DNA of 32,000 nt from Nostoc punctiforme PCC 73102. Its GTDB lineage: Bacteria > Cyanobacteriota > Cyanobacteriia > Cyanobacteriales > Nostocaceae. Shown in pieces: positions 1 to 32,000 of this stretch. The DNA is taken from contig NC_010631.1 in NCBI RefSeq assembly GCF_000020025.1, positions 30,001 to 62,000 of the forward strand. The letters run 5' to 3'. The number at the start of each line of letters is the position of its first letter. Positions within the stretch are counted from its first letter, which is position 1. The position numbers and the translations under genes were made by a program. Below the pieces are notes generated by a model, which did no database searches, was not told where the DNA came from, and saw only the letters and a program-made list of their open reading frames with translations.

Positions 1-2191
1 TCAATAATTCTACTGGTGAGTAGCCCTTTGGTGTTATACCTGTGCTTAAATAAACTGAACGCGACTTTTTATCTTTAATATAGTTAACATCACGATACAA
101 GTAGCGGTTGTTTTCCCTGATTTTATCCATCTCAGGTTTTTTAGCACTTTTGAATAAATCAACCGCTATTTGGTTTTGATAACACCCCTCACCAATCATT
201 TCTCGGTACATCAGGCGGTTAACATCCATCGCCTGTTGAATATTTTCTGGGGTTCTTTCATCCAAAGCAAGTTCAACAAACCCTTGTATATAAGGCTTGT
301 ATTCTTCTCGAATTAACTTTGGCTCTTTCTGGCGTTCTTGCTCAAACAGGGTTTCGTAATGGTTAGAAACTTGGTCTAAATAACTTGATTTCTGCTCAAA
401 AGTACCGTAAGTCTTTAGGATTTCTATTTCTGATTCTAGAGCTTCCAATGCAGTAACTTGATTATTAATCACTCCCACGCTGATGCTATCGCTCATGTGG
501 ATGGCGATTTTTTCAAAAGGCGGCTGGATTCCAGTTTCAGGATCGTAGAATGATTGTTTTGTGAGCTTAACTGTAGGGGAATAGGCGTTTTGGGGAAGAT
601 TTCTTCGCTCTGCCTCTGCTGTTAAATTAGGATATAAGCTAGCTCTTGCCACACCAATGCAGTCACCATCGTAGTCTCGTGCTTGGCGTTCTGATTCAGT
701 TTCTGCTGGATCTATTTCTTCAACATCAATCCCTTGCGCTTCTAACTCTGTAATTCTGGCTTGTATGCGCTTGTGGTCTTCGTCATTGACTACAATTATG
801 CCTTTGAGGTCTTTACCATCTGGCCCGAGTCGATCTTTAACGTGCTTGTTAGCAGACACACACAATCCGTTAGAATTCAGAAAAGGAGAACGGAAGTTAA
901 GAATTTTCTCTTCATTCTTTTCCCATGAAACACAGATTTCACCATTTTTTAAATCTTTGGATGGAATAATCATCCCTCGGTCAAAAGTAAGCGTTTTCCC
1001 TAAAGCGATATCTCGCCATTGGCTCTGTACAAACCGACTTAATTCCTGTTTAACTTTTTCCGTTTCTAATAACTGCTGATGACCCAACAAGTCAGCTTTG
1101 ATGAGCTTGTACATGAACAAGTCATCTTTAGTACCCTCGTCATCTAATTCTTCATCTGCATCTAAGTCATCATTTGTCCCTAAGTTTTTAACATCTGCTT
1201 CAAGGCTAGTAAGTTCTCCTATTTTTAATTTACTTTGGTTCAATGATTCTTTGCGTTTTTCATATTTTTCACAATAGTCAGCAGCAACTATTCTTGGGTC
1301 ATCTTGAATAGAGGCTAGTTTTTCAGCTTGTAGCTCTAATTCTTCGGCAAAATCTTTAATTCCTTGGGGGAAAGATGCTAAGAGTTGAGAGATAGACATT
1401 TGACCTTGCTGTGATTGTCCTTTTTCAGCCAACCAAATATTTTGCTGATATAATCCTGGCTTAATCTGTGGTTTAGTCGCCCTTGTTGGTCTGTCCTTAT
1501 CTGTTCCCTTAAAACTACTTATGGGGAGAATTATATCTATTTTTGGTTTATTTTTAGGATCTGCATATTTGATTTTATCAAGCTTGTATGGTCGCAGTGT
1601 CCCTTTTCCAAAACGATATTTAGTAGTATCTTCTCCGTCTCCTTCTACCCAACCAAATCGATGCTGAATAACACGGTAGCTTTTATCTTGCTGTGATTGT
1701 CTTAAAGTTAGCTTGTCATAAAGTTGGGTTGAAATTTGTCCATAACAGTCACCAACTAGTTTATATGCTAAATCATTTGATAATATTCCTCCGTTTTCAC
1801 CCCTGTTTTCAGTAGAATCATCTACTACCAAAATGTTTAGCTTTTCGTGAATCGCATTTTTACAATTCCCCAGGAAGATGGAACCATAAGCACCCCTGTC
1901 TTTACTGTCTGGACAAATTTTTTGAATCGTTTCTAAACATTCTTTTTCTCCATAAAGTAAGCGGGTCTTAGAAGATAATAATAAAATGTATCCATCTGGA
2001 TGATTCCTTAAATTCTCGTCTGTACTGTATTCATCTGAGTGCCCAAAGGAAAACTCTTTGTTAGGGAAATATGATTCTAGTAAAGTATTACTGAGCTTTT
2101 CAGTTAAAATTGATTGAGGACTAGTCTGATTATCATCTACATAAATCCATTGATTTAGCCTGGGGTCGAAATGCTTGAATTCTAGAGTCAT
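1..2191 (-). CDS. RdRP-like (QDE-1/RDR-type, two-barrel) polymerase homolog; C-terminus cut by window edge
   Basis: Not in the supplied ORF track because it runs off the left edge. The minus-strand frame is open from ATG 2191-2189 down to position 2 (730 codons); I hand-translated several stretches and saw no in-frame stops. The N-terminus reads MTLEFKHFDPRLNQW. Collinear motifs: ENGGILSNDLAYKL (1757-1798), VIQHRFGW..RFGKGTL (1595-1672), ILNFRSPFLNSNG (866-904), ARDYDGDCIGV (650-682), ISVGVINNQ (458-484). ORF existence is high confidence; the family call is motif-based only. Confidence 0.6.
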   Translation of the reverse strand, partial: MTLEFKHFDPRLNQWIYVDDNQTSPQSILTEKLSNTLLESYFPNKEFSFGHSDEYSTDENLRNHPDGYILLLSSKTRLLYGEKECLETIQKICPDSKDRGAYGSIFLGNCKNAIHEKLNILVVDDSTENRGENGGILSNDLAYKLVGDCYGQISTQLYDKLTLRQSQQDKSYRVIQHRFGWVEGDGEDTTKYRFGKGTLRPYKLDKIKYADPKNKPKIDIILPISSFKGTDKDRPTRATKPQIKPGLYQQNIWLAEKGQSQQGQMSISQLLASFPQGIKDFAEELELQAEKLASIQDDPRIVAADYCEKYEKRKESLNQSKLKIGELTSLEADVKNLGTNDDLDADEELDDEGTKDDLFMYKLIKADLLGHQQLLETEKVKQELSRFVQSQWRDIALGKTLTFDRGMIIPSKDLKNGEICVSWEKNEEKILNFRSPFLNSNGLCVSANKHVKDRLGPDGKDLKGIIVVNDEDHKRIQARITELEAQGIDVEEIDPAETESERQARDYDGDCIGVARASLYPNLTAEAERRNLPQNAYSPTVKLTKQSFYDPETGIQPPFEKIAIHMSDSISVGVINNQVTALEALESEIEILKTYGTFEQKSSYLDQVSNHYETLFEQERQKEPKLIREEYKPYIQGFVELALDERTPENIQQAMDVNRLMYREMIGEGCYQNQIAVDLFKSAKKPEMDKIRENNRYLYRDVNYIKDKKSRSVYLSTGITPKGYSPVELL

Positions 2192-2238
2192 AAAATTGGC
2201 ATTTTGATGAACATTAATTAAATTTTTGAGAGGTTGTT

Positions 2239-2769
2239 ATGTCGAGAATAAAGCGTTGGGTAAATATGAATAAAAGAGAATTCAACTCAGATGGAAGTTT
2301 GAAGGATGAAGCCCGACAACAAATGTTGGCTACAGGAATGAGTAACGAAGCAATTAATGACTATGCTCTCTCGTTGAAAGAAGAATACGACGAATGGAAG
2401 CACCTGGATCAGACTGACCCAGAGCCGTGGCCAATCTACACAGCCTACGATTTCTTCACTGAACAAGAGAAAAAGGAATTTAACCGTGATGGTTCTCTCA
2501 GACCTGAATATGTAGAATACGCTCGTAAAATTGGCATCAGTGAAAGTGCTTTGGAACACCAAGAGTGGCGTAAGAGAAACGAAGTCGAGAATTATGATGC
2601 TGTATCTGCCGAACATGCAGAACAAGGCATTAACTTTGGTGAAGAACGGATGAAAGAAAGGATTGAAGACAGCAGAACATACGCTCAACGCCGCCGCCAA
2701 ATGGAACAGGACTTGCGGAACTTTGAGCCGGAAGATAGCTTGCCTTTTGATAAAAACACTTCCTATTAA
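2239..2769 (+). CDS. hypothetical acidic protein with internal EFNxDGSL repeat
   Basis: 176-aa ORF with a GAGAGG Shine-Dalgarno-like element 5 nt upstream of the ATG. The protein is highly charged and acidic. It has an internal duplication, EFNSDGSLKDE / EFNRDGSLRPE. It is the only plus-strand gene in the left block. Confidence 0.6.
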   Translation: MSRIKRWVNMNKREFNSDGSLKDEARQQMLATGMSNEAINDYALSLKEEYDEWKHLDQTDPEPWPIYTAYDFFTEQEKKEFNRDGSLRPEYVEYARKIGISESALEHQEWRKRNEVENYDAVSAEHAEQGINFGEERMKERIEDSRTYAQRRRQMEQDLRNFEPEDSLPFDKNTSY

Positions 2770-2989
2770 AGTAGGTGAGTTACGCTGTCAAGAAAGTTTT
2801 TATCCATCAAATGCAGTGATTTTACCTGAATATGTGAAAGAAAGCGCTCGCCTCACCTTGGGCATGAAAGTAAATATTTATAAACTGCCTTTTTACTTCG
2901 TTGACTTGAAAGATTTTAGAGATTGTTGATGGAGTACCATAGTCAGTAATCGCAGTGCAGTAAATAAATATACCGCCCTGTCATTGAGT

Positions 2990-3391
2990 TTATCTATGAT
3001 GTTTTTTACTGTGTGGTGGGGTGTTTTTTGATAATTCTTTGCCAAGAGATAATTCCGACGAAGAATTATTAGATATTGGTGAAGTAGCTATTTTATATAT
3101 GGCAAAACAGCAAGAAATAGCGACTATTGAGATTAAAGTAGCCTGACCAATTATTTGCCAGCAGTTGAAAGTCAGTTGAGGCTGAACTCGCTTAAAGAAA
3201 ACAGACTCCAACTTCTGGTGAGTCGTACAATTTTTCAAGTACTCCAAAACTTGCAGACATTGAGAGATATCTTCGCCTTTATGTACTTTTTGGCACAGCA
3301 GAATTTCTAAGCGTTCAATGCGACGTTCGGGAGTAGATAAATTAATATCGTCCCAATCATCCCAAAGTTTAATTTCTTTTAGTTCGTTCAT
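2990..3391 (-). CDS. hypothetical protein with one C-terminal transmembrane segment
   Basis: 133-aa ORF with AGAGGGA about 8 nt upstream of the ATG. Hydrophobic stretch ATLISIVAISCCFAIYKIA. No recognisable family. Confidence 0.55.
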   Translation of the reverse strand: MNELKEIKLWDDWDDINLSTPERRIERLEILLCQKVHKGEDISQCLQVLEYLKNCTTHQKLESVFFKRVQPQLTFNCWQIIGQATLISIVAISCCFAIYKIATSPISNNSSSELSLGKELSKNTPPHSKKHHR

Positions 3392-3413
3392 AACTTCATC
3401 CCTCTATCAAACT

Positions 3414-3609
3414 ATTGATGCTGTTCCGAATGGCACGCTTGTTAAGCGTTCGTTAACCCTTGGTATTACTGGTTTTGGGGTGTAGGGAATTAGGAACAAC
3501 TTGGTTTTGTCTAGCGGACTAAAATTCAATTTTTATTAACACTACACCCAACACCCTGCCCTGACGATATTTCACATGAGTCTTCATGCCATTCGATGCT
3601 GTTCCAAAG
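3414..3609. other. structured intergenic region (nested inverted repeats plus flanking direct repeat)
   Basis: CGAATGGCA (3427-3435) pairs with TGCCATTCG (3587-3595). GGGTGTAG (3478-3485) pairs with CTACACCC (3542-3549). A small hairpin ACGCTT-gtt-AAGCGT lies at about 3436-3450. GATGCTGTTCC occurs as a direct repeat at 3417-3427 and 3595-3605. Confidence 0.35.
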
Positions 3610-3654
3610 ATAGGGAAAACTAAAACAGACAGTTTCTCTTTCCCCAAAACTTAA

Positions 3655-4173
3655 TTATCTGCGCCGTTTAGGTTTACTCTTATTGCGCTCATACTCAGCA
3701 ATAATATCCTTGGTCTGTTGTGGAAGAATCACACTTTTATTGTTAAATCGCATTTGATATACCAGATAACAGGGACTTTTGGGATCAGGACAGGAAAGAT
3801 TTGTTGGCAGATTAATGATTGTTACTCCTGCAAAAGTCGCAGAAGCTAACATGGCAGAGCCAAAAAAGAAAATACCAGAGCGGCCAGAACCGACCCAACC
3901 ACCGAGCCAAAAAACAAGTCCTTTGAACTGTTCAAAGCGTTTTTGACGAAGTTTTTGACGTTCTAGTTGTGCTTCGTTCCATGCCTGTATTTTTTCCAGC
4001 TTGTAGGCAGCTAATTTATTGGCTTTAGCATCGGAGGCTTTTTCAACTTGAATATCAATAGTGCGTTCTTTGGCTGCAATTTCTTGTTTTAATCGGTATT
4101 CGTTCCATTCTCTAATGCGTTGGGCGACAGCATCGGCGTGGGCGAAGAAGATGGTAAGGGTGTCGTCTCCCAA
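3655..4173 (-). CDS. hypothetical membrane protein; probably the -1-frame C-terminal part of the upstream ORF
   Basis: 172-aa ORF with only a TTG start at 4173. Its frame stays open upstream to about 4252 and overlaps the 3' end of ORF 4089..4946. Features: coiled-coil-like N-part, hydrophobic GLVFWLGGWVGSG..FFFGSAMLASATFAGVTIINL, basic tail KPKRRR. Confidence 0.5.
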   Translation of the reverse strand: MGDDTLTIFFAHADAVAQRIREWNEYRLKQEIAAKERTIDIQVEKASDAKANKLAAYKLEKIQAWNEAQLERQKLRQKRFEQFKGLVFWLGGWVGSGRSGIFFFGSAMLASATFAGVTIINLPTNLSCPDPKSPCYLVYQMRFNNKSVILPQQTKDIIAEYERNKSKPKRRR

Positions 4174-4946
4174 GTCACTCCAGATAACTGTAGCCTCTGC
4201 TGCTTTTTTTCGGCGATTCTCGCCATGATTCTTTCTTCTAATTGAGCGAAGAGGTTATTTTCAGAATCGCTCTGTTGTAATTTCAGTGCAACATTTTTCA
4301 GGTAAAGTGATTGAACTAACTCTGGGGCTTCTTCAGCCTGAGCAGCAGTAATTTTATCAATCAAGCTAGATAAATCTTCTCTTGCCGCTACAGCTTTTTC
4401 ACTAACATTCTCAATCACTGCATCTAATTTTAATTGTTGAGAATTTTCGCTTTTACCTAGAGTTGTTAAGCTGGCTGCAACTTCTTCAAAGGATTTGTTT
4501 TGCTCTTTTATTGATTTGTAGGTTTCAAGAAAGCGTTCGCACTCATCTGGGCTATACTCATCTTGCTCAGATAGTCCGCAGACTTGGAGAATTATTAAAG
4601 CCTGAGAAAGTGCGATTTTATAGCCTCTTTCACGAGCAATAACTAGTAATTCAGTGATATCTAATGGTAATTGGCCTTTCTTCCCTTGTTTTTTCCCCCC
4701 ATTCTTCGTTGATGATGAGGAATTGCCCTGAGTTTCTGACAGTGCATTGTCAACAACTGGAGATAATAGAGCCATTACTTCTTCATCATTTCCACCCTGC
4801 TCAATTAAGGTGCGACATTCACGAAACCTGTCTGCATCATTCTCGGTATATAACTCTTTTTCAGGTATCCCACTCAAGCGTAAAGTCCGGCTAATTTCGG
4901 ATGGTGAGAGGTTGTTAAAAAGTTCTTGTGGTTGATACATAATCAT
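4089..4946 (-). CDS. hypothetical protein (zero-frame product); start may be the second ATG at 4940
   Basis: 285-aa ORF. An AGGAG element lies 3 nt before ATG 4946 and 9 nt before ATG 4940. There are two related helical segments (..DADRFRECRTLIEQG.. and ..PDECERFLETYKSIKEQ..). The last ~37 aa after the A7 tract are P/S/T-rich and look out of frame. Confidence 0.65.
   Translation of the reverse strand: MIMYQPQELFNNLSPSEISRTLRLSGIPEKELYTENDADRFRECRTLIEQGGNDEEVMALLSPVVDNALSETQGNSSSSTKNGGKKQGKKGQLPLDITELLVIARERGYKIALSQALIILQVCGLSEQDEYSPDECERFLETYKSIKEQNKSFEEVAASLTTLGKSENSQQLKLDAVIENVSEKAVAAREDLSSLIDKITAAQAEEAPELVQSLYLKNVALKLQQSDSENNLFAQLEERIMARIAEKKQQRLQLSGVTWETTPLPSSSPTPMLSPNALENGTNTD
4203..4209 (-). 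other. candidate -1 ribosomal frameshift (or indel) site A_AAA_AAG
   Basis: The minus strand reads gcc gaA AAA AAG cag in the frame of ORF 4089..4946. A shift of -1 gives aaa aaa gca gca gag..., which is exactly the frame of ORF 3655..4173. Confidence 0.4.
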
Positions 4947-5045
4947 GCACTCCTAGTTAAAAAGCCTGAAACGAGATATTTGCGTTAATGAAAAAGATGC
5001 TAAGAAAGGAGCAATGCGTCAAATCAATTCAAAAAATAGTCAGTC

Positions 5046-5480
5046 CTAAAAAGGATTTAACCAGTCAGTTTCCGACTCCAATTCTTCTGGTACGGGAGTT
5101 CTGGCTATTTGTAATGGTTCTTTGACTGAAGTTCTGGATATTGGTAATGGTGATGATTGTATTAGTTGTAATGGTTGTGATTGATTAGAGGCTACTGCAA
5201 TCATTGGCATTCCTTGAGAGGGGATTTCTCCCAGCAGTCCCATCAGATATGAAGAGTGGAGTTGAAGGCGGTAAAGACAAGCACGAATGTGTGGCTCTAA
5301 ATTCACGGATTGATCCGCAGCTTGATAAGCTAAAGGAAGCCAATAGCTGCTGATAGCAATCATCGCCATATCTTTAGCAGGATAAAGAGTATTTCTGGAG
5401 TTTAGATACTTAATTACCACGGCTTCGGAACTATCAGCCTTAACTCTACTTCGTAAGCGAAACTCAACATCTGAAAACAT
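5046..5480 (-). CDS. hypothetical protein; positional candidate for a ParR-like centromere-binding adaptor
   Basis: 144-aa ORF directly downstream of the ParM-like gene, with an AGAGGAA RBS. The N-terminus (VEFRLRSRVKADSSEAVVIKYL) fits a strand-helix start of a ribbon-helix-helix fold. The function call is positional only. Confidence 0.45.
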   Translation of the reverse strand: MFSDVEFRLRSRVKADSSEAVVIKYLNSRNTLYPAKDMAMIAISSYWLPLAYQAADQSVNLEPHIRACLYRLQLHSSYLMGLLGEIPSQGMPMIAVASNQSQPLQLIQSSPLPISRTSVKEPLQIARTPVPEELESETDWLNPF

Positions 5481-5556
5481 TCTAATATTCCTCTCTTCAC
5501 AAGCAAATTACTATTACGAATTACGTTAGCGTAGCGGTAGCGACGCAGGAGCGTCA

Positions 5557-6657
5557 TTACGAATTATGAAATATAGCGTGTTGGTAACGAAACAATCCAT
5601 ATACATCAGTGAAACGCAAGCACAAGGCATCTTTTTTAATCGGCAGGTTAAAAGCTAAACGCACATCCTCTGATAATTCTGCTGCCCATGAAATGTCGGT
5701 ATGAGTAAACAAATTTTTCAACTCCGAACCTAAATATTCCGACGTTCCACCACCAATAATGACTTGCTCAATATGGGCAGGAATATTAATTTTGAGCCAA
5801 GTGGATACCTTTTCCCAGTATTCTTTACGAGATAAGTCAGCCACTTCAATAATTTGTGCTATTTCCTCAACCTGAAAATCAGACTTTTTGCTCCGAGCCA
5901 AAGGTTTGCAGTATCTCGGTTTCAATGTCGGGCCTGATAGATGAACAGCCTTTAACAGTTCGTGTAAGTTTTGCCCTGATGTTCGGCTTTTGATTCTCTC
6001 CAGCATCCACGCCAAGCCCAATCCTTCCGTCTTTCCAGTTGAGATACCACGCTCAAAGATTACGGCTGATATATCCCGAAAACCCAGCATCACCACAGCA
6101 ATGTTCATTTTATTGAAATCTGTGCCAAGTTTTTTACTTCGCGTCAATATCAGTCCCCCACCTTCGGGCAAGCACTGAAAGTTAATCAGATTTATACAAA
6201 ATTGTTTCCCTCGAAAGCTAAAGCTAGACAGTGCCTTAGTTAAACCCCTCTCCAATCTCTCTCTATCTTCCCACTCCCCATAAGGCAATAGCAGTCCCAA
6301 GGATAAATCAAAGTTTGCCTTCAAAGAATCTCTAATCGCTATTGCCCCCACTGCTGCCAAAGTTTTTGGAATCGCGTTCTCATACTTGAGTTCTAAAAAA
6401 TTGATTCGCGCTTCAAAATACTTTTGTGCCAAAAACCCAACCGCATAATATTCTTCGTTGTACTCTATCCACGCTTCATTCTCTGGATTGGGCCGATTCA
6501 TTTGCCCAGACTCATATAAATCCAACGAATCTTTGGAAATCTTAATTAACTCTGGTTCCATACACAGCAATTCTGACTTGTACGAAATCTCCGAGAGAAC
6601 ACGATAAACCATCTTCGTCATTGAAGTTCCCGGATCAAGACTCAACATTAAATCCAC
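5557..6657 (-). CDS. actin-like (ParM/Alp-type) plasmid segregation ATPase candidate
   Basis: 366-aa ORF with a GTG start and GGGAGA upstream. Actin-fold signatures read by eye: phosphate-1 LDPGTSMTK near the N-terminus, a degenerate phosphate-2 VVMLGFRDISAVIF, and an adenosine motif VIIGGGTSEYLG. It lies downstream of an iteron block. Confidence 0.55.
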   Translation of the reverse strand: MDLMLSLDPGTSMTKMVYRVLSEISYKSELLCMEPELIKISKDSLDLYESGQMNRPNPENEAWIEYNEEYYAVGFLAQKYFEARINFLELKYENAIPKTLAAVGAIAIRDSLKANFDLSLGLLLPYGEWEDRERLERGLTKALSSFSFRGKQFCINLINFQCLPEGGGLILTRSKKLGTDFNKMNIAVVMLGFRDISAVIFERGISTGKTEGLGLAWMLERIKSRTSGQNLHELLKAVHLSGPTLKPRYCKPLARSKKSDFQVEEIAQIIEVADLSRKEYWEKVSTWLKINIPAHIEQVIIGGGTSEYLGSELKNLFTHTDISWAAELSEDVRLAFNLPIKKDALCLRFTDVYGLFRYQHAIFHNS

Positions 6658-6840
6658 AAGAAAATTTCTCCCTGTTTTTGACCCTTTTTTTGTCTATCTA
6701 ATTGATAATTACTCTCAACTTGAACCGCCCAAACCGTGATTTTTTCCACATTTACGAAGAAATATTACAGTTTTCGCAATACTCTTTGGCTTTTCATAAA
6801 TTCGTGCATCTGATAGAAAATCTCCACAAAATCTCTCAAT

Positions 6841-7060
6841 TCCCAATTTTCACCAATTACATTCAACATCTCCCAATATCTAAACAATATCTCCCAAATC
6901 TCTAATTCATTTCTTACCTTTTCAACTATTCAACATCATTTAGTCACAAAATTCTCATTAGCTTAATATTTTCCAACAATTCCTAAGACTTCCCAAGACT
7001 TCCTAGCACTTCCTGATACTTCCCAATTTCCTCAAGGATTCTCCCAATTATCTAGTAATT
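6841..7060. repeat. iteron block: TCCCAA/ACTTCC motifs, five of them in strict 10-bp tandem phase (parC-like centromere or other protein-binding array)
   Basis: TCCCAA occurs at 6841, 6871, 6892, 6991, 7021 and 7052. Tandem decamers at 6981-7030: tcctaagact tcccaagact tcctagcact tcctgatact tcccaatttc. The array lies in the divergent intergenic region between the ParM-like gene and the relaxase. Confidence 0.55.
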
Positions 7061-7270
7061 AGCTTCAAGAACCACAACCCCTGTAATCCATCTTTTTCTG
7101 ACGCACAGTACGCCATATTTGGCGGAAAGAATGCTCGACTTTTTGCTATATTAAATGACAGGAGAGTTGGGGAAATAAAATTTTGTTTTGGTCAAAGTCT
7201 CACGAAAAAAAAATCATTCGTCATCAAGCACCACGAAGTTTGATAACGGGGATTGATTTTGACCTCAATA

Positions 7271-7301
7271 CTTATTGCAAAGGTGATTATCTTGCAATAA
7301 G
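7271..7301 (+). promoter_or_regulatory. perfect 10-bp inverted repeat, candidate oriT hairpin
   Basis: CTTATTGCAA (7271-7280), an 11-nt loop, then TTGCAATAAG (7292-7301), about 100 bp upstream of the relaxase start codon. The nic site is not identified. Confidence 0.3.
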
Positions 7302-7397
7302 AACAAATAATCAGAATTTTTTGAAAAGAGTTTGTTGCACCAACAGATGGAATAGAACAAGGATTAACTTTTGTAAACCCCATCCCAGAGGTGAGCC

Positions 7398-10300
7398 ATG
7401 CTGACAGCTGCTAACGTTTCTTCAGAGATGGCGGTGAACTACTTCGTCAAAAACTACTACCACCAAGGGAAGTCGCTTTGGAGTGGTCAAGGTGCTTTAA
7501 AATTGGGTTTGTCAGGGGCAATCGATGATGAAGAAGCTTTTAAAAATGTGATCTCAGGGCGTTCACCCCAGGGTCGTGAGCAATTAAATGCCAGGGCCTT
7601 GAAGCCCGACGAACGCAGAGCCGCATTAGACTGTACATTTTCTGCGCCCAAAAGTGTAAGCTTGATGGCCTTGGTGGGCGGGGATACTCGTTTGATTGAT
7701 GCTCACCATCAGGCGCTAAAAGAAACTCTGGAGCTAATAGAGCAGCGTTATGCCTATACCAGAGTGACAGATAATAGCGGCAGACATAGAGTTAAGACTG
7801 GTAACTTGGTCGTCGCGCAGTTCGATCACATCGAAAGTCGGGATTTAGACCCACATCTGCACACCCATTGTTTGCTGATGAACATGACCCAAACTCCAGA
7901 TGGTAGGTGGTTAAGTTTGGGTAATAACGAGATATTCGCCAATAAGAAATTCTTGGGGATGGCATACCAAAGCTCTCTGGCGCGTGAGGTGCAGAAGCTT
8001 GGCTACGAGATAGAAAAGAGCAAACATGGGCAATTTGATATAAAGGGCTTTAAATTCGAGGATTTAGAGGCATTTTCTAAACGCCGACAGCAAATCATCG
8101 CCTCATTTAGTGCTAATTCGACTTGGGCAGAACGTGAGAAAATCTGGGATAATACTCGCCAGCGCAAGCAAAAACTACCAGAATCAGAGTTACTTGCATT
8201 CTGGAAAGAAGAAGCTGCGGCATTAGGGATTAGGTTTGTTAAGGCAGGTGAACCAAGGCAGGAGATACCAGCCAATGAGAAAAGTTTGGCAGAGGTTTTG
8301 GATTTAGCGATCGCACATTGCAGTGAGAGAAATGTCGCTTTTAGACAAGAGGATTTAGAAAAATTCATCCTAGAAGAACGTTTAGCTACGGATATAGCAG
8401 CAACAGCAGCCCTGATTAGAGAGCATCAGGAGTTAATCGCTTTACCAGGATTGACTGACCAATTTACGACGATGACAGCAGTGCGACGGGAACTGGCAAC
8501 GATTGACTTAATGCAGCAGGGTCAATATAAATTTTGCTCCATTTCCCAAAGAGAAGTAGTCGAAAGCCACTTAGAGAACACCTTACTAAATACCGGACAG
8601 CGCCAAGCAGTAGAATTAGCTGCAACAACATCTGACCAGTTCATTGCATGGCAGGGGGTAGCTGGCGCTGGCAAGACTTTTGCCCTCAAAGAGTTGAAGG
8701 CGATCGCTTTTAATGCCGGATATACCATCAAAGGCTTTGCCCCCAGTTCCTCTGCTGCTAAGGTTTTGAGCGAAGAGTTAGAAATTCAGTCTGAAACTAT
8801 TGCTAGATTACTTGTGACTGAACCAAAAGAAATTGAACCAAATCAAATCTGGGTTGTGGATGAAGCGGGTTTACTCAGTGCAAAAGATGCTCATGCACTT
8901 TTACAAAGAGCAACCTTACTTCAAGCTAGGGTAATTTTAGTTGGTGACACTCGGCAGTTGTCAGCAGTAGAAGCCGGTAATCCCTTCAAATCGTTGCAAC
9001 AGGCAGGAATTAAAACCGCACACCTCAATGAATCGTTGCGTCAGAAAAACCCGCAGCTAAAATTAGCAGTAAATTTGATTGCTGATGGCAGGATTGAAGC
9101 AGGATTTGAACGACTAGAAGCCAACGGTTCCATACTTCAAGTAGATAGTTTTTCCAAAATAGAGCAGATCGCCAATGATTATATAGTAGGGACACCAGAG
9201 CAACGACTCAAAACTCTTGTGTTAGCTGGAACAAATACAGAAAGACTTGCCCTTACCCAAGCGATTCGAGACAAGCTCAAGGGTGAAGGGACTTTGGGAG
9301 AAACTGCAACCATCACCCAATTGCAAACCAAAAATCTGACAAAAGTACAGATGCGGTTTGCCCATAACTTTGAAATTGGTGATGTGATCATGCCCACACG
9401 GGATTACAAACGCCGGGGGCTTTCTAAAGGCAAATTATATGAAGTGGTAGGTCGAACTACTGACAAGTTGACACTAAGAAGTGATGATGGACAGCATTTA
9501 GAAGTAGATACAGCATTTGACAAGGCAGTTTACCAGAGGCACCAGATTGAAATTGCTGTGGGCGATCGCTTGCAATGGAAGAAAAACGATCGGCAATTGG
9601 GACGACGCAACGGGCAAGAATTTACTGTGACAGGAATCGACCTGAACATAGTCCACATTAAATATGCTGATGAGCGTACTGAACGCATTAGTTTGGCACA
9701 GACGCAAAACTTAGACTATGCCCTTGTGAGTACAACATATAGTAGTCAGGGGAAAACTGCGGATCAGGTGTTAATTTCGGCAGATTTCACTATTGGACAG
9801 GAAAGTTTTTATGTTGCTGCCAGCCGTGCAAGGCATGAATTAAAAATTTACACCGAAGATCCAACGCGATTGGTAGAGTTAGCGCAACAGTCGAAAGCCA
9901 AAGATAATGCTTTGGAATTGCTACGAAAACAAATTCAGAAATCGACGATTGAGCAGCACCAAGCAATAACTATAAATATAAGTGCCCCTTTTGAGAAGCC
10001 AGTACTAAAACAAGAGACGACAGTATCTACTCCAAATGTCCAGCCAATTGTGAAATCAGTCGCATCTAGCCGGACAACAAGCCATGATTCATCAATAAAA
10101 GTACCGAAAGTCTTGCCCGTCTTGAAAGAGATACCAAACTATAATACTGTTGAATCGGTTTTCTCCAAGCCAGTACTGAAATCTGCTGCCCCAACAGAAG
10201 CATTTTGGACACCACATCAAAGTAAAGACATTCCCAATTTTCTTGAACCAAAGCACTGGCAAGAGTTTGAAGATAGCGCTATCCATCCTGATATTGCGGC

Positions 10301-13300
10301 AAAAAATTTTGAAAGTCTTCAATTCAACTATGCAGGTGGTGAGCATGAGTCTTGGGAAAGACTCATGGTTAGTGAAAAACTTAATCGTACAAATACCGGG
10401 AGGTTAACGGAGGGATTAATCAGAACATATTCTCATCTTGATGCTGGAGGATGGTGGTGTGATGCTGGAGTTGATCCGCGAACATTTGCTGATTTAACCC
10501 CAGGTGATAAACCAACTCTTAAACGATGGGGATGCTACAAGCCAAATCAACCAAGACCCAAAAAAGATGAGAATAATCAAATAATTGAAGGGAAATTCAT
10601 CAAATATGAGCATCCTCCCAAGGTTGAATTAAGCATTTTCCTGCTTAATGTCCCTGACGATATTGCCGAACGCATTTACTCCAAACACAAGGCGAATCCC
10701 AGTGATAGCGATCGCCAGTCAGGATTTTGGTATTGTGTATGGAAACATAATATCCCCTGTGCAATCGCAGAAGGAGCTAAAAAAGCAGCCAGTCTGTTGA
10801 GTCAGGGTCATGCTGCCATTGGGCTACCTGGGATTTCGGCGGGATACCGAACTCCCAAAGATGAGTTTGGCAAGAAAATTGGCAAGTCTTACCTGCATGA
10901 AGAGTTAGCAATTTTTGCCACACCTTCTCGAGAAATCAAATTCTGCTTTGACTATGAAACCAAGCCTAAAACGAAGCTCAATATTGAGAGGGATATTTCC
11001 GTAACTGGAAGATTGTTGCAGAAGCTTGGAGCTAGGGTCAAGGTCGTCAGCTTGCCAGGGCCTTCTAAAGGTGTTGACGATTTCATAGTCGCAAGTGGGC
11101 CACTGGCTTACGAAAAATTGAGCCATGAAGCAATGAAGTTAAGGGACTGGCAACAGCACAATCAACACTCAAAAGTTGCTGCAATAGAACCACCCAAACT
11201 TCAGCTTAAAGAAAGTTCTTTACAACAAACCTCACCAAATCAACCAATAGGACAAACCCATGACAACCAACAACAACCCAACCCAGATACAGTTATTAAC
11301 CGAGAAGATAGAGGAATTATTAACCTCTCACGGGAAACTGAACAAGAATTTCGAGCAGTTAGAAATCAAGAACTCTCAACTCACCGAAAAAATTCAGAGC
11401 TTAGAGGTAGCCCAGCAACAGAGGTTGAGCGACTTCTTACAGCAGTTAGCCGAGACATTGAATGCCAAGAAGTCCTCGAACTTAGAGCCATTAGTACAAG
11501 AATTAACCCAAGCTCTACAGATGATTGGCTTCGAGGTCAACGAGCAACGAACTTCTCAAGACAAGTTAACCCAGAAGATTCAGCAATTATTGACGGCGCA
11601 GCAAGTGATGTCAGTTTTGAACAAAATGGAAACGCCAAACGACCAACTACCGAACAACTCTTAAACGCAATTACTGAGAATATTCAACAGTCAATAGTTG
11701 ATGATGCCTTGGTTGAAACGTTACCACAATTAACAGAACAACTGTACGGGTATCAGCAGCACCTAAGAAGAGCTAGAACCAGATTAGATGACTTTGGAGC
11801 AGTGATTGCTTCAATTGAGCAACAAATTTCATCAAAAAGAACAGTGGATGTAATCTCTGACTTTATTGAACAGTCAGTAGTTGAGTCCACCCTAATAACT
11901 TTGTTGCCACAATTGGTAGAGCAACTCTCTCAAGTCAGTCAGCAATTAGCTCACAAAACAGCTATTGCTCAACAGTCAGAACTTTCAAGTTCACAAAAAA
12001 CTGTTTGGGCAATTGCTGAAAATATTGAATACTTGGCTGTCTCCTCTGCCCTCACTGAAGCTTTACCACTGTTAATAAAACAACTCTCTCCCTTGAGACA
12101 GCAGCAAAAAGGAGTCAGAAGTAGATTTGACGATTTAGAAGCAGTCATTACTCAAATTGAGCAACGACTTTCATCACAAAGAGCTATAGACGCAATTACT
12201 CAAAATGTTGAATACTCGGCTGTCTCCTCTGCCCTCACTGGAACATTACCGCAACTAATAAAACAATTTTCTCCTTTGAGACAGCAGCTAAAAAAAGGTA
12301 TTGCCACATTCGACAAAATATTTACAGCAATTGAGCCATTATCACAACGCCTTGATTTACAAAAAACTATCGATATAATTGCTGAGGATATTGAACAGTT
12401 GGCTGTAGAGTCTGCTTTAAGTGAAACGTTACCACAACTAATAGAGCAACTCTCTCAACATCACCAGCATATCTCAGGAAGGATAACTAAATTCGACGAC
12501 CTAGAAACAGCAATTTCTCAATCTGAGCAGCACCTTTCAACAAAAAAAACTGTCTTATCAGTTCTTGAAAACATAGAACAGTCATTAGTTGAGTCTGCCC
12601 TAGCTGAAACTTTGCCACGGTTAATAGAACAACTTTCTAAAACTTGCCAACAGCAAAAAGCTCTTAAACCCGCATTTGATAAAATATCTACAAGAATTGA
12701 GCATGAAATACAATATCTTTCTTCACAAAGGACTGTAGACGCAATTGCTCAAAATATAGAACAGTCATTAGTTGAATCCATTATTACTGAAACGTTACCA
12801 CAACTAATAGAACAACTTTCTAAAACTTGCCAGCAGCATAAGGGAAGAACCACCTTTGAGGGCTTAGGAGTAGCTATTACTCAAATTGAACAACGGCTTG
12901 ATTCACAAAAAACTGTAGATCCAATTATTGAAAATATCGAATACTCGGCTGTTGAGTCTGCCCTCATTGAAACTTTACCACAATTAATAGAACAACTCTC
13001 TCAATATCACCAGCAGCTAAAAGGAGGAAAAACTAGATTCCACGGCTTAGAAGCAGCTATTACTCAAATTGAACAACGACTTGATTCACAAAGAACTATC
13101 TTATCAATTGCTCAAAGTATAGAACAGTCATTAGTTGAGTCCATCATTACTGAAACCTTACCACAACTAATAAAACAACTTTCTCAATTCAGCCAGCAGC
13201 TAAAAGTAGGAAAAACCACATTCAACCAGTTTCAGCAACTACTGGATAATGAATTCGTAGGGTATTTGACCCAAAAAACTCGAACTTCAGAACACTTAGC

Positions 13301-13826
13301 TCTTAATGCTATTTCTGACTACGTTGCTCAAGAAACTGTTGCAAGTTATGAGACTGTATCAGCGCTCTCAAAACTGAAAGAATTGCTAGGGGTGAGCCAA
13401 TCTCAAACTTATACCGAATTTACTACTGCTTTACAAAAGATACTTGACTTGACTGAAAAATGGGGACATCATCAAAATCATTCTCAAGGAAACGTTCAAT
13501 CCCTCTCAATAGAAGTAGAAACTGAGTTATTAAAAGAGTCAGTTAAATCACACATTAAACAAATAATTCACGGTTTAGATATTGAAAGATTGGCTGCTTT
13601 AGTTATGGAAGTAGGAAAATATGTCAAAGGTGAAAAGGTAACAGGAGCAAAGGTCAGCGAGTTATTTACGAGTGTTACAACTGATGCCAAAGCTTTGACT
13701 TTTGAGCAAAAAATGAACATTGTTAGGCAACTCATTAAAGATGACAAACCATCGATTATGAAAAGATTGGGAATCAACTCGCCATCGCCAAATGACAACG
13801 AGGAGCATCTACGGTTCCGGCGCTAA
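7398..13826 (+). CDS. MOBF (TrwC/TraI-type) relaxase - SF1 (RecD-like) helicase - Toprim-like domain - tandem-repeat C-terminal region
   Basis: 2142-aa ORF with GAGGTGAG 4 nt before the ATG. Relaxase motifs: AVNYFVKNYYHQG..WSGQGALKLGLSG, DCTFSAPKSVS, FDHIESRDLDPHLHTHCLLMN. Helicase motifs: GVAGAGKT, VVDEAGLL, LVGDTRQLSAVEAGNPF, TYSSQGKTAD, YVAASRAR. Toprim-like: CAIAEGAKKAASLLSQGHAAIGLPG (about 10760-10840) and GVDDFIV (about 11070-11090). Confidence 0.92.
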   Translation: MLTAANVSSEMAVNYFVKNYYHQGKSLWSGQGALKLGLSGAIDDEEAFKNVISGRSPQGREQLNARALKPDERRAALDCTFSAPKSVSLMALVGGDTRLIDAHHQALKETLELIEQRYAYTRVTDNSGRHRVKTGNLVVAQFDHIESRDLDPHLHTHCLLMNMTQTPDGRWLSLGNNEIFANKKFLGMAYQSSLAREVQKLGYEIEKSKHGQFDIKGFKFEDLEAFSKRRQQIIASFSANSTWAEREKIWDNTRQRKQKLPESELLAFWKEEAAALGIRFVKAGEPRQEIPANEKSLAEVLDLAIAHCSERNVAFRQEDLEKFILEERLATDIAATAALIREHQELIALPGLTDQFTTMTAVRRELATIDLMQQGQYKFCSISQREVVESHLENTLLNTGQRQAVELAATTSDQFIAWQGVAGAGKTFALKELKAIAFNAGYTIKGFAPSSSAAKVLSEELEIQSETIARLLVTEPKEIEPNQIWVVDEAGLLSAKDAHALLQRATLLQARVILVGDTRQLSAVEAGNPFKSLQQAGIKTAHLNESLRQKNPQLKLAVNLIADGRIEAGFERLEANGSILQVDSFSKIEQIANDYIVGTPEQRLKTLVLAGTNTERLALTQAIRDKLKGEGTLGETATITQLQTKNLTKVQMRFAHNFEIGDVIMPTRDYKRRGLSKGKLYEVVGRTTDKLTLRSDDGQHLEVDTAFDKAVYQRHQIEIAVGDRLQWKKNDRQLGRRNGQEFTVTGIDLNIVHIKYADERTERISLAQTQNLDYALVSTTYSSQGKTADQVLISADFTIGQESFYVAASRARHELKIYTEDPTRLVELAQQSKAKDNALELLRKQIQKSTIEQHQAITINISAPFEKPVLKQETTVSTPNVQPIVKSVASSRTTSHDSSIKVPKVLPVLKEIPNYNTVESVFSKPVLKSAAPTEAFWTPHQSKDIPNFLEPKHWQEFEDSAIHPDIAAKNFESLQFNYAGGEHESWERLMVSEKLNRTNTGRLTEGLIRTYSHLDAGGWWCDAGVDPRTFADLTPGDKPTLKRWGCYKPNQPRPKKDENNQIIEGKFIKYEHPPKVELSIFLLNVPDDIAERIYSKHKANPSDSDRQSGFWYCVWKHNIPCAIAEGAKKAASLLSQGHAAIGLPGISAGYRTPKDEFGKKIGKSYLHEELAIFATPSREIKFCFDYETKPKTKLNIERDISVTGRLLQKLGARVKVVSLPGPSKGVDDFIVASGPLAYEKLSHEAMKLRDWQQHNQHSKVAAIEPPKLQLKESSLQQTSPNQPIGQTHDNQQQPNPDTVINREDRGIINLSRETEQEFRAVRNQELSTHRKNSELRGSPATEVERLLTAVSRDIECQEVLELRAISTRINPSSTDDWLRGQRATNFSRQVNPEDSAIIDGAASDVSFEQNGNAKRPTTEQLLNAITENIQQSIVDDALVETLPQLTEQLYGYQQHLRRARTRLDDFGAVIASIEQQISSKRTVDVISDFIEQSVVESTLITLLPQLVEQLSQVSQQLAHKTAIAQQSELSSSQKTVWAIAENIEYLAVSSALTEALPLLIKQLSPLRQQQKGVRSRFDDLEAVITQIEQRLSSQRAIDAITQNVEYSAVSSALTGTLPQLIKQFSPLRQQLKKGIATFDKIFTAIEPLSQRLDLQKTIDIIAEDIEQLAVESALSETLPQLIEQLSQHHQHISGRITKFDDLETAISQSEQHLSTKKTVLSVLENIEQSLVESALAETLPRLIEQLSKTCQQQKALKPAFDKISTRIEHEIQYLSSQRTVDAIAQNIEQSLVESIITETLPQLIEQLSKTCQQHKGRTTFEGLGVAITQIEQRLDSQKTVDPIIENIEYSAVESALIETLPQLIEQLSQYHQQLKGGKTRFHGLEAAITQIEQRLDSQRTILSIAQSIEQSLVESIITETLPQLIKQLSQFSQQLKVGKTTFNQFQQLLDNEFVGYLTQKTRTSEHLALNAISDYVAQETVASYETVSALSKLKELLGVSQSQTYTEFTTALQKILDLTEKWGHHQNHSQGNVQSLSIEVETELLKESVKSHIKQIIHGLDIERLAALVMEVGKYVKGEKVTGAKVSELFTSVTTDAKALTFEQKMNIVRQLIKDDKPSIMKRLGINSPSPNDNEEHLRFRR
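11650..13330 (+). repeat. about 9-10 in-frame tandem repeats of ~183 bp (61 aa) inside the relaxase gene
   Basis: The block ..ENIEQSLVES(A/I)..ETLPQLIEQLSQ..QQLK...F..LE.AITQIEQRL.SQ(R/K)T.. recurs, with the IE(Q/Y)S core at about 11683, 11865, 12024, 12207, 12393, 12573, 12756, 12936 and 13119. Spacing is 159-186 bp, mostly 180-183. A degenerate copy lies near 13310. Confidence 0.85.
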
Positions 13827-13827
13827 C

Positions 13828-13855
13828 TTATCAGTTATCAATTATCAGGTATCAG
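13828..13855. repeat. heptamer STRR-like tandem repeat (TTATCAG x4) between convergent genes
   Basis: ttatcag ttatcaa ttatcag gtatcag immediately after the relaxase stop. The complement cctgataa occurs at 13891-13898, so a hairpin could form across the convergent gene ends. Confidence 0.5.
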
Positions 13856-13873
13856 ATATTTCCATCAATTCAT

Positions 13874-14737
13874 TCATAGGTTAGTTGTTTCCTGATAACT
13901 GTTCACTGTTTTAATTGGTATTGTTATTCCCACTATTTTAAACTGCTTACCTAAGACAAAATTTACTAGTTTCTGACCGCTCACTAAGATTATTTTGTCG
14001 GAGCGACGAATCAATTGTTTTGATAACTGTCCAGTTATGCCAGTATGCACGAAGAATCCACCATTAGCTCCTTCTCCTTCAATACAGCATACGAAATCTT
14101 TGATGTGTTTTGGGCTAATGTAATCAGCATAACGCTTAACCTGGATTACATAAAGCTTTCCCAAAATCAACACGCGACCATCTATCCCGCCGTCACCGGT
14201 GTACCGAAAGTTGCGTTGAATTTGCCACCCCTGTTTTTTGCAGCAAGTGAGTACCAATTCCTCAAAAACGTAGGGTGATATCCTACGCAGTGTGGCGATT
14301 ACTACTGGCAATTTGGCTAATTGAGTTCTGCTACGAAGCTCAAGTAATACTTGACTAGCGTACTCAATATTATTCAAGTGTTTTTTAAGCTTTTTAAGTA
14401 ATCTAACCCTTGGTGTTCGCGCTGGGCTTGGTAGTAATTGCTTCTTAAAATTTTTAGATAAGAAAGCCTTTTGGGTTGCTACTGAGCTTTGTCGTACAGG
14501 CTTGTTAAAGTTTTTAGCTAAGAAAGTCTTTTGCGTTGGTGCTGGGCTTTGTCGTACAAAATTTTGAGATGAAATGTCAGACGATTTTGTACTCTTAGGT
14601 AGTAATGGCGATTGCTTAAAACTTTGGGAACGATACTTTGACTTTGGCGTTGAAGGTGGAAATAATACAAACAGCCAAGCTAGAAAAATTATTCCACCCA
14701 GTGCAAACAACAAACCAATGATTAGGATTAGTATCAT
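13874..14737 (-). CDS. membrane-anchored Mrr-type (Mrr_cat, PD-(D/E)xK) restriction endonuclease domain protein
   Basis: 287-aa ORF. It has an N-terminal TM helix (MILILIIGLLFALGGIIFLAWLFVLF) and a basic linker with a 20-aa duplication. The C-terminus reads ISPYVFEELVLTCCKKQGW..YTGDGGIDGRVLILGKLYVIQVKRY, matching the Mrr catalytic-domain pattern (FE.lv, GDgGiDg, QvKry). Confidence 0.7.
   Translation of the reverse strand: MILILIIGLLFALGGIIFLAWLFVLFPPSTPKSKYRSQSFKQSPLLPKSTKSSDISSQNFVRQSPAPTQKTFLAKNFNKPVRQSSVATQKAFLSKNFKKQLLPSPARTPRVRLLKKLKKHLNNIEYASQVLLELRSRTQLAKLPVVIATLRRISPYVFEELVLTCCKKQGWQIQRNFRYTGDGGIDGRVLILGKLYVIQVKRYADYISPKHIKDFVCCIEGEGANGGFFVHTGITGQLSKQLIRRSDKIILVSGQKLVNFVLGKQFKIVGITIPIKTVNSYQETTNL
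14438..14557 (-). repeat. 60-bp tandem duplication within the Mrr-like gene linker
   Basis: Encodes VRQSPAPTQKTFLAKNFNKP / VRQSSVATQKAFLSKNFKKQ (aa 61-80 and 81-100). Confidence 0.7.
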
Positions 14738-14744
14738 TTTTACA

Positions 14745-14933
14745 CTCCCCTTTAATCATGGAACACCATTCCCGGATTTCTCACCACACCTCGAATGGAG
14801 GAGTAATGAGTAGTGAGCAAGGAGTAATGAGTAAGGAGTAAAATTCTTAACTTATTACTCATTACTCATTACTTATTACTTATACGCAAAGCAGCTTGTG
14901 AGAAATGCGGGCATTGCTCCCCTTTAATCATGG
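14745..14933. mobile_element. MITE-like insertion with STRR heptamer hairpin core, flanked by a 17-bp direct repeat
   Basis: CTCCCCTTTAATCATGG occurs at 14745-14761 and 14917-14933. Imperfect terminal inverted repeats, ccattcccggatttctcac (14766-14784) against gtgagaaatgcgggcattg (14898-14916), match at 15 of 19 positions. The core carries GAGTAAT/ATTACTC heptamer arrays in inverted orientation (about 14798-14880). Confidence 0.45.
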
Positions 14934-14934
14934 C

Positions 14935-16191
14935 TTACCTGTGCATATTTCTAAATTGTGATTCTTGTTGAGAATCCTGCTGAATTTGATGATGCATATC
15001 AACAAAAGATTGAACCTTATCAAGTGCCTGTAACTGTTGGTCACTTACGTTAGGTGATAAAACTCCATCAGTGAGAACAGGCTCGCCGTTTTTGGCACGA
15101 ACGATTACATTATCACCAAGGCGTTCAAAATCAAAACTTCTACTTTTAAAACTCTTAGAACCATCAGGGTTATCTTTGCCCAAAATATTAAGCAGGGCTT
15201 TAACACTTTGCTCAATAGCTTGGGATTTGGCATCCTCAACAGCAGCCCGTAGTTCAGTTCGAGTATTATCAATGGCTGACTGAACACCCATAAGGCTTTG
15301 ATCAACCGTGTTTTTAACACTATCTACCTGTGTACGTATCTCTTGAGTTAAGTTACCAACTTGTTGATTGAGTTGATTTCTTACACTGTCAGTCTGATAT
15401 TTAACTTCATCCTGGAAGCTAGTAATTTGTTCATTAATTTGAGATTTAAGTGAAGCAATTTCCTTTCTGAGCTTCGTTACTTCGGGTGTCAGCACATCTT
15501 TAATCCGCTCAAAAACATTCTTAGCAGTTTGTTTTACCTTGTTCTCAACCGTACCCACCCAATTTTGAAGAACCGTATTTTGAACTTGTGGTAAAAACCG
15601 TTCATTTACCTGTGACAATGCTTTTTGGGTGTTTTCAATCAACTGTTGCTGCTTCTCCAAGGATTTACTCATTTCGGCAACTTGAGCAGCTAGTTGTGAT
15701 AAAGATTCGGGTGAAAGCTGTTCTGATTTGATACTATCTACAAGTTTTTGTTGTTCGCTTAGTTTTTTCTGCAATACTTGCACTTGTTTTCCTAAAGCTT
15801 CTACACTGTAGATTCGCTCATTACTTACAACTTTATTTTTCTGTGATGCCGGAGCTAAACCTAATTTGTCAGTCAGTACTTCTCCATTTTTAATATGGAA
15901 TACTTTTTCATTACCAATTTTAATAGAAATTGCCCCTTGAGAATTTTTCGGGTCAGACAGAGCTTTTTTTAAGTTCTCTACTATCGTTGGTGTTAATAAG
16001 TTTTTAGAGGGGGATTCTCCCAATGTTCCTTGATAAACTTTGCTAGAGCTAGAGTAAATATGAACATCCTTGGTGGGATCTAATCCTTTTTCTTTAGCTT
16101 TCGCATGGATGAGTTTCAGGAGAGATTCTAAAATATCTAGATAATCTCGCTTAATTTCATTCGCTTCACCATCTTCAATCATTATTTTCAC
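14935..16191 (-). CDS. hypothetical coiled-coil protein
   Basis: 418-aa ORF with a long Q/E/K-rich heptad-like central region. Related short motifs flank it: KIGNEKVFHIKNGEVLTDKLGL near the N-terminus and RLGDNVIVRAKNGEPVLTDGVL near the C-terminus. Confidence 0.7.
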   Translation of the reverse strand: MKIMIEDGEANEIKRDYLDILESLLKLIHAKAKEKGLDPTKDVHIYSSSSKVYQGTLGESPSKNLLTPTIVENLKKALSDPKNSQGAISIKIGNEKVFHIKNGEVLTDKLGLAPASQKNKVVSNERIYSVEALGKQVQVLQKKLSEQQKLVDSIKSEQLSPESLSQLAAQVAEMSKSLEKQQQLIENTQKALSQVNERFLPQVQNTVLQNWVGTVENKVKQTAKNVFERIKDVLTPEVTKLRKEIASLKSQINEQITSFQDEVKYQTDSVRNQLNQQVGNLTQEIRTQVDSVKNTVDQSLMGVQSAIDNTRTELRAAVEDAKSQAIEQSVKALLNILGKDNPDGSKSFKSRSFDFERLGDNVIVRAKNGEPVLTDGVLSPNVSDQQLQALDKVQSFVDMHHQIQQDSQQESQFRNMHR

Positions 16192-16591
16192 CTTTGATAA
16201 TTGACTGAATTAACAGTTCGGGATTAATCGCTACTTCTGGCAAAACTATCCCACCGAGTTTATTAAGAACCTGTCTACCTTCAACTTCTATGTAAGCAAA
16301 TTCTCCATCAATCATTACTGTTATCGATAATGTATTTTTTTCAGCATGAACTGGAACATAATCTTTCAGAACACCATTTAACACAAAAATATTGGCATCA
16401 TCTGCATCGCCGCTATAGACTTCAAGGCACTCAGGAAAATAGTTAGCATCAAAAGGCAAGTTATCCCAACTATCAGCAGTGTTTAAAATCTCGCTTGGAT
16501 ATTTATCTGCTAGGGCTGCTATATCAGGAGGGAGTTTAGCAATTTGTTTTCTGTCATAATCAGAGAACGGATAAAACTTACTTGGCGACAT
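16175..16591 (-). CDS. hypothetical protein
   Basis: 138-aa ORF with a GGAGAA RBS about 6 nt upstream. It overlaps the next gene by 17 nt. No family recognised. Confidence 0.65.
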   Translation of the reverse strand: MSPSKFYPFSDYDRKQIAKLPPDIAALADKYPSEILNTADSWDNLPFDANYFPECLEVYSGDADDANIFVLNGVLKDYVPVHAEKNTLSITVMIDGEFAYIEVEGRQVLNKLGGIVLPEVAINPELLIQSIIKGENND

Positions 16592-16624
16592 GAATTTTCT
16601 CCTTCAGATTTTCAGCTTTAATGT

Positions 16625-16822
16625 AAAGAAGGCAGGAGGCAGGAGGCAGAGGGCAGAAGGGAAGAATTTGAACGAGGCTTTAACCCCGCCCAATTCTTGG
16701 CCACCTGTGGCAGAGATTATGGTGGGGGACTCAGACCCAAGTTCGTTCTGGTCACGGGCTTCAGCGCAAAACAGTATTCCAACTGAGCCTCCTGCCTCCT
16801 GCCTTCTGCCCTCTGCCTTTCT
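16625..16822. repeat. STRR-type long hairpin element (GGCAGGA/GGCAGAG heptamer arrays in inverted orientation around a ~125-bp core)
   Basis: Left arm: aaagaaggcaggaggcaggaggcagagggcagaagg (16625-16660). Right arm: cctcctgcctcctgccttctgccctctgcctttct (16788-16822). The element sits between the T4CP gene and the 138-aa ORF. The core has further short inverted repeats (aagaatt/aattctt, ccacc/ggtgg). Confidence 0.7.
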
Positions 16823-16845
16823 AGTTGATTCCAGACAATATTTCT

Positions 16846-18609
16846 TTAAATCAGACTCGCATATTCTGATAATTGCTCTTGATTTTCTATCAAAGGTAAC
16901 AATTTTACCGCGGAGGCTCGGCGAATTTTCATTTCTTCATCTGCTGGAGTTAAGAGAGTAGAGTTTTTAGATAATAACTTTTGAAACTCGTACCAAGCTT
17001 TCACACTGTCAGCTTCAGATTGGATTTCATGCTGAGGAATCTTAATTGATTGCAAAATTGGCAAACTTATTTGACCACGAGAACGAAATCCGGGACTAAT
17101 AATTACTGCTTTTCCTGATGGTAAAGTGTTAAATTGATTGACATCAAATAACTTGCGAGTACTGTTTTGGTCAGAATTAGAAATGCTTGCACCGCCCTTG
17201 CCTCCTGATGAACGAGAACGTTGCTTGTATTTAATTTCTTCTTCACCTAAAAACTTACTAAATCGTTCGGCGGCTACATCATCTTGGGGATTAAAGAATG
17301 CTTTGGTCGCACAACCACCAAATATTGCATTAGTTGTGTTTTCACCATAAGATTCAATCAGCATTGAGAGATTTTGTAAACCTAAGATAGAAATTAGTCC
17401 ATCCTCGCGGTTCTGATTGAGCCAATCAACCAGTGCTGGTAAATATAATGTGGGTAATTCATCAATCCCCAACACCAAAGGACAAGTACGTTTGTTAGCC
17501 ACATTCCGGCTAACTAATAGATGCAGAATCGAGACAAGCAAAGGGGCAATTACATCACGCTTCTCTTTGTTCATCCCGAAAATCACCATCTGCCGTTCCT
17601 TCAAATCCAGTGGAATATTAGTTTTTCCACAGAATGCTGCTAATGCCGAGGGAACCATGAAGCGGCTGAACAATCCGCTAGCTGTACCCACAATACTAGC
17701 TGCTGTTTCTGGCGACCCTGCAACAGATACAAACTGTGCGAAAGCCTCTCTAACCATGAAATTCAGATTTTCTGCTTGCTCTATGCGCTTAACTAACTTT
17801 GGCAACCCTAGTATCGCTTGGCACATCATGATATCTGGATAATCTGTGCCCTTTGCCAGCATAAAGACGGCTTGGACTAACTGATCGCCAGCGTTGGTAA
17901 AGAAGCTATTTCCAGAATCTTGATCACCGAGTTGGAAATTGCGATTGAGTGTAATCGCAAGCTGCCGTGCCATTTCTGAGTCTTCATTACTGCGAAGAAA
18001 GTCGATAGGGTTGGCAACTGCTGATTCTGCAAAGCCTGGGGCAAGCACAGTAACCTGATAACCGCGTTCTATCGCATACCCTGCAAGTATTGGAGCTTGC
18101 CCTTTAGATGGAGAATCAGCTGATTCCTGGGAGGCGTATTTGAAATCATATAAAGCCAGAGGTAAGCCCTGATCAATTACAGAGCGAATCAGGGGATTAA
18201 TCATTGAAAATGACTTTCCACTCCCTGGGCCACCACAAACTAGGATGCCTCGCTGTGCCTCTGGAAAATAAAGGGTTGTTGAATCTTCAGGGATGCAAGT
18301 TCTACGGACACCATTAATAACCTCGCTCGTTGTATTCTTGGGAGTTCCTACATACAGTGATACCCGGTTATGCAAGCGTTGCTGAATTTGTTTACACGCC
18401 AACTGACGAGCCGCTGTTTTCTCTCTTGTCCCGCCCCAGCGCGCTGTCGCTAGCTTGGCAATACCTCCCCTACTATCGATGATTTTGGCGATTACAATCA
18501 CTGCGCCACAAGCAAGTACCCCTAAACCTGCGGGGGAAAACAGCGCTGATTCAAGTCCTGCGGGAATAAATTGATTTGCCTTAACCTCTGTCTTAGGAGT
18601 CCCTGTCAT
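16846..18609 (-). CDS. type IV secretion coupling protein (VirD4/TraG family)
   Basis: 587-aa ORF with N-terminal hydrophobic segments. Walker A: VCGGPGSGKS. Walker B and the TraG C-terminal block: LVLGIDELPTLYLPALVDWLNQNREDGLISILGLQNLSMLIESYGEN..FFNPQD. Its ATG overlaps the upstream stop (ATGA). Confidence 0.9.
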   Translation of the reverse strand: MTGTPKTEVKANQFIPAGLESALFSPAGLGVLACGAVIVIAKIIDSRGGIAKLATARWGGTREKTAARQLACKQIQQRLHNRVSLYVGTPKNTTSEVINGVRRTCIPEDSTTLYFPEAQRGILVCGGPGSGKSFSMINPLIRSVIDQGLPLALYDFKYASQESADSPSKGQAPILAGYAIERGYQVTVLAPGFAESAVANPIDFLRSNEDSEMARQLAITLNRNFQLGDQDSGNSFFTNAGDQLVQAVFMLAKGTDYPDIMMCQAILGLPKLVKRIEQAENLNFMVREAFAQFVSVAGSPETAASIVGTASGLFSRFMVPSALAAFCGKTNIPLDLKERQMVIFGMNKEKRDVIAPLLVSILHLLVSRNVANKRTCPLVLGIDELPTLYLPALVDWLNQNREDGLISILGLQNLSMLIESYGENTTNAIFGGCATKAFFNPQDDVAAERFSKFLGEEEIKYKQRSRSSGGKGGASISNSDQNSTRKLFDVNQFNTLPSGKAVIISPGFRSRGQISLPILQSIKIPQHEIQSEADSVKAWYEFQKLLSKNSTLLTPADEEMKIRRASAVKLLPLIENQEQLSEYASLI

Positions 18610-19799
18610 CGTCCCGTCCCCACGATAACCAAATCATTCTCACTCACGGGCAACCAGGGAACTGGCCCAATGAAGTAAGGGGTGCAAGTTTTCTGCTGAA
18701 ATGGCGGTCGCGCACAGATCCTAAAGAATAAGCCAAAGTCGGCAGTCCCAAGGGATTCATTAACTCCAGTTAGCGCCACTTTGAACCCACTACCATACAC
18801 TAGCCGCCCCGTGGGTTCCTTGCCCCCATTCACGGCGGCTAGAATTCCATAACCACCCTTGACTTGCTGAGATGAACCAGATGCCCAACGCTTACCATAC
18901 AAGCCTCTCTGGGAACCAGCAAAATCCCCCATTTCTAAGTATGAGCATTCAATGCCTGGAGGACAGGCTACTGTCACAGTGCGATCGCCTCTCACGACAC
19001 TGCCAGACACAAAGTAGTCATTTCCAGCCTTGGTATCACCTCTTTCAGAAGTACCAAGTACCACAGAAGCAATACCCACAACACCAAGTCCAGAGTTGAT
19101 CGGCTTGGGCATTTTATCAAAGGCTACTTGGTTTAATCCCGGCACTTGGTTGATATAACTTTGTTGCCATGATTGAAAGGATTTTAAAGGCGTATCTTGG
19201 AGTCCAGGTATGGAATTCAAAGAATATTTGCTCAGGTCGATCTCACCTAATTTGAGATTAGCAGCTTGGGGATTATAGGCTACAATCTCAGAAATTGTCC
19301 CACTAGTAGCAACTCCAGATTTACTAAATAACTCTTCAAGGGGTGGGACTTGATTAACGGAGAGATTACCTAATTCTGGAATAGCTTTAACTAAAGATTT
19401 AGGAGTTTGCCATTGCATTAATCCAAAATCTAGTAGCGTCAGGTTTGATGATTGGGCTGCGATTGTACTTATGGACTTCAGGCTAAGACTGGACGTTTTG
19501 AATGCATCATCTACATCCCCCAGCATCACAATAGAGTCAACCTTTTGTCCTGCCGACCATGACCGGGAAGGGTCATAACCAAAGGTAGAAATTAGATTTT
19601 GAGGGATTTTTAAATATCCTGGCTGTTGAACTGGTGGCAAAGTATCCCATGTAATCTTTGACCAGTCGGGAGTTTGGGCTGAATATTTCCCCTGAGAATG
19701 AGTAATCGTTGGTGTCTGTGCAACTGAGATTGAAAGCGGAATTACCGAAGCGAAGGCAGTCAGTAGAAAGAGTTTAAATTTCATCAAAGTTGCCCCCAT
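18606..19799 (-). CDS. secreted hypothetical T4SS-operon protein; start may be ATG 19784 (MKFKLFLL..)
   Basis: 397-aa ORF with a signal-peptide-like MKFKLFLLTAFASVIPLSISVAQ. ATG 19784-19782 overlaps the upstream TGA by one base (TGATG). No family recognised. Confidence 0.7.
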   Translation of the reverse strand: MGATLMKFKLFLLTAFASVIPLSISVAQTPTITHSQGKYSAQTPDWSKITWDTLPPVQQPGYLKIPQNLISTFGYDPSRSWSAGQKVDSIVMLGDVDDAFKTSSLSLKSISTIAAQSSNLTLLDFGLMQWQTPKSLVKAIPELGNLSVNQVPPLEELFSKSGVATSGTISEIVAYNPQAANLKLGEIDLSKYSLNSIPGLQDTPLKSFQSWQQSYINQVPGLNQVAFDKMPKPINSGLGVVGIASVVLGTSERGDTKAGNDYFVSGSVVRGDRTVTVACPPGIECSYLEMGDFAGSQRGLYGKRWASGSSQQVKGGYGILAAVNGGKEPTGRLVYGSGFKVALTGVNESLGTADFGLFFRICARPPFQQKTCTPYFIGPVPWLPVSENDLVIVGTGR

Positions 19800-20614
19800 T
19801 TAAGTAATTGGTAAAAAGTGGTTTTATCGACCTGAGAAAGCGAAATCGCCTCTTCTCTAGTCTTGCCACGCCGTAATAATTTAATTGCATCTTGTACCTT
19901 GCTCCAGGTGGTAGAACCAGGTTTAACTTTATTTTTCCGCCCTGCCTCTGCTAGCCCAAAAGCGAGGGCATTCGCATCATTCCTTTGAATCGCCCCGTTT
20001 AGCGTAGTTCCAGGATTGGGGCGTAAAACGGCAACAGGCTGAGGCAGAGGGACTTTTATTGTTTGTGGTGGCGGCGAGGGCTGGTGGACTACTGGCGGCG
20101 CTGATTGCGGTTTTTCAACTGTTAGAGGAAGTGGCGTTCGCGGACGGGTAATGGGCAATGGGCGATCCGAATCAGATTTAACTACCAAGCTTGTATAGGC
20201 TGGGTTGCCTGTGGCGGGAACTATCTTAAACTGATATTGCTTTTGGCTGGTAAGTAGTGTAATTTGAGTGCTACCATCGCCGCTTGTGGACACAGGAAAA
20301 TCGATTGGGTCAATCTGGCGAAGAAAGATTACGGTCGCTTTACCTCCCGCGCATTCAGAATCGCCGCCTGATGACGGGCATAAACCACCGTTTGAGGTAA
20401 AAGCAAAGCGACTTGGATCGCCAATCCAAACTTGCTTGATAGTTTCCCCAGTAGACATTAAATTAATAGTTAGTCCATAGCCTTTCCATACTTTTAATTC
20501 GATAGAGCTAGAGTTTGCATCATTCTCGTAAACCGTTCGAGCAGGTATCGCCGTTGCTTTTGCCGCGCTAGTTAAGATTAAAAATGCTGCAATAATAGTG
20601 GTTTTATTTAACAT
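19784..20614 (-). CDS. VirB9/TrbG-like periplasmic T4SS component candidate with atypical C-terminal HTH-like tail
   Basis: 276-aa ORF with a signal peptide (MLNKTTIIAAFLILTSAAKATA). Its beta-rich domain ends in TQITLLTSQKQYQFKIVPA, resembling the VirB9-family pattern tNL.v.T..r.Y.F.L. A Pro-rich linker follows. The tail reads GKTREEAISLSQVDKTTFYQLLKWG. Confidence 0.45.
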   Translation of the reverse strand: MLNKTTIIAAFLILTSAAKATAIPARTVYENDANSSSIELKVWKGYGLTINLMSTGETIKQVWIGDPSRFAFTSNGGLCPSSGGDSECAGGKATVIFLRQIDPIDFPVSTSGDGSTQITLLTSQKQYQFKIVPATGNPAYTSLVVKSDSDRPLPITRPRTPLPLTVEKPQSAPPVVHQPSPPPQTIKVPLPQPVAVLRPNPGTTLNGAIQRNDANALAFGLAEAGRKNKVKPGSTTWSKVQDAIKLLRRGKTREEAISLSQVDKTTFYQLLKWGQL

Positions 20615-20644
20615 TTTTCCATGTTTACCGTAACGTTATTGTGA

Positions 20645-22111
20645 TTAGAGCGATATTGTTTGATTAACGAATATTTGCACTGGCTTACCAACATCGATTA
20701 CAAATACTTCTTCTCTACCGCTTAACTGTTGAGAACGGGCGACATTTGAACTTTTGATATTATCGAGAATGCTATTAAATGCACCCTCTCCAAAAGCGGC
20801 GGATAAATCTTTTTGCTCGTTGGTAGTGGAGCTAGTAGAGAAGCCATTAGAGTTCGTACTAACTTGAGTTACAGGGCGATTCTGTACCTGGGCAGCCTTC
20901 GCAACTCCCGCGATGATCGCAGAAATGAAATTGTTACCCAGATTGCTACCTTTGCGAGACTCTGCTTTTAAGAAACCACCATCCTTGGCCATTATCAAAA
21001 CAGCATTTGGTGGTAGCGGTTTCTCTTGGGTATCGCCATTGGAGTTCACCAATACTGAAACGCCGCGCAGTTTGGCAAGACCAGAGCCATTGGACTCTGC
21101 TAATTGAACAACTAGATAAGCGCCTACGGGCAATACGTCGCTACCATCTGAGGCTTTTAATGCTTTTGATACCTTCACTAAGTAATTCTGGTTGCCAGCG
21201 TCACCAGTGCCCCAGGCTAAAGGTGTTTCTAATCTGCCCTCTGCGGTGCTGCCAACGAGTACGCGTTTTGCGTTGTAATCAGTGCTAGTGCTTTCGACAA
21301 CCTGCATAGCTCCTCCCGCCCCTCCTTCAATTCCAGTAACTTTTGGTTCCTTGACTTCCGAATCATCGCCTGAACTACTAAAACTGCCAGCATTCGCAGC
21401 GAGAAGCCATTGCTGAGTGGGATCTAACTTTGCGATGTTCGCTTGGGGGAACGCCAAAGGAGATTGTCTAACTGGCTGGGCAATTTTTGGCTGTGGCTGT
21501 GGCTGTGGTTGCTCCCTCCTAGCAGTAGGAAAAGTCTTGGGTACTGTCGGCGCTCTATCGACTGGGTAAGGCTGTTGTCTGCGCTGCACTGGTTGTATAT
21601 TCGGGGTAACGGGTGCAATTGGAGCAGGGATTGCGTTATTTGTAGGCGTTGTTACTGGGTTTGGCTTTTGATCACGAATCTGCCTTAGCTGGTTATTTTG
21701 GCTAGTCAGGGCAAGCGCTGTTTTATCTTTGCCCGTCTCATTTTCCGGCTCTGGTAGGGGCGTTTGCTCGTTGCCTTTGGGCGTTTGCACAATGCCCTTG
21801 GAAAACTTCAGCACATTCATTGAATTACCGATTAAAGCCCCAATGATTATTACAAAGAGAGAGCAAATTAGAGCAACAACGCCCATTTTTAAGAGTGGAG
21901 ATTGCGAGACTGTTCGAGTGGTAACGATTTCCTCTGGTGCGGGGTTCTGTTCTGGTTGAATTGAATCATTAATCGAAGAGATTTTAGCCCCGTTCATGGC
22001 GGCAAAATCTTGCGACTCTATCTCAATAGTTGCTGACGGTAAGGGTTCCTGATTTTGGATTTCTTCTATCTCAATAGTTGCCGACGGTAAGGGTTCCTGA
22101 TTTTGGATCAT
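20645..22111 (-). CDS. VirB10/TrbI-like T4SS component
   Basis: 488-aa ORF. Order of parts: cytoplasmic N-terminus, one TM helix (VVALICSLFVIIIGALIG), a Pro-rich region (QPQPQPQPK, PAPIAPVTP), then a beta-rich C-terminus ending VFVIDVGKPVQIFVNQTISL. This is typical VirB10/TrbI architecture. Confidence 0.6.
   Translation of the reverse strand: MIQNQEPLPSATIEIEEIQNQEPLPSATIEIESQDFAAMNGAKISSINDSIQPEQNPAPEEIVTTRTVSQSPLLKMGVVALICSLFVIIIGALIGNSMNVLKFSKGIVQTPKGNEQTPLPEPENETGKDKTALALTSQNNQLRQIRDQKPNPVTTPTNNAIPAPIAPVTPNIQPVQRRQQPYPVDRAPTVPKTFPTARREQPQPQPQPKIAQPVRQSPLAFPQANIAKLDPTQQWLLAANAGSFSSSGDDSEVKEPKVTGIEGGAGGAMQVVESTSTDYNAKRVLVGSTAEGRLETPLAWGTGDAGNQNYLVKVSKALKASDGSDVLPVGAYLVVQLAESNGSGLAKLRGVSVLVNSNGDTQEKPLPPNAVLIMAKDGGFLKAESRKGSNLGNNFISAIIAGVAKAAQVQNRPVTQVSTNSNGFSTSSTTNEQKDLSAAFGEGAFNSILDNIKSSNVARSQQLSGREEVFVIDVGKPVQIFVNQTISL
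22013..22108 (-). repeat. 48-bp tandem duplication at the 5' end of the VirB10-like gene
   Basis: Encodes IQNQEPLPSATIEIEE / IQNQEPLPSATIEIES. The two nucleotide copies (22061-22108 and 22013-22060) are identical apart from the first 5 nt and one C/T difference. Confidence 0.85.
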
Positions 22112-22827
22112 AGGTCTAAATCTTGGATTTTATAAATTTCCAGCCCAGCTTTACGAACGCGAGAAGCGGTTTCTTGAACCTGGGATGCAAATCTAGGAAT
22201 GGCAGCCGTATCAATCGCCCTGACAAATACAGTTTTGTTAAAAGCGATGGGCTTACCAACTAAATTGCTGCCTTGGAAAACAACAATCTCTGCAACCATA
22301 TCTACTTTCCATTGCCCATCCTTAATCCGAGTCGGCTGACTGATTAAGCTGACTTTTAGGATTGATTGCGTAGACCCATTAAAGACATCGGGCGGCGTAA
22401 GATTACTTATCTCCTCAAGGAATGGTGCGCGAAAATCTTCTGACAACGCAAAACCTGAAGCCCATACACTAGTAGTAATCTTGGCTTTTGATGTCGATAC
22501 ACCAGCGTCTAACTTTAATTGTTTGGTGGGGTCTGGATTGTAATCATCGCTTGACTTTGGTAGAGCATTCCAACTTAAAAGTCCGGTCATTGTCTGCCCG
22601 ACAAAACGTGTAATAGCTTGGGGGGAGCGCTCCTCACTGCCTATAGGAAGAACTCTGATAGATTCGCCGTCATGTAACTCCACAAGGGTGGAAGCTTTCG
22701 TTTTAGAAATTGTTGCTATCCGAGCAAAATTGACAATTTCTATGAATAATAAGAGCGTTAATAAAATAGCATTGACTATTAAGAAAATTGGGGTAAAGTT
22801 TAACTCTTTTCTCTCTAATAATTTCAT
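22108..22827 (-). CDS. VirB8-like bitopic T4SS component candidate
   Basis: 239-aa ORF with a short N-terminus, one TM helix (FTPIFLIVNAILLTLLLFIEIV) and a ~190-aa periplasmic domain. It lies between the VirB6-like and VirB10-like genes with 4-nt overlaps on both sides. The call rests on topology and position. Confidence 0.4.
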   Translation of the reverse strand: MKLLERKELNFTPIFLIVNAILLTLLLFIEIVNFARIATISKTKASTLVELHDGESIRVLPIGSEERSPQAITRFVGQTMTGLLSWNALPKSSDDYNPDPTKQLKLDAGVSTSKAKITTSVWASGFALSEDFRAPFLEEISNLTPPDVFNGSTQSILKVSLISQPTRIKDGQWKVDMVAEIVVFQGSNLVGKPIAFNKTVFVRAIDTAAIPRFASQVQETASRVRKAGLEIYKIQDLDL

Positions 22828-23882
22828 CTTCTTAAACCCACAGAGAATTTAACCCCACTGGTAAACGCTGAGAATACAGCCATTCCGCCACCAGTGCCTA
22901 TGGCTACCGCGAGTAATGGCGAAAAGATGGCTTGTAAAAGTTGCAATAATAAAGGATTGCTAGAAGGCTTGGAGACTATTGCGCTGGCAATAATGCCTAC
23001 TGTTATGGAGTAGGAAATGAGAACTAATGTTAGTCCTAACCAGCCAGCCAACCAAGCATAGATAGGTTTGCTTTGGAAAGGCAGTAAAGATAAAACCAGG
23101 AAGATTGGGGCGGCGAATGCAATCATTAAGAATGACAGTTGGACGATGTACTGAAAAGCTGCCGATACCCCACTGAGAATGACATAAACAAAACCTTGGA
23201 TTGCGCTATTAATTAGTTCACCAGTAAGGTCTAAGGGGTTCCAACTTCCGACTCCAGAACCTGCACCAGTCTTTTCTCTAGCTTTCTGCGCGTCTTTTCG
23301 TGTATTCTCCACAGCCTGTTTGATACAAGCTTGTTTCTCGCTCAATTCTTCACCTTCCTTCTTTTCGTTGTTGAGCTTTTCGCACTTAGCTAAGGCTATC
23401 TGTGCGGCTAAGACAAAGCTTTGGTCAGCGTTTACATTCCGTATAGCATCTCTCAAATTGACCCCATTTCTCGTAATATTTAAAATACTCCTGTTTAGTC
23501 CGGTCGATACGTTTTTTAATGCGACTGTTGTGTTTGCTAGGAGGAACCCATTATTACTAAGCATTACGATTACTACTAATGGCAAAACCATCTCGGCTAT
23601 GAAATCAAAACCAAACCCTTCTTCTGCATACTTCCTGTACCAGCCAAATGATGCAAAGCCAATCATCACAACAGCCGCGAGGGTAGAAACAGCGACGACA
23701 GCCGTATAAATTGGGCTTGTTCCAGATGCTAATTCTAGCCAATCATTCTCAAACGATTTATAGATTAGGTCTGCGCCTGAGATAGCCCCTTCGACTATTT
23801 CGCCTGAATTCGTAGTGCCCGTATCTTCTCCAGCTTTTTGCCCTGTCGTTTGGGCAAAAAGAATAACTAAGAACGTTATCAT
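22824..23882 (-). CDS. VirB6/TrbL-like polytopic membrane T4SS component candidate
   Basis: 352-aa ORF with at least 5 hydrophobic helices and a central charged loop (EKKEGEELSEKQACIKQAVENTRKDAQKAREK). The call rests on topology and position. Confidence 0.5.
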   Translation of the reverse strand: MITFLVILFAQTTGQKAGEDTGTTNSGEIVEGAISGADLIYKSFENDWLELASGTSPIYTAVVAVSTLAAVVMIGFASFGWYRKYAEEGFGFDFIAEMVLPLVVIVMLSNNGFLLANTTVALKNVSTGLNRSILNITRNGVNLRDAIRNVNADQSFVLAAQIALAKCEKLNNEKKEGEELSEKQACIKQAVENTRKDAQKAREKTGAGSGVGSWNPLDLTGELINSAIQGFVYVILSGVSAAFQYIVQLSFLMIAFAAPIFLVLSLLPFQSKPIYAWLAGWLGLTLVLISYSITVGIIASAIVSKPSSNPLLLQLLQAIFSPLLAVAIGTGGGMAVFSAFTSGVKFSVGLRR

Positions 23883-23912
23883 TTGAGTTATCGTAACGTT
23901 ATTGTGACTCGA

Positions 23913-24641
23913 TTATTGATTCTTCCAGAATGAATCGTTAGCGGCAGCAGATTGAATTATCTGGCGAGTAGCGGCGTTAGATTCCTGATCCTTCGCCGCA
24001 GCTTGCTCATCAAGCCTGTTTGAAATATCGGCAAGGTTAATATTTGCAACAGCCAAGGAACGGGATTGCTTTTGTGCTTCTGAGTGGATAGACTTGGCAA
24101 TCACAACATTTTGCAAGTTTTGAATAGCGACCTTTTTAAGAATGTCTTGGGTAATAACATCCTGTTGGGCGGCGGCAGCATTTTCGCTTGATTGAGCAGT
24201 GGCATCATTAGTTATTGCTGCCTCTTGCGATTGCACTCGTTGACCCTCAACTCCTAGTACTGATTCTGACTGACCGCGTGTATATTGCTGGTTCCATTCC
24301 TTAATAGCGTTTCCGGCTTGAATGCGAGGGTCTAATATCAGCAACGCGCCTTCTTGTTTCTGAATCAATTTCTCGATATTCTTGCCAGCTTTTAGGGGAT
24401 CAGGAATACCCAAATCACCAACACTAGATTCAATTGCCTGGGTTAATTCAGCTTCTAACTTGCCCAAACTTTTAGTAAATTCTTTCTGATAATTACTAAT
24501 GTAAGTCTGCAAGCTGCTATAAATTTGTTGAAATTGAGTTAAGAAAGATTGGTTTTGATTAGTTTGAGCGTTGGCAGGGAGGCTAGAAAAGGATGTCAAA
24601 ATCACTACGCCTGAGATCACGATCAATCGGTTGGTATTCAA
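23913..24641 (-). CDS. secreted Gln-rich helical protein, positional VirB5-like candidate
   Basis: 242-aa ORF with a signal peptide (MNTNRLIVISGVVILTSFSSLPANAQ) and Q/A-rich helical sequence. It lies immediately upstream of the VirB6-like gene. Confidence 0.4.
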   Translation of the reverse strand: MNTNRLIVISGVVILTSFSSLPANAQTNQNQSFLTQFQQIYSSLQTYISNYQKEFTKSLGKLEAELTQAIESSVGDLGIPDPLKAGKNIEKLIQKQEGALLILDPRIQAGNAIKEWNQQYTRGQSESVLGVEGQRVQSQEAAITNDATAQSSENAAAAQQDVITQDILKKVAIQNLQNVVIAKSIHSEAQKQSRSLAVANINLADISNRLDEQAAAKDQESNAATRQIIQSAAANDSFWKNQ

Positions 24642-25125
24642 GATACAAGTCCTCCAGGGCTACTACAAAAGGTTTTTTGGTACAAAGAGATTTTACGGTT
24701 GCTTGCTTTTTTACTAAATCAAAGGAAACAGCTTGAACCATTAATGTTTTAGGTGATTCTTCCTTATTTAATAAACTGGTGAAGAAGGGATCATCGAAAG
24801 GTAAAGCATTAGGTGGAAGGGTGGAAGCAGGGGATCGAAAAAGCATGACATAAGCACCTGGGTCAGCAGATTCAGAGTTAATCCCCGGTTGCTCTAATCC
24901 ACTCAATCGCTTATTTTGATATTTCAATGCTCTCAGGCTGGGGGAGCGCTTGATGGCATCCTCGCCCAATTCTATGTACACGCCACAGCCATTCTTCGCT
25001 TCGCTAATAAGCTTTTCATATTGAGCTTGATTATATTGCCAAACCTGAAAGCTGACTATTGACGCAACACCCGCGAGTATTGCCAGTAATAACTTATTTT
25101 GAATAGCTAATGAAAGAATCTTCAT
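24583..25125 (-). CDS. hypothetical bitopic membrane protein of the T4SS operon
   Basis: 180-aa ORF with an N-terminal TM helix (LLLAILAGVASIVSF). It overlaps VirB4 by 4 nt and the downstream ORF by 59 nt. Confidence 0.55.
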   Translation of the reverse strand: MKILSLAIQNKLLLAILAGVASIVSFQVWQYNQAQYEKLISEAKNGCGVYIELGEDAIKRSPSLRALKYQNKRLSGLEQPGINSESADPGAYVMLFRSPASTLPPNALPFDDPFFTSLLNKEESPKTLMVQAVSFDLVKKQATVKSLCTKKPFVVALEDLYLEYQPIDRDLRRSDFDILF

Positions 25126-27860
25126 AATGGTTTACCCTGCTTAACGCAATCGACATAATACTTAGAAAATTCTGCCACCCAGGTAAACTTGTCTCTGTAA
25201 GTTTTCTTAAATTTATCTCGTGTGGATTGTTCCTCTCTGCTATTAGCCACCAACGCCAGCAGGGGATAGGAGGGATAATAGCGGCAGCGAACATACTTGT
25301 TGTTGTAGTCCAACAGCCACAAAGTATATAATTGCTGAATATTAGGGATAAAACTTTCGTTTTTATCGATAATTTCTCTAGGGATGCCCAGCAACTCAGA
25401 GAAACTATTAGCCGCTCCTGGAACAATCCTCCCAATCAACCGCAAGGGCATATTTTGTAATATTTGTTCTCCTGCCTCCGATTTGGCAATAGAAATGATA
25501 TCTTGTGCCGCCAGAAACACCCGACAGCCTTGCTTTCGAGCCGTAGCGCATTTACGACCCGCAAGCCGCGATAATGCCGAAAATCCCAGCAATACGCTAG
25601 CCTCATCCATAAAGAACACGCTGTTGGGCGAGGAGAGGGATTGACGGGACGCGGCGATATATGCACTCATCCCGAACACTTCTGCATCTTTTCCTGATTG
25701 CAGATTAGTCAGTGCAAAGGTAATCAACTGGCTATCTGCCTGGAAGGTTGAAGGCTTGCAGATAGCGCTACCAATGCTACTAGCCTGCCAGTACTGTAAC
25801 CGCAAGCGGATGTAATTAAGTGCTTTTTCTACATTGTCATCCTGATAGCCTAAATAAATATATGCAAGCGAGAAGAATTTCTCCATATCTGCCAATGTCG
25901 GGGTATCCGCCCACTCTGGGGTGTTTATCCCTGCTTTTCGCGCTAATTCAAATCGCTCCTTGATGTCGGCATCTTCGTAAAAGGCTTTTGTACCCAAAGG
26001 GATTACAGATTCTATAGTTTGTGATAGCAACCCATCAAACTTTTGCGTTCCTAAAACTAATTGAAGCACGATTAAATTAATATCATTTCGATGGGCTTTT
26101 GTTCTTTCCTCCCACTGCGACTCAGAAATCTTTGATAGGTCTAGCGGTTGTACAAGGTTGTTTGATTCCTTTGAGATATCAAAATAAAACCCATTAAAGT
26201 AGGGCGTGAAATCTCCAAAGGTTCCTGAACCATCATCATTTGGCAAGTCAATCATTAATACTGACATTCCCAACGCCAAGCATTGATAAATAATAGAGGC
26301 GATGATTACCGATTTCCCACTCCCGGTAGTGCCGATTACCATCATGTTTTTCGGCTTTGACAGGTCAATATGAACCGAGGATTGACCCTCATGTGCAATT
26401 AATTCAAAGCCTTGTTTATCACCGTGCGCTGTTTGAACGACTGGCGTTAAACCAATTACTTCACTAGCAAAGAAAGTGGCGCGTCTGTTGAAAGGAAAAG
26501 TCAGCTGCGGTCGCTGTCTCAACAGCAAAGTGTCAAGCCAGATTGACCATGTATATTGCATTTCTCTAATCAACTCGGCAGGCTGATTGATATACCCTGA
26601 AATCAGCCTGCAAGCGTCGTCGATTTCTTCTGGAGAGTTACGATAAACAAGGATTATGACAGCTACATTTTCCGGGACATCACCCGTGTAAAGCTGCTTC
26701 TGAGCATCGACTGACCGCTCCGTATTAATTTGCGCTCCTACGTCAATAGTCTTTTTGCTGGCGCTAGCGGAGGCATTTATTGACCGCCTCGTAATCAATT
26801 GTTGGGTAAGCCTAATCATTTTTTGATCGGCTGGGCTAATCTCTGTTATTATCTCGACATCATAAATAACCTCGCGTGAGAATACGTCCCATAAAAAACG
26901 TATTTGCTGATGGGTTGAAGCAAACACCTCTGGTTTTTGGGCAAGCGTCATTACGCCGATATACTTCTTTTTGTCAGTACTCTGATGGGGCAAGCATACC
27001 CAGCGCCGATCAGCGTAGGGGATGCCATTATTCAGAAGTACGGATGTAGCGTGTAATTGGTCGTTATACCACGATGGGTTGGGCGCGGCTTCGTTAATCT
27101 CCTCCCTTAATTCGCCTGTATCATAAACTAGAGCATGGGGCACTTTTGTCGGCTTCGCACCCATTCTATCAACTAGGTCGCTCCACAATTGCTTGTCTGA
27201 TTTTGGCGAGGGGAACAAGCCCATCTCAGATAGTATTTGTTGATGGCGCAAAGAGACAATTATCGCTTTTTCAAGAACTTGAATTAAGTTTTGAAGAGTG
27301 AGTTCGGTCGCGCCTGTTGGCGTGAATTTGCGCTGTAAAAAGTTCGCCAGCTTAACTATTGCTCTATCTACCGCGTCACCACCTTCGGTACCTCCTGGGC
27401 GGACAGTGAAAGTCGTGTAAATACTGAGCTTGATGTCCTTGCGCTGATGGTTACGTGTGAGTTCCTGCATTCGGGCAACTTGCCCCCAATCAAGAAACTC
27501 ACTCTCAAGAGATATAGGGCTATCTAGTCTCTGGCGATAGCTTTCAATCACTTTCTCTTCGTCGCAAAACGAAGACCAACGAAAGGTGAATTTCTCACCC
27601 GACGAGAACTCTTTACAGCCGTTCTCAAAAGCCTTGACCATCGCCTCTAATCTCTCAGATGAATTAAACAGTGGGTGAAAGCCAGTGCATTCATATCCGA
27701 ATACTAATTGCAGGGTGTTGTTAGTGTCGCTTACTTGTTTTTTGCTCAACAAGTAAGCTCCAATTTGATAGTTCCCCTTTTTTAATTTTACTAAAGTTGC
27801 TAAGTCTAAAAAGTCTTCAAAGGGTACTATTTTTTGATTACGAATACTGCTTTTTACCAT
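25122..27860 (-). CDS. virB4: VirB4/TrbE/CagE-family T4SS ATPase
   Basis: 912-aa ORF. Walker A: MMVIGTTGSGKS. Walker B: SVFFMDEASVLLG. Downstream block: RKQGCRVFLAAQDI. Its size and its position after a VirB3-like gene are typical of the family. Confidence 0.9.
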   Translation of the reverse strand: MVKSSIRNQKIVPFEDFLDLATLVKLKKGNYQIGAYLLSKKQVSDTNNTLQLVFGYECTGFHPLFNSSERLEAMVKAFENGCKEFSSGEKFTFRWSSFCDEEKVIESYRQRLDSPISLESEFLDWGQVARMQELTRNHQRKDIKLSIYTTFTVRPGGTEGGDAVDRAIVKLANFLQRKFTPTGATELTLQNLIQVLEKAIIVSLRHQQILSEMGLFPSPKSDKQLWSDLVDRMGAKPTKVPHALVYDTGELREEINEAAPNPSWYNDQLHATSVLLNNGIPYADRRWVCLPHQSTDKKKYIGVMTLAQKPEVFASTHQQIRFLWDVFSREVIYDVEIITEISPADQKMIRLTQQLITRRSINASASASKKTIDVGAQINTERSVDAQKQLYTGDVPENVAVIILVYRNSPEEIDDACRLISGYINQPAELIREMQYTWSIWLDTLLLRQRPQLTFPFNRRATFFASEVIGLTPVVQTAHGDKQGFELIAHEGQSSVHIDLSKPKNMMVIGTTGSGKSVIIASIIYQCLALGMSVLMIDLPNDDGSGTFGDFTPYFNGFYFDISKESNNLVQPLDLSKISESQWEERTKAHRNDINLIVLQLVLGTQKFDGLLSQTIESVIPLGTKAFYEDADIKERFELARKAGINTPEWADTPTLADMEKFFSLAYIYLGYQDDNVEKALNYIRLRLQYWQASSIGSAICKPSTFQADSQLITFALTNLQSGKDAEVFGMSAYIAASRQSLSSPNSVFFMDEASVLLGFSALSRLAGRKCATARKQGCRVFLAAQDIISIAKSEAGEQILQNMPLRLIGRIVPGAANSFSELLGIPREIIDKNESFIPNIQQLYTLWLLDYNNKYVRCRYYPSYPLLALVANSREEQSTRDKFKKTYRDKFTWVAEFSKYYVDCVKQGKPL

Positions 27861-28201
27861 AGCTTAGGCATCCCCTTTGAACCCGCCCTTTTTTTGTTTT
27901 GGGGCGAAGTATATCTGATATAGCCGCGTGTGAAAGTTGGAACGCTTGGGAACACTCTTGACCAGAACAAGTAAGGACGTTTGCCAGATAAAACTATCAC
28001 CGTGGCACTCAACCAAACCCCAGCCAGCAATCCCCAAACTATTCCTGCCCCAAACATAATCGCAATGATGAAGCCCACGCCAAACATAAATAAGGCAACT
28101 GCAAATTGAAAGCCAGTAAAAATGCCTATTGTTGCATTTTGACCAAGTGACTGATTCACCCGTTTCATGGGCGATTTATTATACTCGCTCATCACTAGCA
28201 A
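27854..28201 (-). CDS. VirB3-like small membrane protein candidate
   Basis: 115-aa ORF with a hydrophobic hairpin (IGIFTGFQFAVALFMFGVGFIIAIMFGAGIVWGLLAGVWLSATVIVL). It lies directly upstream of virB4 and overlaps it by 7 nt. Confidence 0.5.
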   Translation of the reverse strand: MLVMSEYNKSPMKRVNQSLGQNATIGIFTGFQFAVALFMFGVGFIIAIMFGAGIVWGLLAGVWLSATVIVLSGKRPYLFWSRVFPSVPTFTRGYIRYTSPQNKKRAGSKGMPKLW

Positions 28202-28665
28202 GCGGCTGTAACGCCGTTAAATAAGATGCTTTGAGCAATCCAAAGCACCAGGATTATGAAAAACACGCCTACGGGCTGTTGAACCATCTGCGTTACTTCC
28301 TGTCCTTCACCAATACCGTTGGCAACCTTAAGCCCAGAAGCCACAAAGTATACAAACAAAAGTACTGTGATGGTTGCATTGATCACTGCGGGAAGGGCTT
28401 GAATGGCAGCCGCGCCGCCAGCCGCACCACCCCCACCAATACCACCAGCGCCGCCGAACATACAAGTCATTGCTGTCTGAGCCGAATCGAACAAGCCCCA
28501 CCCATAAGAGGGCATCGACTGCATGACAATGATTGTCGCTGTACCTGCTGCGTAAATATGATGCTGATATTTGCGCCCAATCGCCGCGCTAGCCTTAGCC
28601 AGAACTTGAGTTTGTGTTCTTCGCACAGAATTGTTAGATGCCAAGGCAATTACTCCTTTTTTCAT
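28195..28665 (-). CDS. VirB2/TrbC-like pilin candidate
   Basis: 156-aa ORF and the first gene of the coupled operon. It has a long leader, then hydrophobic segments separated by a Gly-rich stretch (FGGAGGIGGGGAAGGAAA) and a charged loop (GIGEGQEV). Confidence 0.45.
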   Translation of the reverse strand: MKKGVIALASNNSVRRTQTQVLAKASAAIGRKYQHHIYAAGTATIIVMQSMPSYGWGLFDSAQTAMTCMFGGAGGIGGGGAAGGAAAIQALPAVINATITVLLFVYFVASGLKVANGIGEGQEVTQMVQQPVGVFFIILVLWIAQSILFNGVTAAC

Positions 28666-28700
28666 TGTTCTAGGAAAAATCTAAAAATCACCTTATTACC

Positions 28701-28736
28701 GAAGTTGGAAGTAACAAAAAATCTACTTCCAACTTC
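28701..28736 (-). promoter_or_regulatory. perfect 13-bp inverted repeat (attenuator, processing site or operator) upstream of the pilin-like gene
   Basis: GAAGTTGGAAGTA (28701-28713), a 10-nt loop, then TACTTCCAACTTC (28724-28736). The repeat spans the stop codon of ORF 28723..29034. It continues into ACTTCCN heptamers (acttcca acttccc acttctg acttgtt, 28725-28752). Confidence 0.55.
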
Positions 28737-29034
28737 CCACTTCTGACTTGTTTAATGCTCTTTGTTGAAATTCACTTTCTATGTCAGCTAAAGTATGTTC
28801 CCTAGCTAGTGAGCGAATTTCCTGAAGTACTGCGATGTGACACTCGTATAGCTTCGCATAGCCATCTAGACCACCTGTTTTTTTGTTGGTAAATTTCTGG
28901 AACTCTGGCAAGTACTTCCGAGCTATGTTCAAATATGCTTGTAGTTGTCTTGCAGAAACCTTTGGCTTTAACATCGCCGCAACTTCTGGTCTTGTTAGTT
29001 CTTCATTTTGCCAGGTAAACCTCCCTATCCCCAT
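28723..29034 (-). CDS. hypothetical small protein (possible regulator or accessory protein)
   Basis: 103-aa ORF directly upstream of the T4SS operon. It is preceded by GAACTTCT direct repeats. No family recognised. Confidence 0.6.
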   Translation of the reverse strand: MGIGRFTWQNEELTRPEVAAMLKPKVSARQLQAYLNIARKYLPEFQKFTNKKTGGLDGYAKLYECHIAVLQEIRSLAREHTLADIESEFQQRALNKSEVGSWK

Positions 29035-29042
29035 GACTCTGA

Positions 29043-29060
29043 GAACTTCTTGGAACTTCT
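29043..29060. repeat. GAACTTCT direct repeat at 10-bp spacing just upstream of ORF 28723..29034
   Basis: gaacttct (29043-29050) and gaacttct (29053-29060). The start codon is at 29034. Confidence 0.45.
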
Positions 29061-29076
29061 AACTATACATAAAATA

Positions 29077-29098
29077 CCCCGCCTTTTTCGTGGCGGGG
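29077..29098 (-). terminator. GC-rich hairpin, candidate intrinsic terminator after the HTH gene
   Basis: CCCCGCC (29077-29083), an 8-nt loop, then GGCGGGG (29092-29098). On the minus strand it is followed by TATTTTATG. Confidence 0.5.
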
Positions 29099-29139
29099 GA
29101 GTGTCATTTTAAAAAATATTAGCGGTCACAAAAAACTGG

Positions 29140-29346
29140 TTAAAGATAAGAATTGAGCGCTTTTCCTTCCCGTTCCCACTTTTCATCTAAAAGACGACAA
29201 GCTACGCGAACAACATTCTGAGGATTCCGTTTATGTTCTCCTGGCATATTCCAGTTCCGGGTAGTGTATTCACTTTCGTACCCCAAAACCAGGGCAAGCT
29301 CTCGATAACTTAATTTCCACTTCTTCTTAAACTCTATTGGGTGCAT
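29140..29346 (-). CDS. small helix-turn-helix (XRE-like) DNA-binding protein
   Basis: 68-aa ORF. The segment KLSYRELALVLGYESEYTTRNW fits an HTH pattern. It faces an AT-rich divergent intergenic region. Confidence 0.6.
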   Translation of the reverse strand: MHPIEFKKKWKLSYRELALVLGYESEYTTRNWNMPGEHKRNPQNVVRVACRLLDEKWEREGKALNSYL

Positions 29347-29546
29347 AGTATTTATTTGATACTTGCATAAAGAACTTATTTAATATTTATAACATAATTA
29401 GTTAGTCAATTCTTTATAATTTCCTTGGGAGAGATAAATCAAGTTTTATATTTGCTTATCTTAATATTCTTCTAAAAAATATTAGCCATTTTAGGGTTAT
29501 CCAATTTATCTATAATATAAATATTCTCTTTTAAGCAATTATTTTT

Positions 29547-29939
29547 ATGTCCAACACAGATGCTAATTTTCAGCAGCTATTCCCGCCCACAAGTCAAGTT
29601 AATAAAGATAACGAAAATCCCACGTTATCAGTCAATCACCTAACTCCCACTGATGACCAAATCAAAGACTGGCTACAATCACCACAAATCAAACAGTGGC
29701 TTAGAAAACTACTAATGGGCATACCGAATAATCTCAAGGTAGAAGCGATAAATACCATCATCAAAAATGTTATACAAAACCCAGACAAAGACTATCAAGT
29801 ACAATTCGGTAGTTCAACTATTGGAGTCTATGTTTTACGGTGGCAGCTTTGGGCAGCCTATAAATTACCTTACGCCAGTGGAATCAAAACTCCTGATTGC
29901 CCCTACACTTTGAAAAAACATTTGGATACTCTCGACTAA
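29547..29939 (+). CDS. hypothetical protein
   Basis: 130-aa ORF divergent from the HTH gene. No family recognised. Confidence 0.55.
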   Translation: MSNTDANFQQLFPPTSQVNKDNENPTLSVNHLTPTDDQIKDWLQSPQIKQWLRKLLMGIPNNLKVEAINTIIKNVIQNPDKDYQVQFGSSTIGVYVLRWQLWAAYKLPYASGIKTPDCPYTLKKHLDTLD

Positions 29940-30436
29940 CTTCTCAGATTACATAATCCCGAAGTTTCATTAAATTCCCACACAATACCCGATCTATTCT
30001 TACCAAAACTACCATGCTTAACTGCGAACTGAGAATTGCTTACACTATCTCACAAACAGCAATGACAAAGAAATAGATAAAAGTACGATTTTAATCAGTA
30101 CTTCCGTCTCTTTATTTTTAATCAATCATCGTTATATTTTGTCGGATCAAGTAGAGAGCAATGCAACAGGCGATCGCACACTTGGCGGGCGGGTACGCCA
30201 TCGCTTGACTGCCATTAACTTAGCAGATGACTAAACCTTGTATTGAAGCTAAATTTGATGACGTTAACAGAAACATTTCTTCACATCTATTTTAGGCTCT
30301 AGCCCATGAACAGCTTTCATCGCCCAAGGAGATTCTTTAGAGTTCGTAAGCCAATTAGATTTTCGATTTGAGACGATGAGTTAGCTTTAGAGCTACCCTT
30401 GTAGAAGAACAGAATCTCTTAACTACTCTTTGACTC

Positions 30437-30988
30437 ATGATCAGGCTCCTTCAAGTCGAAAAATTCCCGATTCTGATGTTGCCGGAAATCGAGGCGTATT
30501 TAGAAAGTGGACTATTTCGTGGGATTGGCAAGAAAACTGCTCAAACTTTGGTCAATTGCTTTGGAAGTGAGACTTTATCGATATTAGATAACAACCCCGA
30601 AAAACTTTACACTGTTCCCGGACTAACTCAATATCGTATTGATGGTATTACCAAAGCTTGGTCAGAGAGTAAAAAGAATCCGAACTTGGGAGTGATTACC
30701 CAACTTTTGGCTGTGGGAACTTCATTGAAGTTAGCTTTGAAAATTTGTGACTATTACGGACACAAAACTGCAAATGTACTTCAGAACAACCCTTACAGAT
30801 TAATTGATGATATTGATGGCATCGGTTTTAAGACTGCTGATGAGCTAGCAATATCTCTTGGTATCCCACTATACAGCGATACTCGTTATATCTCAGCTTT
30901 AATCCATGTTTTAAAATCCGGCTTGCGTGAAGGGAATTGTTTTTTACCGTTTGAGCAATTAGTAAGGCATCATGTAAAAATAACTTGA
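30437..30988 (+). pseudogene. fragment of a RecD2-like SF1 helicase (HhH N-terminal region only), truncated by IS insertion
   Basis: The 183-aa ORF reads ..EIEAYLESGLFRGIGKKTAQTLVNCFGSETLSILDNNPEKLYTVPGLTQYRIDGITKAW.. and ..IDGIGFKTADELA... This matches the tandem helix-hairpin-helix N-terminal part of RecD2-type helicases. No Walker A or helicase core follows. Stops occur in all three forward frames within 60 nt upstream. Confidence 0.6.
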
Positions 30989-30989
30989 A

Positions 30990-32000
30990 CAATTTGCTGA
31001 ATGGTAAGATGATCAGAATGTAACCGAATTAAAGGCTTATATGTCTGATAAGCAGGTAGTAGAAAGCATTCAAGACAAGTACGATTCGTTATCGCCTTAT
31101 TTGAATGAGAAAACACGGCGTATTTGGGCAGCAATTGAAGCCCGAAGCCTGGGCTGGGGAGGCGTGAGTCAGGTTGCGCTCGCAACTGGACTATCCCGGA
31201 CTACAATCCATGCTGGGATACGGTTATTGTTAGACGCTTCGGGGGAAAAAACCTCGAATGATGATAGTAATCGAATTCGTTCGTCAGGTGCTGGACGTAA
31301 ACTACTTGAAGAAAAAGACGCAATGCTGCTATCAGATTTAGAATCGCTGATTGAACCAGTGACACTGGGAGACCCAGAATCTCCTCTAAAATGGACTTCT
31401 AAAAGTGTTGTGAAACTGGCTGCGGCATTAAACATTGGGGGACATAGGACTAGTCCTAAAAGTGTTTATAACTTACTTGAATCGCTTGGCTACAGCTTAC
31501 AATCAAATCGTAAAACCCGTGATGGCTCATCTCATCCAGATAGAGATGATCAGTTTTTACATATTTCCAACCAAGTCTTGCACTTTCAATCCCAGAACGA
31601 ACCCGTAATTTCAGTTGATACAAAAAAAAAGAATTAATTGGAGATTTTAAAAATTCTGGAACCGAGTGGTGTGAAAAGGAACAGCCAATTGAGGTGAAAA
31701 TGCATGATTTTGTTGACCCCAAGTTGGGCAAGGCAATTCCCTACGGAATTTATGACTTAACCTCAAATCAAGGATGGGTAAATGTTGGCATTGACCACGA
31801 TACCGCAGAGTTTGCAGTCGAGTCTATTCGTCATTGGTGGTACTCAATGGGTAAACAAGTTTATCCCAGCAGTGAGCATATAATGATTACGGCTGATTGC
31901 GGTGGTAGCAATAGTTATCGCTCACGATTGTGGAAATTGAAGTTACAAGAATTAGCAACTGATACTGGTAAAACTATTCATGTGTGTCATTTTCCTCCAG
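30990..32000 (+). mobile_element. ISAzo13-family insertion sequence (partial; left end approximate, right end beyond window)
   Basis: It contains the transposase below and abuts the truncated helicase fragment. Terminal inverted repeats cannot be defined without the right end. Confidence 0.65.
31041..32000 (+). CDS. ISAzo13-family DDE transposase, frame broken at an A9 tract (31622-31630), 3' end beyond window
   Basis: Frame 1 (31041..31637) ends ..ISVDTKKKN*. The sequence continues from 31631 in another frame as ELIGDFKNSGTEWCEKEQPIEVKMHDFVDPKLGKAIPYGIYDLTSNQGWVNVGIDHDTAEFAVESIRHWW..ITADCGGSNSYRSRLWKLKLQELA..HVCHFPP. This is the conserved core pattern of ISAzo13-type (Rhodopirellula-type DDE) transposases. 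Confidence 0.8.

What the first reader, a model, noticed from the sequence alone, without database searches (positions are those of the whole stretch)
1..2191. Eukaryotic-type RdRP (QDE-1/RDR-like, DYDGD) two-barrel polymerase homolog on a cyanobacterial conjugative element
A long minus-strand ORF, missing from the ORF track because it runs off the window, carries five motif blocks in the same order as cellular RNA-dependent RNA polymerases.
- VVDDSTENRGENGGILSNDLAYKL (about 1757-1828), compare sDG.G.iS..la.
- VIQHRFGW-(12 aa)-RFGKGTL (1595-1672), compare Q(I/V)R.gG.KG.
- ILNFRSPFLNSNG (866-904), compare v.RnP..hpgD.
- ARDYDGDCIGV (650-682), the DbDGD metal-binding loop.
- ISVGVINNQ (458-484), compare lG.I.n.H.

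Established knowledge: DbDGD is the catalytic signature of cellular RdRPs and is related to NADFDGD of the RNAP beta-prime subunit. Neurospora QDE-1 carries DYDGD and has been reported to copy ssDNA. Single-subunit two-barrel relatives such as YonO occur in prophages.

Inference: the gene sits on the non-relaxase side of the presumed oriT, in the likely leading region. It could prime or transcribe the incoming single strand, or act in anti-defence. Bacterial members of this fold are barely characterised.
Basis: partly seen in the sequence, partly recalled or inferred. Interest (0 to 1): 0.85.

Follow-up and report, generated by a model that had tools for sequence, protein, structure and literature searches.

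The report
RdRP-like polymerase on Nostoc plasmid
The window holds the first 730 codons of a ~1,600-residue plasmid protein whose predicted fold and catalytic residues match eukaryotic RNA-silencing RdRPs (QDE-1/RDR2); the cyanobacterial family was predicted by sequence analysis in 2010-2012 but never tested, and it sits next to the relaxase in most related plasmids examined.

Summary
A minus-strand ORF runs from the ATG at 2191 off the left edge (730 codons, no stop), and all five motif blocks lie at the stated coordinates.

The core interpretation also holds.
- An AlphaFold2 model (pLDDT 86.5, pTM 0.84) has only cellular RdRPs as its top 16 PDB matches (RDR2, QDE-1; E 2e-8 to 3e-6).
- Diverged relatives (window vs P0245, BLASTP E 3e-22) hit Pfam RdRP PF05183 above its cut-off. 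The window protein itself does not.
- Residues matching the eight universal two-barrel positions are near-invariant in about 200-230 relatives.

Context: in 48 of 53 related loci with enough flank, a relaxase (MobF or MobV type) lies 3.9-11.4 kb upstream and divergent. This resembles the R388 leading region.

It is not new as a family. Ruprich-Robert & Thuriaux (2010) and Iyer & Aravind (2011) described cyanobacterial RdRP/YonO-like proteins, some with RNase H. I found that fusion in one family member.

Function is untested. My best guess is DNA-templated RNA synthesis on plasmid single-stranded DNA, acting as a primase.

Nostoc PCC 7120 pCC7120alpha carries an ortholog, so the question is experimentally tractable.

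The parts
1..2191 (-). N-terminal 730 codons of a ~1,600-aa RdRP-like two-barrel polymerase gene. ATG at 2191; the ORF runs off the window's left edge.
1730..1753 (-). GDCYGQIS (residues 147-154). Proposed barrel-1 'DGxGxiS' motif; D148 proposed to match QDE-1 D709.
   Evidence: D148 kept in 206/208 and G147 in 200/208. D148 to R178 is 30 aa, against 29 aa in QDE-1. Aligned as GDCHG in P0245. The mapping rests on motif and spacing, not on superposition.
1757..1828 (-). VVDD closes a predicted strand; the GENGG loop is variable.
   Evidence: D124 kept in 189/204 and D125 in 175/204. The G131/N133 columns are occupied in only 23-25 sequences. The block is gapped in P0245. Strand E112-123 in the model.
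1595..1672 (-). VIQHR...(13-aa family insertion)...RFGKGTL (residues 174-199). Q176/R178 and K196/G197 are proposed to match the RdRP 'QIR..G.KG' motif (QDE-1 R738, K743).
   Evidence: Q176 212/213, R178 212/214, K196 211/212, G197 210/212. Predicted strands 175-181 and 194-202.
1505..1519 (-). SSFKG (residues 225-229). An additional near-invariant lysine, K228.
   Evidence: K228 216/217, G229 212/217.
1126..1239 (-). Acidic, predicted-disordered linker (residues 318-355) between the two barrel regions.
   Evidence: pLDDT below 50 for 318-355. Length is variable in the alignment.
866..904 (-). ILNFRSPFLNSNG (residues 430-442). Barrel-2 'RxP' motif; R434/P436 match QDE-1 R962/P964.
   Evidence: Invariant in A1. 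R434 226/228, P436 224/227. Lies in the part of P0245 that hits PF05183.
650..682 (-). ARDYDGDCIGV (residues 504-514). Metal-binding DxDGD triad D506/D508/D510, matching QDE-1 D1007/D1009/D1011.
   Evidence: Invariant in A1. Kept in 212-215 of 219-221 sequences. QDE-1 residue numbers.
458..484 (-). ISVGVINNQ (residues 570-578). Conserved motif at the start of a long helix after the catalytic loop.
   Evidence: G573 204/210, I575 155/209. Helix 571-595.
146..178 (-). QNQIAVDLFKS (residues 672-682). Strongly conserved motif at the end of a 33-residue predicted helix. Its role is unknown; a bridge-helix-like role is speculation.
   Evidence: Q674 181/193, A676 176/193, D678 180/193, K681 187/193, S682 185/192. 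Helix 648-680.
2239..2769 (+). Conserved divergent partner gene, 176 aa, with 47 nt between the two ATGs. Function unknown.
   Evidence: Present and divergent in 78 of 80 related loci. Spacing is 18-56 nt in all but one locus (1,639 nt there). Weak Myb_DNA-bind_4 hit, E 0.003, below cut-off. Internal repeat EFNxDGSL.
2990..6657 (-). Co-oriented block between the relaxase and the polymerase: ParM-like (5557-6657), then ORFs 5046-5480, 4089-4946, 3655-4173 and 2990-3391.
   Evidence: ALP_N hit, E 8.5e-5. Annotated ParM/StbA in pNsp_c. A ParM-like gene lies upstream of the polymerase gene in 50 of 53 loci.
6658..7397 (.). Divergent intergenic region between the ParM-like gene and the relaxase. 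It holds ~10-bp direct repeats (about 6810-7050) and a perfect inverted repeat at 7271-7301. The presumed parC and oriT lie here.
   Evidence: By analogy with R388, where the MOB and stb operons diverge from oriT. The nic site is not mapped.
7398..13826 (+). MobF-type relaxase, 2,142 aa (TrwC + AAA_30 helicase + DUF3854 + DUF6918).
   Evidence: TrwC E 1.2e-87, AAA_30 E 6.3e-57, DUF3854 E 2.9e-47.

Best explanation
SHOWN. The ORF encodes the N-terminal catalytic module of a large (~1,600 aa) single-chain polymerase of the two-barrel superfamily, in its RdRP-like branch. That superfamily also includes the RNAP beta/beta' subunits, YonO and PolD. The residues I map to the universal active site are all present and near-invariant: D148, R178 and K196 in barrel 1; R434 and P436 in barrel 2; and the D506-x-D508-G-D510 metal triad. 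The enzyme is therefore very probably active. The gene is a backbone gene of large cyanobacterial plasmids. In Nostocales it sits a few kb from the relaxase gene, on the other side of the presumed oriT. It is transcribed away from the relaxase, behind a ParM-type partition locus, and is paired with a conserved divergent 176-aa gene.

INFERRED (most likely mechanism). The enzyme makes RNA on a DNA template, specifically on the plasmid's single-stranded form. It would supply primers, or a first transcript, for complementary-strand synthesis after conjugative entry and/or during plasmid replication. That would make it a third, non-Toprim and non-AEP, kind of plasmid primase. The variable C-terminal fusions in relatives fit a protein that works on RNA:DNA hybrids and on incoming ssDNA. 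These fusions are RNase H, an SF1 helicase, and ADP-ribose/NAD-related domains (Macro, NADAR, DUF4326, SLOG). In that respect it resembles the 'polyvalent' proteins of conjugative elements.
For: Fold:
- AF2 model pLDDT 86.5, pTM 0.84.
- Foldseek PDB top 16 hits are RDR2 and QDE-1 (E 2.2e-8 to 3e-6), followed by P23-45 gp96 RNAP, NRPD1 and beta'.
- The best BFVD hit is a phage protein annotated as RdRP, E 2.8e-11.

Sequence:
- The family profile finds 521 cluster representatives.
- Diverged members hit PF05183 above its gathering score.
- Window vs P0245 gives E 3e-22 with the motifs aligned.
- Catalytic residues are near-invariant and match the eight residues listed for QDE-1.

Context:
- Conjugation genes are in the window.
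- 48 of 53 loci have a MobF- or MobV-type relaxase 3.9-11.4 kb upstream, always divergent.
- In R388 the operon diverging from the MOB genes at oriT enters the recipient first.
- 77 PLSDB plasmids carry the gene, all cyanobacterial: 38 typed conjugative and 15 mobilizable.
- Several plasmids in one strain each keep their own copy.

For a DNA template and a priming role:
- RNase_H PF00075 is fused in P0147 (E 2e-29).
- An SF1 helicase is fused in P0157 and P0210.
- NADAR, DUF4326, SLOG and Macro are fused in others.
- QDE-1 copies ssDNA as well as RNA (abstract of PMC9508822).
- YonO is a DNA-dependent RNAP (abstract of PMC5467207).
- Aravind and colleagues proposed a primase role for these prokaryotic RdRP-like enzymes.
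- Conjugative Toprim primases TraC1 and Sog are transferred and prime the incoming strand (PMC5512222).
Against: - No biochemical or genetic data exist for any member of this cyanobacterial family. Template, product and timing are all inferred.
- The window protein itself does not reach any Pfam, NCBIfam, PADLOC or PDB sequence model.
- I could not superpose the model on QDE-1, so the barrel-1 residue mapping rests on motif, spacing and conservation.
- The Nostoc-type protein has none of the informative fusion domains. P0107 gives 0 Pfam families. Its C-terminal ~870 aa gave a poor model and no fold match.
- The MobF relaxase already carries a DUF3854 domain, which from my memory is Toprim/primase-like. 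That could make a second primase redundant.
- If the nick has R388-like polarity, the transferred strand is the coding strand of this gene. It then cannot be expressed from the incoming single strand. It would have to be delivered as protein or made only after second-strand synthesis.
- 24 of the 77 plasmids are typed non-mobilizable. MOB-suite does miss relaxases in some of these plasmids, for example in pNsp_c and the Halotia plasmid.
Confidence: 0.5

Rival explanations
1. Vegetative replication enzyme. The polymerase is the plasmid's own replication primase or initiator, making the RNA primer at oriV. It is linked to the relaxase only because plasmid backbone genes cluster.
For: - The gene is flanked by partition loci: ParM-like upstream, and ParM/StbA plus ParA/ParB downstream in pNsp_c and pNsp_b.
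- Each co-resident plasmid keeps its own diverged copy, as expected for a cis-specific backbone function.
- Helicase and RNase H fusions are typical of replication proteins.
- 24 of 77 carrier plasmids are typed non-mobilizable.
- A primase role 'enabling their replication' was proposed in the literature.
Against: - The position and orientation relative to the relaxase are kept across two unrelated relaxase families (48 of 53 loci). That is more than loose backbone clustering.
- No origin-like feature next to the gene was identified.
- This rival is not exclusive with the best explanation; one enzyme could prime in both situations.
Confidence: 0.2
2. Dedicated plasmid transcriptase. Like YonO of SPbeta or the virion RNAPs of crAss-like and P23-45 phages, it transcribes a set of plasmid genes (for example early or leading-region genes) independently of host RNAP.
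For: - YonO is a DNA-dependent RNAP (abstract of PMC5467207).
- P23-45 gp96 RNAP and crAss-like phage proteins appear among the structural matches.
- A sigma-independent RNAP would help a broad-host-range element express genes on entry.
Against: - No candidate promoters or regulon were identified.
- RNase H fusion suggests removal of RNA from RNA:DNA hybrids, not mRNA production.
- tblastn finds no phage relatives.
- If the nick polarity is R388-like, the neighbouring leading-region genes have the transferred strand as their coding strand. ssDNA transcription of them would then yield antisense RNA.
Confidence: 0.15
3. True RNA-templated RdRP. It copies RNA into dsRNA or antisense RNA for plasmid gene regulation, exclusion of competitors or anti-defence, as a prokaryotic analogue of RNAi amplification.
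For: The closest solved structures are RNA-silencing RdRPs. Ruprich-Robert & Thuriaux raised RNA-mediated regulation as a possibility. The tight divergent and antisense arrangement with the 176-aa gene could produce overlapping transcripts.
Against: - No Argonaute-, Dicer- or RNase III-type partner was seen in the window or in the annotated neighbourhoods I inspected.
- The fused domains (RNase H, SF1 helicase) point to DNA or hybrid substrates.
- QDE-1 itself uses ssDNA, so fold similarity does not fix the template.
Confidence: 0.1
4. Catalytically dead scaffold or decaying gene. The similarity is a relic and the protein has a structural or unrelated role.
For: Many database copies are partial, IS-interrupted or split. 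Examples are the N. flagelliforme chromosomal fragments P0038 and P0067, the IS next to P0105, and the IS5 in H12.
Against: Every proposed active-site residue is kept in more than 95% of about 200-230 diverged relatives. The window copy is open for all 730 codons and 95% identical to intact plasmid copies.
Confidence: 0.05

Closest known systems
Cyanobacterial RdRP-like / YonO-like proteins (Ruprich-Robert & Thuriaux 2010, NAR, PMC2919709; Iyer & Aravind 2011, J Struct Biol, as summarised in PMC3417536)
   Same: This is very probably the same family. It is restricted to cyanobacteria among named members. It carries the same bipartite motif set with the eight invariant residues. Some members have the RNase H fusion that Aravind's group noted for 'the cyanobacterial versions'.
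   Different: As far as I could read them, those papers place the proteins in 'main genomes' or 'novel selfish elements'. I did not find them describing the features below. The 2011 paper itself is not held in the library, so I cannot exclude that it mentions some of them.
- the fixed position beside MobF/MobV relaxases on large conjugative plasmids
- the conserved divergent 176-aa partner
- the SF1 helicase, NADAR, Macro, DUF4326 and SLOG fusions
Eukaryotic cellular RdRPs: Neurospora QDE-1 (2J7N, 7Y7P-T), Arabidopsis and maize RDR2 (7EU1, 7W82); Pfam PF05183
   Same: They are the best structural matches over 675-969 aligned columns. They share DYDGD/DFDGD, RxP, a QxR...KG motif and a DxxGxIS-like motif. 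Diverged relatives of the window protein pass the PF05183 threshold.
   Different: - Only 9-12% identity to these structures.
- The window protein does not hit PF05183 directly.
- A 13-aa insertion lies between R178 and K196, and a ~30-aa insertion between RxP and DxDGD in the Nostoc type.
- An unrelated ~870-aa C-terminal region follows the core.
- It has a plasmid rather than an RNAi context.
- Template preference is unknown.
YonO of Bacillus prophage SPbeta, and the phage single-chain two-barrel RNAPs (P23-45 gp96; crAss-like virion RNAP)
   Same: They are single-polypeptide two-barrel polymerases encoded by mobile elements and belong to the same RdRP-like radiation according to the literature. 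P23-45 gp96 is a significant fold match (E 5.6e-4), and crAss-like phage proteins appear in BFVD.
   Different: These matches are weaker than those to eukaryotic RdRPs. tblastn finds nothing in 50,697 phage genomes. Those enzymes transcribe phage genes, whereas this one is plasmid-borne beside a relaxase.
Conjugative primases TraC1 (RP4) and Sog (ColIb-P9/R64), and the primase modules of 'polyvalent proteins' (Iyer et al. 2017, PMC5512222)
   Same: The proposed job is the same: RNA synthesis on the incoming single strand. They also share the large multidomain format and family-level fusion to variable helicase and conflict-related domains.
   Different: The fold is unrelated (Toprim or AEP versus two double-psi beta-barrels). 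In the passages I searched, that survey lists Toprim, AEP/PrimPol and N4-type RNAP modules but no two-barrel module. Neither transfer of this protein nor primase activity has been shown.
R388 stbABC leading-region operon
   Same: The layout is the same: a MOBF relaxase and MPF_T system, with a maintenance operon diverging from the relaxase operon at the oriT region, preceded by short direct repeats.
   Different: The first gene here is an actin-like ParM, not StbA/StbB. R388 is not known to me to carry a two-barrel polymerase.

Membership tests
Two-barrel (double-psi beta-barrel) nucleotide polymerase superfamily | Overall fold with two barrel domains forming one active site | tested here: met
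   The high-confidence AF2 model aligns over 675-969 columns to RDR2 and QDE-1 with probability 1.00, and over ~140-225 columns to NRPD1 and beta'.
Two-barrel (double-psi beta-barrel) nucleotide polymerase superfamily | DxDxD metal-binding triad in barrel 2 | tested here: met
   D506-Y-D508-G-D510 is invariant in A1 and kept in 212-215 of 219-221 relatives.
Two-barrel (double-psi beta-barrel) nucleotide polymerase superfamily | The remaining five of the eight universally invariant residues (QDE-1 D709, R738, K743, R962, P964) | tested here: met
   R434/P436, D148, R178 and K196 are each kept in at least 98% of relatives. The barrel-1 mapping is by motif and spacing only.
Two-barrel (double-psi beta-barrel) nucleotide polymerase superfamily | The DxDGD triad lies on a barrel loop facing the barrel-1 basic residues | not testable with these tools
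Cellular RdRP family (Pfam PF05183) | Protein scores above the PF05183 gathering threshold | tested here: not met
   The window protein gives 0 Pfam families at E up to 10. The full-length relative P0107 also gives 0.
Cellular RdRP family (Pfam PF05183) | Homology to PF05183 members through intermediate sequences | tested here: met
   P0233 (24.4 bits), P0240 (27.7) and P0245 (31.2) exceed the 23.8-bit cut-off. They are hit by the family profile at E about 1e-70 to 1e-80, and the window vs P0245 gives E 3e-22.
Cellular RdRP family (Pfam PF05183) | RNA-templated RNA synthesis | not testable with these tools
   Requires biochemistry.
Cyanobacterial RdRP-like family of Iyer & Aravind / Ruprich-Robert & Thuriaux | Cyanobacterial distribution, with some members fused to RNase H | tested here: met
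   All named members are cyanobacterial. P0147 (Gloeothece verrucosa PCC 7822) has RNase_H at 2017-2147, E 2e-29, and P0131 has RVT_3.
YonO-like DNA-dependent single-subunit RNAPs | Sequence or structural similarity to YonO itself, and promoter-dependent transcription of dsDNA | not tested
   No YonO structure appeared among the hits. tblastn of the phage collection found nothing. Activity is not testable here.
Conjugative DNA primases (Toprim TraC/Sog type or AEP type) | Toprim or AEP catalytic fold | tested here: not met
   No Toprim or AEP Pfam hit, and the fold is two-barrel. Only the 'works like' claim is made.
Polyvalent proteins of conjugative elements (Iyer et al. 2017) | Very large protein on a conjugative element or phage, combining several catalytic or conflict domains in variable architectures | tested here: inconclusive
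   At family level this is met: lengths reach 3,686 aa, with helicase, RNase H, SLOG, NADAR, DUF4326 and Macro fusions. For the Nostoc-type protein only the polymerase module is recognisable.
Polyvalent proteins of conjugative elements (Iyer et al. 2017) | Delivered into the recipient with the DNA | not testable with these tools
   Needs a translocation assay.
Leading-region gene of a conjugative plasmid | Lies on the side of oriT that enters the recipient first | tested here: inconclusive
   The position is divergent from the relaxase in 48 of 53 loci and matches the R388 layout. However, oriT and nic are not mapped; only an inverted repeat and direct repeats were seen.

The most novel reading that the evidence does not exclude
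The two-barrel RdRP-like polymerase is a third, previously unrecognised class of conjugative primase or early RNA polymerase. It would be made in the donor, or immediately after entry, and would act on the transferred single strand of large cyanobacterial plasmids. Relatives carry RNase H, helicase and ADP-ribose-removing modules that would process the hybrid and protect the ssDNA. It would then be a living example of the kind of mobile-element enzyme from which the eukaryotic RNAi RdRPs are proposed to derive.
Probability: 0.3. Interest if true: 0.8.

Novelty: new member of a known kind. Interest (0 to 1): 0.5.

Why it matters
Eukaryotic RNA-silencing RdRPs have no known cellular ancestor. 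The proposal that they came from polymerases of bacterial mobile elements rests on sequence analysis alone. This cyanobacterial family is structurally closer to QDE-1 and RDR2 than to any solved phage or cellular RNAP in my searches. It is abundant (521 cluster representatives at 50% identity, and 77 sequenced plasmids). An ortholog is present on pCC7120alpha of Nostoc/Anabaena PCC 7120, which to my knowledge is a genetically tractable model strain. That would make its natural template and role directly testable. If it primes or transcribes transferred ssDNA, it would also add a new enzyme class to conjugation biology. It could further explain how large cyanobacterial plasmids, which often carry natural-product clusters, establish themselves in new hosts.

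Tried and rejected
- Direct profile searches of the 730-aa fragment found nothing useful. Pfam, NCBIfam and PADLOC gave no hits, and PHROGs gave one meaningless weak hit.
- PDB sequence searches with the single protein and with the family profile returned only chance hits.
- Model coordinates are not exposed, so I could not superpose the active sites.
- The C-terminal ~870 aa lies outside the window. The AF2 model of P0076 was poor (pLDDT 63.8, pTM 0.34). Foldseek gave nothing below E 0.016, only weak ModE/Mop-like beta-domain resemblances. I draw no conclusion from it.
- The 'Ribonuclease HI' label on the N. flagelliforme fragments is not backed by a Pfam RNase H hit in the Nostoc-type protein. 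The label probably propagated from the Gloeothece proteins, one of which (P0147) does carry RNase H.
- An Rfam scan of the whole window found no family.
- A tblastn search of phage genomes found no match.
- Contexts of three very diverged homologs (P0100, P0105, P0106) showed toxin-antitoxin genes, IS elements, a DUF3987 protein and a topoisomerase, but no relaxase within 10 kb. The relaxase link is therefore documented only for the Nostocales-type loci.
- Iyer & Aravind 2011 could not be read. Its content is cited second-hand from PMC3417536.
- I considered PolD-like DNA polymerase activity and set it aside, because no PolD structure appears among the top 50 fold matches.

Full report
**1. 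What is in the sequence**

Translating window 2191->1 on the minus strand gives 730 codons with no stop. An in-frame TAA sits at 2221-2219 and the first start codon after it is the ATG at 2191. Homologs begin with the same MTLEFKHFD. The ORF leaves the window at its left edge, which explains its absence from the ORF list.

The closest complete copy is on plasmid pNsp_c of Nostoc sp. ATCC 53789 (94.8% DNA identity). It is 4,791 nt, or 1,596 aa, and is annotated 'hypothetical protein'.

**2. Is it more than chance?**

A word-indexed search found 106 relatives. All named ones are cyanobacterial. All are annotated hypothetical apart from two fragments labelled 'Ribonuclease HI', and none has a precomputed Pfam domain. 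In a 21-sequence alignment reaching 26% identity, the invariant columns include R434, P436, N439 and N441 (the RSPxxNSNG block) and D506, D508, G509 and D510 (the DxDGD block).

A profile search of 1.84 billion cluster representatives found 521 proteins at E<=1e-3 and 283 at E<=1e-30, with lengths up to 3,686 aa. I aligned about 250 of these to the family HMM. The conservation counts are below.

| Residue | Kept in |
|---|---|
| D148 | 206/208 |
| Q176 | 212/213 |
| R178 | 212/214 |
| K196 | 211/212 |
| K228 | 216/217 |
| R434 | 226/228 |
| P436 | 224/227 |
| D506 | 212/219 |
| D508 | 213/221 |
| D510 | 215/221 |

These are the residues expected for an active site, not a chance pattern.

**3.

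It falls in a poorly occupied insertion and is gapped in the diverged relative P0245.

The block immediately after it, GDCYGQIS (residues 147-154, window 1730-1753), fits D-G-x-G-x-i-S at D, G, I and S, and it is near-invariant. D148 lies 30 residues before R178. In QDE-1 the corresponding D709 lies 29 residues before R738 (residue list in PMC2919709).

This insertion is also present in the most diverged members.

**4. Fold**

AlphaFold2 with the 21-sequence alignment gave a confident model: mean pLDDT 86.5 and pTM 0.84. Only an acidic linker at 318-355 falls below 50.

Foldseek against the PDB returned the following:
- The 16 best hits are all cellular RdRPs: Arabidopsis RDR2 (7eu1_M, E 2.2e-8, TM 0.43 on the query), maize RDR2, and QDE-1 from Neurospora and Thielavia. 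They align over 675-969 columns at 9-12% identity.
- Next comes phage P23-45 gp96 RNAP (E 5.6e-4).
- Then come Pol IV NRPD1 and many bacterial beta' subunits, over ~140-225 columns.

**5. Sequence link to Pfam RdRP**

The window protein has no direct hit in Pfam, NCBIfam, PADLOC or PDB sequences. Diverged members recovered by the family profile at E about 1e-70 to 1e-80 do hit PF05183 'RdRP':
- Above the 23.8-bit gathering score: P0233 (24.4 bits), P0240 (27.7) and P0245 (31.2).
- Just below it: P0241 and P0242.

The window protein aligns to P0245 at BLASTP E 3e-22 over 592 residues. GDC[YH]G, Q-x-RF, KGTL, SS-KG, R-x-P and D-[YF]-DGD all fall in register. Homology to the cellular RdRP family is therefore supported by sequence as well as by fold. 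Strict membership of PF05183 fails for this protein itself.

**6. Genomic setting**

The window is a conjugative plasmid segment:

| Coordinates | Strand | Feature |
|---|---|---|
| 5557-6657 | - | ParM-like actin |
| 7398-13826 | + | 2,142-aa TrwC relaxase / SF1 helicase / DUF3854 protein |
| 13874-14737 | - | Mrr-type endonuclease |
| 16846-18609 | - | Type IV coupling protein |
| 19784-22111 | - | TrbI- and CagX-like genes (weak hits, below Pfam cut-offs) |
| 25122-27860 | - | VirB4-like ATPase |

PLSDB holds 77 plasmids with a relative. All are cyanobacterial: Nostoc 37, Tolypothrix 6, Gloeothece 5, Pseudanabaena 5 and others. Of these, 38 are typed conjugative, 15 mobilizable and 24 non-mobilizable. 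MOB-suite misses relaxases in some of them. pNsp_c is typed non-mobilizable although a MobF relaxase is annotated, and the Halotia plasmid is typed the same although a MobV relaxase is annotated. Several plasmids within one strain each carry their own ~85%-identical copy. No relative was found in 50,697 phage genomes.

**7. Conserved synteny**

A scan of species-representative genomes gave 267 loci. The best 80, nearly all labelled Nostocales, were fetched. I located the window's neighbours in them by tblastn. Among the 53 loci with at least 7 kb upstream:
- 48 have a relaxase gene 3.9-11.4 kb upstream of the polymerase start.
- That relaxase is always on the opposite strand.
- 18 are of the window's MobF/TrwC type and 30 are of an unrelated MobV type.
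- 50 of the 53 also have a ParM-like gene upstream of the polymerase gene.

A 176-aa gene (window 2239-2769, +) is the divergent neighbour of the polymerase gene in 78 of 80 loci. The two start codons are 18-56 nt apart in all but one locus (1,639 nt there); the gap is 47 nt in the window. The same order is seen on pCC7120alpha of Nostoc sp. PCC 7120, where the polymerase ortholog is WP_010999746.1, 4,791 nt.

So the block ParM - ... - 133-aa ORF - 176-aa ORF <-> polymerase is anchored to the relaxase/oriT junction, whichever relaxase family is used.

**8. Is it the leading region?**

In R388, which is also MOBF and MPF_T, the MOB operon and the stbABC operon diverge from the oriT region. [quoted passage not shown] The window has the same geometry:
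- The relaxase gene starts at 7398.
- A perfect inverted repeat, CTTATTGCAA-N11-TTGCAATAAG, lies at 7271-7301.
- A run of ~10-bp direct repeats lies at about 6810-7050, upstream of the ParM-like gene.

By analogy the polymerase gene is 5.2 kb into the leading side. It remains an analogy, because no nic site was mapped.

One consequence follows by inference. With R388-like polarity the transferred strand is the coding strand of the polymerase gene. It then cannot be transcribed from the incoming single strand. It would be expressed only after second-strand synthesis, or act as a protein made in the donor.

**9. Clues to mechanism from relatives**

Longer family members carry extra domains downstream of the conserved core, except P0131, where the domain is N-terminal:

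| Domain | Protein(s) | Note |
|---|---|---|
| RNase H (PF00075) | P0147, Gloeothece verrucosa PCC 7822 | E 2e-29 |
| RVT_3 (N-terminal) | P0131 | |
| SF1 helicase (AAA_30 / UvrD_C_2 / PIF1-like) | P0157, P0210 | |
| SLOG (cpYpsA, YAcAr) | P0110, P0193 | |
| NADAR and DUF4326 | P0193, P0177 | |
| Macro | P0236 | |

RNase H and helicase fusions point to RNA:DNA hybrids and DNA unwinding. From general knowledge, Macro and NADAR domains remove ADP-ribose, including from DNA. A variable multi-domain architecture on conjugative elements is the hallmark of 'polyvalent proteins'. In those proteins Toprim or AEP primase modules are common, and the related primases TraC1 and Sog are transferred with the DNA (PMC5512222). 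In the passages I searched, that survey lists no two-barrel module.

The Nostoc-type protein itself shows none of these extra domains. Its C-terminal ~870 residues lie outside the window. They modelled poorly (pLDDT 63.8) and matched nothing (best E 0.016).

**10. Most likely function**

Shown: an intact, conserved two-barrel RdRP-like catalytic module encoded by a backbone gene beside the relaxase of large cyanobacterial plasmids.

Inferred: it synthesises RNA on plasmid DNA, most plausibly on the single-stranded form. It would provide primers for complementary-strand synthesis on entry and/or in replication. The support is as follows:
- The RNase H and helicase fusions described above.
- QDE-1 copies ssDNA as well as RNA.
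- YonO is DNA-dependent.
- Aravind's group made a primase proposal for these enzymes.
- Conjugative primases are delivered with the DNA and prime the incoming strand.

I give the combined statement about 0.5. The rivals are:
- a purely vegetative replication primase (0.2)
- a dedicated plasmid transcriptase, YonO-style (0.15)
- a true RNA-templated RdRP for RNA-based regulation or anti-defence (0.1)
- an inactive relic (0.05)

**11. Novelty**

Ruprich-Robert & Thuriaux (2010) reported about 50 YonO-like proteins in firmicutes, cyanobacteria and Bacteroides. They assigned 'the cyanobacterial gene products' to a family of their own and called the biological role 'an enigma'. Aravind et al. (2012), citing Iyer & Aravind (2011), state that RdRP cognates occur in firmicute phages and in novel selfish elements. 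[quoted passage not shown]

The RNase H-bearing Gloeothece protein P0147 falls within the family found here. The window gene is therefore a new member of an already predicted kind.

What appears to be additional here:
- the confident structural confirmation, with eukaryotic RdRPs as the closest solved structures
- the conserved position beside two relaxase families
- the conserved 176-aa partner
- the wider set of fused domains
- the size of the family

I found no experimental study of any member. The 2011 paper itself was not available.

**12. Verdict**

- Novelty: a new member of a known, computationally described and experimentally untouched family.
- Interest is moderate (0.5). The identification is not a surprise to specialists. 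However, the system offers a tractable route, via Nostoc PCC 7120 pCC7120alpha, to the natural function of the prokaryotic relatives of RNAi polymerases, and possibly to a new class of conjugative primase.

Noticed in passing
window 2239-2769 (+), and the 47-nt gap 2192-2238: A 176-aa gene diverges from the polymerase gene with only 47 nt between the two ATGs. The pair is conserved in 78 of 80 related loci, with spacing of 18-56 nt in all but one locus (1,639 nt there). The protein has an internal repeat (K-[RK]-EFN-x-DGSL at about aa 12-21 and 78-87) and only a sub-threshold Myb/SANT-like hit. The polymerase promoter must overlap this gene or run antisense to it.
   Followed up: partly
window about 6810-7050: A run of ~10-bp direct repeats (TTCCTAAGAC, TTCCCAAGAC, TTCCTAGCAC, TTCCTGATAC, plus TCTCCCAA variants) lies upstream of the ParM-like gene (5557-6657, -). 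It looks like a parC-type centromere beside the presumed oriT.
   Followed up: no
window 7271-7301: A perfect 10-bp inverted repeat, CTTATTGCAA-N11-TTGCAATAAG, lies about 100 bp upstream of the relaxase ATG (7398). It is a candidate oriT hairpin or operator.
   Followed up: no
related loci L003-L087 (relaxase 3.9-11.4 kb upstream of the polymerase gene): The same ParM...polymerase block sits next to two unrelated relaxase types, MobF/TrwC in 18 loci and MobV in 30 loci. This suggests modular exchange of the relaxase against a constant leading-side block.
   Followed up: partly
window 7398-13826 (+): The 2,142-aa relaxase combines TrwC, an AAA_30/TraI-type helicase, DUF3854 (residues 1110-1235) and a sub-threshold DUF6918 match. 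If DUF3854 is primase-like, as I recall, the plasmid may encode two different priming activities.
   Followed up: no
window 13874-14737 (-): An Mrr_cat restriction-endonuclease-domain gene lies directly downstream of, and convergent with, the relaxase gene. A 'restriction endonuclease' gene occupies the same place on pNsp_b (L086 28958-29614).
   Followed up: no
family members P0110, P0131, P0147, P0157, P0177, P0193, P0210, P0236: Relatives reach 3,686 aa and carry variable extra domains: RNase H, RVT_3, SF1 helicase, cpYpsA/YAcAr SLOG, NADAR, DUF4326 and Macro. This is a polyvalent-protein-like pattern with an ADP-ribose/NAD theme.
   Followed up: partly
window 1126-1239 (-), residues 318-355: A strongly acidic, predicted-disordered linker (…DDLDADEELDDEGTKDD…) separates the two barrel regions. 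Its length varies widely between relatives.
   Followed up: no
P0038 and P0067 (N. flagelliforme CCNUN1 chromosome); H12/H22 (Nostoc sp. C057 plasmid); L082: Many copies are split, IS-interrupted or labelled 'partial'. Two chromosomal fragments are annotated 'Ribonuclease HI', although no RNase H domain is detectable in the Nostoc-type protein. This is probably label propagation from the Gloeothece proteins.
   Followed up: partly
L088 (Nostoc sp. PCC 7120 pCC7120alpha, record 193773-198563): Nostoc sp. PCC 7120 carries an ortholog (WP_010999746.1, 71.5% identity over the 730 aa). It has the same divergent small gene and a MobV relaxase about 8-10 kb upstream.
   Followed up: partly
window 3655-4173 and 4089-4946 (-): Two co-oriented ORFs (172 and 285 aa) overlap by 85 nt. 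The overlap is preserved in related loci (for example L003, L004, L023). The 172-aa product has a weak REase_MTES_1575 hit (E 0.008).
   Followed up: no

Follow-up and report, generated by a model that had tools for sequence, protein, structure and literature searches.

The mobF gene and its surroundings

The window, a 32-kb stretch of Nostoc plasmid DNA, contains the gene mobF, a single ORF encoding a TrwC/MOBF relaxase, a RecD-like helicase and a Toprim/DUF3854 primase-like module (Pfam), together with a partition gene, a coupling protein gene and a type IV secretion system (T4SS) operon (Table 1). Translation starts at the ATG at 7398, with AGAGGTGA just 5' of it. An earlier note had recognised this three-part composition, and all the sequence features it listed were found, far above chance. 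It also placed the start correctly; the ORF, however, runs past the end it gave, 11200, to 13826, and 940 further residues of the protein, among them nine 61-aa tandem repeats, were left out.

Table 1. Features of the mobF locus, with positions in the window and the evidence for each.
Feature	Position	Strand	Basis
Divergent ParM/ALP-like partition ATPase gene	5557-6657	-	Pfam ALP_N, E 8.5e-5
Iteron-like direct repeats, parM-mobF intergenic region	6827-7024		D1/D2 repeat families, TRF
Candidate oriT nic region	7255-7301	-	Perfect 10-bp hairpin 7271-7280 / 7292-7301, inverted repeat I10
mobF (relaxase, helicase, primase module, repeats, tail)	7398-13826	+	Single 2142-aa ORF, ORF list
TrwC-type HUH relaxase domain, aa 1-290	7398-8267	+	Pfam TrwC, NCBIfam MobF, motifs
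RecD/TraI-like SF1B helicase, aa 380-845	8535-9932	+	AAA_30, TraI_hel_assoc_N, UvrD_C_2, TIGR02760
S/T/P/V/K-rich low-complexity linker, aa 846-945	9933-10232	+	Composition
Predicted DnaG-type primase catalytic core, aa 946-1252 (N-terminal subdomain, Toprim, helical subdomain)	10233-11153	+	Conservation, AF2, Foldseek
Toprim part of the module (DUF3854 match), aa 1110-1235	10725-11102	+	Pfam PF12965
Q/S/E/N-rich linker, aa 1253-1408, poorly conserved	11154-11621	+	Composition; p057_K comparison
Nine tandem ~61-aa repeats, aa 1409-1948, predicted all-helical	11622-13241	+	Repeat alignment, TRF, AF2
Small C-terminal helical domain, aa ~2049-2130, kept in Nostoc orthologues	13542-13787	+	AF2
VirD4/TraG-type coupling protein (T4CP) gene, convergent with mobF	16846-18609	-	TraG-D_C 5.5e-23, TrwB_AAD_bind 3e-22, T4SS-DNA_transf 6e-15
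T4SS (mating-pair formation) operon	18606-28665	-	Pfam; collinear with p057_K and pNPM1 loci

The orthologues of mobF on plasmids pNPM1 and p057_K are each annotated as a single CDS, of 2008 and 2192 aa, respectively. Some Nostoc plasmids annotate the region as separate relaxase-domain, AAA ATPase and DUF3854 proteins, as would be expected if neighbouring genes had been joined here by a sequencing error or a recent frameshift. This explanation is effectively refuted, since the split versions look like pseudogenised copies and intact single ORFs with this domain order are present on six or more plasmids, which represent three cyanobacterial families, and in some 15 independent clusters at 50% identity.

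The relaxase was described before as a clear TrwC-type MOBF enzyme, and the domain matches bear this out (Pfam TrwC, aa 13-275, E 1.2e-87; NCBIfam MobF, aa 1-277, E 1e-91, over its cutoff). The HxDxxxxHxH motif is present as HIESRDLDPHLHTH at aa 144-157 and supplies the His triad H144/H155/H157. The relaxase tyrosines are Y15 and Y20/Y21; what had been read as a YY..YY motif is in fact Y15-F16...Y20-Y21 (NYFVKNYY), so that the first pair is Y-F, in contrast to Y-Y in R388 TrwC and F TraI. The RecD-like SF1 helicase likewise stands, with an AAA_30 match at aa 397-583 (Pfam, E 6.3e-57), the Walker A motif GVAGAGKT at aa 420-427, the TIGR02760 TraI model covering aa 10-842 (NCBIfam), a match to TraI_hel_assoc_N and a weak UvrD_C_2 match at aa 774-815 (Pfam, 17 bits, under cutoff). 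The first 845 aa are built like R388 TrwC and F TraI, with a relaxase of the TrwC fold family that has the His triad and catalytic tyrosines, and with an SF1B helicase; the gene resembles theirs in its place beside a T4CP gene and an oriT, here a candidate one. Those two proteins have no primase, whereas the mobF product continues for about 1300 residues after the helicase.

Within this extension, the linker at aa 1253-1408 is 70% identical to that of the p057_K protein or cannot be aligned, while its flanks are >92% identical. The repeats that follow have a period of 183 nt (TRF) and number nine here, eight in pNPM1, eleven in p057_K and none in Aulosira, Tolypothrix and Acaryochloris. AF2 models them as all-helical with low confidence; in the C-terminal model, pLDDT rises to 82-87 at aa ~2049-2130 and nowhere else. 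The C-terminal tail is kept in pNPM1 and p057_K. Repeats and tail are a Nostoc-specific appendage of variable copy number, for which a role as spacer or partner-binding platform would be a guess.

The context of mobF is conjugative. Across 27 kb the window shares a collinear backbone with p057_K (Nostoc C057) at 85-96% identity, and both p057_K and pNPM1 are typed 'conjugative, MOBF'. The T4SS operon includes a VirB4-like ATPase (25122-27860, minus strand) and weakly matching VirB9- and VirB10-like proteins (Pfam). Upstream of mobF, the minus strand carries the hairpin 7271-7301 followed by TATTGAGG, an arrangement shared with the R388 nic site GCGCACCGAAAGGTGCG-TATTGTCT/ATAG (PMC4176350). This region is kept in pNPM1 and p057_K, and the hairpin with TATTGT also in Aulosira; the nic motif was not found in Tolypothrix and Acaryochloris, two of four more distant relatives examined. 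We tentatively assign 7255-7301 as the oriT nic region. The neighbouring iteron-like repeats (CAAyATCTCCCAA three times, AAGACTTCCY four times at a 10-bp period, GC skew -0.39) could serve as a parC-like centromere, as accessory sites of the relaxosome, or as both. The orthologue of the divergent partition gene is annotated ParM/StbA in pNPM1, p057_K and Tolypothrix.

Fold and catalytic residues of the primase module

DUF3854 (PF12965) matched aa 1110-1235 with E 2.9e-47 and 160 bits against a cutoff of 23 bits (Pfam). Like TrwC and AAA_30 it is among the domains for which the earlier note proposed a scan, and it lies inside 10200-11120, the region in which the note looked for such a match. 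The match is confined to the final third of a conserved module of ~307 aa (aa 946-1252), the boundary of which is kept in more than 100 homologues. Stand-alone homologues carry the module at their extreme N-terminus, and no homology was found between them and the mobF product upstream of aa ~946.

The AF2 model of the module (pLDDT 95.9, pTM 0.92) was compared with the PDB using Foldseek. The nine best matches were all DnaG RNA-polymerase domains, from B. subtilis, S. aureus, P. aeruginosa and E. coli, and were aligned over their full length (~320 columns; TM 0.46-0.51, E 2e-5 to 5e-4), except 5vaz chain A (241 columns, TM 0.32). A TM of about 0.5 and an rmsd of about 6 A mean a shared topology and not a close match. 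RecR and Twinkle gave partial, weak matches (~110-140 columns, E>0.03). By sequence, the similarity to DnaG is weak (10-14% identity, hhalign probability <=5%, PDB hmmsearch E 0.03-0.12). On its predicted fold, the module is a complete DnaG-type RNA-polymerase (primase) core.

The catalytic residues agree with this. The Toprim-like conserved Glu pointed out earlier is E1125 in AEGAKKA (aa 1124-1130), and all 53 module homologues have E1125, D1185 and D1227. Position 1187, E in the mobF product, is always D or E (D-x-D in 39 and D-x-E in 14 of the 53), and 50 of the 53 have D1228. K1069-Y1070-E1071 does not vary, and the KYEHP motif is invariant or nearly so. When the module is aligned with E. 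coli DnaG, the acids and the KY pair correspond to E265, D309/D311, D347 and K229/Y230. The GVDD that had been proposed as the DxD (in KGVDDF, aa 1224-1229) is instead a third acidic motif, D1227/D1228, equivalent to E. coli DnaG D345/D347, and the canonical Toprim DxD position is taken by FD(1185)-Y-E(1187). The W/C-rich stretch noticed earlier is real (GGWWC, aa 1017-1021, with GGWW at 1017-1020 among the key residues; WGCYKP, aa 1044-1049), yet it is no separate element and belongs to the N-terminal subdomain of the DnaG-type core. All module motifs are kept in six relaxase-fused orthologues, including that of Acaryochloris at 33% identity; the two conserved Cys of the module are absent from Acaryochloris.

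The module resembles bacterial DnaG in the predicted fold of the RNA-polymerase domain and in the metal-binding acids, and differs in lying inside a relaxase and in lacking the zinc-binding domain and the C-terminal DnaB-binding domain. In a Pfam search of the mobF product, neither zf-CHC2 nor Toprim_2, Toprim_3 or Toprim_4 matched at E<=1. DnaG and T7 primases recognise their template via the zinc-binding domain, and its absence would suit a module that is no primase here and serves as a non-catalytic ssDNA-binding or protein-docking domain, or has a Toprim nuclease or topoisomerase-like activity aiding T-strand processing. Nucleases, RecR and topoisomerases have Toprim folds as well (Aravind 1998, as given in a citing paper), and the CyRepA paper assigns DUF3854 no function. 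We regard such a role as improbable, because the match spans the whole three-subdomain DnaG core, beyond the Toprim fold alone, and because invariance of the full set of metal-binding acids and of the KY pair in the N-terminal subdomain would be unexpected in a purely structural domain.

Two lineages of the module in cyanobacterial plasmids

The similarity to CyRepA plasmid replication proteins that the earlier note mentioned is confirmed: CyRepA1 (Slr7037, pSYSA) and CyRepA2 (pCC5.2) contain a ~300-aa DUF3854-containing, DnaG-like module, ~36-46% identical to that of the mobF product and with the same invariant residues. In CyRepA, which drives autonomous replication, the module forms the N-terminus, with a DEXDc SF2-like helicase after it and no relaxase. 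According to a bootstrapped NJ tree of 94 modules, cyanobacterial plasmids carry the module in two lineages. One is of the replication type (CyRepA1/2) and comes with a helicase of its own; the other, of the conjugation type, is either fused to MobF or encoded by a solo gene directly after the T4CP gene. MobF-fused modules and solo proteins without the CyRepA helicase form one clade with bootstrap 100/100, apart from the helicase-bearing Rep-type modules. On the three plasmids checked (T. variabilis plasmid A, Nostoc C052 pC052_A and N. commune pANSO36A), the solo gene stands in each case directly after the T4SS operon and the T4CP gene, and its module is 56-69% identical to that of the mobF product.

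A replication role for the module would be possible in principle, because the homologous CyRepA module serves vegetative replication. The mobF product might also, or instead, initiate vegetative replication by nicking an oriT that doubles as oriV, unwinding the DNA and priming the lagging strand, which would make it a rolling-circle or CyRepA-like replication enzyme complete in itself. The initiators of rolling-circle replication are relatives of the HUH relaxases, and nickase, helicase and primase would formally be enough to start both strands. In the 32 kb, all of the plasmid visible here, no Rep gene was recognisable (Pfam), and iteron-like repeats lie upstream of mobF; these adjoin the divergent parM-like gene, however, and may be its centromere. 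The Aulosira orthologue lies on a 46-kb plasmid typed only 'mobilizable', yet this plasmid encodes a D5_N/DUF5906 protein as an alternative Rep. Since p057_K has the same locus plus a separate CyRepA1-family gene (1223 aa), an initiator role is unnecessary. The idea that the mobF product doubles as initiator is further weakened by the separate clade of the fused modules, the position of its solo members in T4SS operons, the missing CyRepA helicase and the lack of an NCBIfam CyRepA1 match; moreover, host plasmids of 46-540 kb are implausibly large for rolling-circle replication. We therefore consider it unlikely.

A proposed cis-acting conjugative primase

We favour, with a probability of roughly 0.6, the view that the mobF product is a conjugative relaxase with a cis-acting primase for second-strand synthesis in the recipient. 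The relaxase would nick oriT, probably within the 740-bp region upstream of mobF, the TraI/RecD-type helicase would act 5'-3', and the protein, joined covalently to the 5' end of the T-strand, would leave the donor through the neighbouring T4CP/T4SS. Once in the recipient, the primase, tethered to the strand, would lay RNA primers on the incoming single strand, a host polymerase would extend them into the complementary strand, and the relaxase would recircularise the DNA. A point against a cis-acting primase is that a 2142-aa protein must unfold to pass the T4SS.

The module could also act in the donor, priming the retained strand or the replication fork during transfer, without being exported in active form. 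In the canonical model of F and R388 transfer, the 3'-OH at nic serves as the primer for replacement synthesis in the donor, which needs no primase. If exported like TrwC and TraI, the fused module would reach the recipient by default through its attachment to the T-strand; a protein of 2142 aa with a long tail of repeats might be hard to translocate, and no translocation signal was identifiable with the tools used. The authors describing R. bellii TraA_Ti raise both donor and recipient priming (PMC4564193), while the known conjugative primases Sog and TraC work in the recipient (PMC5512222). Action in the donor seems to us a poor prospect.

Priming in the recipient from a tethered module would make it the cis-linked equivalent of Sog, TraC, RSF1010 MobA/RepB' and Rickettsia TraA_Ti. 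IncQ plasmids with a MobA-RepB relaxase-primase are named in papers. In MobA-RepB' of RSF1010/IncQ the relaxase is covalently linked to a primase, as in the mobF product, so that priming activity enters the recipient together with the pilot protein. RSF1010 MobA, however, is a MOBQ relaxase without a helicase domain, in contrast to the MOBF relaxase with helicase described here, and RepB', which is not known to be a Toprim/DnaG-type enzyme, also serves vegetative replication at ssiA/ssiB; in the present case a close relative, p057_K, has a separate CyRepA1 Rep. Rickettsia bellii TraA_Ti (RAGE) is encoded among T4SS genes and unites three parts in one polypeptide: an HUH relaxase at the N-terminus, an SF1 helicase and, at the C-terminus, a Toprim primase of the DnaG type (PMC4564193). 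It belongs to another phylum, its relaxase is MobA/L (MOBQ-type) and not TrwC/MOBF, its primase carries a generic Toprim/DnaG annotation as against the cyanobacterial DUF3854 family, and it has no 61-aa repeat tail. Sog (ColIb-P9/R64) and TraC1 (RP4) are plasmid-encoded Toprim/DnaG-type primases that are exported by the T4SS during conjugation and prime the complementary strand in the recipient (PMC5512222). They are separate polypeptides of other Toprim subfamilies, unfused to the relaxase, and the solo cyanobacterial genes adjoin the T4CP gene in their manner. The parallel to Sog and TraC drawn in the earlier note is the best-supported mechanism, given the full DnaG core (predicted) and a lineage tied to conjugation loci even where unfused. 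The best reading would thus be a design like that of Rickettsia TraA_Ti and RSF1010 MobA/RepB' with a function like that of Sog and TraC.

The primase domain has been described as unique to rickettsial relaxases (PMC4564193); as the Nostoc mobF locus carries a relaxase-fused primase module, such a domain is not unique to them. Conjugation in cyanobacteria is essentially unstudied (Guglielmini 2014), and the relaxase-primase design, known in other plasmid groups, is new to description in cyanobacteria.

Relaxase, helicase and primase module of mobF

Using Pfam and NCBIfam profiles, we determined the domain composition of the protein encoded by mobF, the relaxase ORF of the window. The ORF is far longer than the earlier note had given it, ending at 13826 instead of 11200, and every peptide string quoted in that note was found in its product. 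The HMM domain scan proposed there matched TrwC, AAA_30 and DUF3854, and the description of a TrwC-type MOBF relaxase with a RecD-like SF1 helicase is borne out by Pfam scores, NCBIfam scores and motifs, which all agree. The relaxase tyrosines are Y15, Y20 and Y21, with F16 where the first pair would have its second Tyr, so the presumed YY..YY actually reads Y15-F16...Y20-Y21. The His triad is formed by H144, H155 and H157 in HIESRDLDPHLHTH (HxxxxxxxxxxHxH), and the Walker A motif of the helicase is GVAGAGKT. A relaxase domain scoring above the cutoffs, the catalytic motifs and a fused C-terminal SF1B helicase place the protein among the MOBF relaxases. Its alignment to the NCBIfam TraI model TIGR02760 spans aa 10-842 and stays below the cutoffs for the full-length TraI equivalog, as expected for a distant MOBF member.

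Features in and around mobF. Positions are window nucleotides or, where marked aa, residues of the mobF protein.
Feature	Position	Strand	Details
ParM/ALP-like gene	5557-6657		divergent from mobF
Intergenic region, parM-like gene to mobF			repeat-rich, 740 bp
Iteron-like direct repeats	6827-7024		AAGACTTCCY x4 (10-bp period), CAAyATCTCCCAA x3
Tentative oriT candidate	7255-7301		~127 nt upstream of mobF; perfect 10-bp hairpin at 7271-7301
mobF	7398-13826	+	2142 aa
TrwC relaxase (Pfam)	aa 13-275		E 1.2e-87, 294.6 bits vs cutoff 25
MobF NF041492 (NCBIfam)	aa 1-277		E 1e-91, 307.6 bits vs cutoff 100
AAA_30 SF1 helicase (Pfam)	aa 397-583		E 6.3e-57
Primase module	aa 946-1252		~307 aa
DUF3854 PF12965 (Pfam)	aa 1110-1235		E 2.9e-47, 160.3 bits vs cutoff 23; profile positions 1-128 of 130
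K1069-Y1070			E. coli DnaG K229-Y230 (PKYLNSPET motif), profile alignment
E1125			E. coli DnaG E265, profile alignment
D1185 / E1187			E. coli DnaG D309 / D311, profile alignment
D1227			E. coli DnaG D347, profile alignment
Linker and repeat tract	11173-13557 (aa ~1260-2053)		
Tandem 61-aa repeats	aa 1409-1948		copies: 9 in mobF of the window, 8 in pNPM1, 11 in p057_K, 0 in Aulosira, Tolypothrix and Acaryochloris
Heptamer tandem repeat	13828-13859		TTATCAG x4.6
Mrr_cat restriction endonuclease gene	13874-14737	-	convergent with mobF; Pfam E 3.5e-22
Gene of a 418-aa protein	14935-16191	-	
VirD4-type coupling protein (T4CP)	16846-18609		near mobF
T4SS operon with VirB4-like ATPase			same conjugation locus as mobF

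The primase module is the conserved unit, N-terminal in stand-alone homologues, and Pfam DUF3854 covers only its last third. A profile match in the region 10200-11120 had been called for, and DUF3854 was found there. The W/C-rich stretch described ahead of this domain is present but is not a separate element, as it belongs to the module. Homologues of aa 900-1290 were cyanobacterial DUF3854 proteins, several of them named ‘CyRepA1 family plasmid replication protein’, in line with the CyRepA kinship proposed in the earlier note. The structure prediction suggested for this part of the protein was obtained with AlphaFold from a 53-sequence alignment (pLDDT 95.9, pTM 0.92), and a Foldseek search of the PDB with this model returned nine significant matches, all to DnaG RNA-polymerase domains (B. 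subtilis 5guj, S. aureus 4e2k/4edg, P. aeruginosa 5vaz, E. coli 3b39/1eqn). Eight of these were full-length, with ~320 columns and TM 0.46-0.51, and 5vaz chain A was matched partially (241 columns, TM 0.32). Since only DnaG was matched significantly and other Toprim proteins (RecR, Twinkle) gave partial, non-significant matches, the predicted structure identifies the module as a whole DnaG-type catalytic core with N-terminal subdomain, Toprim and helical subdomain. At the sequence level, a profile search of the module against the PDB gave marginal DnaG matches (E 0.03-0.12), a single-sequence search of the PDB nothing relevant, and a PHROGs scan of module and tail nothing useful.

Among 53 homologues of the module, K1048, K1069-Y1070-E1071-x-P1073, W1111, E1125-G-x-K-K, D1185, G1225 and D1227 are invariant or nearly so, D1228 is kept in 50, and position 1187 is D in 39 and E in 14. 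The hhalign alignment of the module with E. coli DnaG, whose probability of <=5% makes it no evidence of homology on its own, was used for residue mapping only, on the strength of its collinearity with the structural match. The mapped residues E1125, D1185, E1187 and D1227/D1228 match the E. coli set E265, D309, D311 and D345/D347. E1125 is the Toprim-like conserved Glu noticed previously. The GVDDFIV string proposed as the DxD does hold acidic residues, D1227-D1228, but it represents the third acidic motif, the Toprim DxD position being F-D1185-Y-E1187. Every catalytic motif is kept in all six relaxase-fused orthologues aligned, including that of Acaryochloris at 33% identity. Template-dependent synthesis of RNA primers is a putative activity of the module.

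While DnaG carries zinc-binding and DnaB-binding domains, the mobF module has neither. Pfam gave no match in the mobF protein to zf-CHC2 or another zinc finger at E<=1, nor to a DnaB_bind or DnaG_C domain; by composition, no Cys/His cluster is present in the linker upstream of the module, and a low-complexity linker and repeats follow it where DnaG has its DnaB-binding domain. A zinc site built from the conserved Cys of GGWWC and WGC (C1021, C1046) was ruled out, as Acaryochloris lacks these residues and zinc-finger profiles are silent.

Conjugation and replication lineages of the module

We searched 1.84 billion cluster representatives (clustered at 50% identity) with a module-only profile, which yielded 7,590 clusters at E<=1e-3. 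Most of the top matches are proteins of 1000-1200 aa in which the module is N-terminal and followed by a helicase, i.e. the CyRepA architecture, and about 15 carry relaxase and/or helicase sequence upstream of the module, as mobF does. The module was found in 200 plasmid records, with every organism listed being a cyanobacterium, and the genes are annotated as MobF (Nostoc, Tolypothrix, Aulosira, Acaryochloris, a Synechococcus), as CyRepA1 (including those of pSYSA and pAQ1) or as solo ‘DUF3854’. In a NJ tree of 94 modules, the MobF-fused and solo proteins split from the helicase-bearing Rep-type modules in 100/100 bootstraps. The CyRepA helicase is absent from every MobF-fused or solo member of this clade, and a CyRepA helicase probe matched none of 16 relaxase-fused proteins. 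The module of one 1813-aa homologue with TrwC, AAA_30 and DUF3854 (P0229) lies outside the clade and groups with Rep-type modules, which suggests a second, independent relaxase-primase fusion event. Another homologue (P0166, 871 aa) has a relaxase at aa 17-275 and the primase module at aa 440-740, with no helicase detectable between them. In CyRepA1-type proteins (e.g. P0024, P0065), the helicase half weakly matched UL9, the origin-binding protein of herpesvirus, as well as SF2 helicases of the RIG-I type (E 0.014-0.04), a hint that CyRepA may combine a DnaG-like primase with an origin-binding helicase of the UL9 type.

On three plasmids we checked solo proteins whose modules share 56-69% identity with that of mobF, and each of the three is encoded after a T4SS operon and a coupling-protein gene. 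Their homology to mobF is confined to the module, which aligned at 68-69% identity, and the module identities are consistent with solo proteins belonging to the conjugation clade. These solo proteins have ~875-1195 aa, with N- and C-terminal regions unrelated to anything in the window. One or two small ORFs lie between the T4CP gene and the solo gene; one of them, of 163 aa, carries the annotation relaxase/mobilization nuclease domain protein, and on T. variabilis ATCC 29413 plasmid A the locus of small ORF and solo gene has the coordinates 10763-11254 and 11302-14886. This plasmid, Nostoc C052 pC052_A and N. commune pANSO36A are typed MOBV or non-mobilizable.

As CyRepA1/2 carry the same DUF3854 module and support replication (PMC10079941), the mobF protein might also serve as the plasmid replication initiator, a role that the earlier note had raised. 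We consider this unlikely, as far as 32 kb of sequence can tell, and the claim probably wrong, on several grounds: p057_K, the closely related plasmid of Nostoc C057, harbours this mobF locus and, apart from it, a CyRepA1 gene encoding 1223 aa, and the Aulosira plasmid encodes a further Rep candidate with D5_N/DUF5906, so that both relatives checked have other candidates for the task. Furthermore, the fused modules form a clade apart from the Rep-type ones, the NCBIfam CyRepA1 model does not match the mobF protein at E<=1, and the mobF module, unlike that of CyRepA, is internal and followed by repeats with no helicase. The Aulosira laxa plasmid5 protein (9053-12295, 1080 aa), with its primase-helicase-like D5_N and DUF5906 domains, is a likely replication protein of this plasmid of 46 kb, which carries a MobF-primase fusion and no annotated T4SS.

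Conjugation locus, candidate oriT and variable tail

Matches to the window DNA were found on 33 Nostoc plasmids; in the best of them, at ~90% identity, the gene is annotated only ‘MobF family relaxase’. With p057_K the window is collinear for 27 kb (85-96% identity). The parM-mobF-T4CP order was also found in the close relative pNPM1 and in Acaryochloris pREB3, where a hypothetical gene without annotation takes the divergent upstream place, and the parM-mobF arrangement was seen on the Tolypothrix plasmid. The Mrr-type gene sits between mobF and the T4CP-proximal genes, a position kept in pNPM1 and p057_K, and the heptamer repeat starts two bases past the mobF stop and lies between the two genes. 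The 418-aa protein encoded between the endonuclease and coupling-protein genes shows weak apolipoprotein/SF-assemblin-like (coiled-coil) Pfam matches and is kept in pNPM1 and p057_K as ‘hypothetical protein’. Collinearity with p057_K stops at ~30966, inside its gene for a 769-aa RecD-like helicase (window 30437-30988 vs p057_K 68566-69095); the window ORF at this point has 183 aa only, possibly reflecting a truncation or recombination breakpoint.

Upstream of mobF, the perfect hairpin is directly followed by TATTGAGG on the minus strand, the same layout as in the R388 nic site, where a hairpin precedes GCGCACCGAAAGGTGCG-TATTGTCT/ATAG (PMC4176350). The hairpin+TATTG motif is kept in pNPM1 and p057_K, and in Aulosira a hairpin followed by TATTGT lies ~157 nt upstream of mobF on the same strand. 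Upstream footprinting against pNPM1 was too close to inform at 95% identity. Because searches of Tolypothrix and Acaryochloris for the motif found it absent, the region is put forward as an oriT candidate only tentatively. This site and the adjoining T4CP and T4SS genes are what bears on a putative site-specific nicking of a cognate oriT by the mobF protein and its transfer through the T4SS. The direct repeats between the parM-like gene and mobF, in a region of strong C-over-G skew (-0.39), may be parC-type centromere or relaxosome accessory sites; the Tolypothrix intergenic region holds similar TTGGGAGATRTTG units.

Downstream of the module, a Q/S/E-rich linker, nine tandem repeats and a tail complete the protein. 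A helical structure is predicted for the repeats, whose Pfam match to DUF6918 is sub-threshold per domain, and the model of the C-terminal 743 aa (pLDDT 44) is all helices with no confident fold, the last ~90 aa excepted. Across the 27 kb of backbone in common with p057_K, alignment fails in the linker and repeat tract alone, which is a variation hotspot within an essential transfer gene.

A probable primase borne by the relaxase

The best-supported reading, to which we assign a probability of roughly 0.6, is that mobF encodes a cis-acting conjugative primase. The relaxase would nick oriT, stay covalently held on the T-strand and be exported with it, and the tethered primase would then start the complementary strand in the recipient. 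What the analysis establishes are the domain identities, predicted fold, residue conservation, gene setting and lineage of the module. Covalent linkage of the relaxase to the T-strand is established for TrwC and TraI, and from it we infer that the mobF protein would be exported and, through a putative primase activity, would prime the T-strand in the recipient. To follow translocation, TrwC has been fused to Cre or Cas reporters (PMC11513951). The parallel with the transferred primases Sog and TraC, drawn before, is retained: TraC1 and SogL are transferred Toprim primases (PMC5512222), and the DnaG-type core of mobF is encoded beside T4CP and T4SS genes, within the relaxase gene itself, a location among transfer genes that fits this class of primase. 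A more far-reaching proposal, which we regard as a long shot, is that the fused relaxase-helicase-primase acts as a self-sufficient establishment machine that would pilot, unwind or track, and prime the T-strand without a zinc-finger reader, with the primase positioned by the relaxase-bound oriT hairpin or by the repeat tail, and that, where a CyRepA gene is absent, would also start vegetative replication (oriT = oriV). If true, it would be the first nickase-helicase-primase replisome starter common to conjugation and replication.

Relaxase-borne primases are already known. The IncQ relaxase-primase MobA-RepB is a parallel to mobF, and R. bellii TraA_Ti combines a MobA/L relaxase with a helicase and a Toprim primase domain, which its authors held to be unique to rickettsial relaxases (PMC4564193); mobF differs from the latter in its MOBF relaxase and DUF3854-type DnaG core. 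With a MOBF-borne primase in cyanobacteria, the claim restricted to rickettsiae therefore needs extending, and the relaxase-primase design apparently arose more than once. In the literature searched, which left subscription journals mostly outside so that a prior mention is possible, no TrwC/MOBF relaxase was described as carrying DUF3854 or a module of DnaG type. The combination of a MOBF relaxase with a DUF3854-type DnaG core is widespread in cyanobacterial plasmids and apparently new; it overturns no paradigm, and databases already list the genes as MobF relaxases.

For second-strand synthesis in the recipient, plasmids variously use transferred primases, single-strand promoters and host priming. 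Sog, TraC and RepB' each possess an internal in-frame start giving rise to a free primase. In cyanobacteria, the pilot protein has a complete DnaG-type core built in across a large group of MOBF plasmids, including those of Nostoc, Tolypothrix, Aulosira and Acaryochloris. A new annotation, DnaG-type RNA-polymerase domain, can be given to DUF3854 plus the preceding ~170 residues; on this reading CyRepA1/2, the replication proteins on which cyanobacterial vectors draw, would be primase-helicases, and the replication lineage of the module is now separable from its conjugation lineage. Cyanobacterial conjugation (MPF_C) has hardly been explored by experiment, and the putative cis-acting primase and the oriT candidate provide handles for native transfer systems.
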